Shown in pieces: positions 1 to 64,000 of a stretch of DNA of 64,000 nt (the first letter of the stretch is position 1; each line of letters starts with the position of its first letter). Location of the stretch: positions 140,652-204,651 of the IMG/VR virus record IMGVR_UViG_3300035703_000010; one strand, 5' to 3'. The notes beneath the pieces were generated by a model. The model did not search any database, had not been told where the DNA came from, and saw only the letters and a program-made list of their open reading frames with translations. The position numbers were made by a program, and so were the translations under genes.

Positions 1-1
1 A

Positions 2-283
2 CTTGACATGAAATCAAAAACCGGTCAAAAGTTCCTCAAAGGAATTACTCATGAATGTATGCATGAGTTATTTGAAGCTAATCTTCTTTTGAAAAACTCA
101 AAAGACCATAGAGCTACTGACGTAAAAGAATTTAATCGTGAAGATTACATTGAAGAACTTGTCGATGCTCTTCACTACTTTTTTGAAATTGCAATTTGTA
201 GTGGTGTTACTATGGATGAACTTCATGAAGCATACATGAAGAAAGGTAGAATTAACATCAATAGAATTGAAAATGGATATTAA
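2..283 (+). CDS. All-alpha NTP pyrophosphatase (dUTPase/dCTPase, MazG-like superfamily), probably 5' truncated
   Basis: Motif YIEELVDALHYF and a C-terminal AYMKKGRININR; the frame is open to the window edge upstream of ATG 8. Confidence 0.7.
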   Translation, partial: LDMKSKTGQKFLKGITHECMHELFEANLLLKNSKDHRATDVKEFNREDYIEELVDALHYFFEIAICSGVTMDELHEAYMKKGRININRIENGY

Positions 284-381
284 AAAGTTCGTCGCACCCC
301 TTTTCAACTTTAATAAGGTGATTATCATCTTTTTGTAACGATGAAAATTAAATTTTCATCAATTTCTAAAGGAGAAATAAA

Positions 382-744
382 ATGTTGACTAGGTATTATG
401 GTACCGCTCGTACACCCATGTTTGATTTGTTCGATCCATTTAAGGTTTTTGATGATTTTGAAGCCTCTAAACATCGTTCAAGATTAGACACGATTGACGA
501 AGAAGGCATTAAAATCGAACTTCCCGGAGTTAAATCAACTGATGTTGATGTATCCGTTGAAGGTAGAACATTGAAAGTTTCAGGCAAGTCTAGACATGGA
601 AAAGAATTTAGCTATTCTTATAGTTTAAAATCTGTTGTTGATGATTCTGGAATTGTTGCAAAACTTGAAGATGGTCTTTTAACGATTACATTACCTAAAA
701 AGCAAGAAAGCTCTGTAAGAAAGATTCCGGTTTCGTCTACTTAA
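382..744 (+). CDS. Small heat shock protein (Hsp20/alpha-crystallin)
   Basis: IELPGV..DVDVSVEGRTLKVSG, AKLEDGLLTITLPK, C-terminal IPV (IxI/V) motif; SD AAAGGAG. Confidence 0.92.
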   Translation: MLTRYYGTARTPMFDLFDPFKVFDDFEASKHRSRLDTIDEEGIKIELPGVKSTDVDVSVEGRTLKVSGKSRHGKEFSYSYSLKSVVDDSGIVAKLEDGLLTITLPKKQESSVRKIPVSST

Positions 745-765
745 AGTTGTATTTGATGGTGCTCA

Positions 766-799
766 AGGCTCAATAATAAACGTTATTGAGCTTTTTTAT
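766..799 (+). terminator. Intrinsic terminator after hsp20
   Basis: GCTCAATAA (768-776) / TTATTGAGC (783-791) inverted repeat followed by a T run. Confidence 0.8.
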
Positions 800-809
800 T
801 TTCTACGAT

Positions 810-816
810 ATAATTA
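810..816 (+). promoter_or_regulatory. Putative late promoter element ATANNTA (ATAATTA)
   Basis: Member of the recurrent motif upstream of leader-bearing genes; 24 nt before ATG 841. Confidence 0.45.
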
Positions 817-840
817 CTTACATTAACTTTTGGTGATATC

Positions 841-1332
841 ATGAATATAACAGAATCTAAGCTTAGAGAAATAATCAAAGAAGAATACCTCCGTTTAACA
901 CCAGTTTCTGCTGGCGAATTGATGTCTGAACATAGAGCAATGCACCTCGCAGAAGAGTTAATTAATGAAGGACTATGGGACAGCATCAAAGCTTTAGCTG
1001 CTGGAAGTAAAGCAGCTGTAAAAACAGTGGCCGGTGCAGGAGCTGAAGCATTAGGAAGTGCTGCAAATTCAGTTGTTGCTCCGATGATCAAAGCTGGAAC
1101 TGAAGCAGCACAAGCTATTAAGGCAGTAAAAGATGATGCAGTTAAAGCTGCCGCTGCTGCTGCAGCAGAGTCTTTAAAGAAGTCTATTCAGGCAAGTTTA
1201 AAGACATCGATTGCTGATATGATCAAAAAGCTTGTTGCTTCTGGAAAAGATGAAGCGACGGCAAAGAAAGAAGCAGGTCAAGCTATCGGACCAGCGCTAA
1301 GCCAGGCAATTGCATCAGCATTAAATCAATGA
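841..1332 (+). CDS. Ala/Lys-rich putative internal virion protein with the MxITxxxLRxIIxEE leader
   Basis: N-terminus MNITESKLREIIKEEY; paralogous N-terminal region with the next gene. Confidence 0.6.
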   Translation: MNITESKLREIIKEEYLRLTPVSAGELMSEHRAMHLAEELINEGLWDSIKALAAGSKAAVKTVAGAGAEALGSAANSVVAPMIKAGTEAAQAIKAVKDDAVKAAAAAAAESLKKSIQASLKTSIADMIKKLVASGKDEATAKKEAGQAIGPALSQAIASALNQ

Positions 1333-1351
1333 TGAATATTTTAAGGAAAAT

Positions 1352-1927
1352 ATGAAATTAACAAAAGCTTATTTGCAACAAATTATTCGCGAAGAATACG
1401 TAAAAGTTTTGTTTGAATCAAACGGTCAAACGATTTCTGATGAAAAAGCGAGATTGATTGCCGAAAACCTTGAAGAAGGTCTTTTTGGAGATCTTGTTAA
1501 AACTTTTAAAGCAGGAAAAGAAGCTTTCGGTTCTGCGCGTAAAGAATCTTTAGCTTCATCTGCCGCTGCTGCAATGGATTCAATTGCATCAAAACTTGAT
1601 AAGTCCATGAAAGACCTTTTCTCTTCGACAGCTAGAGAGTTACAATCTAAAGCTAATCTTAGCATGGAAGATGCAGCAGAAAAAGCACAATCATTAATGA
1701 CAATTTCTGCATCAAAACTTGTTCCAAGTCTTGAGCCTGTTGCTCAAAAAATGGAAAGAGATATAGAATTAGATTTCACAGATCCAGATACATACGCATG
1801 GCTTCAAACGGGAGAAAGACCTTCTGGCGAGTATCCTGCTGCGAAAAAACAGAAAAAAATGATCGGCCGTCCTGTCCCACGGGTTAGAACAGGGTCTGGC
1901 CAGATGCGTGGCGCTAGCGGATTCTGA
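1352..1927 (+). CDS. Putative internal virion protein, paralog of 841..1332
   Basis: MKLTKAYLQQIIREEY; shares the A..xAExL.xEGLx pattern; SD AAGGA. Confidence 0.6.
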   Translation: MKLTKAYLQQIIREEYVKVLFESNGQTISDEKARLIAENLEEGLFGDLVKTFKAGKEAFGSARKESLASSAAAAMDSIASKLDKSMKDLFSSTARELQSKANLSMEDAAEKAQSLMTISASKLVPSLEPVAQKMERDIELDFTDPDTYAWLQTGERPSGEYPAAKKQKKMIGRPVPRVRTGSGQMRGASGF

Positions 1928-1948
1928 TAGGCATTAGATTAATAGTTT

Positions 1949-1985
1949 AAATCGTGTCATTTATACAAATGACACGATTTTTTTA
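1949..1985 (+). terminator. Intrinsic terminator
   Basis: Perfect 14-bp inverted repeat AAATCGTGTCATTT-ATAC-AAATGACACGATTT followed by a T run. Confidence 0.85.
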
Positions 1986-1996
1986 TTATTATTTAA

Positions 1997-2434
1997 ATGT
2001 CTCCTGACCTTGATAAAGTTCTTTGTGAAAAATACCCAAAGATATTTAAGAACAGAAACGGTTCTATCATGGAAACATGTATGTCATGGGGATTTGAATG
2101 TGAAGATGGATGGTTTGACATCATCGATATTTTATGTCATGAGATTCAGCATCATGTAGATTGGAAATCAAAGGATCTTTCTGAAGAAGAAAGAGAATCA
2201 TTCCAGGTCGTCGCTGATCAAGTAAAAGAAAAGTACGGTACACTTAGGTTTTATTACTACGGTGGAGATGAAGTTATTGAAGGAATGGTATCAATGGCTG
2301 AGTCAATGTCACATAGGACTTGTGAACATTGTGGCTGCCCAGGAGATCATAGGCCTGGCGGGTACATTAAAACCTTGTGCGATTCTTGCGATGACGAATG
2401 GAAAACATCAAGAGGAGTTATTCGGTGCAAATAG
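1997..2434 (+). CDS. Conserved phage hypothetical protein with C-terminal CxxC..CxxC zinc site
   Basis: GWFDII..., QVKEKYGTLRFYY, CEHCG..CDSC. Confidence 0.6.
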   Translation: MSPDLDKVLCEKYPKIFKNRNGSIMETCMSWGFECEDGWFDIIDILCHEIQHHVDWKSKDLSEEERESFQVVADQVKEKYGTLRFYYYGGDEVIEGMVSMAESMSHRTCEHCGCPGDHRPGGYIKTLCDSCDDEWKTSRGVIRCK

Positions 2435-3258
2435 GATGGGCAACTGACATTCACCTAGACATGGCAGGTGATGTTTTAGGAAAAGTAAAAATGTTATCTT
2501 CACAATTAAAAAATTGTGAAGCTTTATTGATAACAGGAGATATATCAGTTTCAGAGATGTTGGTTCCTCATCTTTCTATGCTGGAGACAGTTATAGAAAA
2601 ACCGATATATTTTGTTTTAGGAAATCATGATTATTATGGATCAAATATAGGAATCGTTAGAAGAAAAGTTACGAACATGTGTAATTCTTCTTCATTCCTA
2701 AGATACATGTCCAGCGTTCCTTTTATTAAAATTGACGAAGGGAAATACATTATAGGTCATGATGGGTGGTATGATACGCAAAACGGTAATCCGTACAGTG
2801 ATACATTGTTAATGAATGACTGGATAAGAATTGGAGATTTTAATTCTTCTATTCGAGCTTCCTATGATGGAAGAGCAATAAACAAAAATGTAATCGTTGG
2901 AATATCAAAACAGCTTGCTCAACAATCCGTAAATCATGTTGCTAACGCAATTAAAGCAGTGATAAAAAGCAGCGAGCACATTGTTGTGATGACGCATGTC
3001 CCTCCGTTTAAAGAATCATTTAATGCTTCAGAAAAATATTCTGGTATACCATCGACTGACATTTTACCATGGTACACTTCAAAAGTCATGGGTGATATGT
3101 TGCTGAATGCTGCGAAAACATATCCTCACGTTAAGTTTACAGTATTATCTGGACATGTCCATAGTCATTATGATGATGATTTGCTCAATAACTTAAATGT
3201 GAAAGTTGGAAGAGCAATTTATGGAAATCCGCAGCTAGCAACTTCGATATCTGTTTAA
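2425..3258 (+). CDS. Calcineurin-like metallophosphoesterase
   Basis: Motifs TDIH, TGD, GNHD, H, GHVH; GTG start at 2425 behind SD AGAGGAG (ORF track starts at 2398). Confidence 0.88.
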   Translation: MQIGWATDIHLDMAGDVLGKVKMLSSQLKNCEALLITGDISVSEMLVPHLSMLETVIEKPIYFVLGNHDYYGSNIGIVRRKVTNMCNSSSFLRYMSSVPFIKIDEGKYIIGHDGWYDTQNGNPYSDTLLMNDWIRIGDFNSSIRASYDGRAINKNVIVGISKQLAQQSVNHVANAIKAVIKSSEHIVVMTHVPPFKESFNASEKYSGIPSTDILPWYTSKVMGDMLLNAAKTYPHVKFTVLSGHVHSHYDDDLLNNLNVKVGRAIYGNPQLATSISV

Positions 3259-3274
3259 TTATATAAGGGCGGTT

Positions 3275-3805
3275 ATGAAGAGATCGCTACTACTAAACTC
3301 AAACGGCGAACCACTACAGTTCATTAGTGAAGTAAGGGCAATTAAGCTTGTACTTAGCGGAAGAGCAGATCCGCAAACCGGATCTACTGGTGAACCTTCT
3401 TACTGGGATGATGAATACAATACGTGTTCAAGCGCTTTTAAGCTTCCAGCTGTTTTACGATTGAAGAATTACATTGTTCGCAAAATTGATAGAAAACCTC
3501 CACGATTTCAAAAGCGAGTATTGTTTAATAGAGATTCTTGGTGCTGTCAATATTGTGGTATAGAATTAAGTTATTCTTCTATTACGGTCGACCATGTATT
3601 ACCAATTTGTAAGGGAGGCCCAACAACTTGGAATAATTGTGTTGCGGCTTGCAAGATTTGCAATCGTAAAAAAGGTGGAAAAACATTAGAAGAATCAGGA
3701 ATGAAATTAAAAAAGAGACCAACAGAACCATCGCCACTTCATTTTTGGGATATATCTAAGTCTACTGCATGGCATGATGATTGGTCTATTTTCGTGAATG
3801 TTTAA
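3275..3805 (+). CDS. HNH endonuclease (McrA-like)
   Basis: CQYCG..TVDHVLP..KGG..WNNCVAACKICNRKKG. Confidence 0.92.
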   Translation: MKRSLLLNSNGEPLQFISEVRAIKLVLSGRADPQTGSTGEPSYWDDEYNTCSSAFKLPAVLRLKNYIVRKIDRKPPRFQKRVLFNRDSWCCQYCGIELSYSSITVDHVLPICKGGPTTWNNCVAACKICNRKKGGKTLEESGMKLKKRPTEPSPLHFWDISKSTAWHDDWSIFVNV

Positions 3806-3865
3806 TTACTGACATTTACATAAACTGCGATTGAAGTGAATAGTTATGCTAGGAGTTTTTTACAC

Positions 3866-4918
3866 ATGCGTTTGAAGTTATCTGACTTACAGAAAGTTGT
3901 CAAAGAAACGTTGCAAGAAAAAAAGCAATCTGAAGAATTTTGTAATGAGATAAAAAAAGCTTTTGGTCCTTCTGTAGTTCTAAAAGATGATTTACAATCT
4001 TTAGCAGAAGCAGCAAATGAGCGTTTAGATGTAATCGAATACATGGGAAGAGAGTCAGTTAACTTCTCAAGAAAAGTCGCATTAGCAATGTCTTCTCATG
4101 AATCAGCTGAAGTCAGAAAACTCGCTGCAAGGTTGCTACCTGAAAACGCTTCTACAATCTTATTATTCGATCCGAAACCAAATGTTCGTTTAGCTGCAGC
4201 AAAAAAAGCAAAAGTTGAAGTATTAGAAGAAGCTGTAAAGAAATTTCCGAAAGACGTAGCATTAAAAGATTTATTTGAAGAAAAGAAAAAAGAAAAAGCA
4301 TCTGCAATCGAAGCATCTGCTAGCCATAAAGATGAAGATATGCTTAGCGATGAATGGTATGAAGGAGTAGCAAGAAAATTAATTCAAGATTATGCAAGAA
4401 CCCTAGATACAACATGGCAAGGTTCTGCAGTAAAACAATTTTGTTCTTCAGTTAGAGCAACGACAAGACTCCCAGTAGATCCATCAAAGTTAATGGAAAA
4501 AATGTCAGAACTTCTTAAAAATCATGATGAAGCAAGACAAGAGTATTTAGAAATTAACGAAAGCGTAGAATTTCCAGGTTCTGAGTCTTATGATCCTGTT
4601 GACGACATGATGTGTGAAAATCTCTCTTCACAAAAATTTATCGATCGTTGCAACGAAGTTTTAAACATCAAATATTCTCAACTACCTCCTTCTATAATGA
4701 AATTTAAAATTCAAGAAGGATATACGATTAAAAAAATCCCAGTTTCGTGTACGTTGCCTCACGGCGGAGCTCCCAGACGGATAGATGAAATTGCTTTAGA
4801 TACGTACGTAAAAAGCTGGAATGATAAGCAACGTTTAAATGGTGAACCATTCGAAATTAAGTGGTCTTCTCACCCAGACGCAATAAATAAGATTACATTC
4901 AAGGTGGAATTAAAGTGA
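3866..4918 (+). CDS. Hypothetical protein with leader motif and a HEAT-like helical repeat segment
   Basis: Start moved to ATG 3866 (SD AGGAG); MRLKLSDLQKVVKET; repeats EVRKLAARLL and NVRLAAAKK. Confidence 0.55.
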   Translation: MRLKLSDLQKVVKETLQEKKQSEEFCNEIKKAFGPSVVLKDDLQSLAEAANERLDVIEYMGRESVNFSRKVALAMSSHESAEVRKLAARLLPENASTILLFDPKPNVRLAAAKKAKVEVLEEAVKKFPKDVALKDLFEEKKKEKASAIEASASHKDEDMLSDEWYEGVARKLIQDYARTLDTTWQGSAVKQFCSSVRATTRLPVDPSKLMEKMSELLKNHDEARQEYLEINESVEFPGSESYDPVDDMMCENLSSQKFIDRCNEVLNIKYSQLPPSIMKFKIQEGYTIKKIPVSCTLPHGGAPRRIDEIALDTYVKSWNDKQRLNGEPFEIKWSSHPDAINKITFKVELK

Positions 4919-5478
4919 TGAAAAAGAAAAAGCTTTCTGAGTCTATGGAAATGATGCTTACTGTTGAACCAAACTTAATGGTGATGACTGACAATATGAT
5001 TGCTGAATGGGGCGGAACTCCTTATGCGGCTCTTTCAGTTTTGTTAGTTCATCTTAAGTACCTTTACTCTCTTCACCAAAATCATCATTGGACAGCAATG
5101 GGAGATCCTTACTATGGTGATCATCTTTTATTTCAACGCCTTTACGATGGAATTTTAAAAGAAGTCGATTCAGTTGCCGAAAAAGCAATTGGCCTTGGAT
5201 GCACAGGAAATGTTGATCTTCAATTAGTTAATTCTCAAGTTCTTAAGTTAATCTGCGGACAAGGTTCTGCTAGCATGATTCCTCAATCATCTGATTTAGC
5301 TAAAAAATCTTTGATTGCTGAAATGAACTTTATTAAAGTAATTGATCATGTTATTTCATCACTAGAAGAGTGTGGTCTTTTAACTTCAGGACTTTCAAAT
5401 ATGCTTGAAGGCATTGCAGACGTTCATGAAGGCCATGTATACTTACTGAAGCAAAGAATCTCTAAGCCTTTAGTTTGA
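4915..5478 (+). CDS. dps: Dps/ferritin-like protein
   Basis: HQNHHW, DHLLFQRLY, EVDSVAEK ferroxidase-centre pattern; carries an extra N-terminal segment. Confidence 0.72.
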   Translation: MMKKKKLSESMEMMLTVEPNLMVMTDNMIAEWGGTPYAALSVLLVHLKYLYSLHQNHHWTAMGDPYYGDHLLFQRLYDGILKEVDSVAEKAIGLGCTGNVDLQLVNSQVLKLICGQGSASMIPQSSDLAKKSLIAEMNFIKVIDHVISSLEECGLLTSGLSNMLEGIADVHEGHVYLLKQRISKPLV

Positions 5479-5488
5479 GGAATTTATC

Positions 5489-5722
5489 ATGGATCCAATG
5501 TTAGCAACAATCATGTACTTCGCAGGAAATTTTATCCCTCAAGGATGGATGCCTTGCGACGGTTCTACGTTACAGGCGCAACAAAACGTAGCCTTATTTT
5601 CTTTGCTTGGAAACAGATTTGGCGGTGATGGTATCCACACTTTCTGCCTTCCAAAGATTCCTGATCTAAATGGACTTAAGGCAATAATCTGCGTTGAGGG
5701 TATCTATCCTGCAAGACCATAA
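5489..5722 (+). CDS. Phage tail-collar domain protein
   Basis: FAGNF.P.GW..CDG......N.ALFSLLG..FGGDG..TF.LP and C-terminal IICVEGIYP. Confidence 0.85.
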   Translation: MDPMLATIMYFAGNFIPQGWMPCDGSTLQAQQNVALFSLLGNRFGGDGIHTFCLPKIPDLNGLKAIICVEGIYPARP

Positions 5723-5732
5723 GGAAAACAAC

Positions 5733-5993
5733 ATGAAAATTACAGCAACTCAACTTCGCAAAATTATCAAAGAAGAAGTAAAAAACGCAACTATCCTTGC
5801 AGAAGCTTCATCTGACTCTTACATGAAAGTTCAAGATACAGAAAATGGAAAGCAATATTCTGTTTTTGTTCAAGAAGGAACGACTCCTTATTCTGTTTCA
5901 ATTTCTTTCGGAAATTCTTTCTCTATTAATCTAAACGTTGAAGATGCACAGGCTCTGTGCGATGCAATCTCTAAAGCGTCAATGGAAATTTGA
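5733..5993 (+). CDS. Small putative internal virion protein with leader motif
   Basis: Start ATG 5733 (SD AAGGA); MKITATQLRKIIKEEV...ILAEA. Confidence 0.55.
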   Translation: MKITATQLRKIIKEEVKNATILAEASSDSYMKVQDTENGKQYSVFVQEGTTPYSVSISFGNSFSINLNVEDAQALCDAISKASMEI

Positions 5994-6016
5994 TACAATT
6001 TTATAAAGAGAACAAT

Positions 6017-6553
6017 ATGAAAATCACACCAGCAAAACTTCGTCAAATTATCAAAGAAGAACTTTCACGCGCTCTGAAAGAAGATGAATCGTGCCCCAAA
6101 GACACAATGAATGAAGCAATGTCAAGAATTACACCTGACGAAGTTGAAGCTTGGAAGAGCGGAGACTGGGGTTATGTTTCTGGTGATGAACCGCATCATG
6201 TGGATACGGGCAGTGAAGATCCTAACCGCTTCCTACATGGTAAGGATGGTCATGATGATGAAGGTGCAATGGTTAAGTCTCGTCTTCATTCAATGAAAGA
6301 TATGTCTAAAGACATTTGTGATGTCGTTCAACCTGAGGATCAACTTCCTGGTTGGGTTCAAGATCATATCTCTGTGGCTCATGAGAACCTTCAACAAGTT
6401 CATGGTTACCTTATGGGTAAGCAACATTCAATGGAACATGGCGTGATGGAATCAAAGAAGAATCTTACAGAAGCTCATAACAGAGTTACTCGTGAAGAGA
6501 TGGATGCTTGGATGCGTGGCGATTGGGGATTTGTTTCAGAAGAAAATGAATGA
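6017..6553 (+). CDS. Putative internal virion protein with leader motif, internal repeat and a DxEGxM..LPxWVQ domain
   Basis: MKITPAKLRQIIKEEL; two EA..R.T..E..AW..GDWG.VS repeats; domain shared with 56789..57190. Confidence 0.6.
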   Translation: MKITPAKLRQIIKEELSRALKEDESCPKDTMNEAMSRITPDEVEAWKSGDWGYVSGDEPHHVDTGSEDPNRFLHGKDGHDDEGAMVKSRLHSMKDMSKDICDVVQPEDQLPGWVQDHISVAHENLQQVHGYLMGKQHSMEHGVMESKKNLTEAHNRVTREEMDAWMRGDWGFVSEENE

Positions 6554-6589
6554 TACAAAGATAAGTTAATAGTATATCATTTATTAGAT

Positions 6590-7666
6590 ATGCAAAGAAC
6601 TTTATGCTTTGATGATGTACTATTAGTCCCTCAATACTCTGAAATTGAATCAAGAAAAAATGTTGATTTATCAGTTTCAGGGTTTGACGTTTCTGAAGCA
6701 CAACTGACTACTTCTCATCCTGTTTTAAAGTGTCCAATTGTTGGATCTCCGATGGATACAGTTATCAGTCCTGCTGCAGCTGCAATTCTAGAAGACTTTG
6801 GAGGCTTTGGAGTTCTTCATCGGTACTGTACGATTCAGGAATCAGTTAAAATGTTTTTAGAAACTGTCAGCAAATGCCCTGGCAGTCAAACGCCTAATAT
6901 CATGGTTGCTGTTGGAGCAACTGGCGATTATCTTGAAAGGGCCACTGCATTATACGAAGCAGGTTGTCGAGCTTTTTGTATCGATGTAGCGCATGGTCAT
7001 CATTCTTCTGTAAAGAATGCATTATCAGAAATGCGTTTAAAGTTTGCAAATGAAGTTCACATCATGACAGGAAACGTTGCAACCCTTGAAGCGTTTAACG
7101 ATTTAGCTGATTGGGGGTCAGATTCAATCCGCGTTGGCGTCGGAGGAGGTTCGATGTGTTCGACAAGAATCAGAACCGGTCATGGCGTTCCGACGTTACA
7201 ATCTATTATGGATTGTGCAAAATCTGATAGAGATGTTTTTATCGTTGCTGATGGAGGAATTCGCAATTCTGGCGATGCTGTTAAGGCTCTTGCTGCAGGT
7301 GCTGATATGATTATGCTTGGTTCAGTACTAGCAGGTCATGATGAATCTCCTGGAGAATTGATCGATTCGCACGGATTATCTTATCAAAACAAGCCATTAG
7401 GAATTAGCCTATTTAAAAAATTCAGAGGAATGGCGTCAAGAGAAGCTCAAATTCAATGGAGAGGAAGAGTTTCAGTCGTCGAAGGTGAATCAACAACAAT
7501 ACCTTACAAAGGATCATTATCAAACACAATAACTGATCTATTAGAAGGTATTAGATCTGGTCTTTCTTATTCTGGAGCTAGAACCATTAGAGAACTAAGA
7601 ACCAGCGCTAGATTCATCACAGTGACAGCACAAGGGGTCCGAGAAAACGGACCCCATGGTAAATGA
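6590..7666 (+). CDS. guaB: IMP dehydrogenase / GMP reductase family protein lacking CBS domains
   Basis: LCFDDVLLVP, SPMDTV, IDVAHG, catalytic loop GVGGGSMCSTR, ADGGI, GMAS, GIRSGLSYSGA; IMPDH versus GMPR not resolved. Confidence 0.85.
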   Translation: MQRTLCFDDVLLVPQYSEIESRKNVDLSVSGFDVSEAQLTTSHPVLKCPIVGSPMDTVISPAAAAILEDFGGFGVLHRYCTIQESVKMFLETVSKCPGSQTPNIMVAVGATGDYLERATALYEAGCRAFCIDVAHGHHSSVKNALSEMRLKFANEVHIMTGNVATLEAFNDLADWGSDSIRVGVGGGSMCSTRIRTGHGVPTLQSIMDCAKSDRDVFIVADGGIRNSGDAVKALAAGADMIMLGSVLAGHDESPGELIDSHGLSYQNKPLGISLFKKFRGMASREAQIQWRGRVSVVEGESTTIPYKGSLSNTITDLLEGIRSGLSYSGARTIRELRTSARFITVTAQGVRENGPHGK

Positions 7667-7678
7667 ATCTAAATTATA

Positions 7679-8182
7679 TCATTTTTCTCGTGGCCATTTC
7701 CCTGTAGCTTTATGCATCATCCATGCTGCTGCAGCTGCAGGGTTTTCTGCCCATCCTGATACTTTCTCCATTTTCTTAGCGAAAGTATCAGCTCCTTTTA
7801 ATATTTTCTTTGCCGTTTTTTTGCTTGGGCCTTTTTGCTTTTTCTTTTTTGCTTCAGTCATTGCGCAACCGCATGGTTGTTCGATTTGAGTAGCCATCAT
7901 TCCACATGCTGGGCAAACTCCGCTCATGTCACAAACACATTGTGAAACGGGTAATCCACATCCTTCGCAACTCTGCTCTGATGGCATGCATCCGCACTTT
8001 CCGGCGACGGACATCATTCCGCATGTTGGACAAATGTCACCCATACTATCTTCGTCTAAGTCTCTTGCTCCAATAGCTCCGACAACCTTTATTCCAGGAA
8101 CATCTCCAATTTTTGTTCCCATCTTAGAGTCAATAGGGTCGCCAAACATTTCTAATATTGTTTTTTCTACGTTCTTTTTCAT
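7679..8182 (-). CDS. Cys-rich (CPxCGM..CGC repeats) protein with a basic C-terminal domain
   Basis: Start moved to ATG 8182; three Cys clusters, then TEA-KKKKQKG. Confidence 0.6.
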   Translation of the reverse strand: MKKNVEKTILEMFGDPIDSKMGTKIGDVPGIKVVGAIGARDLDEDSMGDICPTCGMMSVAGKCGCMPSEQSCEGCGLPVSQCVCDMSGVCPACGMMATQIEQPCGCAMTEAKKKKQKGPSKKTAKKILKGADTFAKKMEKVSGWAENPAAAAAWMMHKATGKWPREK

Positions 8183-8216
8183 GAAATTAAATATTCTCAA
8201 TACATAGATTATACAA

Positions 8217-8522
8217 ATGGAATCTGATATTGCTTCTATGAATATCCTTTTATATTTCACCGCGTTTGTTTTAGGATACATCGTAGGGCGTATAACTGGA
8301 AAGCCTGACATCAGCGATCATAGAATCGATGCAAAAGGATCATTTTTTAAACCTGAAATTAGACAAAGAAAGCAAGTTGAAATTGATGAGAAGAAATTTG
8401 TAACATCTGTTTCTACTGATTCTTTAGAACGAAAAGGTAAAGATTTAGGAACGCAAACTATCGTAGAAGATGATCTTGCAACATCTGCATCAAAATTGGC
8501 GATGTTAAAGAAAAACAAGTAG
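8217..8522 (+). CDS. Small single-pass membrane protein upstream of the actin-like gene
   Basis: N-terminal hydrophobic ILLYFTAFVLGYIVG followed by a charged cytoplasmic tail. Confidence 0.6.
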   Translation: MESDIASMNILLYFTAFVLGYIVGRITGKPDISDHRIDAKGSFFKPEIRQRKQVEIDEKKFVTSVSTDSLERKGKDLGTQTIVEDDLATSASKLAMLKKNK

Positions 8523-8547
8523 TATATAATTCATCTAGGAGACAAAC

Positions 8548-9552
8548 ATGGCTAAAGGATTAGACGTCGGTACATCATTTATAGTTCTTGCTGAAGAAGG
8601 CGCAAAAGGAAAAGTTACATACAAAGATTTCCGCGATGCTTTTTATGTCATCAAACCTACAACTCCAATTGCAACAAAGATGATTGAAAAGGGATTAGCA
8701 GGAAAAACTTTCGTTAAGGATGCCGATGGTTCTTTCATCATCCTTGGAAAAGACGCAATTGAGAAGGCAGTCGAGAGAAACGATTCAGCTAAGAGACCGA
8801 TGTATAAAGGCGTAGTTTCTTCAAAAGAAAAAGATGCAAGAAGAATTTTGACTTATATCCTTAAAGAAGTATCAGGAACACCAGCAGAACCAGGAGAAAA
8901 ATTAGTCTTCTGCGTACCAGCTCAACCTGTCGATCAAGAAGATGAGGATTTTGACGTCGGATACCATGAAGACGTAATCGTAAAACTTCTTACAGAAGTT
9001 GGGTATTCAGCACGTGCAATAAATGAGGCCGAAGCTCTTTGTTATTCTGAACTAGAAAAGGATGATTATACTGGAGTGGCTCTATCATGGGGCGCGGGAA
9101 TGGTTAACGTTTGCGTAATGCTCAATGGTGAACCTGTCGTTACTTTCTCTACAACGAAGTCTGGTGACTGGGTTGATCGCATGGCTGCAGTGGCTACTGG
9201 AGAACCTGATTCTATCGTTCAGGCAGAAAAGGAAAATGGAGATTTTACCGTAGGTCAGCCGAATGACAATCAAGTTCTTGCTGCGGTTGCTTCTTATTAT
9301 GATCGTCTAATCGATTACACGACGAAGCAATTGGCATCATCCATGGAAGGACATAAGTCTATTCCAAAGTTCAAGGATCCGCTTCCAGTCGTCGTTGCTG
9401 GAGGAACCTCAAAAGCAAAAGGATTCGTCGATCTTTTTGCAAAGAAACTTAATGAGAATGGTTTTCCGCTTCCTGTCAAAGAAGTTCGTCATGCAGCTGA
9501 TCCACTTCATGCTGTTGCTCGCGGTTGCCTAATCGCTGCGCAAATTATGTAA
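8548..9552 (+). CDS. Actin-like ATPase (MreB/MamK/ParM superfamily)
   Basis: Phosphate-1 GLDVGT, connect-1 INEAEA, phosphate-2 SWGAG, adenosine VAGGTS, connect-2 AVARGCL; SD AGGAG. Confidence 0.88.
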   Translation: MAKGLDVGTSFIVLAEEGAKGKVTYKDFRDAFYVIKPTTPIATKMIEKGLAGKTFVKDADGSFIILGKDAIEKAVERNDSAKRPMYKGVVSSKEKDARRILTYILKEVSGTPAEPGEKLVFCVPAQPVDQEDEDFDVGYHEDVIVKLLTEVGYSARAINEAEALCYSELEKDDYTGVALSWGAGMVNVCVMLNGEPVVTFSTTKSGDWVDRMAAVATGEPDSIVQAEKENGDFTVGQPNDNQVLAAVASYYDRLIDYTTKQLASSMEGHKSIPKFKDPLPVVVAGGTSKAKGFVDLFAKKLNENGFPLPVKEVRHAADPLHAVARGCLIAAQIM

Positions 9553-9573
9553 GTTTATTGTCGAGTTGTTTGG

Positions 9574-9602
9574 AAAGGGCTCCGTGTGGAGCCCTTTTTC
9601 AT
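9574..9602 (+). terminator. Intrinsic terminator after the actin-like gene
   Basis: AAAGGGCTCC-GTGT-GGAGCCCTTT followed by T residues. Confidence 0.85.
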
Positions 9603-9660
9603 TTTAGAATCTTACTGGTGCAAAATATCTTGTCTTTAGGTTACAATATGAAAATAGGTA

Positions 9661-12354
9661 ATGACTACAAAAGTTCCTTCACGATTCGTAGGCCTTCACA
9701 GCCACTCGGGGTTTAGTACCTTTGATGGACTTGATTATCCGCAAGAACACATCGATTACGTTCTAGAGAACGGTATGGATGCCTGGTCGTTGACTGACCA
9801 TGGTCACATGAACGGATTCTGCCATGCATATCTTCATGCCGAGAAGATGAAAAAATCAGGTAAGAACTTCAAGTTCATTCCTGGCTGCGAGATGTACGTC
9901 CATCCTGATCTAAAACAATGGCAGATCGATCTCGATAAGTCGAGAGAAAAACCGATCAAGGACGAATCTATCCTCACACCCCTCGCTGCGATCGTTGACG
10001 GTAACGATGAAACGACTGACATCGGTACCGATGAAGCCGCATTGACCATCGAAAACGAGGAGGAAACAAAATCAGGCAAGTACAACGACCCGATCAAACG
10101 TCGGCATCATCTCGTTGTCCTACCGAAAACATCAATTGGCCTACAAAGGTTATTCCATCTAGTTTCTCGAGGTTATTTGGAGGGCTTCTATAGGTTCCCA
10201 CGAGTTGATTATGCGATGTTGAAGGAAGCCGCAAAGGGAGGTCATCTCATGATTTCAACAGCATGCCTAGGTGGTGTGCTGAGCTATGACGTCTTCTCAA
10301 AGGTTCAACGCGTCAAGTTCGATGACCTATCACACAAACTTCTTGATGATAGGAGCTTGCTTGAGTCAACCTTGCTTGAGATGGGTAACACATATGACAA
10401 ATTGGTTAATGCTGTAGGACGAGACAATGTTTGCCTTGAGCTACAATTCAACAAACTTCCAGCCCAACATCTTGTTAACCGCGCAATTCTTGAATTTGCG
10501 AAGAAGAATTCATTGACTGATCGACTCGTTGTAACTTGCGATTCTCATTATTCTCGTCCAGACAACTGGAAAGAGCGTGAGATCTACAAGAAGCTAGGAT
10601 GGCTTAATTACCAAAACTTCGATCCGAACATGCTGCCGAAGTCGAAGGACGATCTGAAGTGCGAGTTGTATCCAAAGAACGCACCTCAGGTCTGGGATTC
10701 CTACCTGTCCACGTCTGAAGACATGTCATTCTATGATGATGATGTTGTTCGTGAAGCAATCGAGCGGACTCATGACATCGTCCACAATGAAATCGGCGAT
10801 ATCCATCCTGATAAGGAGATGAAGCTACCATCCTACGTCATCCCTGAAGGATTCACTGAAGATAAAGCATTGGTCGATGCATGTAAGAAAGGTCTCATTT
10901 GGCGAGGGCTCGATGACAAGCCTGAGTACATCGAACGTATCAAGTATGAGCTATCGATCATCAAAGGTAAGAAGTTCTCACGCTACTTCTTGACGATGAA
11001 GGCGATCATGGATTTGGCACGAGAACATATGTTGATCGGGCCAGGTCGCGGATCTGCTGCAGGTTCTCTCGTTGCTTATGTTCTTGGTGTTACTAACCTT
11101 GACCCTATTGAATACGACTTATCATTTGAACGCTTCCTTAACCCATCTCGACAAGGCGCTCCTGATATCGATTCTGACATTGGAGATCGCGATAAACTAA
11201 TCGAGCTCATGCGCGAAAACTTTGGTAATAACAATGTTATCCCAATTTCTAACTACAATACTTTTAAGTTAAAGAGCCTCATTAAAGACATCGCGCGGTT
11301 CTACAACATCCCATTTGAAGAAGTCAATGCAGCCTTAGCTCCCGTTGAAGATGACGTAAAGAAAGAGGTCTTTAAGCCAGGAGTTGATAAGAATCTTTTC
11401 GTCTTGACTTATGAAGATGCGATGAAGTATTCAAAGTCGATGCAAGACTTCGTCGCAGCGCATCCAGAGGTTGCAGAACCTATCGAGATCTTATTCAAAC
11501 AAAACCGATCTCTCGGCCGACATGCGGGTGGCGTCATCGTGTCGGAGAACGTTGCAGAGAGGATGCCTCTTATTCTTGCTCGTGGCGAACCTCAAACCCC
11601 ATGGGTCGAAGGTATGCACTATAAACACCTAGAAGAGTTCGGCTGGATCAAATTCGATCTACTAGGTCTTGAAACCCTGCGCATTATCGAACGAGCTATC
11701 TACCTGATTCTGCAACGTCGAGAAGGTGTAGCAAATCCAACATTTAAGGATGTGAAGGCTTGGTTCGACAAGCATATGGATCCTAAGAATATCGATCTCA
11801 ATGATCAAAGGGTGTATGAATACGTTTATCATGAGGGACGATTTGCTGGTGTGTTCCAGTGTACGCAACCTGGTGCTCAACGATTGTTCACTAAGGCAAA
11901 GCCTCGCAGCATCATCGACATTGCAACTTTGACATCGATCTATCGTCCTGGTCCTCTAGCGGCCAATGTCGATAAGATCTATATCGGCGCCAAGAACGAA
12001 CCTGATAAGATCGATTACCAGCACCCTTTGATCAAGAAGGTGCTTGAGTCTACATACGGATGTTTACATGGATCAACTGTTATTACAACTGATATTGGAG
12101 ATATTACGATTGAAAAAATCGTAGAAGATCAGTTAGTCGGAACAAAATTGCCATCTTTTAACGAAGAATCTTGCGAGATTGAACAAGACGAAATTGTTGC
12201 TGCAGTTTGCACTGGCGTTCAAGAGACTCTAACGATTGAACTTGAAGATGGAAAAACTATTCGTTTAACATCAGATCATAGAGTGTACACAACTAGAGGC
12301 TGGGTCGAGGCTGGAGATTTGACTGCAGAAGACGAAATTTTTGGAATTGAATAG
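9661..12354 (+). CDS. dnaE: DNA polymerase III alpha subunit, N-terminal fragment (800 aa) fused to a split intein N-part
   Basis: PHP domain LHSHS..STFDG, LTDHG; GPGRGSAAGSLVAY; catalytic PDIDSD; HAGG; KFDLLGL; extein ends at ..LESTYG. Confidence 0.97.
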   Translation: MTTKVPSRFVGLHSHSGFSTFDGLDYPQEHIDYVLENGMDAWSLTDHGHMNGFCHAYLHAEKMKKSGKNFKFIPGCEMYVHPDLKQWQIDLDKSREKPIKDESILTPLAAIVDGNDETTDIGTDEAALTIENEEETKSGKYNDPIKRRHHLVVLPKTSIGLQRLFHLVSRGYLEGFYRFPRVDYAMLKEAAKGGHLMISTACLGGVLSYDVFSKVQRVKFDDLSHKLLDDRSLLESTLLEMGNTYDKLVNAVGRDNVCLELQFNKLPAQHLVNRAILEFAKKNSLTDRLVVTCDSHYSRPDNWKEREIYKKLGWLNYQNFDPNMLPKSKDDLKCELYPKNAPQVWDSYLSTSEDMSFYDDDVVREAIERTHDIVHNEIGDIHPDKEMKLPSYVIPEGFTEDKALVDACKKGLIWRGLDDKPEYIERIKYELSIIKGKKFSRYFLTMKAIMDLAREHMLIGPGRGSAAGSLVAYVLGVTNLDPIEYDLSFERFLNPSRQGAPDIDSDIGDRDKLIELMRENFGNNNVIPISNYNTFKLKSLIKDIARFYNIPFEEVNAALAPVEDDVKKEVFKPGVDKNLFVLTYEDAMKYSKSMQDFVAAHPEVAEPIEILFKQNRSLGRHAGGVIVSENVAERMPLILARGEPQTPWVEGMHYKHLEEFGWIKFDLLGLETLRIIERAIYLILQRREGVANPTFKDVKAWFDKHMDPKNIDLNDQRVYEYVYHEGRFAGVFQCTQPGAQRLFTKAKPRSIIDIATLTSIYRPGPLAANVDKIYIGAKNEPDKIDYQHPLIKKVLESTYGCLHGSTVITTDIGDITIEKIVEDQLVGTKLPSFNEESCEIEQDEIVAAVCTGVQETLTIELEDGKTIRLTSDHRVYTTRGWVEAGDLTAEDEIFGIE
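12061..12351 (+). mobile_element. Split intein N-fragment (IntN, 97 aa)
   Basis: Begins CLHGST (block A, Cys1); block B TSDHRVYT.RGWVEAGDL; ends at a stop codon with no endonuclease domain. Confidence 0.93.
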
Positions 12355-12364
12355 ACATATGGGT

Positions 12365-12400
12365 ATATTTATCTTCCAAGAAAGAGGCTCTTGGAAGATG
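12365..12400 (+). promoter_or_regulatory. Putative late promoter (ATATTTA) plus start-codon-sequestering hairpin of the endonuclease gene
   Basis: ATATTTA 12365-12371; ATCTTCCAAGA (12371-12381) / TCTTGGAAGAT (12389-12399) perfect 11-bp stem covering the AT of ATG 12398. Confidence 0.75.
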
Positions 12401-13303
12401 AGAACTTGTGAATGTTGTGATAAAAAATTTGTTTATACAGGACCAAAAGGAAAAAATTATCCCGCAAAGACTTGCAGCGCAGAATGTTATAAGATATTAA
12501 GATCAAAAAAAATATCTCAATCAAACATCGATAGAAGGATACACGAAAAAGTAGAAAAGATTTGCGAAATTTGTGGTACGATAATCATAACAAATGATAC
12601 AGAGAACCAACGCATAACTTGCTCTAAGAAATGTCATTCTAAGAGATTATCGAAATTATACGCAGGAAGAAAAATAACTGAAGAGTGGCGACAAAATCAG
12701 AATAAGTCAAAGACTAAAGACAAAATTGTAAAGCATGGAGATTTTTCATGTGATAAATGTCAAAAACATTTTGATACCAACACTTCGCTTAGATCTCATA
12801 GATCATATTGTACTCCTGGAAATGAAGGTCATATTTGTTGCGAAATATGCAATAAGAGTTTTTCTACGCGAGGGTACAAGATCCATTTTAAGAGTCATGA
12901 TTTAATATGGAGATCGAAGACTACAAGTTCTCTTCAAAAATCTCTACTAACAAGAACGAAATGTCAGACTACCTCTAAATCAGAGTTAGAATTTTTTGAA
13001 AAATTAAAGTCTTTGTTGGGTGATGATGTTGTACACAAGTTTAAAATTGAAGGAATTACTCATGAATATGATTTTTTTGTTCCTTCAAAAAATGTTATCA
13101 TAGAGTTTGATGGTGATTATTGGCATGGCAATAAGAAGCTATACGAGTTATCTTCTAGAATGAAACGTCAATATCAGATTGATAAAGTGTGGAATGAAAA
13201 AGCAATAGCTGCTGGGTATAGAATAATAAGAGTTTGGGCATCAGAGTCAAAAGATTTTAAGTTGGAAAATTATGTTAACACCCTTGAAAATAAAGTCGAT
13301 TAA
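12398..13303 (+). CDS. Free-standing homing endonuclease: zinc fingers plus a Vsr/DUF559-like nuclease domain
   Basis: CxxC..TCS..C twice, CxxC..H..C and CxxC..H..H fingers, then SKSELEF..YDF..IIEFDGDYWH..G.RIIRVW; sits between the two intein halves; ATG 12398 preferred over 12341. Confidence 0.85.
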   Translation: MRTCECCDKKFVYTGPKGKNYPAKTCSAECYKILRSKKISQSNIDRRIHEKVEKICEICGTIIITNDTENQRITCSKKCHSKRLSKLYAGRKITEEWRQNQNKSKTKDKIVKHGDFSCDKCQKHFDTNTSLRSHRSYCTPGNEGHICCEICNKSFSTRGYKIHFKSHDLIWRSKTTSSLQKSLLTRTKCQTTSKSELEFFEKLKSLLGDDVVHKFKIEGITHEYDFFVPSKNVIIEFDGDYWHGNKKLYELSSRMKRQYQIDKVWNEKAIAAGYRIIRVWASESKDFKLENYVNTLENKVD

Positions 13304-13385
13304 ACGTGACGTACCTGCAAAAGTTTATGATATTCAAACCAAGAAAAATCATAACTTCATTGCAAATGGCTTCTTAGTTCATAAT
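13272..13385 (+). mobile_element. Split intein C-fragment (IntC, 38 aa)
   Basis: MLTPLKIKSIK..VYDIQT..NHNFIANGFLVHN followed by Cys+1 (TGC 13386-13388). Confidence 0.93.
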
Positions 13386-14555
13386 TGCATAATTTTTCAA
13401 GAGCAAACTATGAAGTTATGTTCTGTCGTTGCTGGGTTCCCGGAGGCTGAAACTGACACGATTCGTAGAAACATCATGAAGCGTTCTGCGTCTAAAAAGG
13501 ATGCAGCTGCTGCAGACGCGAAGAAGGCAAAAGAAGACTTCGTCGCCGGAGCGATGAAGAACGGTGTGCCTGAAAAGGTGGCTGATGAACTATACGAGAA
13601 GATTCTCTTCTTCTCTGGCTACGGCTTTAACGCTTCTCACGCAGTGTCTTACGCAATTGATTCATATTACTGTGCCTGGCTTCTCACCTACTTTGAGGAG
13701 GAATGGCTATGCGCTTACCTCGAGTCGATGTCAGGAAATGATGAAAAGCGTGCTAAGGCATTCTCTGAAGTCAAGGCATTAGGTTACAAGATCGTCAACA
13801 TCGACATCAACTATGCAACGAAGAGCTGGACGATCCTGGATGGTAAACGATTCATGCCTAGCTTCCTTTCATGTAAGGGTGTAGGGGAATCCGCAGTAGA
13901 AGAAATCATGGAAAATCGTCCGTATAAATCAGTGGAAGATATGTTATGGAATGAGGATGGGTCATGGAGGCATTCCAAGTTCAATAAACGTGCCTTGGAG
14001 GCCCTCATTGCAATTAAGGCATTTGATTCTCTTGATTGTATCGGTCATGATAGGACTTTCACCGGATACAAACACATGAGTGAGATCTTGATCAACAGAA
14101 ACGGCGATATCAAGAAACATACAAAGAAGAATCCGACTGCAGGAATCGAAGCATTCCGTGAAGCTTTGATCGATACGAAGAACATGGATGAATGGTCCAG
14201 ATCAGAATTGGTAGATAACAGCATAAAGTATCTCGGTTCATTCAACGCTGCGATGCTGATGCCAGAAGAGATCTTACAAAAGCTTGAGAGCAGAGGAGTC
14301 AAGTCTGTTGATGATTTATCTGAAAGCGACATCTATTGGTTTATCGTTTCTGATACAAAGCCTAAGAAAACGAAGACAGGAAAAAACTATTTGTTGTTAA
14401 CGATTACTGGGCTTGGAGGACAAAACCATAGGTTGTTCTGTTGGGGATGGAATGGCGAAACAGAAATTCCCAAGTACAGCGTTTGCCTTTCAGAAATCAC
14501 CGTAGATGGCTACGGTAATAAAACTTTCATGAGTAAGATTAAAGTCCTTGATTGA
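13272..14555 (+). CDS. dnaE: IntC fused to the DNA polymerase III alpha C-terminal fragment
   Basis: After the intein: CIIFQEQ, FSGYGFNASHAVSYA, helix-hairpin-helix KGVGESA, C-terminal OB-fold-like region. Confidence 0.95.
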   Translation: MLTPLKIKSIKRDVPAKVYDIQTKKNHNFIANGFLVHNCIIFQEQTMKLCSVVAGFPEAETDTIRRNIMKRSASKKDAAAADAKKAKEDFVAGAMKNGVPEKVADELYEKILFFSGYGFNASHAVSYAIDSYYCAWLLTYFEEEWLCAYLESMSGNDEKRAKAFSEVKALGYKIVNIDINYATKSWTILDGKRFMPSFLSCKGVGESAVEEIMENRPYKSVEDMLWNEDGSWRHSKFNKRALEALIAIKAFDSLDCIGHDRTFTGYKHMSEILINRNGDIKKHTKKNPTAGIEAFREALIDTKNMDEWSRSELVDNSIKYLGSFNAAMLMPEEILQKLESRGVKSVDDLSESDIYWFIVSDTKPKKTKTGKNYLLLTITGLGGQNHRLFCWGWNGETEIPKYSVCLSEITVDGYGNKTFMSKIKVLD

Positions 14556-14566
14556 AGAGGTATAAT

Positions 14567-15088
14567 ATGGGAATGGTTATTTTATTTGACGGGCCTGACA
14601 AGGTCGGTAAAACTGAAATGGTCAAAGAACTTTCTAAAAGGCTAAACGTTCCTTCGTTTAAGAATGAATCTGAATGGAAAGCTTTTTCTGATGATCCTGA
14701 TTATTTCGTTAACGCTTTAAGATACGGTGATCCATACTTTTATAATTTTCTAAAATCTACAGGGACATCAGTCATTCTAGATAGATCATATCCTTCAGAA
14801 TGGGTGTACTCTAAAGTTTACGGAAGAAAGACTGATCAAGAAGCGTTGAGGCATATCGACTCTTTGGCTGCATCGTTTGGAGTAAAGATTATTGTTCCAT
14901 ATCGTACTTCTTACGATGGATTGCATGATGATATGCATGACATAGATTCTGAACAAATGAAAAAGATTTCAGACGTTTATATCGAGTTTATTGAATGGAC
15001 GAAGTGTAATGTCCTACGTCTGTGTGTAGATTCAGAAGACCTTGATTGGGAAATGAAAACCATTCTAAAATTTATTGGGAAAAATTGA
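14567..15088 (+). CDS. Deoxynucleoside monophosphate (thymidylate-like) kinase
   Basis: P-loop FDGPDKVGKT and ILDRS..SEWVY. Confidence 0.85.
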   Translation: MGMVILFDGPDKVGKTEMVKELSKRLNVPSFKNESEWKAFSDDPDYFVNALRYGDPYFYNFLKSTGTSVILDRSYPSEWVYSKVYGRKTDQEALRHIDSLAASFGVKIIVPYRTSYDGLHDDMHDIDSEQMKKISDVYIEFIEWTKCNVLRLCVDSEDLDWEMKTILKFIGKN

Positions 15089-15092
15089 TATT

Positions 15093-16118
15093 ATGAAACT
15101 AGGAATCAGTTATTGGGGATTTTGTGAGCCATTTGAAGCATCTAAAGAGGCAAAGACTCCTGATGGTCATCGTTACGGTCGGCCTATCATGGTAGATGCC
15201 TTACTTAATCAAGGGCATGAAGTGTATGCGCTGCAGGAAAGAAGAGAATCTACTCCATATCCTGGAATCACATATGACATGGGATTTCCTGATATTGACG
15301 TTCTATTTGTAGAATGGCGTTGGAAGACATACAAGAATTCTGGACCAAACAAGTTTGAAAAAGATTTGGACAGACAGTTTGAACTATTGACTCATTATCA
15401 TGGAAAGATTCCTGTCGTTATTTGGGATTGTGATTATAAAGTCACACACTTAGATGAAATGATGTGGCCTGAAGCGATTATCGCAGATCCAGCTTTTGAG
15501 CCCAGGTATCTTACAAGAAAACGAGAAAGAATAATGTTCTGGACGGATTGGAAAAAGCTTCTTCCAGCTGTTTCTACATCATTTGAATATGGGTATGTAG
15601 GAAATAACTATGAGCGTCCTCAAGCTTTTGAAAAGTATTATTCTTTTCCGTCGTCGACTCTTCGCAATTATGGAATTCAAACGACAGTTCATGGAAATTG
15701 GTTGGAAGTTTCACCAGAAAGAGAATCTCCGAAAGTATTGATTTCTTCTCACCCTAGTATTTCATTTGCTCAAAGATTGAATTTCTATGAATCGATGAAG
15801 AGATTAAACTCATTTATTTGTACGACACATATTACAAAACCAGAATATGCTCAAAGAGGTTTTGCTTCTCCTAGATATGTTGAGAATATCGTTTCGAACG
15901 TGCCAGCTTTGGTTCCAAAAGAATTTTTGAAGTCGAATCTATTAGGGAAAGACTGGGCAGTTGAAGGTGGAGATTCTGTCATTGAAAAAGTCAAATTAAT
16001 TTTTTCAATGAATTTAGAAGAAAGAAATTCGTTAATTTTAGAACAGGAAAATAATTTAAAATCTAGCGGTGTATTTTCAGTAAGTAATGTTGTAGATTTT
16101 CTTGAGTCGGTTAAGTGA
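15093..16118 (+). CDS. GT-B glycosyltransferase, candidate DNA base glycosyltransferase
   Basis: MKLGISYWGF..TPDG, GFPDIDVLFVEWRW, YVGNNYER, SPRYVE; resembles, from memory, GTs neighbouring modified-base thymidylate synthase homologues; located between the kinase and an epimerase. Confidence 0.65.
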   Translation: MKLGISYWGFCEPFEASKEAKTPDGHRYGRPIMVDALLNQGHEVYALQERRESTPYPGITYDMGFPDIDVLFVEWRWKTYKNSGPNKFEKDLDRQFELLTHYHGKIPVVIWDCDYKVTHLDEMMWPEAIIADPAFEPRYLTRKRERIMFWTDWKKLLPAVSTSFEYGYVGNNYERPQAFEKYYSFPSSTLRNYGIQTTVHGNWLEVSPERESPKVLISSHPSISFAQRLNFYESMKRLNSFICTTHITKPEYAQRGFASPRYVENIVSNVPALVPKEFLKSNLLGKDWAVEGGDSVIEKVKLIFSMNLEERNSLILEQENNLKSSGVFSVSNVVDFLESVK

Positions 16119-16125
16119 GGAAAAA

Positions 16126-17121
16126 ATGAAAGTATTAATTACAGGTATTGCTGGTCTTCTTGGTGCAAACTTTTCTCGTTATTTGCTTGATAAAGGCTAT
16201 AAAGTAGTTGGAATCGATGATTTAAGCGGCGGGTATGAAGATTCAGTACCAAAGGATGCTACTTTTTATAAGCTTGACTTGACCGACCAAAAGAAGGTTG
16301 ACGAGATTTTTAACGCAGAAAAGCCTGATTACGTTTTTCATTTTGCAGCATATGCAGCTGAAGGTCTTAGTCCATTCATAAGAAATTACAATTACACAAA
16401 TAATGTATTAGCTTCAACCAATGTAATCAACGCTTGCGTAAATCATGATGTAAAGAAAATCATCTTTACGTCGTCAATGGCTGTTTATGGAGTAGGAAAT
16501 CCTCCATTTACCGAAGAGCAACTACCAACGCCTGAAGATCCATATGGTATTGCAAAATATGCAGTTGAAATGGATCTGAAGTTGGCTCATGAAATGTTTG
16601 GTCTTCGATACAGCATTGTTCGACCGCACAATGTAGTTGGAATCTACCAGAACATTTGGGATCGTTATCGCAACGTAATTGGAATTTGGATTCGAAAAGC
16701 AATGAATGGCGAACCACTTTCGATTTTTGGAGATGGTACACAAGTTCGAGCATTTTCAGACATTAAGTTTTATTTGGAACCATTTGAAAAATTAATGGAT
16801 TCTTACGATGGAGAAATCTTCAACATCGGTGCTGACAAACATTACACAATTAATGAAGCTGCAGACACAGTAATCGGCGTTGCAAAAGAGCTAGGAATTA
16901 ACGCAACTAAAGTTCATCTAGAAAAGAGGAATGAAGTTCATACAGCATATTGTGATCATACTAAGGCTCATAAGCTCTTGTCTTTTGAGGACAAAACAGA
17001 TTTGCGAGAAACCGTTATGAAGATGTTTAAGTGGGCCATGGAACAGCCAAATCGTCCTACAAAGAGCATGAACTATGAAATTGAAAAGAACATGTATTCT
17101 TTTTGGAAGAACACAAAATGA
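16126..17121 (+). CDS. NAD-dependent NDP-sugar epimerase/dehydratase (extended SDR) 1
   Basis: GIAGLLG, FTSSMAVYG, YGIAK, RPHNVVG; SD GAGGA. Confidence 0.93.
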   Translation: MKVLITGIAGLLGANFSRYLLDKGYKVVGIDDLSGGYEDSVPKDATFYKLDLTDQKKVDEIFNAEKPDYVFHFAAYAAEGLSPFIRNYNYTNNVLASTNVINACVNHDVKKIIFTSSMAVYGVGNPPFTEEQLPTPEDPYGIAKYAVEMDLKLAHEMFGLRYSIVRPHNVVGIYQNIWDRYRNVIGIWIRKAMNGEPLSIFGDGTQVRAFSDIKFYLEPFEKLMDSYDGEIFNIGADKHYTINEAADTVIGVAKELGINATKVHLEKRNEVHTAYCDHTKAHKLLSFEDKTDLRETVMKMFKWAMEQPNRPTKSMNYEIEKNMYSFWKNTK

Positions 17122-17897
17122 TCACGAATTTATCTTTTCCTGAAAATTTAAAAGATAGAGAGAAATTTATTTTTGATCAAGTTTTGTTAGGAAACTTTGA
17201 TGCTTCATGGGTTCCTTTAACCTATGATATTTCTGGTAAAAAAGTTATTTTGAACGTTATGTCAGACGCGCTAAAAGTTGGAGGAATTAGAGTAAACGTC
17301 TCTGCGTTCCTCCAACAACAGCTAGCAGATGTTTTTGATGCTTCTTTGTTAACTGCGTTAGTTGCAGATTTGATGTACGTTCACGCGTCGAATATCCTAA
17401 ATCCAGTTCCACAACCGATATCATCAACAGTGTCTTCTATGATATCTCATGATGATAAAGTGACTAAACAATTGAAGTCTTATAATGGCGGAATAGTTTC
17501 TACAGTGGGAAAACATTGGATTTTAGATAAAAAAATAGATCAGCAACCTAGTAAAGCTTGCAATTATGGATGGCATTTTACAGGATCTAATTTTCAAGGA
17601 ATTAATGGATTTCCTTCTACAACATTACAAAAAACGTTAGATGGTAAACCAATCAAAGTGATTCAGCCGAATGCTACTGCTCATGATGCAAAGCATTCTG
17701 ATTATTCACAAATTTGTCAATTGGTTTCTCAACAATGTTGGATTAATGGAGTAGAACATAGATTTTCTGATCTATTGCAAGATTCTTCATTGTGTAATTT
17801 GGTCAACCACAATGGTACATTAAAAAATACTAGACAACCTGGAGTTCAAAAGATTTCTGGCCAAGTTGTGTTATTTCCAACAACAATTTCACCTTGA
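17118..17897 (+). CDS. Conserved hypothetical protein (..YGWH..IQP..H..H.DYSQ family)
   Basis: SDALKVG..RV, NYGWH, IQP.ATAHD..HSDYSQ; function unknown. Confidence 0.5.
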   Translation: MITNLSFPENLKDREKFIFDQVLLGNFDASWVPLTYDISGKKVILNVMSDALKVGGIRVNVSAFLQQQLADVFDASLLTALVADLMYVHASNILNPVPQPISSTVSSMISHDDKVTKQLKSYNGGIVSTVGKHWILDKKIDQQPSKACNYGWHFTGSNFQGINGFPSTTLQKTLDGKPIKVIQPNATAHDAKHSDYSQICQLVSQQCWINGVEHRFSDLLQDSSLCNLVNHNGTLKNTRQPGVQKISGQVVLFPTTISP

Positions 17898-17904
17898 GGA
17901 TATT

Positions 17905-18102
17905 ATGCCAACTTATGAATATCAATGCGAATCTTGTTCATTTTTTATGGAAAAAGTTCAATCAATAAAGGATGATCCTCTATCTGATTGTCCTCATTGT
18001 AATAAAAACTGCTTAAAACGCTTGATTTCAGTAGGAGGAGGATTTACTTTAAAGGGTGGAGGTTGGTACAAGGATCTTTATTCTTCTACTCCTTCGAAGT
18101 AG
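17905..18102 (+). CDS. FmdB-family zinc ribbon protein
   Basis: MPTYEYQCESC..CPHC..LKRLIS..F.LKGGGWY; SD GAGG. Confidence 0.88.
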   Translation: MPTYEYQCESCSFFMEKVQSIKDDPLSDCPHCNKNCLKRLISVGGGFTLKGGGWYKDLYSSTPSK

Positions 18103-18805
18103 ATCCCAACTTTTTTACGATGTTTCTGCTTGTTCTAGCAGCAGGATGAGATGGTTTAATTAAATTATGTTCGTCTTCATCAATTTTTGACTCAAATTTA
18201 GGTTTGATTTCTCCTGTCTCACAATTCAATATTATGTTGTATCCACCTTTTCCAAGCTTTAAAGGCTCAGTTAATGTGGATAGATAATCATATCTTCCTG
18301 CATTTATCATTTCTTTGTCAAACCATTGTTCTAGAACGAAATTAGAAACGCTGACATTAGTACCATTGACATTAATTTCATATGAATTGCTTTCAACAGG
18401 ATCACATAATTCAACAGCTACAAATGTTTCGTCTCCTCTATGCGACCATAAATTGATATAAGGATTATAAAAAGTTTCAAGTATTTCATGAGAAAGAACT
18501 ACGGAGACGGATTTTGATCCAGATAATACCGTTCCTCCATTGTCTAAAACAGGATTAACAAAAACTCTACCCCAAACTTTTCCATCTGGGTCTTGTGTGT
18601 GGTATCCTAATGCGCTAGCATGATCTGAATCATCCATTATCACCATTGGAAATCCATCGTTGCCTTCTATTTTTATTTCCCATGGTAGTCTTCCTAAAAT
18701 AGGACATGCATGATCTCTAAGTTGAATTCTGCACGCCTCGACCATAAGTTCGACATCTTGAGGAGATATTCTGTTTGATTTGTTTATGACGTTGAAAGTT
18801 TTCAT
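18086..18805 (-). CDS. Putative zinc metallopeptidase-like protein
   Basis: ALGYH, LSHEILE, ELCDPVE, VSVSNFV. Confidence 0.55.
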   Translation of the reverse strand: MKTFNVINKSNRISPQDVELMVEACRIQLRDHACPILGRLPWEIKIEGNDGFPMVIMDDSDHASALGYHTQDPDGKVWGRVFVNPVLDNGGTVLSGSKSVSVVLSHEILETFYNPYINLWSHRGDETFVAVELCDPVESNSYEINVNGTNVSVSNFVLEQWFDKEMINAGRYDYLSTLTEPLKLGKGGYNIILNCETGEIKPKFESKIDEDEHNLIKPSHPAARTSRNIVKKLGSTSKE

Positions 18806-18863
18806 AGATATTCATAATTAACAATGAACTTTTAAAATAAAAAAGCGTAATATAGGAAATGTT

Positions 18864-19832
18864 ATGAAAACCAAGAAAGCACTATTAACAGGCGCAGCTG
18901 GATTTATTGGAAGCAACTTGGCAAAAGAACTTTTGTCTAAAGGCGTAGACTTAGATGTTGTTGATGATCTTTCAAGCGGTCATGTAGAGTTTTTACCTCA
19001 GCAGCTTCAAGAAACGTTAATAAAAGAGGATTTTTCATCACAAAATGTTTTAGATTTGATTAAAAACAAAAAATATGATGCTGTTTTTCACATTGCAGCA
19101 ATTCCTCGAGTCAGCTATTCTGTAGATTTTCCAGTACAAACAAATGACAATAACGTATCTAAGACCCTGTCATTAATTGATGCTTGTAGAGGTAATGTAG
19201 GAAGATTTGTTTTTGCTTCTTCATCATCAGTGTACGGCGATACGAATATTTTACCAACTCCTGTTACATGTGAAAAAAATCCTAAATCTCCATATGCATT
19301 ACAAAAATCTATCATAGAAGATTATTTGAAAATTTATTACAATTTGTATGGATTGGACTCTGCTTGCTTAAGGTTTTTTAACGTATTCGGTCCTCATCAG
19401 CTTGGAAATTCTCCGTATTCTACTGCTTTAGGGGCTTGGTTGACTGCAATCCATTCTGGAAATCAAATGCGATCTGATGGAGACGGATCACAATCCAGAG
19501 ATTTATGTTATGTTGATAACGTTGTTGACGTTTGTATAAGAGCAGCAGAGTCCCAACAAGAATTAAAAGCCGTTAAATTAAACGTAGCTTGCGGAGTAAG
19601 AACTACGAATAAAGAAATTCTTTCTTACCTTTTATCCAAATATCCAAATGCAAAATATTATGATGCACCATGGAGACCAGGTGACGTAATGCATACATTA
19701 GCTGATATTTCTATGACAAAGGAAGTTTTAGGTTATGAGCCTTTAGTCCTTCCTTGGGAAGGGATTGATAAAACCATTAAATGGTATGATGAAAATTGGG
19801 ATATGATTAAAACTCTAGGTCTTTCAAAATGA
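18864..19832 (+). CDS. NAD-dependent NDP-sugar epimerase/dehydratase (extended SDR) 2
   Basis: GAAGFIG, HIAAIPRV, ASSSSVYG, YALQK, RFFNVFG, RPGDV. Confidence 0.93.
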   Translation: MKTKKALLTGAAGFIGSNLAKELLSKGVDLDVVDDLSSGHVEFLPQQLQETLIKEDFSSQNVLDLIKNKKYDAVFHIAAIPRVSYSVDFPVQTNDNNVSKTLSLIDACRGNVGRFVFASSSSVYGDTNILPTPVTCEKNPKSPYALQKSIIEDYLKIYYNLYGLDSACLRFFNVFGPHQLGNSPYSTALGAWLTAIHSGNQMRSDGDGSQSRDLCYVDNVVDVCIRAAESQQELKAVKLNVACGVRTTNKEILSYLLSKYPNAKYYDAPWRPGDVMHTLADISMTKEVLGYEPLVLPWEGIDKTIKWYDENWDMIKTLGLSK

Positions 19833-20830
19833 AAGTTTACGAGAATTTCACTGAAGCTTACGTCGACATTGTCAAAGATGTCTATACAGAGCCTGAATTC
19901 ATTTCGTCTCCTCGCGGAATGAAGATCAAGGAGATCTTGGGATACCAATTCAAGATCCTTAATCCTCGAAACAGAATTCCTTATGTTCCTGGAAGAGAGC
20001 TGTCGATCCACTACATGATCGCAGAGCTTCTTTGGTATTTGAGCGGAAATGATTCAACGGATTGGATCTCGAACTATTCTGCTTTCTGGTCAAAGATCTC
20101 AGATGACGGCAAGACGGCCAACAGCGCTTATGGCGCTCGTATTTTCAAGCCTCATGATAGAATCGCAGCTAAGGTAAAACAGGACTGGACCCAATGGAAT
20201 TATGTCGTAAATGAACTAAAGTCCGACCCTGATTCTCGCCGTGCCGTTGTTCATATCAGGTCTCCGCAGGATTCCATTCTTGCTAGCCTTGATGTGCCGT
20301 GTACTTTATCTCTTCAATTCTTTTTGAGGAATGACAAGGTTCACATGGTAACATCCATGAGATCATCCGATGTTATCCTTGGTTTAGCTTATGATGTTCC
20401 AGCATTTACTATCTTCCAAGAACTTTTGGCTCTTCAACTTACTCTAGAGCTAGGTCGTCCTATTGGTCTTGGGACATACACTCATTTAAGCGCTTCTCTT
20501 CATTTGTACGAGAGGCATTTTAAAATGGCAGAAAAAATACTTGAGGAAGATAAGAAGCAGGATTATAGAAATGTTTTAGAGATGCCTCCTATGCCTTCTA
20601 TGCCTCCGCTTGATGATCTGATGGTAGCGGAACGTGAGATTAAAAAGTGTATGACGGTTCCTGTTCTTTCAAGGGCGATTAATAACATCAACTTGAAAAG
20701 TGATTATTGGAACGATTGGTGTAGAGTTTTAGCATCTCATAAAGCTATTAAACTAAACGATGAACAAGCTTGTAACGAATTACTTTCTAATACAAAATTT
20801 GAAGGATACAGGTATTTCATAAAATCATGA
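19829..20830 (+). CDS. Thymidylate synthase homologue predicted to act on dCMP (dCMP hydroxymethylase-like)
   Basis: AELLWYLSG, SRRAV, catalytic PC (Cys158), MRSSDVILGLAYD with Asp189 at the position of E. coli ThyA Asn177, H.YERH. Confidence 0.8.
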   Translation: MKVYENFTEAYVDIVKDVYTEPEFISSPRGMKIKEILGYQFKILNPRNRIPYVPGRELSIHYMIAELLWYLSGNDSTDWISNYSAFWSKISDDGKTANSAYGARIFKPHDRIAAKVKQDWTQWNYVVNELKSDPDSRRAVVHIRSPQDSILASLDVPCTLSLQFFLRNDKVHMVTSMRSSDVILGLAYDVPAFTIFQELLALQLTLELGRPIGLGTYTHLSASLHLYERHFKMAEKILEEDKKQDYRNVLEMPPMPSMPPLDDLMVAEREIKKCMTVPVLSRAINNINLKSDYWNDWCRVLASHKAIKLNDEQACNELLSNTKFEGYRYFIKS

Positions 20831-21405
20831 CTACGACATTTACTGTATTTTGTGGACCCATGTTTTCTGCTAAGACCACATCTTTGTTGTCTGTTTTAGA
20901 CAGGTTTAAATATCAAGGTAAGAAGATTGCAGTTTTTAAACCCATGCTAGATGATCGATACAGTGTAGATAACATATCAACTCATGGAGGATGGAAAATT
21001 CCTGCAACTTGCGTAAAATTAGGAACCGATATTCTTGAGCATCTTGCAAATATGGATGAAAATCCTAATGTAATTGCAGTAGATGAAGCTTTTATGATTC
21101 CTGGAGTTGCCGATGTTCTTATTTGGTTGTATCGAAGCGGTTATTCTATCGTTGTTTCCAGTTTAGACTTGTCAGCAACTGGAAAGTCATTTAATGAAAT
21201 CGAAAAAATGCTTCCTTGGGCAACTAAGGTCGAAAAACTAAGCGCAGTTTGTACAGTATGTAATAAAGATGCTTTTTACACATATAAAAAGCAAACAGGC
21301 GGAGATGAGATTGAAGTAGGAGGCGTTGAATTGTATGAGCCTAGATGTTCTAGATGCCATCCTATAATTCTAAATCAAGATAGAAATTATGCCATGAAGG
21401 ATTGA
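20827..21405 (+). CDS. tdk: Thymidine kinase
   Basis: GPMFSAKTT, VDEA, C-terminal CxxC..CxxC, IEVGG.E.YEPRC. Confidence 0.95.
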   Translation: MTTTFTVFCGPMFSAKTTSLLSVLDRFKYQGKKIAVFKPMLDDRYSVDNISTHGGWKIPATCVKLGTDILEHLANMDENPNVIAVDEAFMIPGVADVLIWLYRSGYSIVVSSLDLSATGKSFNEIEKMLPWATKVEKLSAVCTVCNKDAFYTYKKQTGGDEIEVGGVELYEPRCSRCHPIILNQDRNYAMKD

Positions 21406-21408
21406 TTT

Positions 21409-21888
21409 ATGTCAAATTCTTTAGAACGTAGTATTCAAAAATTGAGCGTTTTCATGAAAATGTGCAATGAATTGTCTACGCTGTCATATGATGACAAATA
21501 TAAAGTTGCTTCTATAATAATAACGAAGGATTATAGAGAAGTTTGTGCTATAGGATATAATGGAGGATACAAAGGCGGTCCTAATAAAAGATCATCTTTA
21601 GAACAAGGAAAATCAGGGTTTTTGCATGCTGAAGAGAATGCATTGTTCCATTTATGCAAACCTTATGAACTTAGAGGTGATCTTTTGATGCTATGCACTC
21701 ATAAACCATGTTCAATGTGCGCAAGAAGAATTGTCAATAGTGGGATTAAGAACATTATCTATTATTCTGATTATATTGATGCAGAAGCCGCTTCCGATGA
21801 TATTTTTAAGGTTACTGGAACTTCTTGTGTTAAATTTGATCAACTTTTGCAGAATCCAGCTATTATCCTGAATATTCTAGAGTCCTGA
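21409..21888 (+). CDS. dCMP deaminase
   Basis: IGYNG, HAEENA, PCSMC, IVNSGI. Confidence 0.93.
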   Translation: MSNSLERSIQKLSVFMKMCNELSTLSYDDKYKVASIIITKDYREVCAIGYNGGYKGGPNKRSSLEQGKSGFLHAEENALFHLCKPYELRGDLLMLCTHKPCSMCARRIVNSGIKNIIYYSDYIDAEAASDDIFKVTGTSCVKFDQLLQNPAIILNILES

Positions 21889-21916
21889 TCGATAATTACT
21901 TAGAAGCGGAGTTGTT

Positions 21917-22282
21917 ATGAAGCATAAGCTTACAGAAAATTACATTATCAATATTATGAGAGAAGAATGGCAAAAAAAAATTAATTCTTTAATCTCAGAA
22001 TCAAAGAAAGAAAAGCCGCGTGGTCTTCGCATGCAGGTTGATGTTGACGGCGACGGAAATAAAGAAAACGTTATAGACGTTGGATTACGAGTTCAAAAAA
22101 AGAAGCCTGACGATAAAAGGATCAATGTAAAAAGTGATCCTTCCATGGGTTTAGTATATACGGTTGTTTCAGTAAATGAACGAGATGGTACAATAACGTT
22201 AGGACGTCCAGGATCAGGAGACGGAGATAAAACAATAGTTATAACTAAACAAGCTTTTGAAAGCGAATACGAAAGAAAGTGA
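21917..22282 (+). CDS. Hypothetical protein with leader motif
   Basis: MKHKLTENYIINIMREEW; ATAATTA at 21892-21898; SD GCGGAG. Confidence 0.55.
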   Translation: MKHKLTENYIINIMREEWQKKINSLISESKKEKPRGLRMQVDVDGDGNKENVIDVGLRVQKKKPDDKRINVKSDPSMGLVYTVVSVNERDGTITLGRPGSGDGDKTIVITKQAFESEYERK

Positions 22283-22292
22283 TAATAACATC

Positions 22293-23024
22293 ATGAACAT
22301 TAAATCTTTAGGCGTAGATTTAGATAACATCTTAAAAGATGTTGTGAAAAATTCTATTAAAACACAAACAAATCAGTTACCAACTATTGAAAAGTTAGAT
22401 GAAGCTTATGTTGCTGAACCAAAGGTTTTTAAGCAAGTATCAGAATTTTCTACACAAAAAACTAAAGATTCACATGATGCGTTATACAAAGGTTATGTAG
22501 AGTCATTAAACAAAATTTCTGCCGAATTAGATTCAGCCGATCGATCTTCTGCTGATTCAAAGCATTCTCAATATCGTTCTTTAAAGCTTGATGAAGTTTA
22601 TAATTTAAATGCAACATGGCTTCATGAACTATATTTTGCAAATGCATTTGATCCTCATTCTGAAATTACCATGGATTCTTTATCATACATGAGGCTTGAA
22701 CGCGATTTCGGAACTTTTGAAGATTGGCAAAGAGATTTTATGGCATGTGCAATGTCAGCCGGTAGCGGATGGGCAGTTTGCGGATATCACATGTTTCTTC
22801 AACGATACGTTAATACAGTAATAAGCAATCACAGTGATAATGTAATGTTGGGACTTTATCCCATTATCGTTGTAGACATGTGGGAACATGCTTATTATCG
22901 TGATTATCTAAATGACAAAAAGAGTCATTTAGTTGCAAGAATGAGAGAATTTGATTGGGAAGTTATCGAAGAAAGAATTAAAAAAGCAGAACTATTCGCC
23001 CAGACGCTAAAGGTGAACCGATGA
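22293..23024 (+). CDS. Fe/Mn superoxide dismutase
   Basis: Ligand pattern SHDALY.GYV, LHELYF, GSGWAV, DMWEHAYY; extra N-terminal segment; start moved to ATG 22293. Confidence 0.9.
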   Translation: MNIKSLGVDLDNILKDVVKNSIKTQTNQLPTIEKLDEAYVAEPKVFKQVSEFSTQKTKDSHDALYKGYVESLNKISAELDSADRSSADSKHSQYRSLKLDEVYNLNATWLHELYFANAFDPHSEITMDSLSYMRLERDFGTFEDWQRDFMACAMSAGSGWAVCGYHMFLQRYVNTVISNHSDNVMLGLYPIIVVDMWEHAYYRDYLNDKKSHLVARMREFDWEVIEERIKKAELFAQTLKVNR

Positions 23025-23575
23025 CTCGAAAATTAGACGTTTTTAAATTAAAGAAAATAATTCAGGAACAAGTAAAGCTAGTTCTTGAACAAAAAGAAAA
23101 AAAAGAAATTGAAGATTCTTTAGATCAACAAGTTGATGATCTGCTAGCATCCTATGAATCTGAATCAAGATCAAAGAAAAATGAAGGTTTAGATTTTAGA
23201 ATGATGACTCGCAGGTTTTTATCTTCAACAACTCGTACTTTAGTAGAAGCACAAGATGAAGATAAAAAAGAAGAAGAACCTTCAGAAGAAAAGAAAAAAT
23301 TAACAATTGAAGATATTGATGTTGAAGAATTTGCTTCAAACGTGGCAAGAATGATTGAGAATTATGATTCTTTGCTTGAAGTAAGAAATACTCTTGCTAG
23401 AAGAGCTGTCAATTTTTTAATTGAAAACTATGAAGAAGACGTCGTTAATCAATTCAAAGACGTATTAGAAGAAGTACACGATATTGAAATAGGAAAGTCA
23501 AAAGCAGAAATTGAAGATGAGAATTTTCAAGCACCACCAGCTGATCGTGCCGGAGGTGGTGGAGGTGCCGCTTGA
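23021..23575 (+). CDS. Acidic hypothetical protein with leader motif
   Basis: MTRKLDVFKLKKIIQEQV; LVEA site; GGGGG tail. Confidence 0.55.
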   Translation: MTRKLDVFKLKKIIQEQVKLVLEQKEKKEIEDSLDQQVDDLLASYESESRSKKNEGLDFRMMTRRFLSSTTRTLVEAQDEDKKEEEPSEEKKKLTIEDIDVEEFASNVARMIENYDSLLEVRNTLARRAVNFLIENYEEDVVNQFKDVLEEVHDIEIGKSKAEIEDENFQAPPADRAGGGGGAA

Positions 23576-23874
23576 TTCGTACTGATATTCTTTACGATAA
23601 AAAGTGCATTCATGTTAAGTTAACGAAAAATACTCATTTAAAATTAAGAGAAAAATTATTTCAGTATCAACTTTCAATGCAATCAGTTTTTGATGAATTT
23701 GCAAGACTGATAATAGAAGATGATAAAGTTGCAATTAAAGTATTAGAAGATCTTTGCTTAAGACGAGCAAAATTAGAACTTGAAAAACCTATAAAAAAGA
23801 CAACTTCATATAATAGAGATCGCATTAATGAACTAGATCATAATACGTTGTATAATATGATCAACGATGACTGA
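23572..23874 (+). CDS. Hypothetical protein, possible ribbon-helix-helix DNA binder
   Basis: CIHVKL (strand) followed by two helices; translationally coupled. Confidence 0.45.
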   Translation: MIRTDILYDKKCIHVKLTKNTHLKLREKLFQYQLSMQSVFDEFARLIIEDDKVAIKVLEDLCLRRAKLELEKPIKKTTSYNRDRINELDHNTLYNMINDD

Positions 23875-24166
23875 AGAAAAAAAACAAAAAGAAGATAGAC
23901 CAAAGATAAAATTATTTGATTATATCTTTGAGTCTTCAATCAAGTCTTCAAAAACAATACAAGGTATTGTTGCTGAGTTAGTCTTATTGACTGAAGACAT
24001 ACGTTCATTACGCGATACACTATTGGCACTATCAAAGGTCATACAAGTTCATCAAGGTATCATAGAAGATATTTGCATTGCATTTGAGCATGCTGCGAAG
24101 CAAGCTAAAAAAGATGAAATTTTATTACCTACGATTAAAGACGCAAAAAAGGATAAACTTAACTAA
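23867..24166 (+). CDS. Coiled-coil hypothetical protein
   Basis: Heptad-like helix; coupled ORF. Confidence 0.5.
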   Translation: MTEEKKQKEDRPKIKLFDYIFESSIKSSKTIQGIVAELVLLTEDIRSLRDTLLALSKVIQVHQGIIEDICIAFEHAAKQAKKDEILLPTIKDAKKDKLN

Positions 24167-24556
24167 ATGACTTGGAATAAAGTTTTAAAAACTGCAAAAA
24201 AATATTGGCAATATGTTGCTTTATTTTTTGTTGGTATTTTTGGATTTATAATTTTTAGAAAAAAAGAAGTTGCTTCTGATGATCAAAAATCTTCTAGAGA
24301 TTCAAAAAACAATCAATTAGACCAAATTGACGTTATAAGAAAAGATGAACGAGATCAACAAGATGCAGTTGATAAAACTCTTGAAGATGGATTAAAAGTT
24401 GTTGAACAGCAGTATGAGCAACAAAAGAAAGAATTGACGCAAAAGAAAAAAGAAGAAATAAAGAACGTTTTAGAAATGCACAAAAATGATCCAGTCGGAT
24501 TAGCAAAAAAACTGTCAGAGGTGACTGGATTTAAAATTATAATGCCAGAAGAATGA
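24167..24556 (+). CDS. N-terminal TM plus coiled-coil protein (possible spanin-like)
   Basis: YVALFFVGIFGFIIF then a long charged helix. Confidence 0.5.
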   Translation: MTWNKVLKTAKKYWQYVALFFVGIFGFIIFRKKEVASDDQKSSRDSKNNQLDQIDVIRKDERDQQDAVDKTLEDGLKVVEQQYEQQKKELTQKKKEEIKNVLEMHKNDPVGLAKKLSEVTGFKIIMPEE

Positions 24557-25128
24557 GATATATGAAAAATAAATTAATTAATTTAGTTGTAGCTTTGTCT
24601 ATTACGATGTCTTCAGTCTCTAATGCAGATGATTATTCTTTGAGTCCAGACCCTGAAGAAGCAATAGACATTAACGTCGTTCCAAAAACAACGACGTTAA
24701 CATTTCCAGAAATTCCAGAAATTCCAGAATCAGAACCTGATGTTGGTGAAGCAATTTCTCCAATGAAAAGATGGCAAAGGGCTCCTTTTACGGGCTTATT
24801 GCTTTCTCCAAGAGCTATTGCTTCTATCATGTATGATCTTCAAGAAAAACAAGATTTAATTGAAATTGAAGTCAATAAAGTAACAAAGAAGCTTAATTTA
24901 TTGCACAATCACGAAATATCAATTTTAAAGATTAGAAATGAATCAGATTCAAAAATTGATAAACTAAGAATTGAAGAACAGAAGAAAGAAATTGAAAAGC
25001 TTGATCTTCAAATAAAAAAAGAAAGAGAAAGCCGTCCTGATCCACTACTATGGGCATCAATCGGAGCAGGGGCAGGAATTGTATTAACAACACTAACGGC
25101 TGCAGTTATTGTTTCAGTTGGAAAATAA
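24553..25128 (+). CDS. Secreted coiled-coil protein with a C-terminal TM anchor
   Basis: Signal-peptide-like N-terminus ending SNA; C-terminal LLWASIGAGAGIVLTTLTAAVIVSV. Confidence 0.55.
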   Translation: MRYMKNKLINLVVALSITMSSVSNADDYSLSPDPEEAIDINVVPKTTTLTFPEIPEIPESEPDVGEAISPMKRWQRAPFTGLLLSPRAIASIMYDLQEKQDLIEIEVNKVTKKLNLLHNHEISILKIRNESDSKIDKLRIEEQKKEIEKLDLQIKKERESRPDPLLWASIGAGAGIVLTTLTAAVIVSVGK

Positions 25129-25138
25129 ATGAAATAGA

Positions 25139-25459
25139 ATGGTGGAAAAAATGGTAAAAAAATCGCAAGAAGATAAAAAAGTTCAAGACGCTCAGCAAAA
25201 AGAAAATAAAGTTCCTTGGTGGTGGATGAGAAATGATAAGGGACTTCAGTCTGTTTCAGTTACGTTTTCAGCTGTTTCTTTTATTGTTACCACTTTAATT
25301 TACTTAGGATCTGCATTTGAAAAAATAGGTCCAATCACGTTTAGGCCGTTTGACGTATCTGCAGCAATGACATATTTTATTCCTGTATTATCTTTGTATT
25401 TCGGCAGAAGACTTACTGATGCAAAATACAACGTTACGAATAAAAATGACGCAGTCTGA
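25139..25459 (+). CDS. Small two-TM membrane protein (holin-like topology)
   Basis: Two hydrophobic segments and a basic C-terminus. Confidence 0.45.
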   Translation: MVEKMVKKSQEDKKVQDAQQKENKVPWWWMRNDKGLQSVSVTFSAVSFIVTTLIYLGSAFEKIGPITFRPFDVSAAMTYFIPVLSLYFGRRLTDAKYNVTNKNDAV

Positions 25460-25480
25460 TAATACTTATCGACATTCGAC

Positions 25481-26338
25481 ATGCATCATATTTTAATAAC
25501 AGAATCATCTCTACGAGAATTGTTAAAAGAAATAATGGACTCATCTGCTCCTGTTAATGTAAACCCAGTAGTAGATCCACAGGCAGCAGAAACAAATCCT
25601 ACAAATCAAAATTTTTCTCCTGACAATAAAATAGAATTAATGTCTGCATTAAGAATGTTGGTAAATTCTGTAAATGATGAAGATGCTAACGATGTATACG
25701 TCGCAATTAAAGATGCAATAGAAGAAAAGGAAGATGAAATGAAAAAGGCTAACGTTGAAGAAGCAATTCGTATGACAATTAGAAAGATGCTAACTGAAGT
25801 GAACGATGATGATAGTGAAGACGATCTTCCAGGTCTTCCACCAGTAACAAAAATTCCAGCTGGACAACATGGTTCAGAGTTCATGAAAAGATTTGAGAAG
25901 TCAAAAGCAGGATTACAAAAAACGTTTTCATCCATGAGAGATGAAGATTATGAACAACCTAGAGCAGATGAGCCTGCAGCTGGTAGAGGAAGAAAAAACG
26001 TAATGATGACAGACGTTAGCGGTGCATCATTTAAAGATATAGCAAAAGAGATGGGTTTTGCAGCTGAGTCAGGGGCAAAACAAGCTGTAGAGAAAGCATT
26101 ATCAAAAGCAAAATTCGTTATGAAAATGGATTTAATGGATCCAGAACAATTAGAAATTATCGTTCTTCAAAGCATGAAAGATTACATTGATGTATTGAAG
26201 AATACAGGAGAACTTGACACAGCAGAAGTCAAGATATTAAAAGATAACCCAGGAATAGTTCGAGAATTAGATGGATTCAGAGAATTTTTGGATAAAGAAT
26301 TAAGAAAAGTAAGAAAATCCAACGAAGGCGAAGAATGA
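25481..26338 (+). CDS. Hypothetical protein with leader motifs and a C-terminal helix-turn-helix
   Basis: ITESSLRELLKEI; internal EEAIRMTIRKMLTE; ASFKDIAKEMGF..GAKQAVEKAL. Confidence 0.55.
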   Translation: MHHILITESSLRELLKEIMDSSAPVNVNPVVDPQAAETNPTNQNFSPDNKIELMSALRMLVNSVNDEDANDVYVAIKDAIEEKEDEMKKANVEEAIRMTIRKMLTEVNDDDSEDDLPGLPPVTKIPAGQHGSEFMKRFEKSKAGLQKTFSSMRDEDYEQPRADEPAAGRGRKNVMMTDVSGASFKDIAKEMGFAAESGAKQAVEKALSKAKFVMKMDLMDPEQLEIIVLQSMKDYIDVLKNTGELDTAEVKILKDNPGIVRELDGFREFLDKELRKVRKSNEGEE

Positions 26339-26342
26339 TAAT

Positions 26343-27101
26343 ATGAATGTTCAAGAAGCCATAGTAGCAGCCGTTCAGTTTGAACCTAAAATACTTAAAG
26401 TTCATGAAAACCTTGGTACGGCAGTTCAGCTTGTTCATGAAGCAGCTGCTAAAGGAGCTTCTGTTATCGTTCTTCCTGAACTTTGTATTAGCGGATACGC
26501 TTTAAGAAATTCTTCTGAGGCAATGGAATGTGCTCAAACAAGAGATGGGTATCAAACTCAAGCCTTTAAAAGAATTGCTGAAAATTATAATTGTCATGTA
26601 GTTTTAGGATACGTAGAACTTAGAGACGGTAATCTTTATAATTCTGCTGGAGTAATAGGTCCTACTGGGTTGGTTTCAAACCATCAAAAACATAATCTTT
26701 GGGGTAGTGATTATCTTTGGGCAACCCCATCTGATGCAATCAATCCAGTAGTGATTACAAGAGCTGGAAGATTAGGCACACTTATTTGCCGCGACGCGAT
26801 GAACAATTATAGAAATTCTTATAAGTTTTTTAATGAAAACCATCGTTTCTATAAAAAAGGATCTATAGATACATTAGCACTATTAACCAACTGGAGCGGT
26901 GAGTATGGCTATCCAGATAATAACTGGGTTGATTTAGCTGAAGAAACATGTTCAAACGTCATCGTTTCTAACAGGGTTGGCAAAGAAAGAGACTTAAGTT
27001 TCAAAGGCGGATCATGCATCATCGATAAAAATCGAAAGATTTGGTCTAATGGTTCATCATTTACCGAATCAGCAGTCGTCGGTGGAGTCATTCTTTTATG
27101 A
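26343..27101 (+). CDS. Carbon-nitrogen hydrolase (nitrilase superfamily)
   Basis: AAVQF, VLPEL (Glu), HQKHNL (Lys), LICRD (Cys), SNRVG. Confidence 0.93.
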   Translation: MNVQEAIVAAVQFEPKILKVHENLGTAVQLVHEAAAKGASVIVLPELCISGYALRNSSEAMECAQTRDGYQTQAFKRIAENYNCHVVLGYVELRDGNLYNSAGVIGPTGLVSNHQKHNLWGSDYLWATPSDAINPVVITRAGRLGTLICRDAMNNYRNSYKFFNENHRFYKKGSIDTLALLTNWSGEYGYPDNNWVDLAEETCSNVIVSNRVGKERDLSFKGGSCIIDKNRKIWSNGSSFTESAVVGGVILL

Positions 27102-27469
27102 AGCTAGTTGATTTAAATAGAGATTTTATAGAAAGAACAGTTAAACCTGTCGTTTCTGGTCTACCGATTAAGGTCTCAAATCCTGACAAATTAATCATTC
27201 CAATAGAAAAATGGAAGATTGATAAAGATAAGAAACTTACAAAAAAGTTTATCTTTGAATCGTACGAAGACAGAAATAGATTTCTTACTTCGATGTTATC
27301 GTACGAATTTCAATTAGGCCATCATGCATCTTTTGAGATGCATGAGCTTGAAATAAAAATATCTTTGTTGACTAAAGGCGTAGAAAAAATAACTGAACTT
27401 GATAAAGAATATGCTAAGTATGCGGACACGGTCCGAAGAGATTTAGTATATAAATTTAAAAATGATTGA
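27098..27469 (+). CDS. Pterin-4-alpha-carbinolamine dehydratase-like protein
   Basis: LTKKF.F.., GHHAS, ITELD..YA..D. Confidence 0.7.
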   Translation: MKLVDLNRDFIERTVKPVVSGLPIKVSNPDKLIIPIEKWKIDKDKKLTKKFIFESYEDRNRFLTSMLSYEFQLGHHASFEMHELEIKISLLTKGVEKITELDKEYAKYADTVRRDLVYKFKND

Positions 27470-27836
27470 CATAGACGATAAGCTAATGATGAGTGAGGAA
27501 TTAATAGGCTTAATTCCAGATCTTGAAGAATATCATAAAGAAAATAAGCCGTTTATTTCTTATAAACTTTTAGGAAATGAATCTGCTTTTAGTTTCTACT
27601 TAAATTCAATTTCGGCAGGAAATACATTTTTTATAGAATATTTCTGCGACTTGAAATCTTCATTAGAAATTACAAAAAATTATAATGAAATTGTAATAGA
27701 AGAATTTAATTTAATTTATAATGAGTTCATTTCTTCATTCGAAGGGCCATTTAAGATTTTAAACGTATCGTTAAAACCAAGTAGCCAATCTGATAAGTCA
27801 TTCTTATTACGTTTAGATTTAATCAAAGACGTGTAA
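27462..27836 (+). CDS. Hypothetical protein
   Basis: Coupled ORF, 124 aa. Confidence 0.5.
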   Translation: MIDIDDKLMMSEELIGLIPDLEEYHKENKPFISYKLLGNESAFSFYLNSISAGNTFFIEYFCDLKSSLEITKNYNEIVIEEFNLIYNEFISSFEGPFKILNVSLKPSSQSDKSFLLRLDLIKDV

Positions 27837-27880
27837 GTTATGTTTTTGTTTGTTCATCCTATTTATTAAAGGAGCGTATC

Positions 27881-28060
27881 ATGTCACAAGACAACGACAA
27901 CGAAGATCTTACTTTCACATTTGATAAATTCATGGATGATATCTTGATAAAAGAATCTGCACAAAAGCCAGTTCTTTTAGAAGAAACTCCATCACGCAAG
28001 TACGTAAAGCGTTACATTGAAAAAGCAGCGAATAGAATCAAATACACAAAGGTGACGTGA
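27881..28060 (+). CDS. Small hypothetical protein (59 aa, not in the ORF track)
   Basis: MSQDNDNEDLTFTFDKFMDDILIKES..; strong SD AAAGGAG; stop overlaps the next start. Confidence 0.7.
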   Translation: MSQDNDNEDLTFTFDKFMDDILIKESAQKPVLLEETPSRKYVKRYIEKAANRIKYTKVT

Positions 28061-28554
28061 TGTTGAAACGTGATGTGATTACAACTAAAATAGATTTAAA
28101 AGATTTTTTAAGCGGTGTAATTAAAGAATCTCTTCATTCAACGAAAAAAGTGATCAAAGAAGATGAAGAGAAAGAAGCTTTAAAAACTGGCGATGTGTCC
28201 GTAGAAGAAGTCATTGATAAGCTAAATACAATTAGAGCTGGAAAGTCTTTTAAAAGTGAAGAGATAAAATCTGCGATGGAATCTTATTTAAATGATTTAA
28301 ATTCTGCAGAGAAAACAGCTTTATTTGCATTTCTAAAAGGAATTTCTCAAGTTGTTGGTGGCGAGGTTGAAGGAAGCAAAGCCGTAGAACCTCAAGATTC
28401 ACCAGCAAATGTAAAAATGGAAAAGAAACCGTCTTCACAGAAAGTTACAGTTAAGCCAGTCGTAATTAAGAAACCAGAAGCGCAACCAGGTTCTGGCGCG
28501 AAAGGCAAAGAAGATACGACTCCTCCTGTGCCTATTGCACCCAAGAAAAAGTAA
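28057..28554 (+). CDS. Hypothetical protein with a leader-like motif
   Basis: LKDFLSGVIKES; Pro/Lys-rich tail. Confidence 0.55.
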   Translation: MMLKRDVITTKIDLKDFLSGVIKESLHSTKKVIKEDEEKEALKTGDVSVEEVIDKLNTIRAGKSFKSEEIKSAMESYLNDLNSAEKTALFAFLKGISQVVGGEVEGSKAVEPQDSPANVKMEKKPSSQKVTVKPVVIKKPEAQPGSGAKGKEDTTPPVPIAPKKK

Positions 28555-28576
28555 AGTCTAATAAACTTGGTGTATA

Positions 28577-28771
28577 TTGTTATACATGAATACCGATAGC
28601 ACCAAGTTTATTAAACTTCCTAATGGAAACACGTTAGAAGTTTCTATTTTTCCAGGTTTTTTAGAAAAAGTTAAAGAACATTTTTCTTTGAGTAATGTCG
28701 AAGAAGTCAATGATGATCATGTTAGAATGTATATTTATGGTGCATTTAAAAGCGCATTAGATAAGCAATAG
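28577..28771 (+). CDS. Small hypothetical protein
   Basis: 64 aa ORF filling an intergenic gap. Confidence 0.5.
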   Translation: MLYMNTDSTKFIKLPNGNTLEVSIFPGFLEKVKEHFSLSNVEEVNDDHVRMYIYGAFKSALDKQ

Positions 28772-28791
28772 CATGAAAGGAATCATTATAC

Positions 28792-29079
28792 ATGACCACT
28801 CCGATGTTGCAAGAGCTGATAAAACTTATTATCTTACAAGAATCTCGGATTAGAGAAGCTGAAATAACTGGTGATCGCAAGGTTCCATGGGGATCTGAAG
28901 ATCACGTTTCTGACTTAGAGAATCGCTGCGCAAATGTTGAGTATTGGAGAAATAAGTACCCAAGAGGTTCTGCAAAAAGAGATCATTACGGTACAGTTCT
29001 CAAACACCTAAAAAATGAATTAAAATCTGCAAAGAAAGCTGCGCAACATAGACAACTTCACGAAAAAGAAGAGGAATAA
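28792..29079 (+). CDS. Small hypothetical protein with leader motif
   Basis: MLQELIKLIILQES..REAE. Confidence 0.55.
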   Translation: MTTPMLQELIKLIILQESRIREAEITGDRKVPWGSEDHVSDLENRCANVEYWRNKYPRGSAKRDHYGTVLKHLKNELKSAKKAAQHRQLHEKEEE

Positions 29080-29082
29080 ATC

Positions 29083-30315
29083 ATGGGTGGTGCCGTTGGG
29101 CATTTGCAGCACTTGTATGACGATCGTAATCTCACATTCGATGAGATACAAGACATTCTTACTTCTGCCGCTACAGGCAAGCTTGAAAAAGTTTCAGAAA
29201 AGTTAGATGGATTAAACCTAGTTTTTTCTTGGGATGTTTCTTCAAATCTTTTAAAGGTTGCTAGGGCGGGAGGAGACATCAAGCGTGGAGGAATGGATGC
29301 AAAAGCATTAGCTTCTAAGTTTGCTGGAAGGGGTAATCTTACAGAGGCTTTTACTTTTGCATTTCATGTTCTAAATGAATCTCTTGTTGGATTGCCAAAA
29401 AAAGTAAAGTTGAAAATTTTTGGACCTCGCTCCAACAGATGGTATTCTGTTGAGATCATTTATGCAGCCAATCCTAACGTCATCAATTACAATTCTAACA
29501 ACGTAGTGTTTCACAGATGGCCTGTATTTTCTGTTAGCAAAAGCGGAAAAGTGCAGATGACCACTGATGACCTTGGTGGCTTTGACCTTTTGACAAAACA
29601 TATTGATAGAATGCAAAAGTCTATCAGCATGAAGGATTGGAACATTCAAGGTCCAACTTCTGTCAAACTTAAAAACTTTTCCAACTTAGCTTTTTTAAAT
29701 AATGTTCTTGTAAAGATTAAAGATGAGTTATCTACGGTGGGATTATCAGGTAATTCTACGATTAGAGAATATCTAGGAGAAAAGATTAGACGTGATGCGG
29801 AACGTCTAAATCTTCAGCCTCACGTCGTTGGTATGTTGATTGAACGATGTCTTGCAGAACCTGGTTCTCCGACCCTTGTTCAAATTAAAAAAAATGCTAA
29901 TAAATCAGACCATGATACAATCAACGATTTTGTTCGTAATTCTCTTGAAAGGATGAAGAGTTACGTGTTGCCAATTGAATTGGCTATCAACGATTTTGCT
30001 ATTGAGCTTTTAAAAGGCCTTGAGTCAACGTTCGTTAATAACGCTGAAGAAGAAGTGTTACGACTACGTAATCAAGTTGCAAAAGCGATTTCTACTATCG
30101 AATCATCTGGTGATGAAACAGCCATGAGTATTTTAAAAAACCAGATGAATAAATTGAAGTCGTTGGAAAATATCACATCACCAGTTGAGGGTGTAGTATT
30201 CATCTATAAAGGTAATGCATACAAATTTACAGGAAGTTTTAGTTCAGCGAATCAGATTTTAGGTCTATTCAAATATGGAAGAAAAGGTTCAGTCTTAAAC
30301 CCTGAATCAATCTAA
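29083..30315 (+). CDS. Ligase-like nucleotidyltransferase-fold protein (KxDG)
   Basis: GHLQHLYD, motif I SEKLDG, late EGVVF and KFTG motifs. Confidence 0.6.
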   Translation: MGGAVGHLQHLYDDRNLTFDEIQDILTSAATGKLEKVSEKLDGLNLVFSWDVSSNLLKVARAGGDIKRGGMDAKALASKFAGRGNLTEAFTFAFHVLNESLVGLPKKVKLKIFGPRSNRWYSVEIIYAANPNVINYNSNNVVFHRWPVFSVSKSGKVQMTTDDLGGFDLLTKHIDRMQKSISMKDWNIQGPTSVKLKNFSNLAFLNNVLVKIKDELSTVGLSGNSTIREYLGEKIRRDAERLNLQPHVVGMLIERCLAEPGSPTLVQIKKNANKSDHDTINDFVRNSLERMKSYVLPIELAINDFAIELLKGLESTFVNNAEEEVLRLRNQVAKAISTIESSGDETAMSILKNQMNKLKSLENITSPVEGVVFIYKGNAYKFTGSFSSANQILGLFKYGRKGSVLNPESI

Positions 30316-30319
30316 AATG

Positions 30320-31300
30320 TCATCCCCAGGTTTCTTTCCCTGATCGTCCTTTAACAGGTACTTTAAACTTTGGTTTGCCTTGCGATATCCTGCTGAATTT
30401 TATTTTGTCTTTATACGGGCTTTTAATCATCATAAATCCTTCAGGGGTGACTAAAATGATGCCTGTTAAATCAAATACATCTTCTGCTAAAATAGTTTTT
30501 TCCCATTGAGACTTTAAAATATCTGGATTTGAAAAAACAGGACTGTTTAGTATTGATAGAGCTGCAGCTATGCTTGAAACGTCGCCTAGTTTACTTGAAG
30601 CTTCATCTTCATCGATGCCTAACAATCTAAGTATTTTCAACATGTTCGTTGGAGCAACTTTATATGTTTTATCGTTTATTTTGACATTCATCACTTTGCT
30701 TTCTGCAATTTTGATTATGCTTGAAGCGGCCATAATGATTTTCATAATGTCATTGAAACGTGCAGCAGTTATCTCTCCGCTTTGTAACAAATCATAATTG
30801 CTTTTACCTGATTTTGTGACGGCGTCTTTCATAAAAGACACAATTTGATTGTATTCTGATGACATTCCGTTACTTTTTACAATTTCTTCAATGCCTGGAA
30901 AATCTATGAATTCTTGTAATTCATCAAACGCTATTCTTAGAGTCTTATTTATAGCACCTACAGCTAGATTTCCTTCCGTACCAGGTCTAATTTCGCTGTC
31001 TTTATCAGGGGCTTTTACTTCCCATTTTCCGCTGAATGGACCATCTGGGATGTCTAAATCATATGATTCTGATTGACCTTGTACTTTTCCGCCTAAAATA
31101 TCAGCTAGGCGATTTTCACCTGGTCCAACGCCTGTTTCTCCACTCAGCGGAACATCACTAGGAAAATCAACCCATTTATTTAATTCATCAAATTTAGGAG
31201 CATTATTAGGAGACTGTTCAGTTAATTTTTTTTCGAAGATCATCTTAGACAGCTCTTCATTTATTATGCTTCGTAATTCTTTAATACGCATCTTCATCAT
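30320..31300 (-). CDS. Leader-bearing protein with a possible PD-(D/E)XK nuclease core
   Basis: MKMRIKELRSIINEE; G.GE..L..YDL..WEVK. Confidence 0.5.
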   Translation of the reverse strand: MMKMRIKELRSIINEELSKMIFEKKLTEQSPNNAPKFDELNKWVDFPSDVPLSGETGVGPGENRLADILGGKVQGQSESYDLDIPDGPFSGKWEVKAPDKDSEIRPGTEGNLAVGAINKTLRIAFDELQEFIDFPGIEEIVKSNGMSSEYNQIVSFMKDAVTKSGKSNYDLLQSGEITAARFNDIMKIIMAASSIIKIAESKVMNVKINDKTYKVAPTNMLKILRLLGIDEDEASSKLGDVSSIAAALSILNSPVFSNPDILKSQWEKTILAEDVFDLTGIILVTPEGFMMIKSPYKDKIKFSRISQGKPKFKVPVKGRSGKETWG

Positions 31301-31367
31301 CTTAATTATACTTCTTGCTTGAGTACGACACTGCGTATTTTCGATAAAATAGGAATATTTTGACTTC

Positions 31368-32246
31368 CTACTTTACTTCAGGATCGCTACAACATCTAAA
31401 TCCTTGCTGGTAAAACGTGTGTAATTCTCCATGAGTTCTAATTGAACTTCTACATTGGGCTTTGGTACCAGACCAATATCCTCCTTTTAATATCGACCGG
31501 TATTTGTTTGAAATTGACGTCACAGTCCATTCTTCAACGTTTCCTATCATGTCATGAACGTTGAATGGGCTTGCACACTTAGTTCGTGATCCTGAAAGAT
31601 ACCCTTGCCATAAGTGGTTTAACTCTATGCCACTTTTCATCGTTCCCCTTGGGAACATTAATCTATTATCATAAGCCTTCCATGGTTTGTCGATATTGCA
31701 ACTTTCAGCATCTCGAATGTATCCATTCGGAAAAGGTAACATTTCTTCACCTTCGCATGCAAATGTCCATTCGTCTTCTGAACACAATCTTTTTCCTTTT
31801 AATTCGCACAATTCTTTTGATTCTTCCCATGTTGTCATAACCCATGGCGCTGCACCGTCACGGTTTGGCCATTCGTATGGGTCGATACAAAAATGCATAT
31901 CTTTTCTAGGAAGATCTTTTTTTATTTTTTCCCATTTTGCTTGATCAAATTCAAGACAATATTCTTTTTTTTCTGACCATTTTTTACATGTAGATTTTTG
32001 CAAATTTTCTATATTGTCATATGAAAATGGATTGGAATCACGGGTTATTCCCATTTTTCCTTTAATTTCTATCATATCATTTCCAGGACAATTTTGTGAA
32101 CCTTCATGAACAATTCCTGGATCTTTTTCAGCAATCCAGTATTTCTTATCGATAAACTTCCAATTTATAATGTTTGATTCGATTCGAGGGCAGTTTTCTG
32201 TGCATTCTGCAAATAGAAGTTGTGATAGAACAATAACAAAATTCAT
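31368..32246 (-). CDS. Formylglycine-generating enzyme (SUMF1) domain protein, secreted
   Basis: FCIDPYEWP, GKRLCSEDEW.FAC, FPNG, DMIGNVEEW, LKGGYW, GFRCC; N-terminal signal-like segment. Confidence 0.85.
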   Translation of the reverse strand: MNFVIVLSQLLFAECTENCPRIESNIINWKFIDKKYWIAEKDPGIVHEGSQNCPGNDMIEIKGKMGITRDSNPFSYDNIENLQKSTCKKWSEKKEYCLEFDQAKWEKIKKDLPRKDMHFCIDPYEWPNRDGAAPWVMTTWEESKELCELKGKRLCSEDEWTFACEGEEMLPFPNGYIRDAESCNIDKPWKAYDNRLMFPRGTMKSGIELNHLWQGYLSGSRTKCASPFNVHDMIGNVEEWTVTSISNKYRSILKGGYWSGTKAQCRSSIRTHGELHTFYQQGFRCCSDPEVK

Positions 32247-32250
32247 AGCT

Positions 32251-32508
32251 TTATTTTTTTACGTTATCGACCATACTGTACGGCACCCATCCCATTTCAG
32301 AATTACCTGTTAGGATTTTTATCCAAACTTGTGCGCCATGCCCTAGTCGTGATTCAATAATTATACCAATTTGGCCAGGTTCTAAATTTTCTATTCTAGA
32401 AAAAACGTATCCTGGTCCTATTCTCAGGACAACAGGAAATTTTCTTTTAGGTAAGATTACGATTAAGTCGCCTATGTCAAATTTTTTATCAAAAGATTCA
32501 TCATTCAC
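32251..32508 (-). CDS. Small SH3-like beta-barrel hypothetical protein
   Basis: FDIGDLIV..IGIII..IKILT..GWV; resembles 50138..50410 and 33106..33396. Confidence 0.5.
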   Translation of the reverse strand: MNDESFDKKFDIGDLIVILPKRKFPVVLRIGPGYVFSRIENLEPGQIGIIIESRLGHGAQVWIKILTGNSEMGWVPYSMVDNVKK

Positions 32509-33068
32509 ATTATAATTTCATCTACACAACCCCACTTTAGGGAGTCTTTAGCACTTAAATACCAGTCTTTCTTTTTGTTGTAGACTTTTTGTAGTTTTTC
32601 TTTAGTAATTTTTGTGCTTTCTAATGTCATCTCTTCAATTTTCTTTTGAAGTCGTTTTGTTTCAATGACATCCTCTTCTATTTCCTTTAGCTTCCCCCAG
32701 GCGGCAGAGCTAACTTGATGATACATCATTGTACCATGTTTATGAATAGAACGATGGTCACCATGGATCGCTATCATAAATCCGCAAGACATAGCGCAAC
32801 CAGTCACCACGGTGTTAACAGGTGTTCCTTTATCTTTCATAATTGAAAGAAGTCCAAAGCATTGATAAACAGCCCCACCATATGAATCGATGTGAATTAC
32901 GATGGGCTTTGGTTCATAAGATATTCCGTATATTGGATAAAACTTTTTTAGAAATTCGTCATGTTGCCTGATTTCTAAAATGCTTTTTGAAAGTTGATTC
33001 ATCGAATCTTGATCGACTTGTTGCGCAAGGAAAAGACTGCGTGGAAATGGTTTTTCTAAATCAGCCAT
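32505..33068 (-). CDS. clpP: ClpP-family serine protease
   Basis: IDSYGG.V, G.AMSCG (Ser), MMYHQ (His), DWYLSA.D.LKWG.VD.I. Confidence 0.85.
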   Translation of the reverse strand: MADLEKPFPRSLFLAQQVDQDSMNQLSKSILEIRQHDEFLKKFYPIYGISYEPKPIVIHIDSYGGAVYQCFGLLSIMKDKGTPVNTVVTGCAMSCGFMIAIHGDHRSIHKHGTMMYHQVSSAAWGKLKEIEEDVIETKRLQKKIEEMTLESTKITKEKLQKVYNKKKDWYLSAKDSLKWGCVDEIIM

Positions 33069-33105
33069 AATAAAATAACGTACTATACTATTTGATAGTT
33101 GTATA

Positions 33106-33396
33106 TTACGCTATTAAGCTGCTAAGGTATTTTGCACTAACCCAGCCTACTATGTTTCTTTCAGTGCATATCTTTGCGCCGACGGATCCTTTTAAGGGGC
33201 TATAAATTTCTAAAAGAACAGCAATTTCATTTTTATTAAATTTGCCAATAATTTTAGGCCAAAAATTTTCAAATAATTCTTCATGGCCTTCCCAAGTTTC
33301 CCAGATGGCTAATCCATTAGGCTGTCCAAAATCGACTAGAACGACAAGATCGCCTGGATTTAATAGATTTTCGTTTATTGAATTAAACTTCTTTAT
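33106..33396 (-). CDS. Probable 96-aa SH3-like protein with a non-canonical (ATA) start
   Basis: Open frame IKKFNSINENLLNPGDLVVL..AKICTERNIVGWV..; no ATG/GTG/TTG in the 5' part; not in the ORF track. Confidence 0.5.
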   Translation of the reverse strand: MKKFNSINENLLNPGDLVVLVDFGQPNGLAIWETWEGHEELFENFWPKIIGKFNKNEIAVLLEIYSPLKGSVGAKICTERNIVGWVSAKYLSSLIA

Positions 33397-33559
33397 ATTC
33401 TTCTATTTCCTTATCTTGTTCTAGGTTGTCTAATTCTATGATTAATTTAATTAATTCTTGAACTTCTTGAGAACAGTCTTTGCCAATACTTCGCAAGTGT
33501 CGAATGAGATCATTTAATTGATTGATCTCTTCGACAAGAGATTCGCGTTTGCTCGTCAT
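33383..33559 (-). CDS. Small helical hypothetical protein (58 aa, not in the ORF track)
   Basis: MTSKRESLVEEINQLNDLIRHLRSIGK..; SD-like AGGT upstream. Confidence 0.55.
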   Translation of the reverse strand: MTSKRESLVEEINQLNDLIRHLRSIGKDCSQEVQELIKLIIELDNLEQDKEIEEYKEV

Positions 33560-33765
33560 AACGTTACCTACGCGATTTTAAATATCAAGTAAGTTTGATA
33601 AAAACAAAAAATAAAAAAGAGCAAAAAAGTTGCAATGTATAAGATACATTATCTTATATGCAGCAATTTGCCCTAGAGATATTAAAAAAAGTTTTAGACT
33701 TTTTCTGGAAATTTCTCTTTTTTTCTGGATTTCTTGTTAAGTTTTTTGATTTTTTATACCTTTAA

Positions 33766-34017
33766 TCAATCGTCTAAACAAATATTAGAATCAAGTTCAT
33801 GATACGTTTGATCGCTTTGCAAGATTTCTTGCAGGCTTACTTTTTTAGTTTCATCTTTAGAAAAGTAGCAAGATCCTTCTTCTAATTCATTAATTTTTTC
33901 TTCGAAAAGAGATAATTGATTTTGTGGTTCATCATAAGAAACGTTCTTCATTTTAGGAACGTTGGGTAAGATGCAAATTGCGAAAGATGCTACGTATAAA
34001 ACTTTTAAAATTTGCAT
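33766..34017 (-). CDS. Small hypothetical protein with a hydrophobic N-terminus
   Basis: Follows aceA directly; signal-like start. Confidence 0.4.
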   Translation of the reverse strand: MQILKVLYVASFAICILPNVPKMKNVSYDEPQNQLSLFEEKINELEEGSCYFSKDETKKVSLQEILQSDQTYHELDSNICLDD

Positions 34018-34018
34018 A

Positions 34019-35269
34019 TCAACCCTTATTGATAAATTGTTGCATTTCAGTTGAATGTTCTAACGCTAGAGTTGATGAAGTTCCTCCTGAAATTACTTTT
34101 GATACTTCATCAAAGTAACCTGTTCCAACTTCTCTTTGATGCTTTGTTGCAGTATATCCAAATTCCTCTGAAGCAAATTCAGCTTGTTGCAATTCAGAAT
34201 AAGCCGCCATACCATGATCGCGATACTTTCTTGCTAACTCAAACATTCCATGATTCAATGAATGGAAGCCTGCCAAAGTAACGAATTGGAACTTGTAACC
34301 CATAGCGCCAAGTTCTCTCTGAAACTTTGCAATTGTCGTATCATCAAGCTTCTTCTTCCAGTTGAATGACGGTGAACAATTGTATGCAAGAGGCTTACCT
34401 GGGAATTTTGCATGGATGCCTTCTGCAAATGTTTTAGCCTCTTCAAGATCTGGTGTTGACGTTTCCATCCAGATCATATCTGCATAAGGCGCGTATGCAA
34501 GCCCTCTAGCAATAGAACGCTCCATTCCTGTCCTACATAGGTAATGGAATCCTTCTGGAGTTCTCTTTCCAGATTCGATGTAATCGTGATCATATGGATC
34601 AACGTCGCTAGTGATAAGATTTGCCGATTCAGCATCTGTTCTAGCAATGATAATCGTTGGAACATCCATGACGTCAGCAGCAAGACGAGCTGCAGTTAGT
34701 GTGCGAATAAATTGAGATGTTGGGACAAGAACCTTTCCTCCTAAATGACCACATTTCTTTTCTGATGCAAGTTGATCTTCCCAATGAACGGCTGCTGCAC
34801 CTGCTTCAATCATCGCTTTCATTAATTCAAAAGCATTAAGAGGACCTCCAAAACCAGCTTCTGCATCAGCTACGATAGGAGCCATCCAGTGTTTATCATT
34901 ATTCGGATTTTCAGCATGATCAATTTGTTCTGCGCGTAACAATGCATTATTGATTCTTTTAACGATTGCTGGTACGCTGTTTGCTGGATAAAGACTTTGG
35001 TCAGGATATGTGTTTCCAGAAAGATTTGCGTCAGCTGCGACCTGCCACCCAGATAGATAGATAGCTTCTAGACCTGCTTTAACTTGCTGTACGGCCATAG
35101 CTCCAGTCGACGCTCCAAGAGCATTGATATATGGTTTTTCGTTAATTAGCTTCCATAATCTTTCAGCTCCAAGCCGAGCAATAGTATGTTCTACCTTAGT
35201 TTTTCCTCTAAGTTTTTCAACGTCTGCTTGAGTATAAAGTTTTTTAATATTCGCAAATCTGTCATCCAT
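34019..35269 (-). CDS. aceA: Isocitrate lyase
   Basis: [33 protein letters not shown], catalytic [30 protein letters not shown]. Confidence 0.98.
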
Positions 35270-35333
35270 AAGTCACCTATAAAAGAATGTGGGAATAAAT
35301 CTATCTACTTCATTAAAAGTTTTTACAAGTTTT

Positions 35334-35987
35334 TTAACTTTTTATTAGGACTTGACGAACATATTTGCGGATCAATGATTCACCAATAATGTCATTCTTT
35401 AATATATCGAATATTTCATTGCCATGTTTTTGAATTGACTTTGGCAAAAAAGAAATGAATAGTTCTTTATTGTCATTTTCTTCTTCGACATCATCTTCGT
35501 CGTCAAATTCATTTTCATCTTCTTCAGCTGCATCTTCTAAGAAATCTCTCATTTGAGTTCCACTGATGTCAATCGTTTCTTGCCTGCTGATGCCTCTTGG
35601 AATAATCTGGCCATTCTTTAATAAATTTGGTGCAGATTCAATTAAGCTTTTTTCATTATAATTTCTGATGATGTCTTCATCATCAGAATAAATTGTGTAC
35701 ACATCTGTTGATGCTTCAGATTCAGCACGTTCTAATTCATTATAAACTTTTGCGACAGGAGAAGTACGATCATAATCTGGCGTTACGTTACTAGGTAACG
35801 TATCTTGAATATACGTTAACCAAATGTACAGCATCGTATCTCCACTTATTCCTATGTCATCTTCTCTTCTATCTGCAGTAGAAACATATAATTTAACTTG
35901 ATCATTTTCTTTTGCTGCAATTCTAACGAGCATATCATGACCAGCATGGTATGGTTTTGCAGCCATTGGAACTAAACCTATTTTCAT
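35334..35987 (-). CDS. Cytidylyltransferase-like (HxGH) nucleotidyltransferase
   Basis: KPYHAGH, ISGTQMR (KMSKS-equivalent); C-terminal ESLIRKYVRQVL. Confidence 0.8.
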   Translation of the reverse strand: MKIGLVPMAAKPYHAGHDMLVRIAAKENDQVKLYVSTADRREDDIGISGDTMLYIWLTYIQDTLPSNVTPDYDRTSPVAKVYNELERAESEASTDVYTIYSDDEDIIRNYNEKSLIESAPNLLKNGQIIPRGISRQETIDISGTQMRDFLEDAAEEDENEFDDEDDVEEENDNKELFISFLPKSIQKHGNEIFDILKNDIIGESLIRKYVRQVLIKS

Positions 35988-36026
35988 AATCCTATATTTA
36001 TCCTGAAATAATAATAAGTTTATGTT

Positions 36027-36449
36027 ATGTTAAAAACCGTAATATCATGCGGAGCAGTTGTTTATAAAAAAGAGGAAGAAAAAACTTACGTTCTTCTTGT
36101 AAAACAATCTGGACCGGTTCCTGGGTGGGGAATTCCTAAGGGACATATGGAACCAGGGGAAACTTACATAAAAACAGCGATTAGAGAAGTAAAAGAAGAG
36201 ACAGGAGCAGACGTAAAAATTTTGACGAGACTTCCTCACGTCGTTTTAGAAAAAAGGAACTATAGAAAAATCGTTATTCCTTACTTGGCAATTCAAGCAA
36301 AAAATTCAATTCCTCGTTGCGATCATAAAATGAGTGAAGTTGTTGATGTAAAGTGGTTTGATATCGAAAATCTTCCTCAAATATATTCTTATCAAAAGCC
36401 AATCATCGATGCAGCAATGCTTATTTTGGGAGGATACCTCGATGGATAA
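36027..36449 (+). CDS. NUDIX hydrolase (Ap4A hydrolase-like)
   Basis: Nudix box GHMEPGETYIKTAIREVKEETG. Confidence 0.93.
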   Translation: MLKTVISCGAVVYKKEEEKTYVLLVKQSGPVPGWGIPKGHMEPGETYIKTAIREVKEETGADVKILTRLPHVVLEKRNYRKIVIPYLAIQAKNSIPRCDHKMSEVVDVKWFDIENLPQIYSYQKPIIDAAMLILGGYLDG

Positions 36450-36675
36450 AAGAATTTTAGATGAAGCCATTGAAGCTGTGTCTTCATACGTTGGAAAAAC
36501 AGATAATTGGATTATTATAAAAAAAGAGCTTTTAAAGTCGTTGTCTTCTCAAGATAGAATGTATTTTTCCACGAGAGACCCTATCACAAAAAAGCAGTCT
36601 ATGAATGACTTTGAAAAAATTGTGGCAGAAAAATGGTATAAAAAAACAGGAATACGTCCTATACTTATCGAATGA
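36442..36675 (+). CDS. Small hypothetical protein
   Basis: ATG 36442 behind SD GGAGG. Confidence 0.55.
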   Translation: MDKRILDEAIEAVSSYVGKTDNWIIIKKELLKSLSSQDRMYFSTRDPITKKQSMNDFEKIVAEKWYKKTGIRPILIE

Positions 36676-36676
36676 A

Positions 36677-37609
36677 ATGAATGTCCAAGAAAAAATTATA
36701 AGAGAGTTTATAAGAGAATCTTTGCTTTCTAATGAAATTATTGTTGAAAGCTCTTTTACTTCTGGCGTGAAATCTGCTGTTTCAGATTTGGGGAAAGTCG
36801 TTGCTGGATCTGCTGCAACTATATTAGCTTCAGTGAAACAATTAACAGGTTTAACGTATCAAGCTATAAAAGAAGTAGGTTCGTTGGGGATATTTAAAGC
36901 TGACTACGATAAAGTAAAAAGTCAATATCACCAAAACTTGGCAGAGATACAAAAAGAATATGGAGCTGAAATTGATGCAGCTGAAAAAACTTTTTCAAAA
37001 GCCTTGTTCCCTTTAACTTCTGCAGCAAAAATAGGATTAGGAGCAACAGCTACAGCATTTTTCTTTGCAAACCCATTAGCGTTTATTGCCTTAGAAGGCA
37101 CGGCTACTGGAACATCTAAAAAAATAAAAGGTGAAGTTGTGCCAAAGATTAAAGATCTAAAATCTCAGGCACAAAAAGCCATTGATAAGTGGTCTGGTTA
37201 TGAAGAACAAAGTGAAACTAAAAATAAAGGTAATGACCTTTTAAGACAAGATTGGGTAAGAGAAGGACAACAAAAGTTTAAACAATCTACAGAGTTGTAT
37301 TTTAAACAAATAAATGATAAGATTAAAAAAATTTCATCTGCTGCAGATGTTAAAAGTCTTGGAATTCCTGATAAGATAGTTCAGCAGCTTTCGAAAGATT
37401 CAAAAAATCAAGCGGAAATATTAAAAGCTTGTAAAGCTTTAGCATTGAATGAAATTCTTAATACTGTAAAAGTCGACAAAGAAAAACAAATAGCTGATGC
37501 AAAAAAAGCTAACGTTCCTGAGTCTGCAATAACTGGATCTAAAAGTTTCATTAAATTATACGATAAGATCATAGTGACAATTAACGAAAAAATTTCATCA
37601 TTAAAATGA
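36677..37609 (+). CDS. Helical hypothetical protein with leader motif
   Basis: MNVQEKIIREFIRESLL; ATACTTA at 36661-36667. Confidence 0.55.
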   Translation: MNVQEKIIREFIRESLLSNEIIVESSFTSGVKSAVSDLGKVVAGSAATILASVKQLTGLTYQAIKEVGSLGIFKADYDKVKSQYHQNLAEIQKEYGAEIDAAEKTFSKALFPLTSAAKIGLGATATAFFFANPLAFIALEGTATGTSKKIKGEVVPKIKDLKSQAQKAIDKWSGYEEQSETKNKGNDLLRQDWVREGQQKFKQSTELYFKQINDKIKKISSAADVKSLGIPDKIVQQLSKDSKNQAEILKACKALALNEILNTVKVDKEKQIADAKKANVPESAITGSKSFIKLYDKIIVTINEKISSLK

Positions 37610-37651
37610 AATGTTCTAAACATGTGATCGACATCTTGTATAGTTTACATT

Positions 37652-37957
37652 ATGCCGAAACGACAACAAAAAAGTTATAATGTTGATTTGATGCAGCCAG
37701 ATGAACTAGGTGAAGTCAAAAAACTTGTAAAAGAGTTCGTGTCTAGAATTGAAAACGTTGATAATGAAATTGAACTCTTAAAGCAAGATAGAAAAGAAAT
37801 TATTGAAGAATATTCTACAAAGTTAGACTTAAAAGTACTCCAAGCTGCAATGAGGGTTGTTAAGATTAAGCAAGGAGTCGCTCATAAAGATACGTTTGAT
37901 CTCTTTTTGGAAGTTTTAGACCCAGAATTGGGATCATCATCAGAAGGTGATACATGA
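37652..37957 (+). CDS. GapR/DUF2312-like (T4 DsbA-like) DNA-binding protein
   Basis: EFVSRIENVDNEIELLKQDRKEI..D.KVL..AMR. Confidence 0.65.
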   Translation: MPKRQQKSYNVDLMQPDELGEVKKLVKEFVSRIENVDNEIELLKQDRKEIIEEYSTKLDLKVLQAAMRVVKIKQGVAHKDTFDLFLEVLDPELGSSSEGDT

Positions 37958-38337
37958 GTAAATCTCCTAAAAAAACGCAACCTCAGCAGGAAGTCGAATT
38001 GAAGCCAAAGAAAAGTTTTTCTTTAAAGCTTTCCAAGCAAGAGCTTGTTCACTTGCGAGATTTATTTGGTGTGATGCTACCTGCAGACATGAAGTCAACA
38101 GTCAGTCAATCTCTTGCTTCTAGCCAGGATAGACAATTGGTCGAATCAAAGCTCTGGAATAAGGTTATTTCTTTATGTTCTGAGGCTGAAATTCCAATGG
38201 GAGAATATGCTCCTGATTTCGTCATAAGCATATCTGCTCCACCTCAACTTAATGTTTTTGAAATGATTTCTGACGATGAAGCCGTGGCTGCTACAGTAGT
38301 TCAACAGATGTTAGAAGAAGATGATTCGGAGGAGTAA
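37954..38337 (+). CDS. Hypothetical protein
   Basis: Coupled ORF. Confidence 0.5.
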   Translation: MSKSPKKTQPQQEVELKPKKSFSLKLSKQELVHLRDLFGVMLPADMKSTVSQSLASSQDRQLVESKLWNKVISLCSEAEIPMGEYAPDFVISISAPPQLNVFEMISDDEAVAATVVQQMLEEDDSEE

Positions 38338-38750
38338 TGAAGTACTCTATAGGTCAAGTCTTATATGTTTTGATGAACCGTGAAACAAAAATTTGTCCAG
38401 TTCAAGTCGTAGAAGAAATTACTAAAAAGAGTTTAAACGGAGAAACTACAAATTACGTTGTTCGTACAGGAGCTAAGGGAGAAACTATTTCTTTGTCTGA
38501 TTTAGACGGACAAATATTTGATTCGATAGATACATTGAAGCAAACTTTACATGAAAAAGTAGTAAAGATGATTGATATTGTAGTAGAAAATTCAGAAAAA
38601 AGAGCAAAACAGTGGTTCTTCAATGAAGAGAAAAGTCTTGAAACTAATGTTGAAGAGATTCAAAACACATCAACGAATACTGATGATGCAATCGTAATTT
38701 TGCCTGATGGAACAAAAGCAAAAGTAAAAATACCTCTTTCGGGAACATGA
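38337..38750 (+). CDS. Hypothetical protein
   Basis: Coupled ORF; YSIGQVLY start. Confidence 0.5.
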   Translation: MKYSIGQVLYVLMNRETKICPVQVVEEITKKSLNGETTNYVVRTGAKGETISLSDLDGQIFDSIDTLKQTLHEKVVKMIDIVVENSEKRAKQWFFNEEKSLETNVEEIQNTSTNTDDAIVILPDGTKAKVKIPLSGT

Positions 38751-38753
38751 TCT

Positions 38754-39020
38754 ATGATAGAGCAAAGAAGTGATGAATACGATAATGTCTATAAGACATT
38801 AAATGAAATTAAGAAAAAACTGACGGAGTTATCACTTACTGATTTATCAAAAATTCATGTAGGCATTGAATGGACATGGATGCCTTATGTAAAAGATCAT
38901 ATAGATTTTTTGATAGAGCAAACAGACGGAATATTACAAAACATTCATGATTCTCCGCCTCCTGTAGCTAAAAATATCGATGCTGCAATCGATAACGATA
39001 ATTTATCGATGAATGAATGA
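38754..39020 (+). CDS. Hypothetical protein
   Basis: 88 aa ORF in operon. Confidence 0.5.
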   Translation: MIEQRSDEYDNVYKTLNEIKKKLTELSLTDLSKIHVGIEWTWMPYVKDHIDFLIEQTDGILQNIHDSPPPVAKNIDAAIDNDNLSMNE

Positions 39021-39024
39021 AAAA

Positions 39025-39058
39025 TCCATCACCTATGTGTTATCATATAGGTGATGGA
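39025..39058 (+). promoter_or_regulatory. Hairpin sequestering the RBS and start of the SpoU gene
   Basis: TCCATCACCTAT (39025-39036) / ATAGGTGATGGA (39047-39058) perfect 12-bp inverted repeat. Confidence 0.7.
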
Positions 39059-39635
39059 CTCGTTAGAAATCAAGCATGATCAAGAAAGCCCTTATTCTCT
39101 ATGGGCTAGAAACGTTATTGATGAATTTAAAAACCTGACAAATGATGAAATTTGTAAGCGAATTCAAGAACGTTCAAACGGATTTGCTGTTCTTATGACA
39201 CATGTTAATGGAGACTTTAACATTGGAACAGTTCTAAGGTCTGCAAACTCGCATGGAGTTAAAGACTTTTTCTACTATGGTCGTAAGAAATTTGATCGTA
39301 GAGGATGTGTAGGGGTTCATAACTATACTCAAATGCAATTTTTAAGAGATCTTGATGAAGTTATCAAGATCAAAAACGACTATTGTTTTGTCGCTTTAGA
39401 GAACAATATTGATGGTGTCGTATCATTACCAGATTTTGATTGGAATTTAAGTAAACCACCTTGCATTATCGTAGGAGAAGAATGCAACGGTATTCCAAAA
39501 GAAATTCTTGATCTTTGTGATGCGTTTGTAGAAATTCCTAGTTTTGGATCTGTAAGAAGCATGAATGTCGGTTCTGCTTCTTCAATTGCGATGTATGATT
39601 ATGTAAGTAAAAAACGAAAGATTAAATCTCAGTAG
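39051..39635 (+). CDS. SpoU/TrmH-family RNA 2'-O-methyltransferase (SPOUT)
   Basis: FNIGTVLRSA, VGEECNGI, VEIPSFGSVRSMNVGSA. Confidence 0.93.
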   Translation: MMDSLEIKHDQESPYSLWARNVIDEFKNLTNDEICKRIQERSNGFAVLMTHVNGDFNIGTVLRSANSHGVKDFFYYGRKKFDRRGCVGVHNYTQMQFLRDLDEVIKIKNDYCFVALENNIDGVVSLPDFDWNLSKPPCIIVGEECNGIPKEILDLCDAFVEIPSFGSVRSMNVGSASSIAMYDYVSKKRKIKSQ

Positions 39636-39660
39636 TTTAAACGTACTAAAAAACTGATTT

Positions 39661-40404
39661 TTATTTATCAAGAAATTTTCTTGTTACGCTAGGAAAATTT
39701 TTCTCAGCATATAAAATCCATGAATTTCTAATGTCTTCAATTGTTTTGTCAATCATTTGTTGATCATTTATCCCATGATTGATGAATGATCTTTCAATTT
39801 TTTGTAACATTTCATCTATGATCTCATAAAATGATTTTTTTTGTTTCTTTGACTGTTGTCTTGCTCCGGCAACAAATGCTGGTATTTCAGAAGGATCAGT
39901 ATAGTATTTTTTCTTTTTTTCTATGTCTTTTTTATCTTGCATCATTTCATATCCTGTCTGTATCGAAGAAACAGCTAATTCAGGACCTTGAGATGAATGT
40001 TCTAATTCATGTCTGATAGCGTTGTGTAGGTAAGGCTGAATCATTCTTAGATGAATAGGCATGAGCATTCCAGTAGTTGATTGAACCGTGATTGAAATGT
40101 TCAATTCATTTAATTGCCAGTCCCATGATGCTTCTGCTAAAGCTTTATCGTTCTTAGTATGAAGAACTTTAACGATCATACTTAATGAAATTTTTTCAGA
40201 AGTCTGTGGTGCAATATCATTGCTTATTTCTATAAGAAATTTTGCAATTCTAACAATGAAATTTCCTTCTTTCATTCTTGGAAGATCATTGATTTTTTCA
40301 ATAGAAGAAGCAAGTTTCTTCATTGCAATTCTACTGATCTTGCTAGCAAGAGAATCAAGCTTCGACTCTAAAAGTAAACGTCTAATTATCGACTCATAAA
40401 TCAT
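39661..40404 (-). CDS. HExxH-containing hypothetical protein with a leader-like start
   Basis: MIYESIIRRLLLES; IRHELEH; YY..PSEIPAF; start moved to ATG 40404. Confidence 0.55.
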   Translation of the reverse strand: MIYESIIRRLLLESKLDSLASKISRIAMKKLASSIEKINDLPRMKEGNFIVRIAKFLIEISNDIAPQTSEKISLSMIVKVLHTKNDKALAEASWDWQLNELNISITVQSTTGMLMPIHLRMIQPYLHNAIRHELEHSSQGPELAVSSIQTGYEMMQDKKDIEKKKKYYTDPSEIPAFVAGARQQSKKQKKSFYEIIDEMLQKIERSFINHGINDQQMIDKTIEDIRNSWILYAEKNFPSVTRKFLDK

Positions 40405-40467
40405 AAAGTAAATATTTGTTGAAATGCTATAATGCAATTTTTATTGTCTATGTAATATGATTGTTTA

Positions 40468-41157
40468 ATGAGCAAAACATTACTTTCAAGAATTTCTGCA
40501 TCTATGTTGAAAGACGGATTGTCTCCAACATTAGAGATGATATCATACGCATTAGTTTGTGATGAATACGCAGCAGGAGTTGCCGATGAAGATCAATTAC
40601 AGTTTGCTATGTGCAATTATCTCGATCAATCAGCAAGAAGATCAAGATCGCTTTCAGAAGTAATCAATAGAGTTAAAGAACCTCCTATTTCAGAGATTTT
40701 TACTGAATGCACGATCATGATGGTTGATGCGGTTATCAGATCACCAAAATTTATTCATAGATCACTTCACGTTTCATCAGAAAATAATATCAAAATAGGG
40801 GATGGGAAATACATCAAACCAGATGTAGCAATTTGGAATGACGATAAGATAATTGGAGTGATTGAATGTAAGACTAGTTTAGGAAGAGCTAGGAAAGAAT
40901 GGAAAAATGATTTTGAACAAAGAGTTGAGATTTTTAAAGGAGTTGGCATTAAGCCTGACTCGGTGTTCTTTGTAGTTGCAACAGAAAATTCTTGGCAAGG
41001 TTTTCCAGCAGATGATCCAAATACATTAAATTCGTGGTTTTCCTTATGCCCTAAAGGAACTTGGTTCGGAGGAGGAAAGCAAGGTGAACTTAAACTTTCA
41101 GATAAAATGAATCAAGGATGCTTGAAAAAATTAATTCAAAAATTAGAAAATCTATGA
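40468..41157 (+). CDS. Restriction-endonuclease-like PD-(D/E)XK nuclease
   Basis: IKPDVAIW..IGVIECKTSLG. Confidence 0.65.
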   Translation: MSKTLLSRISASMLKDGLSPTLEMISYALVCDEYAAGVADEDQLQFAMCNYLDQSARRSRSLSEVINRVKEPPISEIFTECTIMMVDAVIRSPKFIHRSLHVSSENNIKIGDGKYIKPDVAIWNDDKIIGVIECKTSLGRARKEWKNDFEQRVEIFKGVGIKPDSVFFVVATENSWQGFPADDPNTLNSWFSLCPKGTWFGGGKQGELKLSDKMNQGCLKKLIQKLENL

Positions 41158-41523
41158 TTTTTTGTCTTCAAACGTATCACGTTCATCTGGTCTTTTAGAC
41201 AATTTTTTATCTGATTCTTGTTCTTTTCTTTCTTCGTCTTGAAACTTATCTTGAGCTCTCTGTAGCTTTGAAGACATATTGATATAATCGTACATTCTTC
41301 TTATGCTGATTCCAAGGGTTTTTGCAGCTTCTCTTGCATTACCATCAGAAGCTGCAAGAGCTTTCATTGCATCAGCAATTGCATCTGATCTTTCTATTTT
41401 ATATTCTGCGCCGAATTTAGTTAGACCACCACCTGGCTTATCATCTTCATTTAATAAAGATTCTTTTACAAATTCTCTAATGAGAACCTTTAAATTTGAT
41501 AGTGTTCTTTTATTGCTCATCAT
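41152..41523 (-). CDS. Fis-type helix-turn-helix protein with leader motif
   Basis: LKVLIREFVKESLLNE; ALAASDGNAREAAKTLGISIRRMY. Confidence 0.7.
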   Translation of the reverse strand: MMSNKRTLSNLKVLIREFVKESLLNEDDKPGGGLTKFGAEYKIERSDAIADAMKALAASDGNAREAAKTLGISIRRMYDYINMSSKLQRAQDKFQDEERKEQESDKKLSKRPDERDTFEDKKS

Positions 41524-41582
41524 TTTTATTCATGATAATTATCTATCGATAGCCTTTTTTAAACTACTCGATACATATTACC

Positions 41583-44435
41583 GTGACTACGACGCAAATA
41601 AAAGGAAGCCAAATTCAAGATGGTTCTATCAAATCAGAAGATGTTGATGATTCTCTTGAAAAAGATTTTACCAGAGTTAGAGTAACAACAGGTGATTCGT
41701 CACCAGACTTTCTTTCTACGAAGATCATAGCTGGTGATAATATCACGCTCAACATTGTCGGTTCTTCTGGATCGATTCAATATCTCGCCATATCTGGATC
41801 AGCAGGTGGTGGTGGTGGGGGAGGCAGCGGCGACATAACCTCAGTTTCTGCAGGAACTGGATTGAGCGGTGGTGGGACAAGCGGCGACGTTACTTTAGCG
41901 ATAAATGATTCTATCGTTGCGACCGTTTCAGGAACAACATTTATAGGACGAACAGTTCATTTAAATGGACTGAGCGGATCATTAACAACGCTTGCTGACG
42001 GAACTTCTTATCTAATCGCTGGTAATAACGTTGTTATAACATCTGGATCAGCTGGATCAATCACGATATCTAGCCTTGGAGGTTTCGTCGGTGGGAATGG
42101 GACTAATAACAACTTAGTTACCGCTGATGGAAGCGGAGCAATTGTCGCTGAATCAAACTTAAACTTTAACGGATCTATCCTTGACGTAACAGGAAGTATC
42201 ATTGCTTCTAATTTAAGCCTGTCAGACAAGGTATTGATTACTTCTGGTTCGACTAGAACGATATCTCAAGCTTCGAATTTGACATGGGATAGTACAAACA
42301 GCTATCTTGGTATCAACGTTCCAACGGCTGCAAGAAACTTACACGTTCCAGCTGGAATCAGGGTTGGGACTACAAACTATCTTGAATGGGTTCAAGTTAG
42401 TTCTGCAGTACAAAGATTTACAGGAGGAGGTTCAACAACAACTTTAGAATCCAACGCAGACATTTTGTTGCCTCCTGGGAAAACTTTAGGATTTCAACCA
42501 GGATTAGGCCAAACAAAAGATGCAGGATTTATTAGAGCTGGAGCTGGAATTATAAACGTTAGCGGTTCTGCTCCCGGTGTAGTTCTAAGATTTAATGATT
42601 CCTCTACCCCATTAGCCGCTGGTGATCTTGGGATGAATGTATCTACAGGCCGCCCATCTGCTTTCATAGGAGGAGCTGTAAGATCCCTGGCTCACACAGA
42701 TGAAATGGGAAATGTAGTAGGGCCAGCTTCAGCGACTGACAATGCTGTAGTACGTTTCGATCTTACAACTGGAAAACTAATCCAAGATTCGGTCGTAACA
42801 ATTGCAGACACGACTGGCAACATTACAACACCAGGAGATCTTGCAGTTAATGGCGGAGATATAACAACAACGGCTGCTTCGTTTAATCTTCTGAACGGTG
42901 CTAGCACGTTAAACATTGGCACTTCGAACATCGCAAGAACTATTAACGTTGGAACGCCGTCGTCAGAAGCGCAATCGATTAACATAGGTAGCAACTCTTC
43001 TCCAAATTCAATCATTATTGGAAACACGACGACAGCGACGACCACAAGAATTCGAGCTGGTGATTTGTACTTAAATGACCTCAGCAGCGGTCTTGTGACT
43101 GTAGGAAGCACGACCAGCACTGGAAGTATAACAATCGGTCGTTCTACTGCAAGCAACTCAATATCGATAGGAGCTTCTGGAAACAACACTTCGAATACAC
43201 AAACGATCAACATTGGTTCTGGAACTGGAACTTCTGCAATCATGATCGGATCGAAGTCAGGGGCTTCTCCTGTCGTTATTCAAGCTGGAACTTCAGGACT
43301 ATCCATCAGCGGATCAGCAAGGTTTAATCAAGGATTCAGTGGTTCATTGACACAGTTAACTGACGGAACCCCATACCTTCTTGCAGGATCTAATATTACA
43401 TTGTCAACTGGATCAAACGGAGCAGTGACAATATCGTCTACGGCTTCTGGCGGATCTGGAGCGCCGACAGATGCTTCATATGTAGTTCTTTCCAGCAATG
43501 GAACATTAACATCAGAAAGAGTTCTTACTGCTGGATCTGGTATCAGCATCACAGATGGAGGTGCAGGAGGTAATGTTACTATCGCCGCTACAGGAGCTGG
43601 TGGGGGATCAGGAGGAATAAACTACTTTGATTCAACTGCAGCTGGATCAATTTTTACATCAGGATCGACTGCATTTAAAGGCAACGAATTAGTTAGCTCA
43701 CCGCGAAACAAGGGCTCTGATGTATTTTTCTATGTAAGCGGATCATCTGCTGATAAAACTTTGTTTGGTGGAGACGTTAGGATAAGTGGATCATTGACGA
43801 TAGGATCAGGTTCTATAACGCTTACGTCGAATGACATTCAGTTCGGTTCGTCTGCTAACAGAATACAATTGAATGGTTCTGATCTAACGTTCGTAGATGT
43901 TTCAAACCCGAGCGGTAGGACGTTATCAAATATCTCAGATCTTATCTTAATTGAAAGTAAATATATTGAAAGTAATACGCAGTCAGTCGTATTTTCTAAC
44001 CTAGATGGGAACAGAGATAGAAATTATTACTTAGTTGGTAGAAGAATCAACGGAGTCAATACGGTAACTTACGAAGTTAGACCGAACCAGTCAAATGCGA
44101 ATCTTTTCGCGGTTTACCACATAATTGCGACCAACGGTTCGACTGTAACACACGCTGCATCTACTGCTTATGGAGCAAATTTTTACTGGGGTTCTTCTTT
44201 ATCATCAGGATCTGTCGGAGATATCGAGATGTTTTTTAATGCCGAAAGTAGTAGGAATAGATTTTTTACATTAAAATCTCGTTATACTTCTGTATCTTCT
44301 TTGTATAATAATTTAGAAGTTTTTACTCGATGGACAAGTTCCGATAACTTTACTTCCCTTGAGATTAGAGGAAGCGCAGCAGATTCCTTTGTTTCAGGTT
44401 CTGAGTTCCATCTATATAGACTTAGAAGAGGTTAA
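41583..44435 (+). CDS. Long tail fibre / virion appendage protein
   Basis: 950 aa, Gly/Ser/Thr-rich; internal repeat SGSLT.L.DGT.YL.AG.N..; C-terminal domain shared with the collagen-like proteins. Confidence 0.8.
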   Translation: MTTTQIKGSQIQDGSIKSEDVDDSLEKDFTRVRVTTGDSSPDFLSTKIIAGDNITLNIVGSSGSIQYLAISGSAGGGGGGGSGDITSVSAGTGLSGGGTSGDVTLAINDSIVATVSGTTFIGRTVHLNGLSGSLTTLADGTSYLIAGNNVVITSGSAGSITISSLGGFVGGNGTNNNLVTADGSGAIVAESNLNFNGSILDVTGSIIASNLSLSDKVLITSGSTRTISQASNLTWDSTNSYLGINVPTAARNLHVPAGIRVGTTNYLEWVQVSSAVQRFTGGGSTTTLESNADILLPPGKTLGFQPGLGQTKDAGFIRAGAGIINVSGSAPGVVLRFNDSSTPLAAGDLGMNVSTGRPSAFIGGAVRSLAHTDEMGNVVGPASATDNAVVRFDLTTGKLIQDSVVTIADTTGNITTPGDLAVNGGDITTTAASFNLLNGASTLNIGTSNIARTINVGTPSSEAQSINIGSNSSPNSIIIGNTTTATTTRIRAGDLYLNDLSSGLVTVGSTTSTGSITIGRSTASNSISIGASGNNTSNTQTINIGSGTGTSAIMIGSKSGASPVVIQAGTSGLSISGSARFNQGFSGSLTQLTDGTPYLLAGSNITLSTGSNGAVTISSTASGGSGAPTDASYVVLSSNGTLTSERVLTAGSGISITDGGAGGNVTIAATGAGGGSGGINYFDSTAAGSIFTSGSTAFKGNELVSSPRNKGSDVFFYVSGSSADKTLFGGDVRISGSLTIGSGSITLTSNDIQFGSSANRIQLNGSDLTFVDVSNPSGRTLSNISDLILIESKYIESNTQSVVFSNLDGNRDRNYYLVGRRINGVNTVTYEVRPNQSNANLFAVYHIIATNGSTVTHAASTAYGANFYWGSSLSSGSVGDIEMFFNAESSRNRFFTLKSRYTSVSSLYNNLEVFTRWTSSDNFTSLEIRGSAADSFVSGSEFHLYRLRRG

Positions 44436-44438
44436 TCC

Positions 44439-44747
44439 ATGAATCATCCTTGTAATTGTAATCCACCTGCAGTCGTATCTACTATAGTCGGTGATAGATG
44501 CCACATCACTAATGAAAGAGGAGAATGGTGCGCAATAATAAACAAAGATGGAGTTTACTTACAAAACCTATTAGTTCCATCATCAGAAGAAATAACCAGA
44601 GAACAGGAACATCAACAAAAAATTCTTGCTGAACAATCAATTGCTGAATCACGTGAAGCAAGAAAACAAGAGTTAAAAGCTAAATTAGACAGTGGCGAAA
44701 CTTTAACTCTTCAAGAACTCACAGAATTATTAAAATTAGCATTATAA
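44439..44747 (+). CDS. Small protein, possible fibre chaperone/assembly factor
   Basis: Position directly after the fibre gene; C-terminal coiled coil; SD GAGG. Confidence 0.45.
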   Translation: MNHPCNCNPPAVVSTIVGDRCHITNERGEWCAIINKDGVYLQNLLVPSSEEITREQEHQQKILAEQSIAESREARKQELKAKLDSGETLTLQELTELLKLAL

Positions 44748-44759
44748 TTGGAGAAAACA

Positions 44760-45005
44760 ATGCCTTTAGATATTACGCCAAACACAGTTACATTAGACAA
44801 AGTTCGTATTGAACAGTTTACCGTCAGCCCTCAGTTAAACGCCGTTATGGTTCAATACTCAAAAGGTTATGATGATGCAAATGGACAGTATGTTCCAAAG
44901 GAATATACTCATGTTAATTTTACAGACGTATCATTCGATCAAACACTTTATGAACAAGTGAAAAATACCTTATACTCTATGTTGAGCTCTCATCTCAATC
45001 AATGA
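44760..45005 (+). CDS. Small hypothetical protein in the fibre cluster
   Basis: ATG 44760 behind SD GGAG. Confidence 0.5.
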   Translation: MPLDITPNTVTLDKVRIEQFTVSPQLNAVMVQYSKGYDDANGQYVPKEYTHVNFTDVSFDQTLYEQVKNTLYSMLSSHLNQ

Positions 45006-45131
45006 TTTTGAAGTAAAATAAAAATAAATTACGAACTTTAAAAAAATCGCCGCGGAATTTGATAAATATTTAGACGGCGAATTCGCCATCGCACGCCTTT
45101 CGCTTGAACATAAAAAGAAAGGGCCTTAAGA

Positions 45132-46655
45132 ATGGCAATCTTATCAATAAGAAACTTCGGCAATATACAAATATTGAGAGTTGATTCTAATCCAGAGGGT
45201 ATATCTGCTCCTACAAATTCACTTGCGACAGTATCCACTAGTCGAAACGTTTACAGAAACGTCGGAGGGACTAGCTGGCAATTATTGAATTCTGTTTCTA
45301 TATTACCTCCAGTTGTTCCGAAGCCAGGTTCCGGATCTGGTTCAGGTTCCGGAGGCGCACAAGGTGCTCAAGGAAGAGTTGGGCATCAAGGTCTTCAAGG
45401 CCTTCAAGGATATCAAGGAAGCCAAGGTACTATGGGCACACAAGGTGTTCAAGGTGCACAAGGCGCTTTTGGGTATGGACCTCAAGGAAATAGAGGTCCT
45501 CAAGGCCTTCAAGGCGTCCAAGGTGATGATGGTGTCCAAGGACCTCAAGGTGTTCCAGGATCTCAAGGAGCAACTGGTATTGGAGCTCAAGGATATCAAG
45601 GCCGACCTGGAAATAAAGGAGAAGATGCAACTGAACCTGGTCCTCAAGGTTATCAAGGTCCTCAAGGTAATACAGGACCTGCAGGAACGTCAGGAACTCA
45701 AGGCCTTCAAGGAGCTCAAGGCGTTCAAGGAGCTCAAGGAAGAGTAGGCCCTAACGGGTCTATTGGTCCTCAGGGTCTTCAAGGTGCCCAAGGACGACAA
45801 GGATCAGGCGGAATCGGTCAACAAGGTTCACAAGGATATGATGGTGCGCAAGGTAGATCTGGATCAGCTGGATCTCAAGGTACTCAAGGCGCTCAAGGAC
45901 ATCCTGGATCTGACGAAATTGGAGCTCAAGGTGCTCAAGGAGTTCAAAGCGTAGTTGCAGGCCCTCGAGGATATGCTGGATTAATTGGCCCACAAGGTGG
46001 GATAGGCCCACAAGGCGATACTGGAGCTCAAGGATACGGAATACCAGGTCCTCAAGGTGACGTTGGTGCTCAAGGGCATCAAGGTAGAATCGGTTCGAAT
46101 GGGTTATCAGGAAATACTGGAGATTCTAACGGGTCAGCTTTGATTCTAGTTGAAGCAAAACAAATCAGCACTGGAGTTCAAACAGTAACATTCGAAAATC
46201 TAGATGGAGATTCTGATAGAATTTATTTTATTAGAGGAAGAGTGTTAAGACCAGCAGGATCTGCAGGAACTACATTTACTTATTCAGTTCGTCCTAATGG
46301 ATTAACAACTAATTTAGCTTATATAAGCTACGGTGGATATTATAGCACCGCTGCAGGATCAAACGCTATCTCAACCAGCGCAGGATCTAGTGGGTATTTG
46401 ATAGGTAGCAGCACTTCTACAACAAGATTTGATCTTCAGATGTGGATTTCTGCTGAAAAAACGTTGCCTAGACTCTTCGACATCGCTATTAGCAGAAGAG
46501 TTTTTGATGGATCAAACCAACAATTTGATGTTTGGAGAAGCGGGGTTCGTTGGAATGAAACTACAACGAATTTAACATCAATAGAAATTAACTGTGATAG
46601 ATCTGGCGGTCTTGCTGCTGGAACTGAGCTTTACCTTTATAAATTAGTATGCTGA
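45132..46655 (+). CDS. Collagen-like fibre protein 1 (Gly-X-Gln)
   Basis: Long G-X-Y run dominated by GAQ/GPQ; shared N-domain (LRVD..P.G..NVGGTSW) and C-domain. Confidence 0.88.
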   Translation: MAILSIRNFGNIQILRVDSNPEGISAPTNSLATVSTSRNVYRNVGGTSWQLLNSVSILPPVVPKPGSGSGSGSGGAQGAQGRVGHQGLQGLQGYQGSQGTMGTQGVQGAQGAFGYGPQGNRGPQGLQGVQGDDGVQGPQGVPGSQGATGIGAQGYQGRPGNKGEDATEPGPQGYQGPQGNTGPAGTSGTQGLQGAQGVQGAQGRVGPNGSIGPQGLQGAQGRQGSGGIGQQGSQGYDGAQGRSGSAGSQGTQGAQGHPGSDEIGAQGAQGVQSVVAGPRGYAGLIGPQGGIGPQGDTGAQGYGIPGPQGDVGAQGHQGRIGSNGLSGNTGDSNGSALILVEAKQISTGVQTVTFENLDGDSDRIYFIRGRVLRPAGSAGTTFTYSVRPNGLTTNLAYISYGGYYSTAAGSNAISTSAGSSGYLIGSSTSTTRFDLQMWISAEKTLPRLFDIAISRRVFDGSNQQFDVWRSGVRWNETTTNLTSIEINCDRSGGLAAGTELYLYKLVC

Positions 46656-49150
46656 TGAAAGGAACATGATATGGCTGTTTTATTAAGAAAAAAATTTGGC
46701 ATCATAGACTTGTTAAGAGTTGATGCTGTTCCTGATGGAATAACGGCTCCTGTTAATTCATTGGCAACGTTGTCGACTAATGGAAGCATCTATAAAAACG
46801 TAGGAGGGACTTCATGGCAATTAGTGAGTTCTTCAACGTTACTTCTTCCTTCTAATGATGAAGGTGGACAAGAAGGAGGCGGAGGAGCGGGTTCTCAAGG
46901 CGCTCAAGGAGCAAGAGGCGTACAAGGTGCTCAAGGTGCTCAAGGACCAGTCGGAAATGAAGGTTCAAAAGGAACTTCTGGATTAGGTGGGCCAGGAGGT
47001 GATTCTGGTTCCGGAGCGCAAGGTTTACAAGGGCCTCAAGGATTATTAGGACCACAAGGTCGTCCTGGGATGGTCGGCGCGCAAGGACATCAAGGAGTCC
47101 AAGGAGCAAACGGCGATACTACCCAACAAGGGCCGCAAGGAAATCCTGGAATCAAAGGTGCAGATGGTTCAGATAGCATTGGGTCAATTGGCCCGCAAGG
47201 GTTGCCTGGATCGCAAGGACCTCAAGGACAAAGTTATGCTGGTTATGCTGGACATAGAGGCATGTCAGGAGATACTGGTCCTCAGGGATCTTCTAATAAT
47301 TCTCCAGGATTAACTGGACATACTGGATCACCAGGGCTTCCTGGAGATGGTGTACAAGGACCAGCAGGAAGCCCTGGTGATCCAGGGCCTCAAGGCGAAC
47401 CTGGTAATTCTGGATCTAGAGGTCATCAAGGAGCCCAGGGTATTCAAGGAAATGGAATCCAAGGGCAACAAGGAGCTCAAGGGGATAGAGGACCTCAAGG
47501 AACTATAGGGGTCATAGGGTCGCAAGGATCAATCGGCCCACAGGGCATAATAGGATCTCAAGGAGCTCAAGGTCCAATACTTCAAGGCGCTCAAGGTGTT
47601 CAAGGAAACGTTGGAGCTCAAGGTGATGTTGGAAATCAAGGATCAGCAGGATCTTCAGGAGTTCCAAATAGCGGATTGATATTGATAGAAAGCAAGTATG
47701 TTACTGACTCTGCAGCTTCATCTTTAACATTTTCAGATTTAGATGGAGATGTCGAAAAGAGTTACCTTCTAGTGTATAGATTATATGTTGAAGGATCTTC
47801 CTCAACGTTGTTCAATATTGATCTTAGACCTAACGGACAAACGACAGATATTTCAGGCGTTTACAGAACATCATATTCTTCAACGACGACAAACGGAAGT
47901 TTGTCTTCTCCATTGATCACTTCCGTTAGAGGAACTGGGTATGCTTTCGGAACATTTAGAATTTCAGGAAAAACAGGAATTCCTAGGTTCCTTTTTTCAA
48001 ACTATGTAGGTTATTCTCCTGCTCTTTCTGCTTTCTTTTCAGCCGAAAATGCGGTCTACTGGAATGAAACGACAACAAACTTGACTTCTCTAGTCGTTTT
48101 TGGTTCAAGTTCAGGGGTAGAAAGCTCATGTATAGGAGTTGGTAGCGAGTTTCATCTTTACAAATATGAGGTAGCATAATGTCAGTCTTATCTAGAAGAA
48201 GTTTTGGTAACATTGAATTATTAAGAGTTAATTCAAACCCAGATGGATCTGTAAGTTCTACCGTCGGATCTCTAGCAATAGTTGCATCCACTGGAATTAC
48301 TTACAAAAACGTAGGAGGAACTAGCTGGATAGCGACAAACTCTTCTGGTGTCGGAGGGTCAGGTGCACAAGGTGCGCAAGGAGCACAAGGTTTCATCGGA
48401 CTTCCTGGTGACAGAGGGACTCAAGGAGTTCAAGGTGTTCAAGGTGACGTCGGTTCTCAAGGAGCTCAAGGTGATACAGGAAGCGGTGCTCAAGGCGTTC
48501 AAGGAGACATAGGCCCTCAAGGGGCTCAAGGAATTAGTCCAACAGGAGCCCAAGGCGCTAGAGGATATCAAGGAAATGATGGCTCATATTCACCTCCAGA
48601 GAACATGAGAGGACCACAAGGCGTTCAAGGAGCTCAAGGAAGTTCTGGAGTAAGCCAAAGAGGAACTCAAGGTGTGATTGGGCAAACCGGTCCACAAGGC
48701 GATCCATCTGATGGAGAAATTGGCGCGCAGGGAGCTCAAGGGCTTCCTGGATTTCAAGGCGCTCAGGGATTACCTGGAGAATCTTCGAACGTTCAAGGTC
48801 CTCAAGGTTCTCAAGGCGCTCAAGGATATCAAGGATATGCAGATGGTCCAATGGGTGCCCAAGGCACTCAAGGTTCGCAAGGATCTCCTGGTGCAGCTGG
48901 GCCTCAAGGATATCAAGGCTATCAAGGGTTCGGAGGCGTAGTTGGCCCGCAAGGGCACCAGGGAGCATCAGGCCCACAAGGATATCAAGGTGCTCAAGGT
49001 GTACAAGGACTTACTGGACCTGATGGAAATCCAGGATTCCAAGGGTATCAAGGTCCAGAAGGAGTACAAGGTCCTCAAGGATTACAGGGGCATCAAGGAG
49101 CACAAGGCGTCCAAGGAACAATAGGGTTACAAGGAGTACAAGGATCTGGG
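45350..49150 (+). repeat. Three blocks of 9-nt periodic coding repeats (..CAAGG..)
   Basis: Recurrent GCTCAAGG/CCTCAAGG/TTCAAGG from Gly-X-Gln codons at about 45350-46130, 46890-47660 and 48360-49150. Confidence 0.85.
46671..48179 (+). CDS. Collagen-like fibre protein 2
   Basis: Same tripartite architecture. Confidence 0.88.
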   Translation: MAVLLRKKFGIIDLLRVDAVPDGITAPVNSLATLSTNGSIYKNVGGTSWQLVSSSTLLLPSNDEGGQEGGGGAGSQGAQGARGVQGAQGAQGPVGNEGSKGTSGLGGPGGDSGSGAQGLQGPQGLLGPQGRPGMVGAQGHQGVQGANGDTTQQGPQGNPGIKGADGSDSIGSIGPQGLPGSQGPQGQSYAGYAGHRGMSGDTGPQGSSNNSPGLTGHTGSPGLPGDGVQGPAGSPGDPGPQGEPGNSGSRGHQGAQGIQGNGIQGQQGAQGDRGPQGTIGVIGSQGSIGPQGIIGSQGAQGPILQGAQGVQGNVGAQGDVGNQGSAGSSGVPNSGLILIESKYVTDSAASSLTFSDLDGDVEKSYLLVYRLYVEGSSSTLFNIDLRPNGQTTDISGVYRTSYSSTTTNGSLSSPLITSVRGTGYAFGTFRISGKTGIPRFLFSNYVGYSPALSAFFSAENAVYWNETTTNLTSLVVFGSSSGVESSCIGVGSEFHLYKYEVA

Positions 49151-49645
49151 TTTTCTGACCAGGACTTAGTTTTATTAGAAAGCATATACGTTACTGGATC
49201 TGCGGCATCTTCAGTTACGTTTTCTAACTTAGATGGAAACACGGATAGAATGTATCTCATGGTCTACACAATAAAAGTTGGTGGCCCTTCAACGGGAGTC
49301 AACTATGACATTTCGATAAGGCCAAACAATTTAACCACAAATCAAGTTAGCTTCTTTAACGTAGCTTCTTCTGCAGGAATAGGACGTGGTTATTATTCTC
49401 CTATATTATTATCTAGAAACGCAAAAGGTACGACGCTGTTCGGAATGGTCGAAATAGCTGCGCAAACATCAGCGCAAAGAATATTCTCTATTAGATACAC
49501 TGCAACAACAGCAGTTACTGGCACGGCTTTTGGACATTGGAATGAAACTTCTACAAATTTGACTTCATTAGTCATCACGTCGGGTACATCCAGCACTTTA
49601 GACGTTGGTAGCGAATTCCACCTGTACAAGTATGCCACTGCATGA
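48179..49645 (+). CDS. Collagen-like fibre protein 3
   Basis: Same tripartite architecture; start overlaps the previous stop. Confidence 0.88.
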   Translation: MSVLSRRSFGNIELLRVNSNPDGSVSSTVGSLAIVASTGITYKNVGGTSWIATNSSGVGGSGAQGAQGAQGFIGLPGDRGTQGVQGVQGDVGSQGAQGDTGSGAQGVQGDIGPQGAQGISPTGAQGARGYQGNDGSYSPPENMRGPQGVQGAQGSSGVSQRGTQGVIGQTGPQGDPSDGEIGAQGAQGLPGFQGAQGLPGESSNVQGPQGSQGAQGYQGYADGPMGAQGTQGSQGSPGAAGPQGYQGYQGFGGVVGPQGHQGASGPQGYQGAQGVQGLTGPDGNPGFQGYQGPEGVQGPQGLQGHQGAQGVQGTIGLQGVQGSGFSDQDLVLLESIYVTGSAASSVTFSNLDGNTDRMYLMVYTIKVGGPSTGVNYDISIRPNNLTTNQVSFFNVASSAGIGRGYYSPILLSRNAKGTTLFGMVEIAAQTSAQRIFSIRYTATTAVTGTAFGHWNETSTNLTSLVITSGTSSTLDVGSEFHLYKYATA

Positions 49646-49705
49646 TTTTAGAAAAAAATCGATAAAATGTCTTCAGTACAACAATAAACAAATTATTTCA
49701 ATTTT

Positions 49706-50122
49706 ATGAGAGGCATTTCCGAGGTACATGGATATGACTTGATAAAAAGAGTTGCCAACGAAAAGCTCAATGAAAAGAATAATAAGTCAAGAGTTTGGTC
49801 TGAAGAGATGCAAAGTTGGGGGTTTTTTTCTAAAAACCCCAATGAAAATGACGTTTTTTTGATAATCGGATGTTGTAGTCCTGGGGATATGTTTATTCCC
49901 ACGATGGAAAATCCTCATTTGTTTTTATTCAGCGTTCCGGATTGTAATTTTGTAGAAAGCGTAAATCAAAATAATCCTCACATTATCTTGAAATTAACTG
50001 AATTTTTTTCAAATGGATCTCATGTGTATGGTCTTGAAATGTTAGGATCAAATCCACCAAAAGTCGTGCAGCTCTTGGCATATCATAAAACTTTATTTAA
50101 GATCGCTTGGGAGTCTTTGTGA
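49706..50122 (+). CDS. Hypothetical protein
   Basis: 138 aa ORF. Confidence 0.5.
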   Translation: MRGISEVHGYDLIKRVANEKLNEKNNKSRVWSEEMQSWGFFSKNPNENDVFLIIGCCSPGDMFIPTMENPHLFLFSVPDCNFVESVNQNNPHIILKLTEFFSNGSHVYGLEMLGSNPPKVVQLLAYHKTLFKIAWESL

Positions 50123-50137
50123 GAAATAATTACCCCT

Positions 50138-50410
50138 ATGGATGAAGCTTTGCATCCTGGTCTTCGTTTTTGTGTTGGAGACATCGTCATTCCGTCTAAA
50201 CGATCTTATCCAATTTTGCTTAGATCAGGGCCATACGAAAAAATTTCTAATTGGGAATCATGTCCATCATGGGTTTATGGTACGACTGCTGTCATTGTCG
50301 ATATAAAAATTGATATGCAAAGCATAGGAGAAGTCATGGTAAAGATCATGACTCCTACAGCGACGGGGTGGACTGATTGGTGGAATTTGTCTCACTGCTT
50401 AGACATGTGA
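50138..50410 (+). CDS. Small SH3-like hypothetical protein
   Basis: FCVGDIVI..AVIV..VKIMT..GW; ATAATTA 5 nt upstream. Confidence 0.55.
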   Translation: MDEALHPGLRFCVGDIVIPSKRSYPILLRSGPYEKISNWESCPSWVYGTTAVIVDIKIDMQSIGEVMVKIMTPTATGWTDWWNLSHCLDM

Positions 50411-50787
50411 ATTCTTCTTGCTTTAATTTCTTCGGTTAAAAACTTACGATGATCAGGGTTTTTTAAGAAGTTTTTTGCATCATCTTTTACTTTAGGATTG
50501 TAACATCTCCAAGAGTCTCCATGTCCTATTTCTAAATGACACTCATTTTTTCCCATGCATAAAGTTATTAAATTATCTTCTTCAAGTTCTAAACTTTCAT
50601 CTACATGAAATGGAATTATATGATGAACTTGTAGTTTTTCTGTTCCTCCGCATGCAGCACAATTTGGGTGTAATAACAGGAAATTGTCTCTTACTTCTGC
50701 CCATTCAGAAGATCTTTGTTTTTCTTTCTTCTTTTCTCTGATTCTTGAAGAGAAAACTCTAAAATTATGTTTTAATTTTAAAAACAT
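50392..50787 (-). CDS. HNH endonuclease
   Basis: CAACG..LQVHHIIP..NLITLC..CH..IGH. Confidence 0.88.
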   Translation of the reverse strand: MFLKLKHNFRVFSSRIREKKKEKQRSSEWAEVRDNFLLLHPNCAACGGTEKLQVHHIIPFHVDESLELEEDNLITLCMGKNECHLEIGHGDSWRCYNPKVKDDAKNFLKNPDHRKFLTEEIKARRIHMSKQ

Positions 50788-50793
50788 AACTCT

Positions 50794-51108
50794 TTATCTT
50801 CTATGGTCTGCTTTGGGCGTGACATGCCAATTTGTTGTATAGGGATCTATAAAGACCCCTGGTTCTTCTGCAGTCGGAGGAACTGGACCATAGCAATCTT
50901 CCATGTCGGCTTCTGGTTCCATTAAGTGAGCAGATATTTCATCTTCTTCTTTTTTTCTTTTTTTTCCTAAATAAGGAATTTCATCTCTTTGAGCAAGATG
51001 AGTTGACATTACGTTTGATACATGGGGACCATCTATATTACTAGCATATGCTTCTTTTAAGAAGCATCTTATGTAATGTCGTAAGACTGATTCACTTAAT
51101 TTTTTCAT
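50794..51108 (-). CDS. Small hypothetical protein with leader motif
   Basis: MKKLSESVLRHYIRCFLKEA. Confidence 0.55.
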   Translation of the reverse strand: MKKLSESVLRHYIRCFLKEAYASNIDGPHVSNVMSTHLAQRDEIPYLGKKRKKEEDEISAHLMEPEADMEDCYGPVPPTAEEPGVFIDPYTTNWHVTPKADHRR

Positions 51109-51113
51109 CAAGA

Positions 51114-51248
51114 TTAACTATTGCAGTTATTCATCTTTTTATGTTGTTTTGACTCTGCGATTTTTGAAACGCAAACATTGACTGAAGTTATCGCATACAT
51201 CAATAAAATCATAAACATGTAAGGATGATGTTCGATCCATGCATTCAT
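51114..51248 (-). CDS. Small membrane protein (44 aa, not in the ORF track)
   Basis: MNAWIEHHPYMFMILLMYAITSVNVCV..; fills the gap after infA. Confidence 0.45.
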   Translation of the reverse strand: MNAWIEHHPYMFMILLMYAITSVNVCVSKIAESKQHKKMNNCNS

Positions 51249-51254
51249 GTTTAA

Positions 51255-51473
51255 TTACCTTCTTCTCATGATCCGTCCACGCGTCGTATCATATGGAGAA
51301 ACTTCAATAATAACCTCATCACCAGGAAGTACCATAATGTGGTTTTGCCTCATTTTACCTGATAATGTTGCTAAAACAGTCTGTCCTGTTGTCGTTTTTA
51401 CTTCAAATAATGTTCCTGGTAACGATTCGACGACGTGCCCAATCAATTCCATTCTATCTTCACGATCATTCAT
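51255..51473 (-). CDS. infA: Translation initiation factor IF-1
   Basis: G.VVESLPGTLF.V..LATLSGKMR.N.I.VLPGD.V..EVSPYD.TRGRI..R; 72 aa from ATG 51473. Confidence 0.95.
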   Translation of the reverse strand: MNDREDRMELIGHVVESLPGTLFEVKTTTGQTVLATLSGKMRQNHIMVLPGDEVIIEVSPYDTTRGRIMRRR

Positions 51474-51699
51474 GTCCTGATAACGACCACTCTTTTTCAT
51501 ATTTTGTTTCTTCATTCTCCTTATCAATATCATTTTCATCACCAGAATCTGATCCTAGACCTGGTGGAACACCGTAGTTTATTCCCTTGCTGGGTTTATT
51601 AAGTTTTGCACCATCAGCTGAGATACCAGCAGACCATCTAAGGTTTCTCTCAACTTCTTCCCTTATCATCTTTCTCAGATTTGACATTCTTATTTTCAT
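51466..51699 (-). CDS. Small protein with leader motif
   Basis: MKIRMSNLRKMIREEV. Confidence 0.6.
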   Translation of the reverse strand: MKIRMSNLRKMIREEVERNLRWSAGISADGAKLNKPSKGINYGVPPGLGSDSGDENDIDKENEETKYEKEWSLSGHE

Positions 51700-52051
51700 G
51701 ATTCATACCTATTTCAAGATTCATGAGTTGTAATTCTTTTGAAGAATTTAAAATGTCTTCTGAATCGACTGTAACAATCATGTCATCTAAAATAAATTCT
51801 AAAATAGAACCATTGTTCACTGGATAAACTTCTAGAATATTTTTCTTGCAATTAAAAAATTGATCAGTATTCATTTCCTTTAAACGTCCAGAAGAAGTAA
51901 GAATGATTAATTCTTGGGTTTTAGGATGTATACCGCACGAAACAATTGCGCTGTTTCCATCATCATAAAAAACTTCTAATGTATTCATATATGAAGGAAG
52001 ATCAATTTCGCAATTTCCATGGATAGAATATGAAGGACTATTTTCTGACAT
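51650..52051 (-). CDS. Hypothetical protein
   Basis: 133 aa ORF in operon. Confidence 0.45.
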   Translation of the reverse strand: MSENSPSYSIHGNCEIDLPSYMNTLEVFYDDGNSAIVSCGIHPKTQELIILTSSGRLKEMNTDQFFNCKKNILEVYPVNNGSILEFILDDMIVTVDSEDILNSSKELQLMNLEIGMNHENKNVKSEKDDKGRS

Positions 52052-52275
52052 TAAACTACCTTTGATAACTCGCTTGAAAGAAAAGGACCTTCTATTAAAT
52101 CTTCAAAAAGAACATAATGATTCCAACAATAACTTTCAGAAACATTTTCTACATGTTTACTAGGATAATTGTTTGATGGTTTCGAAGACACAACAATACC
52201 ACATTTAGGTTTAAAGATATGATATACTAAGTCTCCGTTGTTTATTTTGCTTAACAAATTATACCTTAGAATCAT
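52051..52275 (-). CDS. Small hypothetical protein
   Basis: NGDLVYH..GIVV; coupled. Confidence 0.45.
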   Translation of the reverse strand: MILRYNLLSKINNGDLVYHIFKPKCGIVVSSKPSNNYPSKHVENVSESYCWNHYVLFEDLIEGPFLSSELSKVV

Positions 52276-53869
52276 TTAAAACTACGGCGTCTAAAGTCAT
52301 GAAAAGTTTTGCTACAGAAGTTGAATTTTTCAATGCTGTCTTAGTCACTTTTGCTGGATCAATAATTCCTGCTGAAATTAAATTGATAAACTTTCCTGTA
52401 GATGCATCATATCCTAGTCTTTGTTCTTTGTTTCTTGCCATTTCTTCTTCAACGACGTCAGCAGACTTATCTGAATTTTCAACAATTCTTCTTAAAGGCG
52501 CCTTACAAGCCTTAAGAACAACTTCTATACCAGCAAGAATATCTCTATCATAATCATTCTGCAATAGAACTGTCTTTGCTTCTTCTGCTGCGTAAAAAAG
52601 AGCTGAACCGCCGCCTGGAACAATTCCATCTTCAGCTGCTGCTCTTGTTGCATGTAAAGCATCTTCAATTCGATACTTTCTTTCAATCATTTCAATTTCT
52701 GTTGCACCACCGACCTTAATGATAGCAACACCAGAAGCTAATCTCGCAATTCTCATTTTTAAAATTGAAAGTTCTTCTTGGCTTAGCGTAATATCAGCCG
52801 ATCTGTTTCTTAGATCTTCTACATAAGAACTTACGTTTTCTTGAGTTGATTCGACACCAACAATAGTCGTTGATTTTGCATCAACGATAACTTTTTTCAT
52901 TTTGCCGAGTTCATTTAATGTCGTTTTTTCAAGAGAAGTTCCGTTTGTGCTCGAAATTAAAGTTGCTCCAGTTAGGACGCAAATGTCATTCAAGTAATCT
53001 GTTTTTGATGGACCGAATCCAGGAGCTTTGATTGCAATCACTTGAAGCTGAGTTTTTACTCTATTCAAAACCAATCCTTGTAGAGCTTCTCCTTCTACAT
53101 CATCAGCGATGATTAATAGAGGTTTTCTTGCTTCTAAAGTTCTTTCTAGAACTGGAAGGATGTCTTTAATCGTCGAGATTTTCTTGTCAGTAACTAGAAC
53201 ATATGCATCGTTATAACATGCATGCATTTTTTCATTATTTGTTACGAAATAAGGCGATAGATACCCTCTATCAAATTGCATGCCGTCGACGACATCAAGA
53301 GCAGTTGTCGTTCCTTTTGCGTCCTCTACAGTAATGATTCCGTCTCTTCCAACCTTTTCCATTGCCGAAGCGAGGATTTCTCCTATTTTTTCATCACCGT
53401 TTGCACTGATCGTGCCAATTTGTTTAATTTTTTCTGATGATTCTACTGGAGTTGACATTACTGACAAAAAGCTAGTTATCGTTTTAGTAGCTATGTCTAA
53501 TCCTTCGCATAACTTTTTAGAGTTATACCCAGCATCTAGAAGTTTCATTCCTTCTTTTACTAACGCGTGAGTAAGAACAGTAGAAGTAGTTGTACCATCG
53601 CCAGCAACATCATTGGTTTGAGAAGCTGCTTCTCTAAGTAGCTGAGCTCCCATCATTTCAAGAGGATCTGATAGTTTTACTGATTTGCTTACAGTAACTC
53701 CATCTTTAGTGACGATAGGAGAATTATTGCCGTTTTGGATTAGAACAGTCTTTCCGTTGGGTCCTAGCGTGCAGCTTACTGCTTCTGCAGCTAATCTCAA
53801 TCCATTATAAAGCTTTTTTCTTGCGTCTTTAGAAAAGACAATTCCTTCTACTTTAGTTTCAACATTCAT
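52259..53869 (-). CDS. groEL: Chaperonin GroEL (group I)
   Basis: TLGPNG, VTKDGVTV, AGDGTTTST, GMQFDRGYLSPYF, KVGGATE, VPGGG, GIIDPAKV; no GGM tail; start moved to ATG 53869. Confidence 0.97.
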   Translation of the reverse strand: MNVETKVEGIVFSKDARKKLYNGLRLAAEAVSCTLGPNGKTVLIQNGNNSPIVTKDGVTVSKSVKLSDPLEMMGAQLLREAASQTNDVAGDGTTTSTVLTHALVKEGMKLLDAGYNSKKLCEGLDIATKTITSFLSVMSTPVESSEKIKQIGTISANGDEKIGEILASAMEKVGRDGIITVEDAKGTTTALDVVDGMQFDRGYLSPYFVTNNEKMHACYNDAYVLVTDKKISTIKDILPVLERTLEARKPLLIIADDVEGEALQGLVLNRVKTQLQVIAIKAPGFGPSKTDYLNDICVLTGATLISSTNGTSLEKTTLNELGKMKKVIVDAKSTTIVGVESTQENVSSYVEDLRNRSADITLSQEELSILKMRIARLASGVAIIKVGGATEIEMIERKYRIEDALHATRAAAEDGIVPGGGSALFYAAEEAKTVLLQNDYDRDILAGIEVVLKACKAPLRRIVENSDKSADVVEEEMARNKEQRLGYDASTGKFINLISAGIIDPAKVTKTALKNSTSVAKLFMTLDAVVLNDSKV

Positions 53870-53911
53870 ATAATGTGATAATAGTAAGGTCTTTATCAAT
53901 CTTGTACACGG

Positions 53912-54235
53912 TTATGCTTTAGTTACTTGAATATAAACCGGTTGACCTCTTCTCCATGCCAGTGCGACATCACCTTTCATATAGTCATGTAATAAAGCGT
54001 AAAGAACCATCTTTTGTTGAGCATCATCAATAGTGTCGATATAGCGCTCAAGCTTTTTTTGTGAATAATCAATTAAATTCTTTCTTTTTCCAGAAAGAAT
54101 TGTCTGCTGACTAACATGCAAAGTAAACTCAGTGCATGAACCAAGTTTTGTATTTTGACCTTTAATGCCGTTAGTTCTCATTTTAAGCTTATTATCTACT
54201 GAAGCTTGTTCATAAGTAGTATTCGTTCCAAACAT
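53912..54235 (-). CDS. Hypothetical protein
   Basis: 107 aa, with SD GGAG and an upstream promoter. Confidence 0.55.
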   Translation of the reverse strand: MFGTNTTYEQASVDNKLKMRTNGIKGQNTKLGSCTEFTLHVSQQTILSGKRKNLIDYSQKKLERYIDTIDDAQQKMVLYALLHDYMKGDVALAWRRGQPVYIQVTKA

Positions 54236-54267
54236 TTATATTAAATCTCCATCCTCTATAGAAGATG

Positions 54268-54296
54268 ATTATAAACTAAATCAATGTTAGTAACAA
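54268..54296 (-). promoter_or_regulatory. Sigma70-like promoter driving the 53912/groEL unit
   Basis: TTGTTA-N17-TATAAT on the minus strand. Confidence 0.65.
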
Positions 54297-54316
54297 TTAC
54301 ACTAAATAAAAAATAT

Positions 54317-55210
54317 TTATTTTTTATCATATTTTCGTGACATTTTATATGCTTTTTCCTTTGGAATGCCACCAGAAACATATACTCTCATCTTATAATC
54401 AGCAGAATCTACATCACCATCTTTATCGATATCTAATTCATCATTATGCTTACTGTCTGATAATTCTTTTTCTTCTTCAACAATTTCTTTGATCATCTTT
54501 CTAAGATCACTAATGCTTATTGATTCTAAAAACTTTGGAGTTTGTTTCGAATACATGGGAACTTGAAGTTCAGGAGCAATCTCAGTTTGTTTTCCATATC
54601 CTGCAATATATTTTGAAGGCTGTTCAATTTCTTGTTGATATAACCCGTTTATAGTATCACGAATAAACTTTTTTAATTTTAACTCGTGTCCACCGCTCGT
54701 GCCTTCACCACGTCCAGGATCGACTGACATATGCCATTGAACAACTTTTTCTTCGATGTATCTTCTGAACTCAGGATCTAATTTTAATGGTGAATCTTTT
54801 TTAAGATTGTCATCACGAACAAGCATGTTTTCGAGAGTATCATACAATAAGTCATCGTCATATCCACCGGGGATTGAAAAAACATGCTTTTCTAATTCAT
54901 CTTTTGACAAAAAAAACTTTGCATCTTTTTTTGTTGGAGCAGCAAGAAATGCAGCTTCTTTACCTTCGGGGCTCATTAAAGTTGTAATAGCTTCTCTAAT
55001 TAACTGGCGTAATTCTGATAAACGAATTTGCATGGTTGAATTTCTTTCTACACTTTCTGCTTCTATTGCCGCGATTTGCCCTCTAGCTTTTTTGCGAGAC
55101 GTATGACAAGCTCTGTGCTTTTTCCCCTTTTTATCAGTATAAGATAGAACGTGGGTTCCTCTTTTTCCTGAAGACTGCTTACATTTCTGTTTTCTTATCT
55201 TATAAGGCAT
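54317..55210 (-). CDS. Multi-module hypothetical protein with two internal leader motifs and an EF-hand-like loop
   Basis: Basic N-domain; MQIRLSELRQLIREA (55033); ISISDLRKMIKEI; DIDKDGDVDSAD. Confidence 0.6.
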   Translation of the reverse strand: MPYKIRKQKCKQSSGKRGTHVLSYTDKKGKKHRACHTSRKKARGQIAAIEAESVERNSTMQIRLSELRQLIREAITTLMSPEGKEAAFLAAPTKKDAKFFLSKDELEKHVFSIPGGYDDDLLYDTLENMLVRDDNLKKDSPLKLDPEFRRYIEEKVVQWHMSVDPGRGEGTSGGHELKLKKFIRDTINGLYQQEIEQPSKYIAGYGKQTEIAPELQVPMYSKQTPKFLESISISDLRKMIKEIVEEEKELSDSKHNDELDIDKDGDVDSADYKMRVYVSGGIPKEKAYKMSRKYDKK

Positions 55211-55217
55211 AGGGTAA

Positions 55218-55433
55218 TTATTTCTTGCTAGTCGATAGACCCATATCTTTTGCCCACTTTTTTATTTTCTTTTTTATATCGTCTGGAACGTAAACGCTTC
55301 CAGCATTAAAAGCAGAATCATCTAATAGTTCTTCATCATATTGTTCTTCAGGATGTGAACCACCCCTAGATTTATGCGCAGTTACAAACTCTCTTATTAA
55401 TTTTCTTAACATAAGCTCTTCTTTTAAATTCAT
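55218..55433 (-). CDS. Small protein with leader motif
   Basis: MNLKEELMLRKLIREFV; SVYVPDDIK..I.KW..DMGL. Confidence 0.6.
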   Translation of the reverse strand: MNLKEELMLRKLIREFVTAHKSRGGSHPEEQYDEELLDDSAFNAGSVYVPDDIKKKIKKWAKDMGLSTSKK

Positions 55434-55462
55434 GTGGATACTTATGTTTGAGGTGCGGACAA

Positions 55463-55780
55463 ATGAAAAAACATCGCATCATTATAGGGTTTTTGATTCT
55501 TAGCACTGGAATGTCTTGCGCAGAAGAAACAGCAATGGATGAAAACCCTGCATCTTCTTCATCAGGAATGGAGGGGTATGGTCCATATCCGAATGTTATC
55601 AATTATGATAAACACGAAGATGAAAAACAAGAACCTTGGGTATGTGGATATGAATTGATTGAATCAATTGGGCCACAGGGAGAAATATTTTTAATAGAAG
55701 TTCAGGTTCCGTGCGATCCTTCGGCTGACGTATACAAGGGATGTCCACAACCCGACATAAAAAACAAGAAAGCCCCGTAA
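55463..55780 (+). CDS. Putative lipoprotein
   Basis: MKKHRIIIGFLILSTGMS-C; SD GAGGTG. Confidence 0.55.
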   Translation: MKKHRIIIGFLILSTGMSCAEETAMDENPASSSSGMEGYGPYPNVINYDKHEDEKQEPWVCGYELIESIGPQGEIFLIEVQVPCDPSADVYKGCPQPDIKNKKAP

Positions 55781-55795
55781 CTACGGGGCTTTCTT
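55766..55795. terminator. Bidirectional terminator between convergent genes
   Basis: AAGAAAGCCCCGTA-AC-TACGGGGCTTTCTT 14-bp inverted repeat. Confidence 0.85.
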
Positions 55796-55815
55796 TACTG
55801 ATTATAAAGATCTAA

Positions 55816-56118
55816 TCAAGTCCCGCCAGCACCACCGGCACCAGGAGATCCGCCAGTTCCTGGAGCGCCTCCAGCTCCAACACTGCTAGAAGCTGAAGAA
55901 CTATCTACGCTAGACATTCCGCCTGTACCTTGTTGACCTCCAGAAGAAGCTGTAGAACCTCCTTGACCAGACTCAGAAGTCCCACCAGCTCCTCCTTGAC
56001 CAGATGCTGAGGAAGCGACGACTGATGAAGGTGAAGACTCATCTGTATCGCACTTTTTCTCTTCGCACCCAACAACTAGAGAAGCCAAACAAATAAAAGC
56101 AAAAGTATTCTTAAACAT
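55816..56118 (-). CDS. Lipoprotein with a Gly/Ser-rich low-complexity tail
   Basis: MFKNTFAFICLASLVVG-C then SSASGQGGAGGT.. repeats; SD AAAGGA. Confidence 0.7.
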   Translation of the reverse strand: MFKNTFAFICLASLVVGCEEKKCDTDESSPSSVVASSASGQGGAGGTSESGQGGSTASSGGQQGTGGMSSVDSSSASSSVGAGGAPGTGGSPGAGGAGGT

Positions 56119-56193
56119 TTTATATCCTTTCATCTCACAAGAGATGAAAACATTATACAACACTATAAAACGATTTTTTACTTAATTAAAGCT

Positions 56194-56754
56194 TTATTTT
56201 CCTTTAAGAATTTTAGAAACTGGTTTTCTAGACCACATTCTGCAACTCCAGTAAGCTGCTTTTGTTCTATTAGAAGCTCTTGGTGTACCACACCCATGCC
56301 TTGCTCGGAAAGATTTTCTGGCTTTTGGATTATCTCTACGAATTTCCATGTTTGGATCACCAAACTCTACCTTTTTAACGTTTCCTGTCTTAGGATCTTT
56401 GACGTATACTTTGTATTTTTTTACGTCACCTTTCATAGGTTTTCCTAACTTGACTTCTCTTCCTTTGTATTTTGCTTCAACGATACATTCTCTTACTGAT
56501 TCATAATCAAGTTCAAATTGTTCAAAAACGTTCAAGTTTTGTAACATGATTCCTTCAGCAACGATTTGTTCTACTACTTCTTCAGGAAGATCTTCTTCTT
56601 CTATTCCATCTGGAAACCCCGCATAATAAAGCTGGTCAAGCTCGTCTGGTTCTAATGGTTCTCCAGTGGATGGTTCGTATCGACCAGGAGGATAGTTAAT
56701 TTGAGACAAAGACTCTCTAATTAATTGCTTTAAATTTGTGATTGATATCTTCAT
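56194..56754 (-). CDS. Leader-bearing protein with a basic C-terminal domain
   Basis: MKISITNLKQLIRES; IVEA-KYKGREV..SFRARH.C..AAYWSCRMW. Confidence 0.65.
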   Translation of the reverse strand: MKISITNLKQLIRESLSQINYPPGRYEPSTGEPLEPDELDQLYYAGFPDGIEEEDLPEEVVEQIVAEGIMLQNLNVFEQFELDYESVRECIVEAKYKGREVKLGKPMKGDVKKYKVYVKDPKTGNVKKVEFGDPNMEIRRDNPKARKSFRARHGCGTPRASNRTKAAYWSCRMWSRKPVSKILKGK

Positions 56755-56788
56755 ACGATATTTGATATATATCCTTTAAGGTAAAGAT

Positions 56789-57190
56789 ATGCACGATAAC
56801 ATGAATGGAAAAGACTGGAATGAAGGTCATCCAGACCATGAAGGAGAAATGGCTGTTTCTCAGCTTCATCGGTTGGTTGATATGGCGCAAATGTTACTAG
56901 ACGTCATTGGAGAAAATGATGAGTTACCTGCTTGGGTACAATACAAGTTAGGTAGATCTTATACTGATTTATCTGATGTTTTCGGATATATTGAGTCAGA
57001 ATCTCATCAAGGAATTCAATACGATCAACATGGAATGATGTTGCCAAACATCGATTCTCAAGTTTCTGAAGCGAAAAAAAGAGGTCTTTGGTATAACATT
57101 CACAAAAGACGAAAAGCAGGGAAAAAACGTCGCAAACCAGGCGAAAAGGGATATCCTGACGCAAAAGCTTGGAAAAAATTGACCAAATAA
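56789..57190 (+). CDS. DHEGEM..LPAWVQ domain protein with a basic tail
   Basis: Paralogous domain with 6017..6553; SEA-KKRGLWYNIH. Confidence 0.6.
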   Translation: MHDNMNGKDWNEGHPDHEGEMAVSQLHRLVDMAQMLLDVIGENDELPAWVQYKLGRSYTDLSDVFGYIESESHQGIQYDQHGMMLPNIDSQVSEAKKRGLWYNIHKRRKAGKKRRKPGEKGYPDAKAWKKLTK

Positions 57191-57221
57191 GTTAAGTTAA
57201 TTAAATTTTGAGAATTATTAC

Positions 57222-57377
57222 ATGATTATGATAGCATGTCATATGATCATTGCTACTCTAGCAATTGGTCTATTCGTTTGCACGTTAAAAATAAAGTCTA
57301 ATCCAAAGATTCCAAAGCCATCATTTTCTAGCAGCAGAAGCGTTGACTTTCCCGACGATTTTGATTTTTGGAATTAA
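57222..57377 (+). CDS. Small membrane protein (51 aa, not in the ORF track)
   Basis: MIMIACHMIIATLAIGLFVCTL..DFDFWN. Confidence 0.4.
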   Translation: MIMIACHMIIATLAIGLFVCTLKIKSNPKIPKPSFSSSRSVDFPDDFDFWN

Positions 57378-57431
57378 TGTTATTTATCGAATATTCATTT
57401 TGCTGATAGGTACTTATAATCAAGGTATCTA

Positions 57432-58598
57432 ATGAGTATTTTTAGAGAACACAAGACAGTCGCTGATCGTACGGCTTCTGACCGTAGAAGACATAAGCAT
57501 AAGATTGAAAAAGCCATACGAGAAGGTATTCATCATATCGTTGCTGATGAAAGCATTATCAGCAAAGATGGAAAACAAAAATATCGTATCCCAGTAAGAG
57601 GAATAAAAGAATATCGTTTCGTATACGGAAGTAACGGTAAACAAGTTGGATCTGCTCCTGGGAGAGATGTAAAACGAGATCAAAAAATTGGTGATCCTCC
57701 GCCTCAAGGCCAGGGAGGGCAACCAAACAAGGCAGGTGGCGATAAAGGTGAAGAATATTATGATGTTGAAATTACGCACGAAGAGTTAGCTGAATATCTC
57801 TTTGCGGAATTAAAACTTCCAGAACTTCAAAGAAGACAATTAAAAAACATTGAATCAGAAAAGCTGAAAAGAAAAGGTTATCGTCCACAAGGAATCATGC
57901 CGAGGTTGGACAGGAAGAAGTCTGCAATTGCTCGCATCAAGCGAATGAAGGCTGCTGGATTTGATCCTGAAAAAGCCGAAGACGGAGAAACCTTCTCTTT
58001 TCATGAAGATGATCTTGTTTATCGACACTACAAGATGAAGAAAAAGCCATGCACAAATGCCGTTATTTTCTTCGTCATGGATGTTAGCGGATCGATGTCA
58101 CAAGAAAAGAAGTTTCTCGCAAGATCGTTCTTCTTCCTTCTATACCAATTTCTTCGTCTTAAGTATGAAACGATTGACATCGTCTTCATATCTCATGATA
58201 CCGAAGCTAAAGAAGTTGAAGAAAAAGAATTTTTTACAAAGGCTTCGACAGGAGGAACTAGAGCTTCTTCAGCTATATCAATGACGAACGATATTATAGA
58301 GAAGAGATATCATCCTTCATCATGGAACATTTATTTGTTTCAATGTTCTGATGGTGATAATTTTTCCGATGATAATGAGAAATTTATACAAGAAGTTCAA
58401 AAAGCTATGTCAGTTTCGCAGCTATATGGTTATTGCGAAATTGAACCTGAAACAAGCTGGATGTCAGAACCTGGAAGATTGTATGGGTTATTGCGGCCTC
58501 TTCAAGGAAACGTTTTAAAAGAAGTTAGAATTCAAAAACGAGAAGATGTGTGGCCAGCATTCATGAGTTTAATGAACGGCGCGAAGGAGGATGAGTGA
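57432..58598 (+). CDS. yeaH: YeaH/YhbH-family (DUF444) von Willebrand A domain protein
   Basis: D..RH..I..AI, IPVRGIKEYRFVYG, MIDAS FFVMDVSGSM, GGT..SSA, WNIY.FQCSDGDN. Confidence 0.93.
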   Translation: MSIFREHKTVADRTASDRRRHKHKIEKAIREGIHHIVADESIISKDGKQKYRIPVRGIKEYRFVYGSNGKQVGSAPGRDVKRDQKIGDPPPQGQGGQPNKAGGDKGEEYYDVEITHEELAEYLFAELKLPELQRRQLKNIESEKLKRKGYRPQGIMPRLDRKKSAIARIKRMKAAGFDPEKAEDGETFSFHEDDLVYRHYKMKKKPCTNAVIFFVMDVSGSMSQEKKFLARSFFFLLYQFLRLKYETIDIVFISHDTEAKEVEEKEFFTKASTGGTRASSAISMTNDIIEKRYHPSSWNIYLFQCSDGDNFSDDNEKFIQEVQKAMSVSQLYGYCEIEPETSWMSEPGRLYGLLRPLQGNVLKEVRIQKREDVWPAFMSLMNGAKEDE

Positions 58599-59905
58599 TG
58601 GATTATAAATTAGAAGACCTAAAAGTGTGGGATGAAAGAATCGTCGCTCTAGCTAAAAAGCACAATCTAGATTGGTTTGAACTAGATTACGAGGTCATCG
58701 ATTATCATGAAATGATCGGTGCCATGGTCCATCATGGCATGCCATCCATGTATTCTCATTGGTCGTTTGGAAAGTCTTTCGAACAAACGATGAATCGTTA
58801 TAATCTCGGAGCCGAAGGACTACCTTACGAGCTAATCATCAACAGTGATCCTTCTCTTGCTTATCTCATGAGAGAAAATCCGTTATACCTCCAGATTCTC
58901 ATCATGGCTCACTGCGTTGGACATTCAGATTTCTTCAAGAACAACAGAATGTTCAAGAACACACGTCCAGAATCCGTGATCCAACGTTTGCGTTCTGCCA
59001 AGAAGAGAATTCAAAAGTACGTGGAAGATCCCCACATCGGAATTGATGCAGTAGAAAGAACGTTAGACGCATGTCAGGCTCTTCAGTTTCAAACGACAAA
59101 GTATGGTCAAGTTCGTCGCCCTCATGCCGAGATAAAAGCAGAATACATCGAATTGATCAACAACGATAAAGACGGAAAATACAAAAACTTCAACATCGAT
59201 ATCGTTCCACTAGAACCAGACTACGATCTTCTTGGATTCATCGAAGAAAACGCTAGGATTCCAGAGTGGAAGCGCGATATCATCCATGTTTGCCGAGAAG
59301 AAGGTCAGTATTTCTGGCCACAAATTCAAACGAAGATCATGAATGAAGGTTGGGCTTCATACTGGCATTACACGCTTTGCCACGAGCTCGAGCTTCCTGG
59401 TGAACTTCACCTTCCAATCGTCAAGATGCACAATGCCGTCGTCAGACCACACATCGGAGCAATTAATCCTTACCACCTTGGATTCCATCTTTTCCAAAAG
59501 ATAAAGGAACGTCATGGAATTGAAGAGTGCTTCTTGGCTCGCGAGGTTTGTTACGACTCATCGTTCTTGCGTCAGTATCTTACTGAAGAAGATTGCATCG
59601 ATTTAAATCTTTTTTCTTATTCTTTCAAGAAAAAGATTGGAATCACGGTTGATGACGTTTCTGACGAAAGAGGATGGAAACAAGTAAAAGAAGATTTAAT
59701 TTCAAACGTTGCGGGAGGATCAATTCCTGTCGTATATGTAGATGAAGTAAAAAAAGATAGAATGCTAATTGTTCGTCATGAACATGAAGGTAGAGATTTA
59801 GACATAAAGCATGCAAATGAAGTAGTTGAACACATAAAAAATTTATGGGATGGTCAGGTTAAGTTTTATACGATGTTAGAAGACGAACCTTGGGAAATTG
59901 ATTAA
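58595..59905 (+). CDS. spoVR: SpoVR/YcgB-family protein
   Basis: GMPSMYSHWSFGK, YELIINSDP, AHCVGHSDFFKNN, TKIMNEGWASYWH, NPYHLG. Confidence 0.95.
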   Translation: MMDYKLEDLKVWDERIVALAKKHNLDWFELDYEVIDYHEMIGAMVHHGMPSMYSHWSFGKSFEQTMNRYNLGAEGLPYELIINSDPSLAYLMRENPLYLQILIMAHCVGHSDFFKNNRMFKNTRPESVIQRLRSAKKRIQKYVEDPHIGIDAVERTLDACQALQFQTTKYGQVRRPHAEIKAEYIELINNDKDGKYKNFNIDIVPLEPDYDLLGFIEENARIPEWKRDIIHVCREEGQYFWPQIQTKIMNEGWASYWHYTLCHELELPGELHLPIVKMHNAVVRPHIGAINPYHLGFHLFQKIKERHGIEECFLAREVCYDSSFLRQYLTEEDCIDLNLFSYSFKKKIGITVDDVSDERGWKQVKEDLISNVAGGSIPVVYVDEVKKDRMLIVRHEHEGRDLDIKHANEVVEHIKNLWDGQVKFYTMLEDEPWEID

Positions 59906-59936
59906 CTCTAGCCTTAGAAGAGGATACATATAAATT

Positions 59937-61874
59937 ATGAGCAGCATCAAGAAACAACTTTTACAACAAATTAAAACAGCACGCGAAGAATCTAGCAAGA
60001 CCAAAAAGTTTTCTGGAAACTTAATGGACTACATCGAGATGGTCGAAAAAGATCCATCCGTCGTCAAGTCCGCCCACAAACGTCTTCATGACGCTATCGA
60101 AGAACACGGCTCCTACGTGTTGCCGGATTCAGATCCAAGAAAGTTTAAGATTTTTGATGGCGAGAACATCAAGATTCACAAATACTTCGAAGGCGAGTTC
60201 TTCGGAATGGAAACCGTCATCGAGAAGGTCATGAGCTTCTTGTCATCCGCAGCTCACAAAGGTGAAGAGTCACGTCAGGTTCTTCTCCTCATGGGACCAG
60301 TCGGCGCTGGTAAGTCTGCCCTAACAGAGCACATCAAGAAGTCTCTTGAAGGCAAGAAGTACTACACACTAAAGGGTGATCCCCATCGTGGCGAACCTCT
60401 TCAGTTAATTCCAAGATCTCTTCGTCCTTCAGTAGAGTCAGCCATCAATGTGAAGATCGATGGTGACATCTCACCTGTCGCCCGTCACAAGCTTCTCAAC
60501 GATTACGCTGGCAAGTACGAGGACTTCGAGGTTGAAGAAGTTACCTTCTCGCAACGTGGTCGTCGTGGTGTAGCTTCTGTTCCTCCGATGGATGCTAACT
60601 CTCAAGACGTTTCCGTTCTCATCGGATCAGTCGATATTTCAAAGCTTGATAAGTTTGCAGAGGATGATCCAAGAGCTCTTTCTCTTAATGGTGCATTCAA
60701 CGTTGGTAATCGTGGCATCGTTGAACTCGTCGAGGTCTTCAAGAACGAGATTGAGTTCCTCCACACGATCATCACCGCGACCCAAGAGAAGCGCGTCCCA
60801 TCACCAGGCAAGTCAGACATGCTTCACTTCGATGGTGTCATCCTCGCACACTGTAACGAGGCTGAGTGGAATCGTTTCCAGTCAGAACACACCAATGAAG
60901 CCATCATGGATCGTATCGTAAAGATCTCAGTTCCTTACTGCCTTGAGCTTAACCAAGAGGTTAAGATCTATGAGAAGATGCTGGGTAAGTCAGAGTTTAA
61001 GTCACACATCGCTCCACACACCTTGAAGATTGCCTCAATGTTCTCCGTCATGAGTCGACTCAAGGATTCGGCTAAGTGTGACCTTCTCACCAAGATGAAG
61101 ATCTACAACGGTGAAGACGTCCTTGAAAAGGGACGCGTTCGTAAGGTCGACATCAAGGATCTCAGAGAAGAAGCTAAGCATGAAGGAATGGATGGAATTT
61201 CAACACGCTTCATTACGAAGGCTCTTGACAATGCTCTTACTGCATCCGACAAGAACATGATCACACCAATCTCTGTCATGGATTCTTTGACCAAGATGGT
61301 GAAAGAACAATTAATCGATGAACAATTTAAGTCAAAGTGCCTTGAGCTTCTTCAGAAGACTATCCGCGAAGAATATCTAAAGATTTTAGAGACAGAGATA
61401 GCAAAAGCTTTCATTACTGCTTATGAAGAACAAGCTCAATCTTTGTTTGAATCTTATTTAGATAACGCAGAGGCTTACACAACTCGTGCAAAGCTTAAGG
61501 ATAGAGTTACTAAAGAAGAAAGAAAGCCTGATGAACAATTTATGACTTCTATCGAAGAGCAAATTGGAGTTACAGGTTCTTCTCGTGACGGATTCCGCTC
61601 TGACGTTACTGCATACATGTTTGCAAAGATGCGCAGAGGAGAAAAGGTTTCTTATGCTACGTATGAACCTTTGAAGAATGCAATTGAATCATATTTGATT
61701 TCTTCAGTTCGCTCTATGGCACGAATTGTCACTAAGTCCAAGACTCGTGACGAAGATCAACAAAAGAAATACAGCGACATGGTTCAAACTATGATCAAAG
61801 ATTATGGTTATTCTGCAGAATCAGCAGAAGAGATTTTAGTCTTCGCTTCAAATAACCTTTGGAGAGACTCTTGA
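59937..61874 (+). CDS. prkA: PrkA/YeaG-family AAA+ ATPase/serine kinase
   Basis: FFGME, Walker A GPVGAGKS, NRGIVELVEVFK, ILAHCNEAEW, EGMDGISTRF, YSAESA. Confidence 0.96.
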   Translation: MSSIKKQLLQQIKTAREESSKTKKFSGNLMDYIEMVEKDPSVVKSAHKRLHDAIEEHGSYVLPDSDPRKFKIFDGENIKIHKYFEGEFFGMETVIEKVMSFLSSAAHKGEESRQVLLLMGPVGAGKSALTEHIKKSLEGKKYYTLKGDPHRGEPLQLIPRSLRPSVESAINVKIDGDISPVARHKLLNDYAGKYEDFEVEEVTFSQRGRRGVASVPPMDANSQDVSVLIGSVDISKLDKFAEDDPRALSLNGAFNVGNRGIVELVEVFKNEIEFLHTIITATQEKRVPSPGKSDMLHFDGVILAHCNEAEWNRFQSEHTNEAIMDRIVKISVPYCLELNQEVKIYEKMLGKSEFKSHIAPHTLKIASMFSVMSRLKDSAKCDLLTKMKIYNGEDVLEKGRVRKVDIKDLREEAKHEGMDGISTRFITKALDNALTASDKNMITPISVMDSLTKMVKEQLIDEQFKSKCLELLQKTIREEYLKILETEIAKAFITAYEEQAQSLFESYLDNAEAYTTRAKLKDRVTKEERKPDEQFMTSIEEQIGVTGSSRDGFRSDVTAYMFAKMRRGEKVSYATYEPLKNAIESYLISSVRSMARIVTKSKTRDEDQQKKYSDMVQTMIKDYGYSAESAEEILVFASNNLWRDS

Positions 61875-61906
61875 GATTCTGAGTAATTTAAAATAATCTA
61901 AAATAA

Positions 61907-61930
61907 AAGGCCAATGGAAACGTTGGCCTT
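61907..61930. terminator. Terminator-like hairpin after prkA
   Basis: AAGGCCAA-TGGAAACG-TTGGCCTT flanked by A/T runs between convergent genes. Confidence 0.7.
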
Positions 61931-62036
61931 ATTTATTTCTATTTTTTAAACGCCTATAGGCATAGGCAATCCCAGGTATAACGAATGTCCACGGTGTTGC
62001 TAGCACTATAAAAATTAAAATAGATTTATAGTTCAT
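61929..62036 (-). CDS. Possible 35-aa membrane peptide
   Basis: MNYKSILIFIVLATPWTFVIPGIAYAYRRLKNRNK. Confidence 0.35.
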   Translation of the reverse strand: MNYKSILIFIVLATPWTFVIPGIAYAYRRLKNRNK

Positions 62037-62043
62037 TATAAGA

Positions 62044-63348
62044 TTAAATATATTTTGCGCCTGGTTGTCGTTGGTCTTTTAATGCAACAAGGTCTGCAAC
62101 AACATAAGGTACTTCGTAAGAAAACGGACTGGGACCCATAATCCTAGTTTCTTTGTATAATCTTACAGGTTGAAATCTTGATTTTGCTGGCGGGTATGCA
62201 GATTCAAGGAACGGTCTTAGACCTTTGTGGCACCAGTACAAAAATCTTCTCTCATCCCATTTTGATCTATGAGACGGATCGCAGGTTGCTCCTATTCCTA
62301 ATGCATGAGGAGTATATGATAAAAACCATCCTCCTGGAACCAAGCATCTATAAATTTCATCCATCAGCCAGAAAGCATCAAGATCTTCGCCATGCTCAAG
62401 AAAATCAAATGCCCTGAAAGCGCCGATAGAGTTATCTTCAAAAGGAAGTTTTTTTGAACCAAAAACGTCATGAAACACGTCTGGATTTCCAGATATGTCT
62501 AGCGTTTTCCATCCAGGAGCTCCAAAGATACCGCCGCCTAGATCAAATTTAGGCAATCCTTTTACGTCACACTCTCTTGCGACTAAGTCATGTATGTACT
62601 TGTCGCGGAGCAACATAGGTTGAGCCTCGGCAGGTATTTCTAAGTTTTTTCCTTGGCCGCAAAGTCTTTGAATTTCATCACAGTTTTTAAGCCAAGTATT
62701 TTCGCCGTCTGCCCGTCTACGATAACCATAAAGAGGCTTTTCTATATATCGAAATTTTGTTTTTAAATACGTTCTTGCGATTAAATCAAAGTCATCAGCA
62801 ACGTTCAAAGTAACGTCATGACCTCCGACTTCATCATATACTGATTTTCTCCAAGCCCTGAAATGGTTAGGAGCATAAAGTATTTGACATATAGATCTAG
62901 CAGTGGGATGAAATGACCTTGTAGCAAGAAGATTTCTGCCTCTTATTTCACAAGGATAAGATTCCCATCCATACGCTTCACCGTATGTGAAGGGTTCTCC
63001 TGTAGCATCTACCCATTCTGCACAATCTGAATAAGCAAATCCGACTTCAGGATCTTCAAATGCCTTTTCTGCTTCAAGAAGAGCATTTTCAGCTAAAATG
63101 TCATCATGATCTAACTCAAGAAGAATTTCTCCATGAGCAGATTGGCATAGTTGCTTTTTTGCATCTCCTACGCCTTTCCATTCTCCTGTACTAATAATCC
63201 TAACTCTAGGATCTTTAGGAATATTATCTAAGTCAGGATTTCCATTAATTCCTATCAACCATTCAAATTCGACAGGTTGATCAACTAATGATTCCCATGC
63301 ATCTTTTAACCAAGTTGTATTATTAGTAGGAGTAAAAATTGATATCAC
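62044..63348 (-). CDS. GT2 glycosyltransferase fused to a class I SAM methyltransferase-like domain
   Basis: ISIFTPT, LELDHDD (DxD), DDFDL; C-terminal DLGGG..LPF..NSI..DFLEH..LVPGG. Confidence 0.85.
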   Translation of the reverse strand: MISIFTPTNNTTWLKDAWESLVDQPVEFEWLIGINGNPDLDNIPKDPRVRIISTGEWKGVGDAKKQLCQSAHGEILLELDHDDILAENALLEAEKAFEDPEVGFAYSDCAEWVDATGEPFTYGEAYGWESYPCEIRGRNLLATRSFHPTARSICQILYAPNHFRAWRKSVYDEVGGHDVTLNVADDFDLIARTYLKTKFRYIEKPLYGYRRRADGENTWLKNCDEIQRLCGQGKNLEIPAEAQPMLLRDKYIHDLVARECDVKGLPKFDLGGGIFGAPGWKTLDISGNPDVFHDVFGSKKLPFEDNSIGAFRAFDFLEHGEDLDAFWLMDEIYRCLVPGGWFLSYTPHALGIGATCDPSHRSKWDERRFLYWCHKGLRPFLESAYPPAKSRFQPVRLYKETRIMGPSPFSYEVPYVVADLVALKDQRQPGAKYI

Positions 63349-63364
63349 TCTGACATTTTATACA

Positions 63365-63673
63365 CTATTTTCCAGGTGGAAAATGTAATCCATCATCAGA
63401 AGGATATGAAAAATCAAATTTTTGATTCTTTAGTTTGGATAAATCTTGAGTTAATTGAGAAATTTTCTTTTCTTCATTTTTTACCCAAGTCGAAAGCTTC
63501 TCTTTGTTTTGATTTTGGTACAACTTTTCTAATGAATCTTGGATCGTTTCAGATAATTTTTCTCTAATTTGAACCAGAGATTCACGTTTTGAAGATGCAT
63601 TAGAAGAAAAAGACGCGCTTGAAACTAGCTCGTATAATACTACAAATTGTTCGGGTGTAAGTTGCAAGTTCAT
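63365..63673 (-). CDS. Hypothetical protein
   Basis: 102 aa, coupled to tilS. Confidence 0.5.
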   Translation of the reverse strand: MNLQLTPEQFVVLYELVSSASFSSNASSKRESLVQIREKLSETIQDSLEKLYQNQNKEKLSTWVKNEEKKISQLTQDLSKLKNQKFDFSYPSDDGLHFPPGK

Positions 63674-63999
63674 AGAGTTTTATCAATATACTTCTTGTCT
63701 AAAAGAATATTCAACCCATCGAGATATTTCTTCTTAATAACCTTGTGCAAACCTGGATTAACACGTAAGGCTTCTGGCACGATACGATGTCTAATCAAGT
63801 TACGCATGAATCGTAGATCGCAATTTGAACTATCCTCGATCCATCGAAGTTTCTTCCTCTCACACCAAGAGATAAACTCTGCCTTCGGTGTGATGAGGAA
63901 CGGATGAACCACGTTTCCACTTGCATATGGAATCAATCGTGATTCACCATGCAGAGAAGTAAAGATCCAGGTCTCTACAGCGTCATCTAGATGATGTGC
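63670..63999 (-). CDS. tilS: tRNA(Ile)-lysidine synthetase, 3' part (truncated by the window edge)
   Basis: Frame open to the edge: AHHLDDAVETW..HPFL..IEDSSN..MRNLIRH.IVP. Confidence 0.85.
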   Translation of the reverse strand, partial: AHHLDDAVETWIFTSLHGESRLIPYASGNVVHPFLITPKAEFISWCERKKLRWIEDSSNCDLRFMRNLIRHRIVPEALRVNPGLHKVIKKKYLDGLNILLDKKYIDKTL

Positions 64000-64000
64000 T

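What the first reader, a model, noticed from the sequence alone, without database searches (positions are those of the whole stretch)
57432..61874. Complete YeaH-SpoVR-PrkA triad in a phage, with prkA last
Seen: three intact adjacent genes (MIDAS DVSGS, HxxGH, Walker A), with yeaH and spoVR translationally coupled. Established: these families are linked to stationary phase, nitrogen starvation and sporulation, and bacteria normally place prkA/yeaG upstream of yhbH/yeaH. Inference: the phage carries the whole AAA+/vWA machine to steer host dormancy or remodel a target complex.
Basis: partly seen in the sequence, partly recalled or inferred. Interest (0 to 1): 0.65.

Follow-up and report, generated by a model that had tools for sequence, protein, structure and literature searches.

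The report
Phage copy of starvation-proteolysis gene trio
An uncultivated freshwater giant phage, like at least 175 related viral contigs, carries an intact and strongly conserved copy of the bacterial YeaH-SpoVR-PrkA trio, a module that E. coli needs for bulk protein breakdown in starvation, so the phage may use it to turn host protein into building blocks; similar trios are already annotated in Thermus phages.

Summary
Window 57432-61874 holds three intact same-strand genes: yeaH (DUF444, vWA with a full MIDAS motif), spoVR and prkA (AAA+ with a PrkA C-domain). The yeaH stop overlaps the spoVR start, and a hairpin terminator follows prkA.

It is not contamination or misassembly. The contig has a terminase, portal, baseplate and tail fibres. 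Contigs from four other studies bridge both junctions. Among 80 related IMG/VR contigs, 76 of 76 with enough flank show the same order, and dN/dS is 0.01-0.05.

All three gene trees make the phage clade monophyletic. Its sister is a Bdellovibrionota-type prkA-yeaH-spoVR operon. In my sample, 51 bacterial loci with enough flank put prkA first.

The prkA-last order is not new. Four Thermus phages (phiYS40, 2006) have it, and they acquired it independently (AU p = 0.0004).

Two new leads:
- SpoVR models as a zincin-like fold that lacks the catalytic Glu.
- The YeaH N-terminus is predicted to bind SpoVR (score 0.82, best control 0.11).

Most likely function (inferred): a phage-run version of YeaG-dependent starvation proteolysis that recycles host protein. 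Steering of sporulation or dormancy is less likely. Expression could not be tested.

The parts
57432..58598 (+). yeaH/yhbH homologue (DUF444), 388 aa. The N-terminal region (1-24, 56-89) is predicted to dock on SpoVR. Residues 57-108 form a Gly-rich disordered linker. The C-terminal half (about 195-385) is a vWA domain with a complete MIDAS: D217, S219, S221, T276, D307.
   Evidence: Pfam PF04285, E 2.5e-107. TIGR02877 scores 379.6 bits, below its 468-bit cut-off. MIDAS residues are invariant in 37 sequences. AF2 model pLDDT 72. Foldseek vWA matches reach E 3e-7, probability 1.0. Complex interface.
58598..59905 (+). spoVR/ycgB homologue, 435 aa from the ATG at 58598 (436 aa from the GTG at 58595). 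It is a short form that lacks two insertions present in Bdellovibrionota and Pseudomonadota. Invariant residues include E78, H105, H109, Q242, N249-E250-G251 (MNEGWA) and H257.
   Evidence: Pfam PF04293, E 2.9e-114, plus PF24755. Alignment A2. AF2 model pLDDT 85.8, pTM 0.84. In the VIA-align wide search, about 45 of the top 50 hits are zincin metallopeptidases, Z 11.3-6.3, over residues 1-339.
59937..61874 (+). prkA/yeaG homologue, 645 aa. It has an N-terminal AAA+ domain (Walker A GPVGAGKS, residues 120-127) and a PrkA C-terminal domain.
   Evidence: Pfam PF08298, E 1.8e-136, and PF06798, E 2.2e-80. NF011999 scores 403 bits, below its 576-bit cut-off. Aligns over residues 23-639 to solved chain 9xip_A, 'Serine protein kinase', E 3.2e-93.
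58585..58600 (+). Coupling junction. The Shine-Dalgarno-like AAGGAGGA lies inside the end of yeaH, and the yeaH stop TGA overlaps the spoVR start (GTGATG).
   Evidence: Sequence read directly. The junction is -8 to +3 nt in 72 of 81 related loci.
61907..61930 (.). Hairpin with a 10-bp stem and T-runs on both strands. It lies 33 nt after the prkA stop, between the convergent prkA and the glycosyltransferase gene, and is the likely bidirectional intrinsic terminator that closes the operon.
   Evidence: Terminator scan. This is a consensus match only; function was not tested.

Best explanation
Shown:
- Window 57432-61874 is a three-gene operon, yeaH-spoVR-prkA.
- It belongs to an uncultivated freshwater or groundwater jumbo tailed phage.
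- It is a conserved module of a large clade of such phages, not host DNA.

Inferred from trees:
- The module was captured once as a unit from a Bdellovibrionota-type prkA-yeaH-spoVR operon.
- prkA then moved from first to last place, and the module has been kept under strong purifying selection since.

Inferred mechanism, about 40% likely:
- The phage runs its own copy of the bacterial YeaG/YeaH/YcgB system during infection. In E. coli that system is required for starvation-induced bulk degradation of cytoplasmic proteins.
- In this way the phage converts the proteome of a nutrient-limited host into amino acids and energy for synthesis of a very large virion and genome.

Proposed division of labour:
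- PrkA is the AAA+ motor.
- YeaH docks through its N-terminal region on SpoVR and keeps its vWA/MIDAS face free for PrkA or substrates.
- SpoVR is a zincin-like metal-binding subunit. It is either a non-canonical hydrolase or a scaffold.
For: Identity and phage origin:
- Family assignments and motifs.
- Terminase, portal and baseplate on the same contig; tail fibres and polymerase in the window.
- 175 IMG/VR contigs encode a PrkA 63-95% identical. Of the 80 kept, 76 of 76 with enough flank have yeaH-spoVR-prkA.
- One of these is a 293,409-bp genome with direct terminal repeats, where the trio lies internally.
- Neighbouring genes are conserved only in the closest ~10 contigs, while the trio is conserved in all.
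- dN/dS is 0.01-0.05 in all three genes.
- Contigs of four other studies bridge both junctions, some with 0-1 differences.

Origin:
- The phage clade is monophyletic at 100/98/100 in the PrkA, YeaH and SpoVR trees. Its sister is the Bdellovibrionota main clade, at 97/85/90.
- Among 1.84 billion representatives, only four exceed 41% identity. The best of them nests inside the Bdellovibrionota clade and has the order prkA-DUF444-spoVR.

Mechanism:
- YeaG (SpdA) is required for RpoS-dependent, largely non-specific turnover of cytoplasmic proteins, which supplies amino acids and ATP (PMC13684143).
- yeaG, yeaH and ycgB are mutually cofit in six bacteria (bioRxiv 10.1101/072470).
- PrkA is a clade III AAA+ protein. 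Pure protein shows no kinase activity and no protease activity (PMC13001217), so partners are probably needed.
- YeaH-SpoVR complex prediction: score 0.82, best of 3 controls 0.11. This mark was reached by 58 of 80 solved complexes and 2 of 110 mismatched pairs. The runs agree in at least 87% of contacts, and partner pLDDT is at least 87. My own alignments were used, so these counts hold only roughly.
- No solved homologue of either chain was found by sequence.
- SpoVR has a zincin-like fold.
- In a relative (L015), an intein sits exactly after the invariant NEGWA of SpoVR. This marks the motif as functionally central.
Against: - There is no expression data. No RNA run holds the sequence.
- No biochemistry exists for any phage copy.
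- The E. coli result shows only that YeaG is required for proteolysis. It does not show that YeaG is the protease, and the roles of YeaH and YcgB in that process are not reported in the paper.
- SpoVR lacks the catalytic Glu of HExxH (HCVGH here, HVYGH in Bdellovibrionota, HACYGH in Pseudomonadota).
- Foldseek and sequence profiles found no peptidase match.
- VIA Z scores of 8-11 are within the range that helical models can reach by chance (note).
- Model coordinates could not be inspected, so the metal site is unverified.
- The host is unknown.
- The trees are quick LG+G4 searches with SH-aLRT support only. Only three labelled phyla were sampled, and the root is not inferred.
- Bulk proteolysis could also harm the phage's own proteins.
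Confidence: 0.4

Rival explanations
1. Targeted remodelling rather than bulk recycling. The phage machine unfolds or removes a few specific host proteins (regulators, defence proteins, ribosome hibernation factors) or the phage's own early proteins. The vWA/MIDAS face of YeaH selects the target.
For: - AAA+ motors paired with vWA/MIDAS adaptors usually act on defined complexes. The YeaH vWA model matches the Rea1/MDN1 MIDAS and Rpn10 vWA structures.
- Mutant phenotypes of the bacterial trio differ between species.
- B. anthracis PrkA is proposed to act in a regulatory way.
Against: - The only in-vivo biochemical read-out so far is broad, largely non-specific protein loss.
- No candidate target is encoded next to the trio, and the neighbouring genes vary.
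Confidence: 0.22
2. The trio acts as a signalling module, with PrkA as a Ser kinase, that steers host dormancy, stationary-phase entry or sporulation. It would keep a starving host infectable or block its shutdown.
For: - The families were named from sporulation phenotypes.
- yeaG is induced by nitrogen starvation and RpoS and affects survival (PMC4664914 listed).
- Older work reported kinase activity of YeaG, as cited.
Against: - Two groups detected no kinase activity in purified PrkA (PMC9512850; PMC13001217).
- No Pkinase-type Pfam hit was found.
- The nearest relatives are Bdellovibrionota and the habitat is freshwater and groundwater. Sporulation is therefore unlikely to be the target.
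Confidence: 0.15
3. A virion-assembly or maturation role. The AAA+/vWA/SpoVR set chaperones or processes phage structural proteins instead of acting on the host.
For: - In Thermus phage Lalka8 the trio lies between the portal/minor head genes and TerL.
- In phiYS40 it lies next to the large terminase gene.
- In this window a GroEL-like chaperonin lies 3.5 kb upstream.
Against: - In the aquatic clade the neighbours are variable and not structural.
- On this contig, terminase and portal lie about 120 kb away.
- The same module works in bacteria that have no virions.
- In RsoM2USA and the huge phages it keeps the bacterial layout.
Confidence: 0.08
4. Host contamination, a chimeric assembly, or a decaying passenger with no function.
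For: - The trio lies only 2-6.5 kb from the contig end.
- It has slightly higher G+C (0.39-0.44) than the window average.
- IMG/VR flags one related record as a provirus.
Against: - 76 of 76 related viral contigs carry it in the same order, including internal positions in 235-361-kb contigs and a complete genome with terminal repeats.
- Junctions are bridged in four independent studies.
- Frames are intact and dN/dS is 0.01-0.05.
- Other parts of the window, such as the polymerase and tail fibres, have the same higher G+C.
Confidence: 0.01

Closest known systems
Bacterial prkA(yeaG/spdA)-yeaH(yhbH)-spoVR(ycgB) operon
   Same: - The same three Pfam families and domain make-up.
- Walker A, the MIDAS motif and the SpoVR invariant residues are all kept.
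- All three genes are linked and under selection.
- The nearest cellular versions (Bdellovibrionota) are 53%, 42% and 39% identical for PrkA, YeaH and SpoVR.
   Different: - The order is yeaH-spoVR-prkA instead of prkA-yeaH-spoVR.
- The phage YeaH and SpoVR are shorter, at 388 and 436 aa against about 405-418 and 483-486 aa in Bdellovibrionota. SpoVR lacks a ~28-residue insertion and part of a variable linker.
- Scores fall below all NCBIfam equivalog cut-offs.
- The module is carried by a virus, so it is expressed on the phage's schedule and not under RpoS or NtrC control (inference).
Thermus phages phiYS40/TMA, phiLo, MN1 and Lalka8 (GenBank DQ997624, MH673673, LC754405, PQ109075)
   Same: - They are phages with the complete trio in the same yeaH-spoVR-prkA order.
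- Adjacent genes overlap or abut. In phiYS40 an extra 616-aa ORF lies between spoVR and prkA.
   Different: - PrkA is only 27-34% identical.
- They form their own clade elsewhere in the PrkA tree (99*).
- Holding them together with the aquatic clade is rejected (delta lnL 246, p-AU 0.0004), so the acquisition and the permutation were independent.
- Their hosts are thermophiles and some have small genomes (69-178 kb).
Ralstonia jumbo phage RsoM2USA and huge phages LR745206 and LR756502
   Same: - They are jumbo or huge phages that carry the trio.
- RsoM2USA ORF30 (PrkA) and ORF28 (SpoVR) are listed in its paper (PMC8504454).
   Different: - They keep the bacterial order prkA-yeaH-spoVR.
- They branch beside Pseudomonadota, so these were separate captures from a different donor lineage.
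FtsH/YME1-type AAA+ zinc proteases
   Same: - What it may work like: an AAA+ motor of the classic clade with a pore loop (PMC13001217).
- The motor is combined with a zincin-fold module.
   Different: - The motor and the zincin-like protein are separate polypeptides.
- SpoVR has no HExxH Glu.
- No PrkA-SpoVR contact was tested.
- Membership is not claimed.
MoxR-type AAA+ / vWA pairs (RavA-ViaA, CbbQ-CbbO); recalled from memory, a lead only
   Same: An AAA+ ATPase is encoded next to a vWA/MIDAS protein that acts as an adaptor to a target complex.
   Different: - PrkA is not a MoxR-family AAA+; no such Pfam hit was found.
- A third conserved partner, SpoVR, is present.
- In the model, the YeaH N-terminus, not the vWA domain, holds SpoVR.

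Membership tests
PrkA / YeaG family | AAA_PrkA domain (PF08298) followed by the PrkA C-terminal domain (PF06798), both full length | tested here: met
   E 1.8e-136 (profile positions 2-357 of 358) and E 2.2e-80 (1-255 of 255).
PrkA / YeaG family | Intact Walker A P-loop in the AAA+ domain | tested here: met
   GPVGAGKS at residues 120-127. G120, P121, V122, G123, G125, K126 and S127 are invariant in 15 clade members.
PrkA / YeaG family | Equivalog of E. coli YeaG by NCBIfam NF011999 (cut-off 576 bits) | tested here: not met
   403.3 bits. It is a family member but not an equivalog.
Hanks-type Ser/Thr protein kinase | Protein kinase catalytic domain recognisable by profile | tested here: not met
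   No Pkinase-type family at E <= 0.001 in Pfam. The literature reports no kinase activity for purified PrkA.
YeaH / YhbH (DUF444) | DUF444 profile match over the whole protein | tested here: met
   PF04285, E 2.5e-107. TIGR02877 scores 379.6 bits, below its 467.95-bit equivalog cut-off.
YeaH / YhbH (DUF444) | vWA fold with a complete MIDAS (DxSxS ... T ... D) | tested here: met
   D217, S219, S221, T276 and D307 are invariant in 37 sequences. Foldseek finds 82 PDB matches at E <= 0.001, all vWA domains among the rows shown.
SpoVR / YcgB | SpoVR (PF04293) plus SpoVR_C (PF24755) | tested here: met
   E 2.9e-114 and E 3.7e-09. NF008737 scores 270 bits, below its 679-bit cut-off.
Canonical bacterial prkA-yeaH-spoVR operon | prkA is the first gene, followed by yeaH and then spoVR | tested here: not met
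   The window order is yeaH-spoVR-prkA. Bacterial loci put prkA first: 33 of 33 Pseudomonadota and 18 of 18 Bdellovibrionota main loci with enough flank.
Zincin (gluzincin) metallopeptidases, for SpoVR | Thermolysin-like fold: a beta-sheet followed by an active-site helix and further helices | tested here: inconclusive
   In the VIA-align wide search, about 45 of the top 50 hits are zincin peptidases (DUF885 3o0y, Z 11.3; M1, Z 9.3-9.6; thermolysin, Z 8.0), with 160-199 residues aligned. Foldseek found no match at E <= 0.001, and Z in this range can arise by chance for helical models.
Zincin (gluzincin) metallopeptidases, for SpoVR | HExxH motif with the catalytic Glu | tested here: not met
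   The motif is H105-C-V-G-H109. The second position is C, V or A across the family, and the His spacing differs by one residue in Pseudomonadota.
Zincin (gluzincin) metallopeptidases, for SpoVR | Third metal ligand (Glu) placed next to the two His in space | not testable with these tools
   Candidates are E153/D157 and E250 (MNEGWA).
Lon-type AAA+ protease, for PrkA | C-terminal Lon protease domain with a Ser-Lys dyad | tested here: not met
   Only a weak match of TIGR00763 to residues 81-139, around the P-loop (E 5.2e-05, 21.9 bits against a cut-off of 608). No Lon_C family hit.

The most novel reading that the evidence does not exclude
SpoVR is the missing hydrolytic or metal-binding subunit of a three-part, FtsH-like degradation machine. 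PrkA is the unfoldase, YeaH the vWA adaptor tethered to SpoVR by its N-terminus, and SpoVR a divergent zincin. This would explain why pure PrkA has no protease activity although YeaG is needed for bulk starvation proteolysis. Tailed phages captured the machine at least three or four times, and twice converged on the order yeaH-spoVR-prkA, in order to cannibalise the host proteome.
Probability: 0.2. Interest if true: 0.85.

Novelty: new member of a known kind. Interest (0 to 1): 0.55.

Why it matters
The biochemical role of the YeaG/YeaH/YcgB (PrkA/YhbH/SpoVR) trio has been an open question for about 30 years. Only in October 2026 was it tied to bulk starvation proteolysis in E. coli (PMC13684143).

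This finding adds several points:
- An abundant aquatic jumbo-phage clade keeps a compact version under strong selection.
- Phages acquired the trio several times independently.
- The trio therefore looks like a self-sufficient, portable machine that is useful to a virus.

It would be a new class of phage 'auxiliary' function: recycling host protein, alongside the well-known recycling of host DNA.

Cultivable phages that carry the trio (Thermus phages, Ralstonia RsoM2USA) give a simple genetic system to test this.

Two structural leads suggest concrete experiments on the bacterial system as well. One is the predicted binding of the YeaH N-terminus to SpoVR. The other is the zincin-like fold of SpoVR, with an intein marking the NEGWA motif.

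Tried and rejected
- **Megablast against phages.** The trio against 50,697 phage records gave no match.
- **Cluster look-up.** The look-up of the four NCBI-sourced relatives returned no names or accessions.
- **GTDB genome scan.** The scan with clade-specific peptide patterns returned only seven MAG contigs from six unrelated phyla. I read these as mis-binned phage contigs. Four have the phage gene order and nest inside the phage clade, and 0 of 80 other Verrucomicrobiota genomes have any PrkA.
- **Foldseek for SpoVR.** The model against the PDB gave nothing at E <= 0.001. A sequence profile of SpoVR against PDB sequences gave nothing.
- **Promoter scan.** It found fewer sigma-70-like sites than in shuffled sequence (5 against 11.9), so no promoter is claimed.
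- **RNA evidence.** None of the 20 runs that hold the sequence is RNA, so expression is untested.
- **Mixture-model trees.** LG+C20 trees did not finish in two attempts. All trees are quick LG+G4 searches. The AU test did not finish on 101 rows and was run on 42 rows. The group tested was named after a first tree had been seen.
- **Host hint from isocitrate lyase.** The phage's isocitrate lyase was found in only 2 of 81 genomes of the Bdellovibrionota sample, so it gives no host signal.
- **PrkA contacts.** The PrkA-YeaH and PrkA-SpoVR contacts were not modelled, because only one complex job is allowed.
- **Contamination and misassembly.** Considered and rejected.
- **Literature.** No paper in the held library discusses the trio as a phage module or SpoVR as a zincin.

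Full report
**1.

The ORF list gives three same-strand frames at exactly the stated coordinates:
- 57432-58598 (388 aa)
- 58595-59905 (436 aa from a GTG; an ATG follows at 58598)
- 59937-61874 (645 aa)

Pfam assigns them as follows:
- DUF444, E 2.5e-107
- SpoVR, E 2.9e-114, plus SpoVR_C
- AAA_PrkA, E 1.8e-136, plus the PrkA C-domain, E 2.2e-80

NCBIfam hits are strong, but all fall below the equivalog cut-offs. The proteins are therefore family members and not close orthologues of the E. coli or Bacillus proteins.

The quoted motifs are all present:
- MIDAS: FFVMDVSGSM
- SpoVR: AHCVGH
- Walker A: GPVGAGKS

The yeaH stop overlaps the spoVR start (GTGATG), and AAGGAGGA lies just upstream. A 10-bp hairpin flanked by T-runs lies 33 nt after prkA, between it and a convergent glycosyltransferase gene. 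Table 11 was used throughout. The one read-laying run used 5,951 letters.

**2. It is a phage, and the trio belongs to it**

The window is the last 64 kb of a 204,651-bp IMG/VR contig that CheckV rates about 60% complete.

The contig carries phage hallmark genes:
- large terminase, portal, baseplate wedge and a helicase
- inside the window, a DnaE-type polymerase and three collagen-like tail fibres
- a GroEL-like chaperonin

There is no close cultured relative.

Evidence that the trio is a stable part of this phage lineage:
- A scan of IMG/VR found 175 contigs encoding a PrkA 63-95% identical. Of the 80 kept, all 76 with enough upstream sequence have yeaH-spoVR-prkA in that order.
- Several hold it far from any contig end, in contigs of 235-361 kb. 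One of them is a 293,409-bp genome with direct terminal repeats whose DnaE is 67% identical to the window's.
- Neighbouring genes are recognisable only in the ~10 closest contigs, whereas the trio is recognisable in all.
- Where synonymous sites are not saturated, dN/dS is 0.01-0.05 for each gene.
- Near-identical sequence occurs in 20 runs from 9 studies of freshwater, aquatic, groundwater and subsurface metagenomes.
- Logan contigs from four of those studies bridge the upstream junction (56500-58840 with 0 differences; 56540-57655) and the downstream junction (61274-62450; 61025-62450; 61401-62450).

Contamination and misassembly are therefore excluded. No RNA run holds the sequence, so expression is untested.

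**3. Where it came from**

The exhaustive search of 1.84 billion representatives found only four above 41% identity: 52, 47, 46 and 58% (the last a fragment). Everything else is at or below 41%. The two best lie on contigs with the order prkA-DUF444-spoVR.

Labels for the genome samples come from the NCBI titles of three MAGs that carry phage-like contigs:
- PrkA occurs in 75 of 81 genomes of the Bdellovibrionota sample.
- It occurs in 33 of 150 Pseudomonadota genomes.
- It occurs in 0 of 80 Verrucomicrobiota genomes.

A Bdellovibrionota operon is 53, 42 and 39% identical to the phage PrkA, YeaH and SpoVR. Pseudomonadota versions are 28-36% identical.

In quick LG+G4 trees:
- The phage clade (21 IMG/VR contigs plus 4 MAG-binned contigs) is monophyletic, with SH-aLRT of 100, 98 and 100 for PrkA, YeaH and SpoVR.
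- Its sister in all three trees is the main Bdellovibrionota clade, at 97, 85 and 90.

The congruence of the three trees argues for one capture of the whole operon. The direction of transfer and the root are inferred, not shown. Only three phyla carry labels.

**4. Gene order**

Bacterial loci put prkA first:
- All 33 Pseudomonadota loci put prkA first: 31 are prkA-yeaH-spoVR and 2 are prkA-yeaH only.
- All 18 Bdellovibrionota main loci with enough flank do the same.
- A second, divergent paralogous set in Bdellovibrionota has spoVR-yeaH-prkA.

Among phages the order differs by lineage:
- The aquatic clade has yeaH-spoVR-prkA.
- So do four different Thermus phages: phiYS40 (with one extra ORF), phiLo, MN1 and Lalka8.
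- RsoM2USA and two ~640-kb uncultured phages keep the bacterial order.

In the PrkA tree:
- The Thermus phages form their own clade (99*).
- The huge phages and RsoM2USA sit beside Pseudomonadota.
- A tree that forces the aquatic clade and the Thermus phages together is rejected: delta lnL 246, p-AU 0.0004, on 42 rows.

So phages acquired the trio at least three times, and the prkA-last order arose at least twice. The arrangement is therefore not new; it has been in GenBank since 2006. Its recurrence is noteworthy. One possible reason is that it places the coupled YeaH-SpoVR pair ahead of the motor, but this is speculation.

**5. What the proteins look like**

PrkA:
- It aligns over nearly its whole length (residues 23-639) to a solved 692-residue 'Serine protein kinase', 9xip.

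YeaH:
- The five MIDAS residues are invariant in 37 sequences spanning phages, Bdellovibrionota and Pseudomonadota.
- Its modelled C-terminal half is a canonical vWA domain.

SpoVR:
- It has no solved relative by sequence.
- Its AF2 model is confident (pLDDT 85.8).
- Foldseek found nothing.
- The exhaustive VIA-align search returned zincin metallopeptidases in about 45 of the top 50 rows: DUF885, M1/LTA4H, M3, M32, thermolysin, M61, ACE and DPP III. Z is 11.3-6.3 over residues 1-339.
- The two invariant His lie on the helix that follows the beta-strands, as in zincins. The invariant MNEGWA recalls the M1 'NEGFA' ligand motif; that resemblance is recalled from memory and is only a lead.
- The HExxH Glu is absent, and the spacing between the two His is not fixed.
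- I therefore call SpoVR zincin-like and do not file it as a peptidase.
- In one relative (L015), an intein with a LAGLIDADG endonuclease is inserted exactly between NEGWA and the following Ser. Inteins typically sit in functionally critical motifs (established knowledge).

YeaH-SpoVR complex prediction:
- The score is 0.82, against 0.11 for the best of 3 controls.
- That mark was reached by 58 of 80 solved complexes and by 2 of 110 mismatched pairs.
- The runs agree in at least 87% of contacts, and partner pLDDT is at least 87.
- My own alignments were used, so these counts hold only roughly.
- The interface uses YeaH residues 1-24 and 56-89. It includes segments that were disordered in both single-chain models, and it leaves the vWA domain free.
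- The model supports binding but does not show it.

**6. What it most likely does**

Established points from the literature:
- Purified PrkA has ATPase activity and oligomerises, but shows no kinase activity. In the more stringent preparation it also shows no protease activity.
- E. coli needs YeaG (renamed SpdA) for RpoS-dependent, largely non-specific degradation of cytoplasmic proteins after carbon exhaustion. That degradation supplies amino acids and ATP for new synthesis.

My inference is that the phage encodes a self-contained, constitutive version of this machine and uses it during a long jumbo-phage infection of a nutrient-poor host to feed its own synthesis. I put this at about 0.4. 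Rivals are:
- targeted remodelling of particular host or phage proteins, 0.22
- a virion-assembly role, 0.08
- artefact, 0.01

That the trio is a genuine, functional phage module I put at about 0.95.

**7. Novelty and score**

The gene families, their linkage and their presence in some phages are known. The trio appears in phage annotations (phiYS40, MN1, RsoM2USA) but is not discussed as a module in any paper of the held library.

New here:
- the size and conservation of the aquatic clade
- the Bdellovibrionota-type origin
- the independent acquisitions and the repeated prkA-last order
- the compact SpoVR and YeaH forms
- the two structural leads

I file it as a new member of a known kind, with interest 0.55. 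The main reason for that score is timing. With the 2026 link to bulk proteolysis, cultivable phages that carry the trio make a testable system for an old open question.

Noticed in passing
window 34019-35269 (-): The phage encodes a full-length isocitrate lyase (PF00463, E 4.5e-100), a glyoxylate-shunt enzyme tied to growth on acetate or fatty acids. Like the trio, it is a 'starvation metabolism' function. A homologue was found in only 2 of 81 genomes of the Bdellovibrionota sample (63-70% identity).
   Followed up: partly
L015 4035-5267 (IMGVR_UViG_3300006802_020762): In this relative, SpoVR is interrupted in frame by an intein with a LAGLIDADG homing endonuclease (PF14890, PF14528). It is inserted exactly after the invariant NEGWA motif and before the Ser, which marks that motif as functionally central.
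   Followed up: yes
proteins P0130, P0134, P0163, P0166 (relatives): PrkA relatives of 1,000-1,570 aa are PrkAs with one or two inteins (plus LAGLIDADG) inside the AAA domain. They are not domain fusions.
   Followed up: partly
record of L022 (IMGVR_UViG_3300034073_005389, 361,490 bp): Its PrkA is 81% identical to the window's, but its DnaE is only 29% identical. Records with 65-73% PrkA identity have 46-69% DnaE identity. This suggests exchange of the trio between phage lineages, or a replaced polymerase. IMG/VR labels this record a provirus.
   Followed up: no
L178 and L179 (G208:C1, G173:C2): Some Bdellovibrionota genomes have a second, divergent paralogous trio (PrkA about 720-730 aa) in the order spoVR-yeaH-prkA. 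This is a different permutation that also puts prkA last.
   Followed up: partly
L084-L090 (GTDB species-representative MAGs): Contigs of this phage clade are binned into MAGs labelled Bdellovibrionota, Halobacteriovorax, Legionellales, Luteolibacter, Proteobacteria and Anaerolineaceae. These are probably binning errors, since 0 of 80 other Verrucomicrobiota genomes have any PrkA. Two of the seven bins are Bdellovibrionota, which is at most a weak host hint. L089, in a Patescibacteria bin, has the bacterial order and branches with Bdellovibrionota.
   Followed up: partly
window 9661-14555 (+): The DnaE-type Pol III alpha is split into two ORFs (9661-12354 and 13272-14555). A 320-aa ORF with no Pfam hit lies between them (12341-13303). 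Relatives encode it as one frame of 1,199-1,297 aa.
   Followed up: no
window 52259-53899 (-) and 53912-54235 (-): A GroEL-like chaperonin (PF00118, E 4e-67; 43-47% identical to chaperonins in other phage records) lies 3.5 kb upstream of the trio. A 107-aa ORF with no Pfam hit sits in the position of a co-chaperonin.
   Followed up: no
window 45132-49645 (+): Three tandem paralogous collagen-like tail-fibre genes (507, 502 and 488 aa), in a stretch with higher G+C (0.41-0.44).
   Followed up: no
window 62044-63348 (-) and 6590-7666 (+): A GT2 glycosyltransferase fused to a methyltransferase domain is convergent with prkA. Elsewhere in the window there is an IMPDH/GMP-reductase family gene (PF00478, E 1e-88).
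   Followed up: no
L002 3007-4857 (Thermus phage phiYS40 YS40_058): phiYS40 has an extra 616-aa ORF with no Pfam hit between spoVR and prkA. The other Thermus phages lack it.
   Followed up: no
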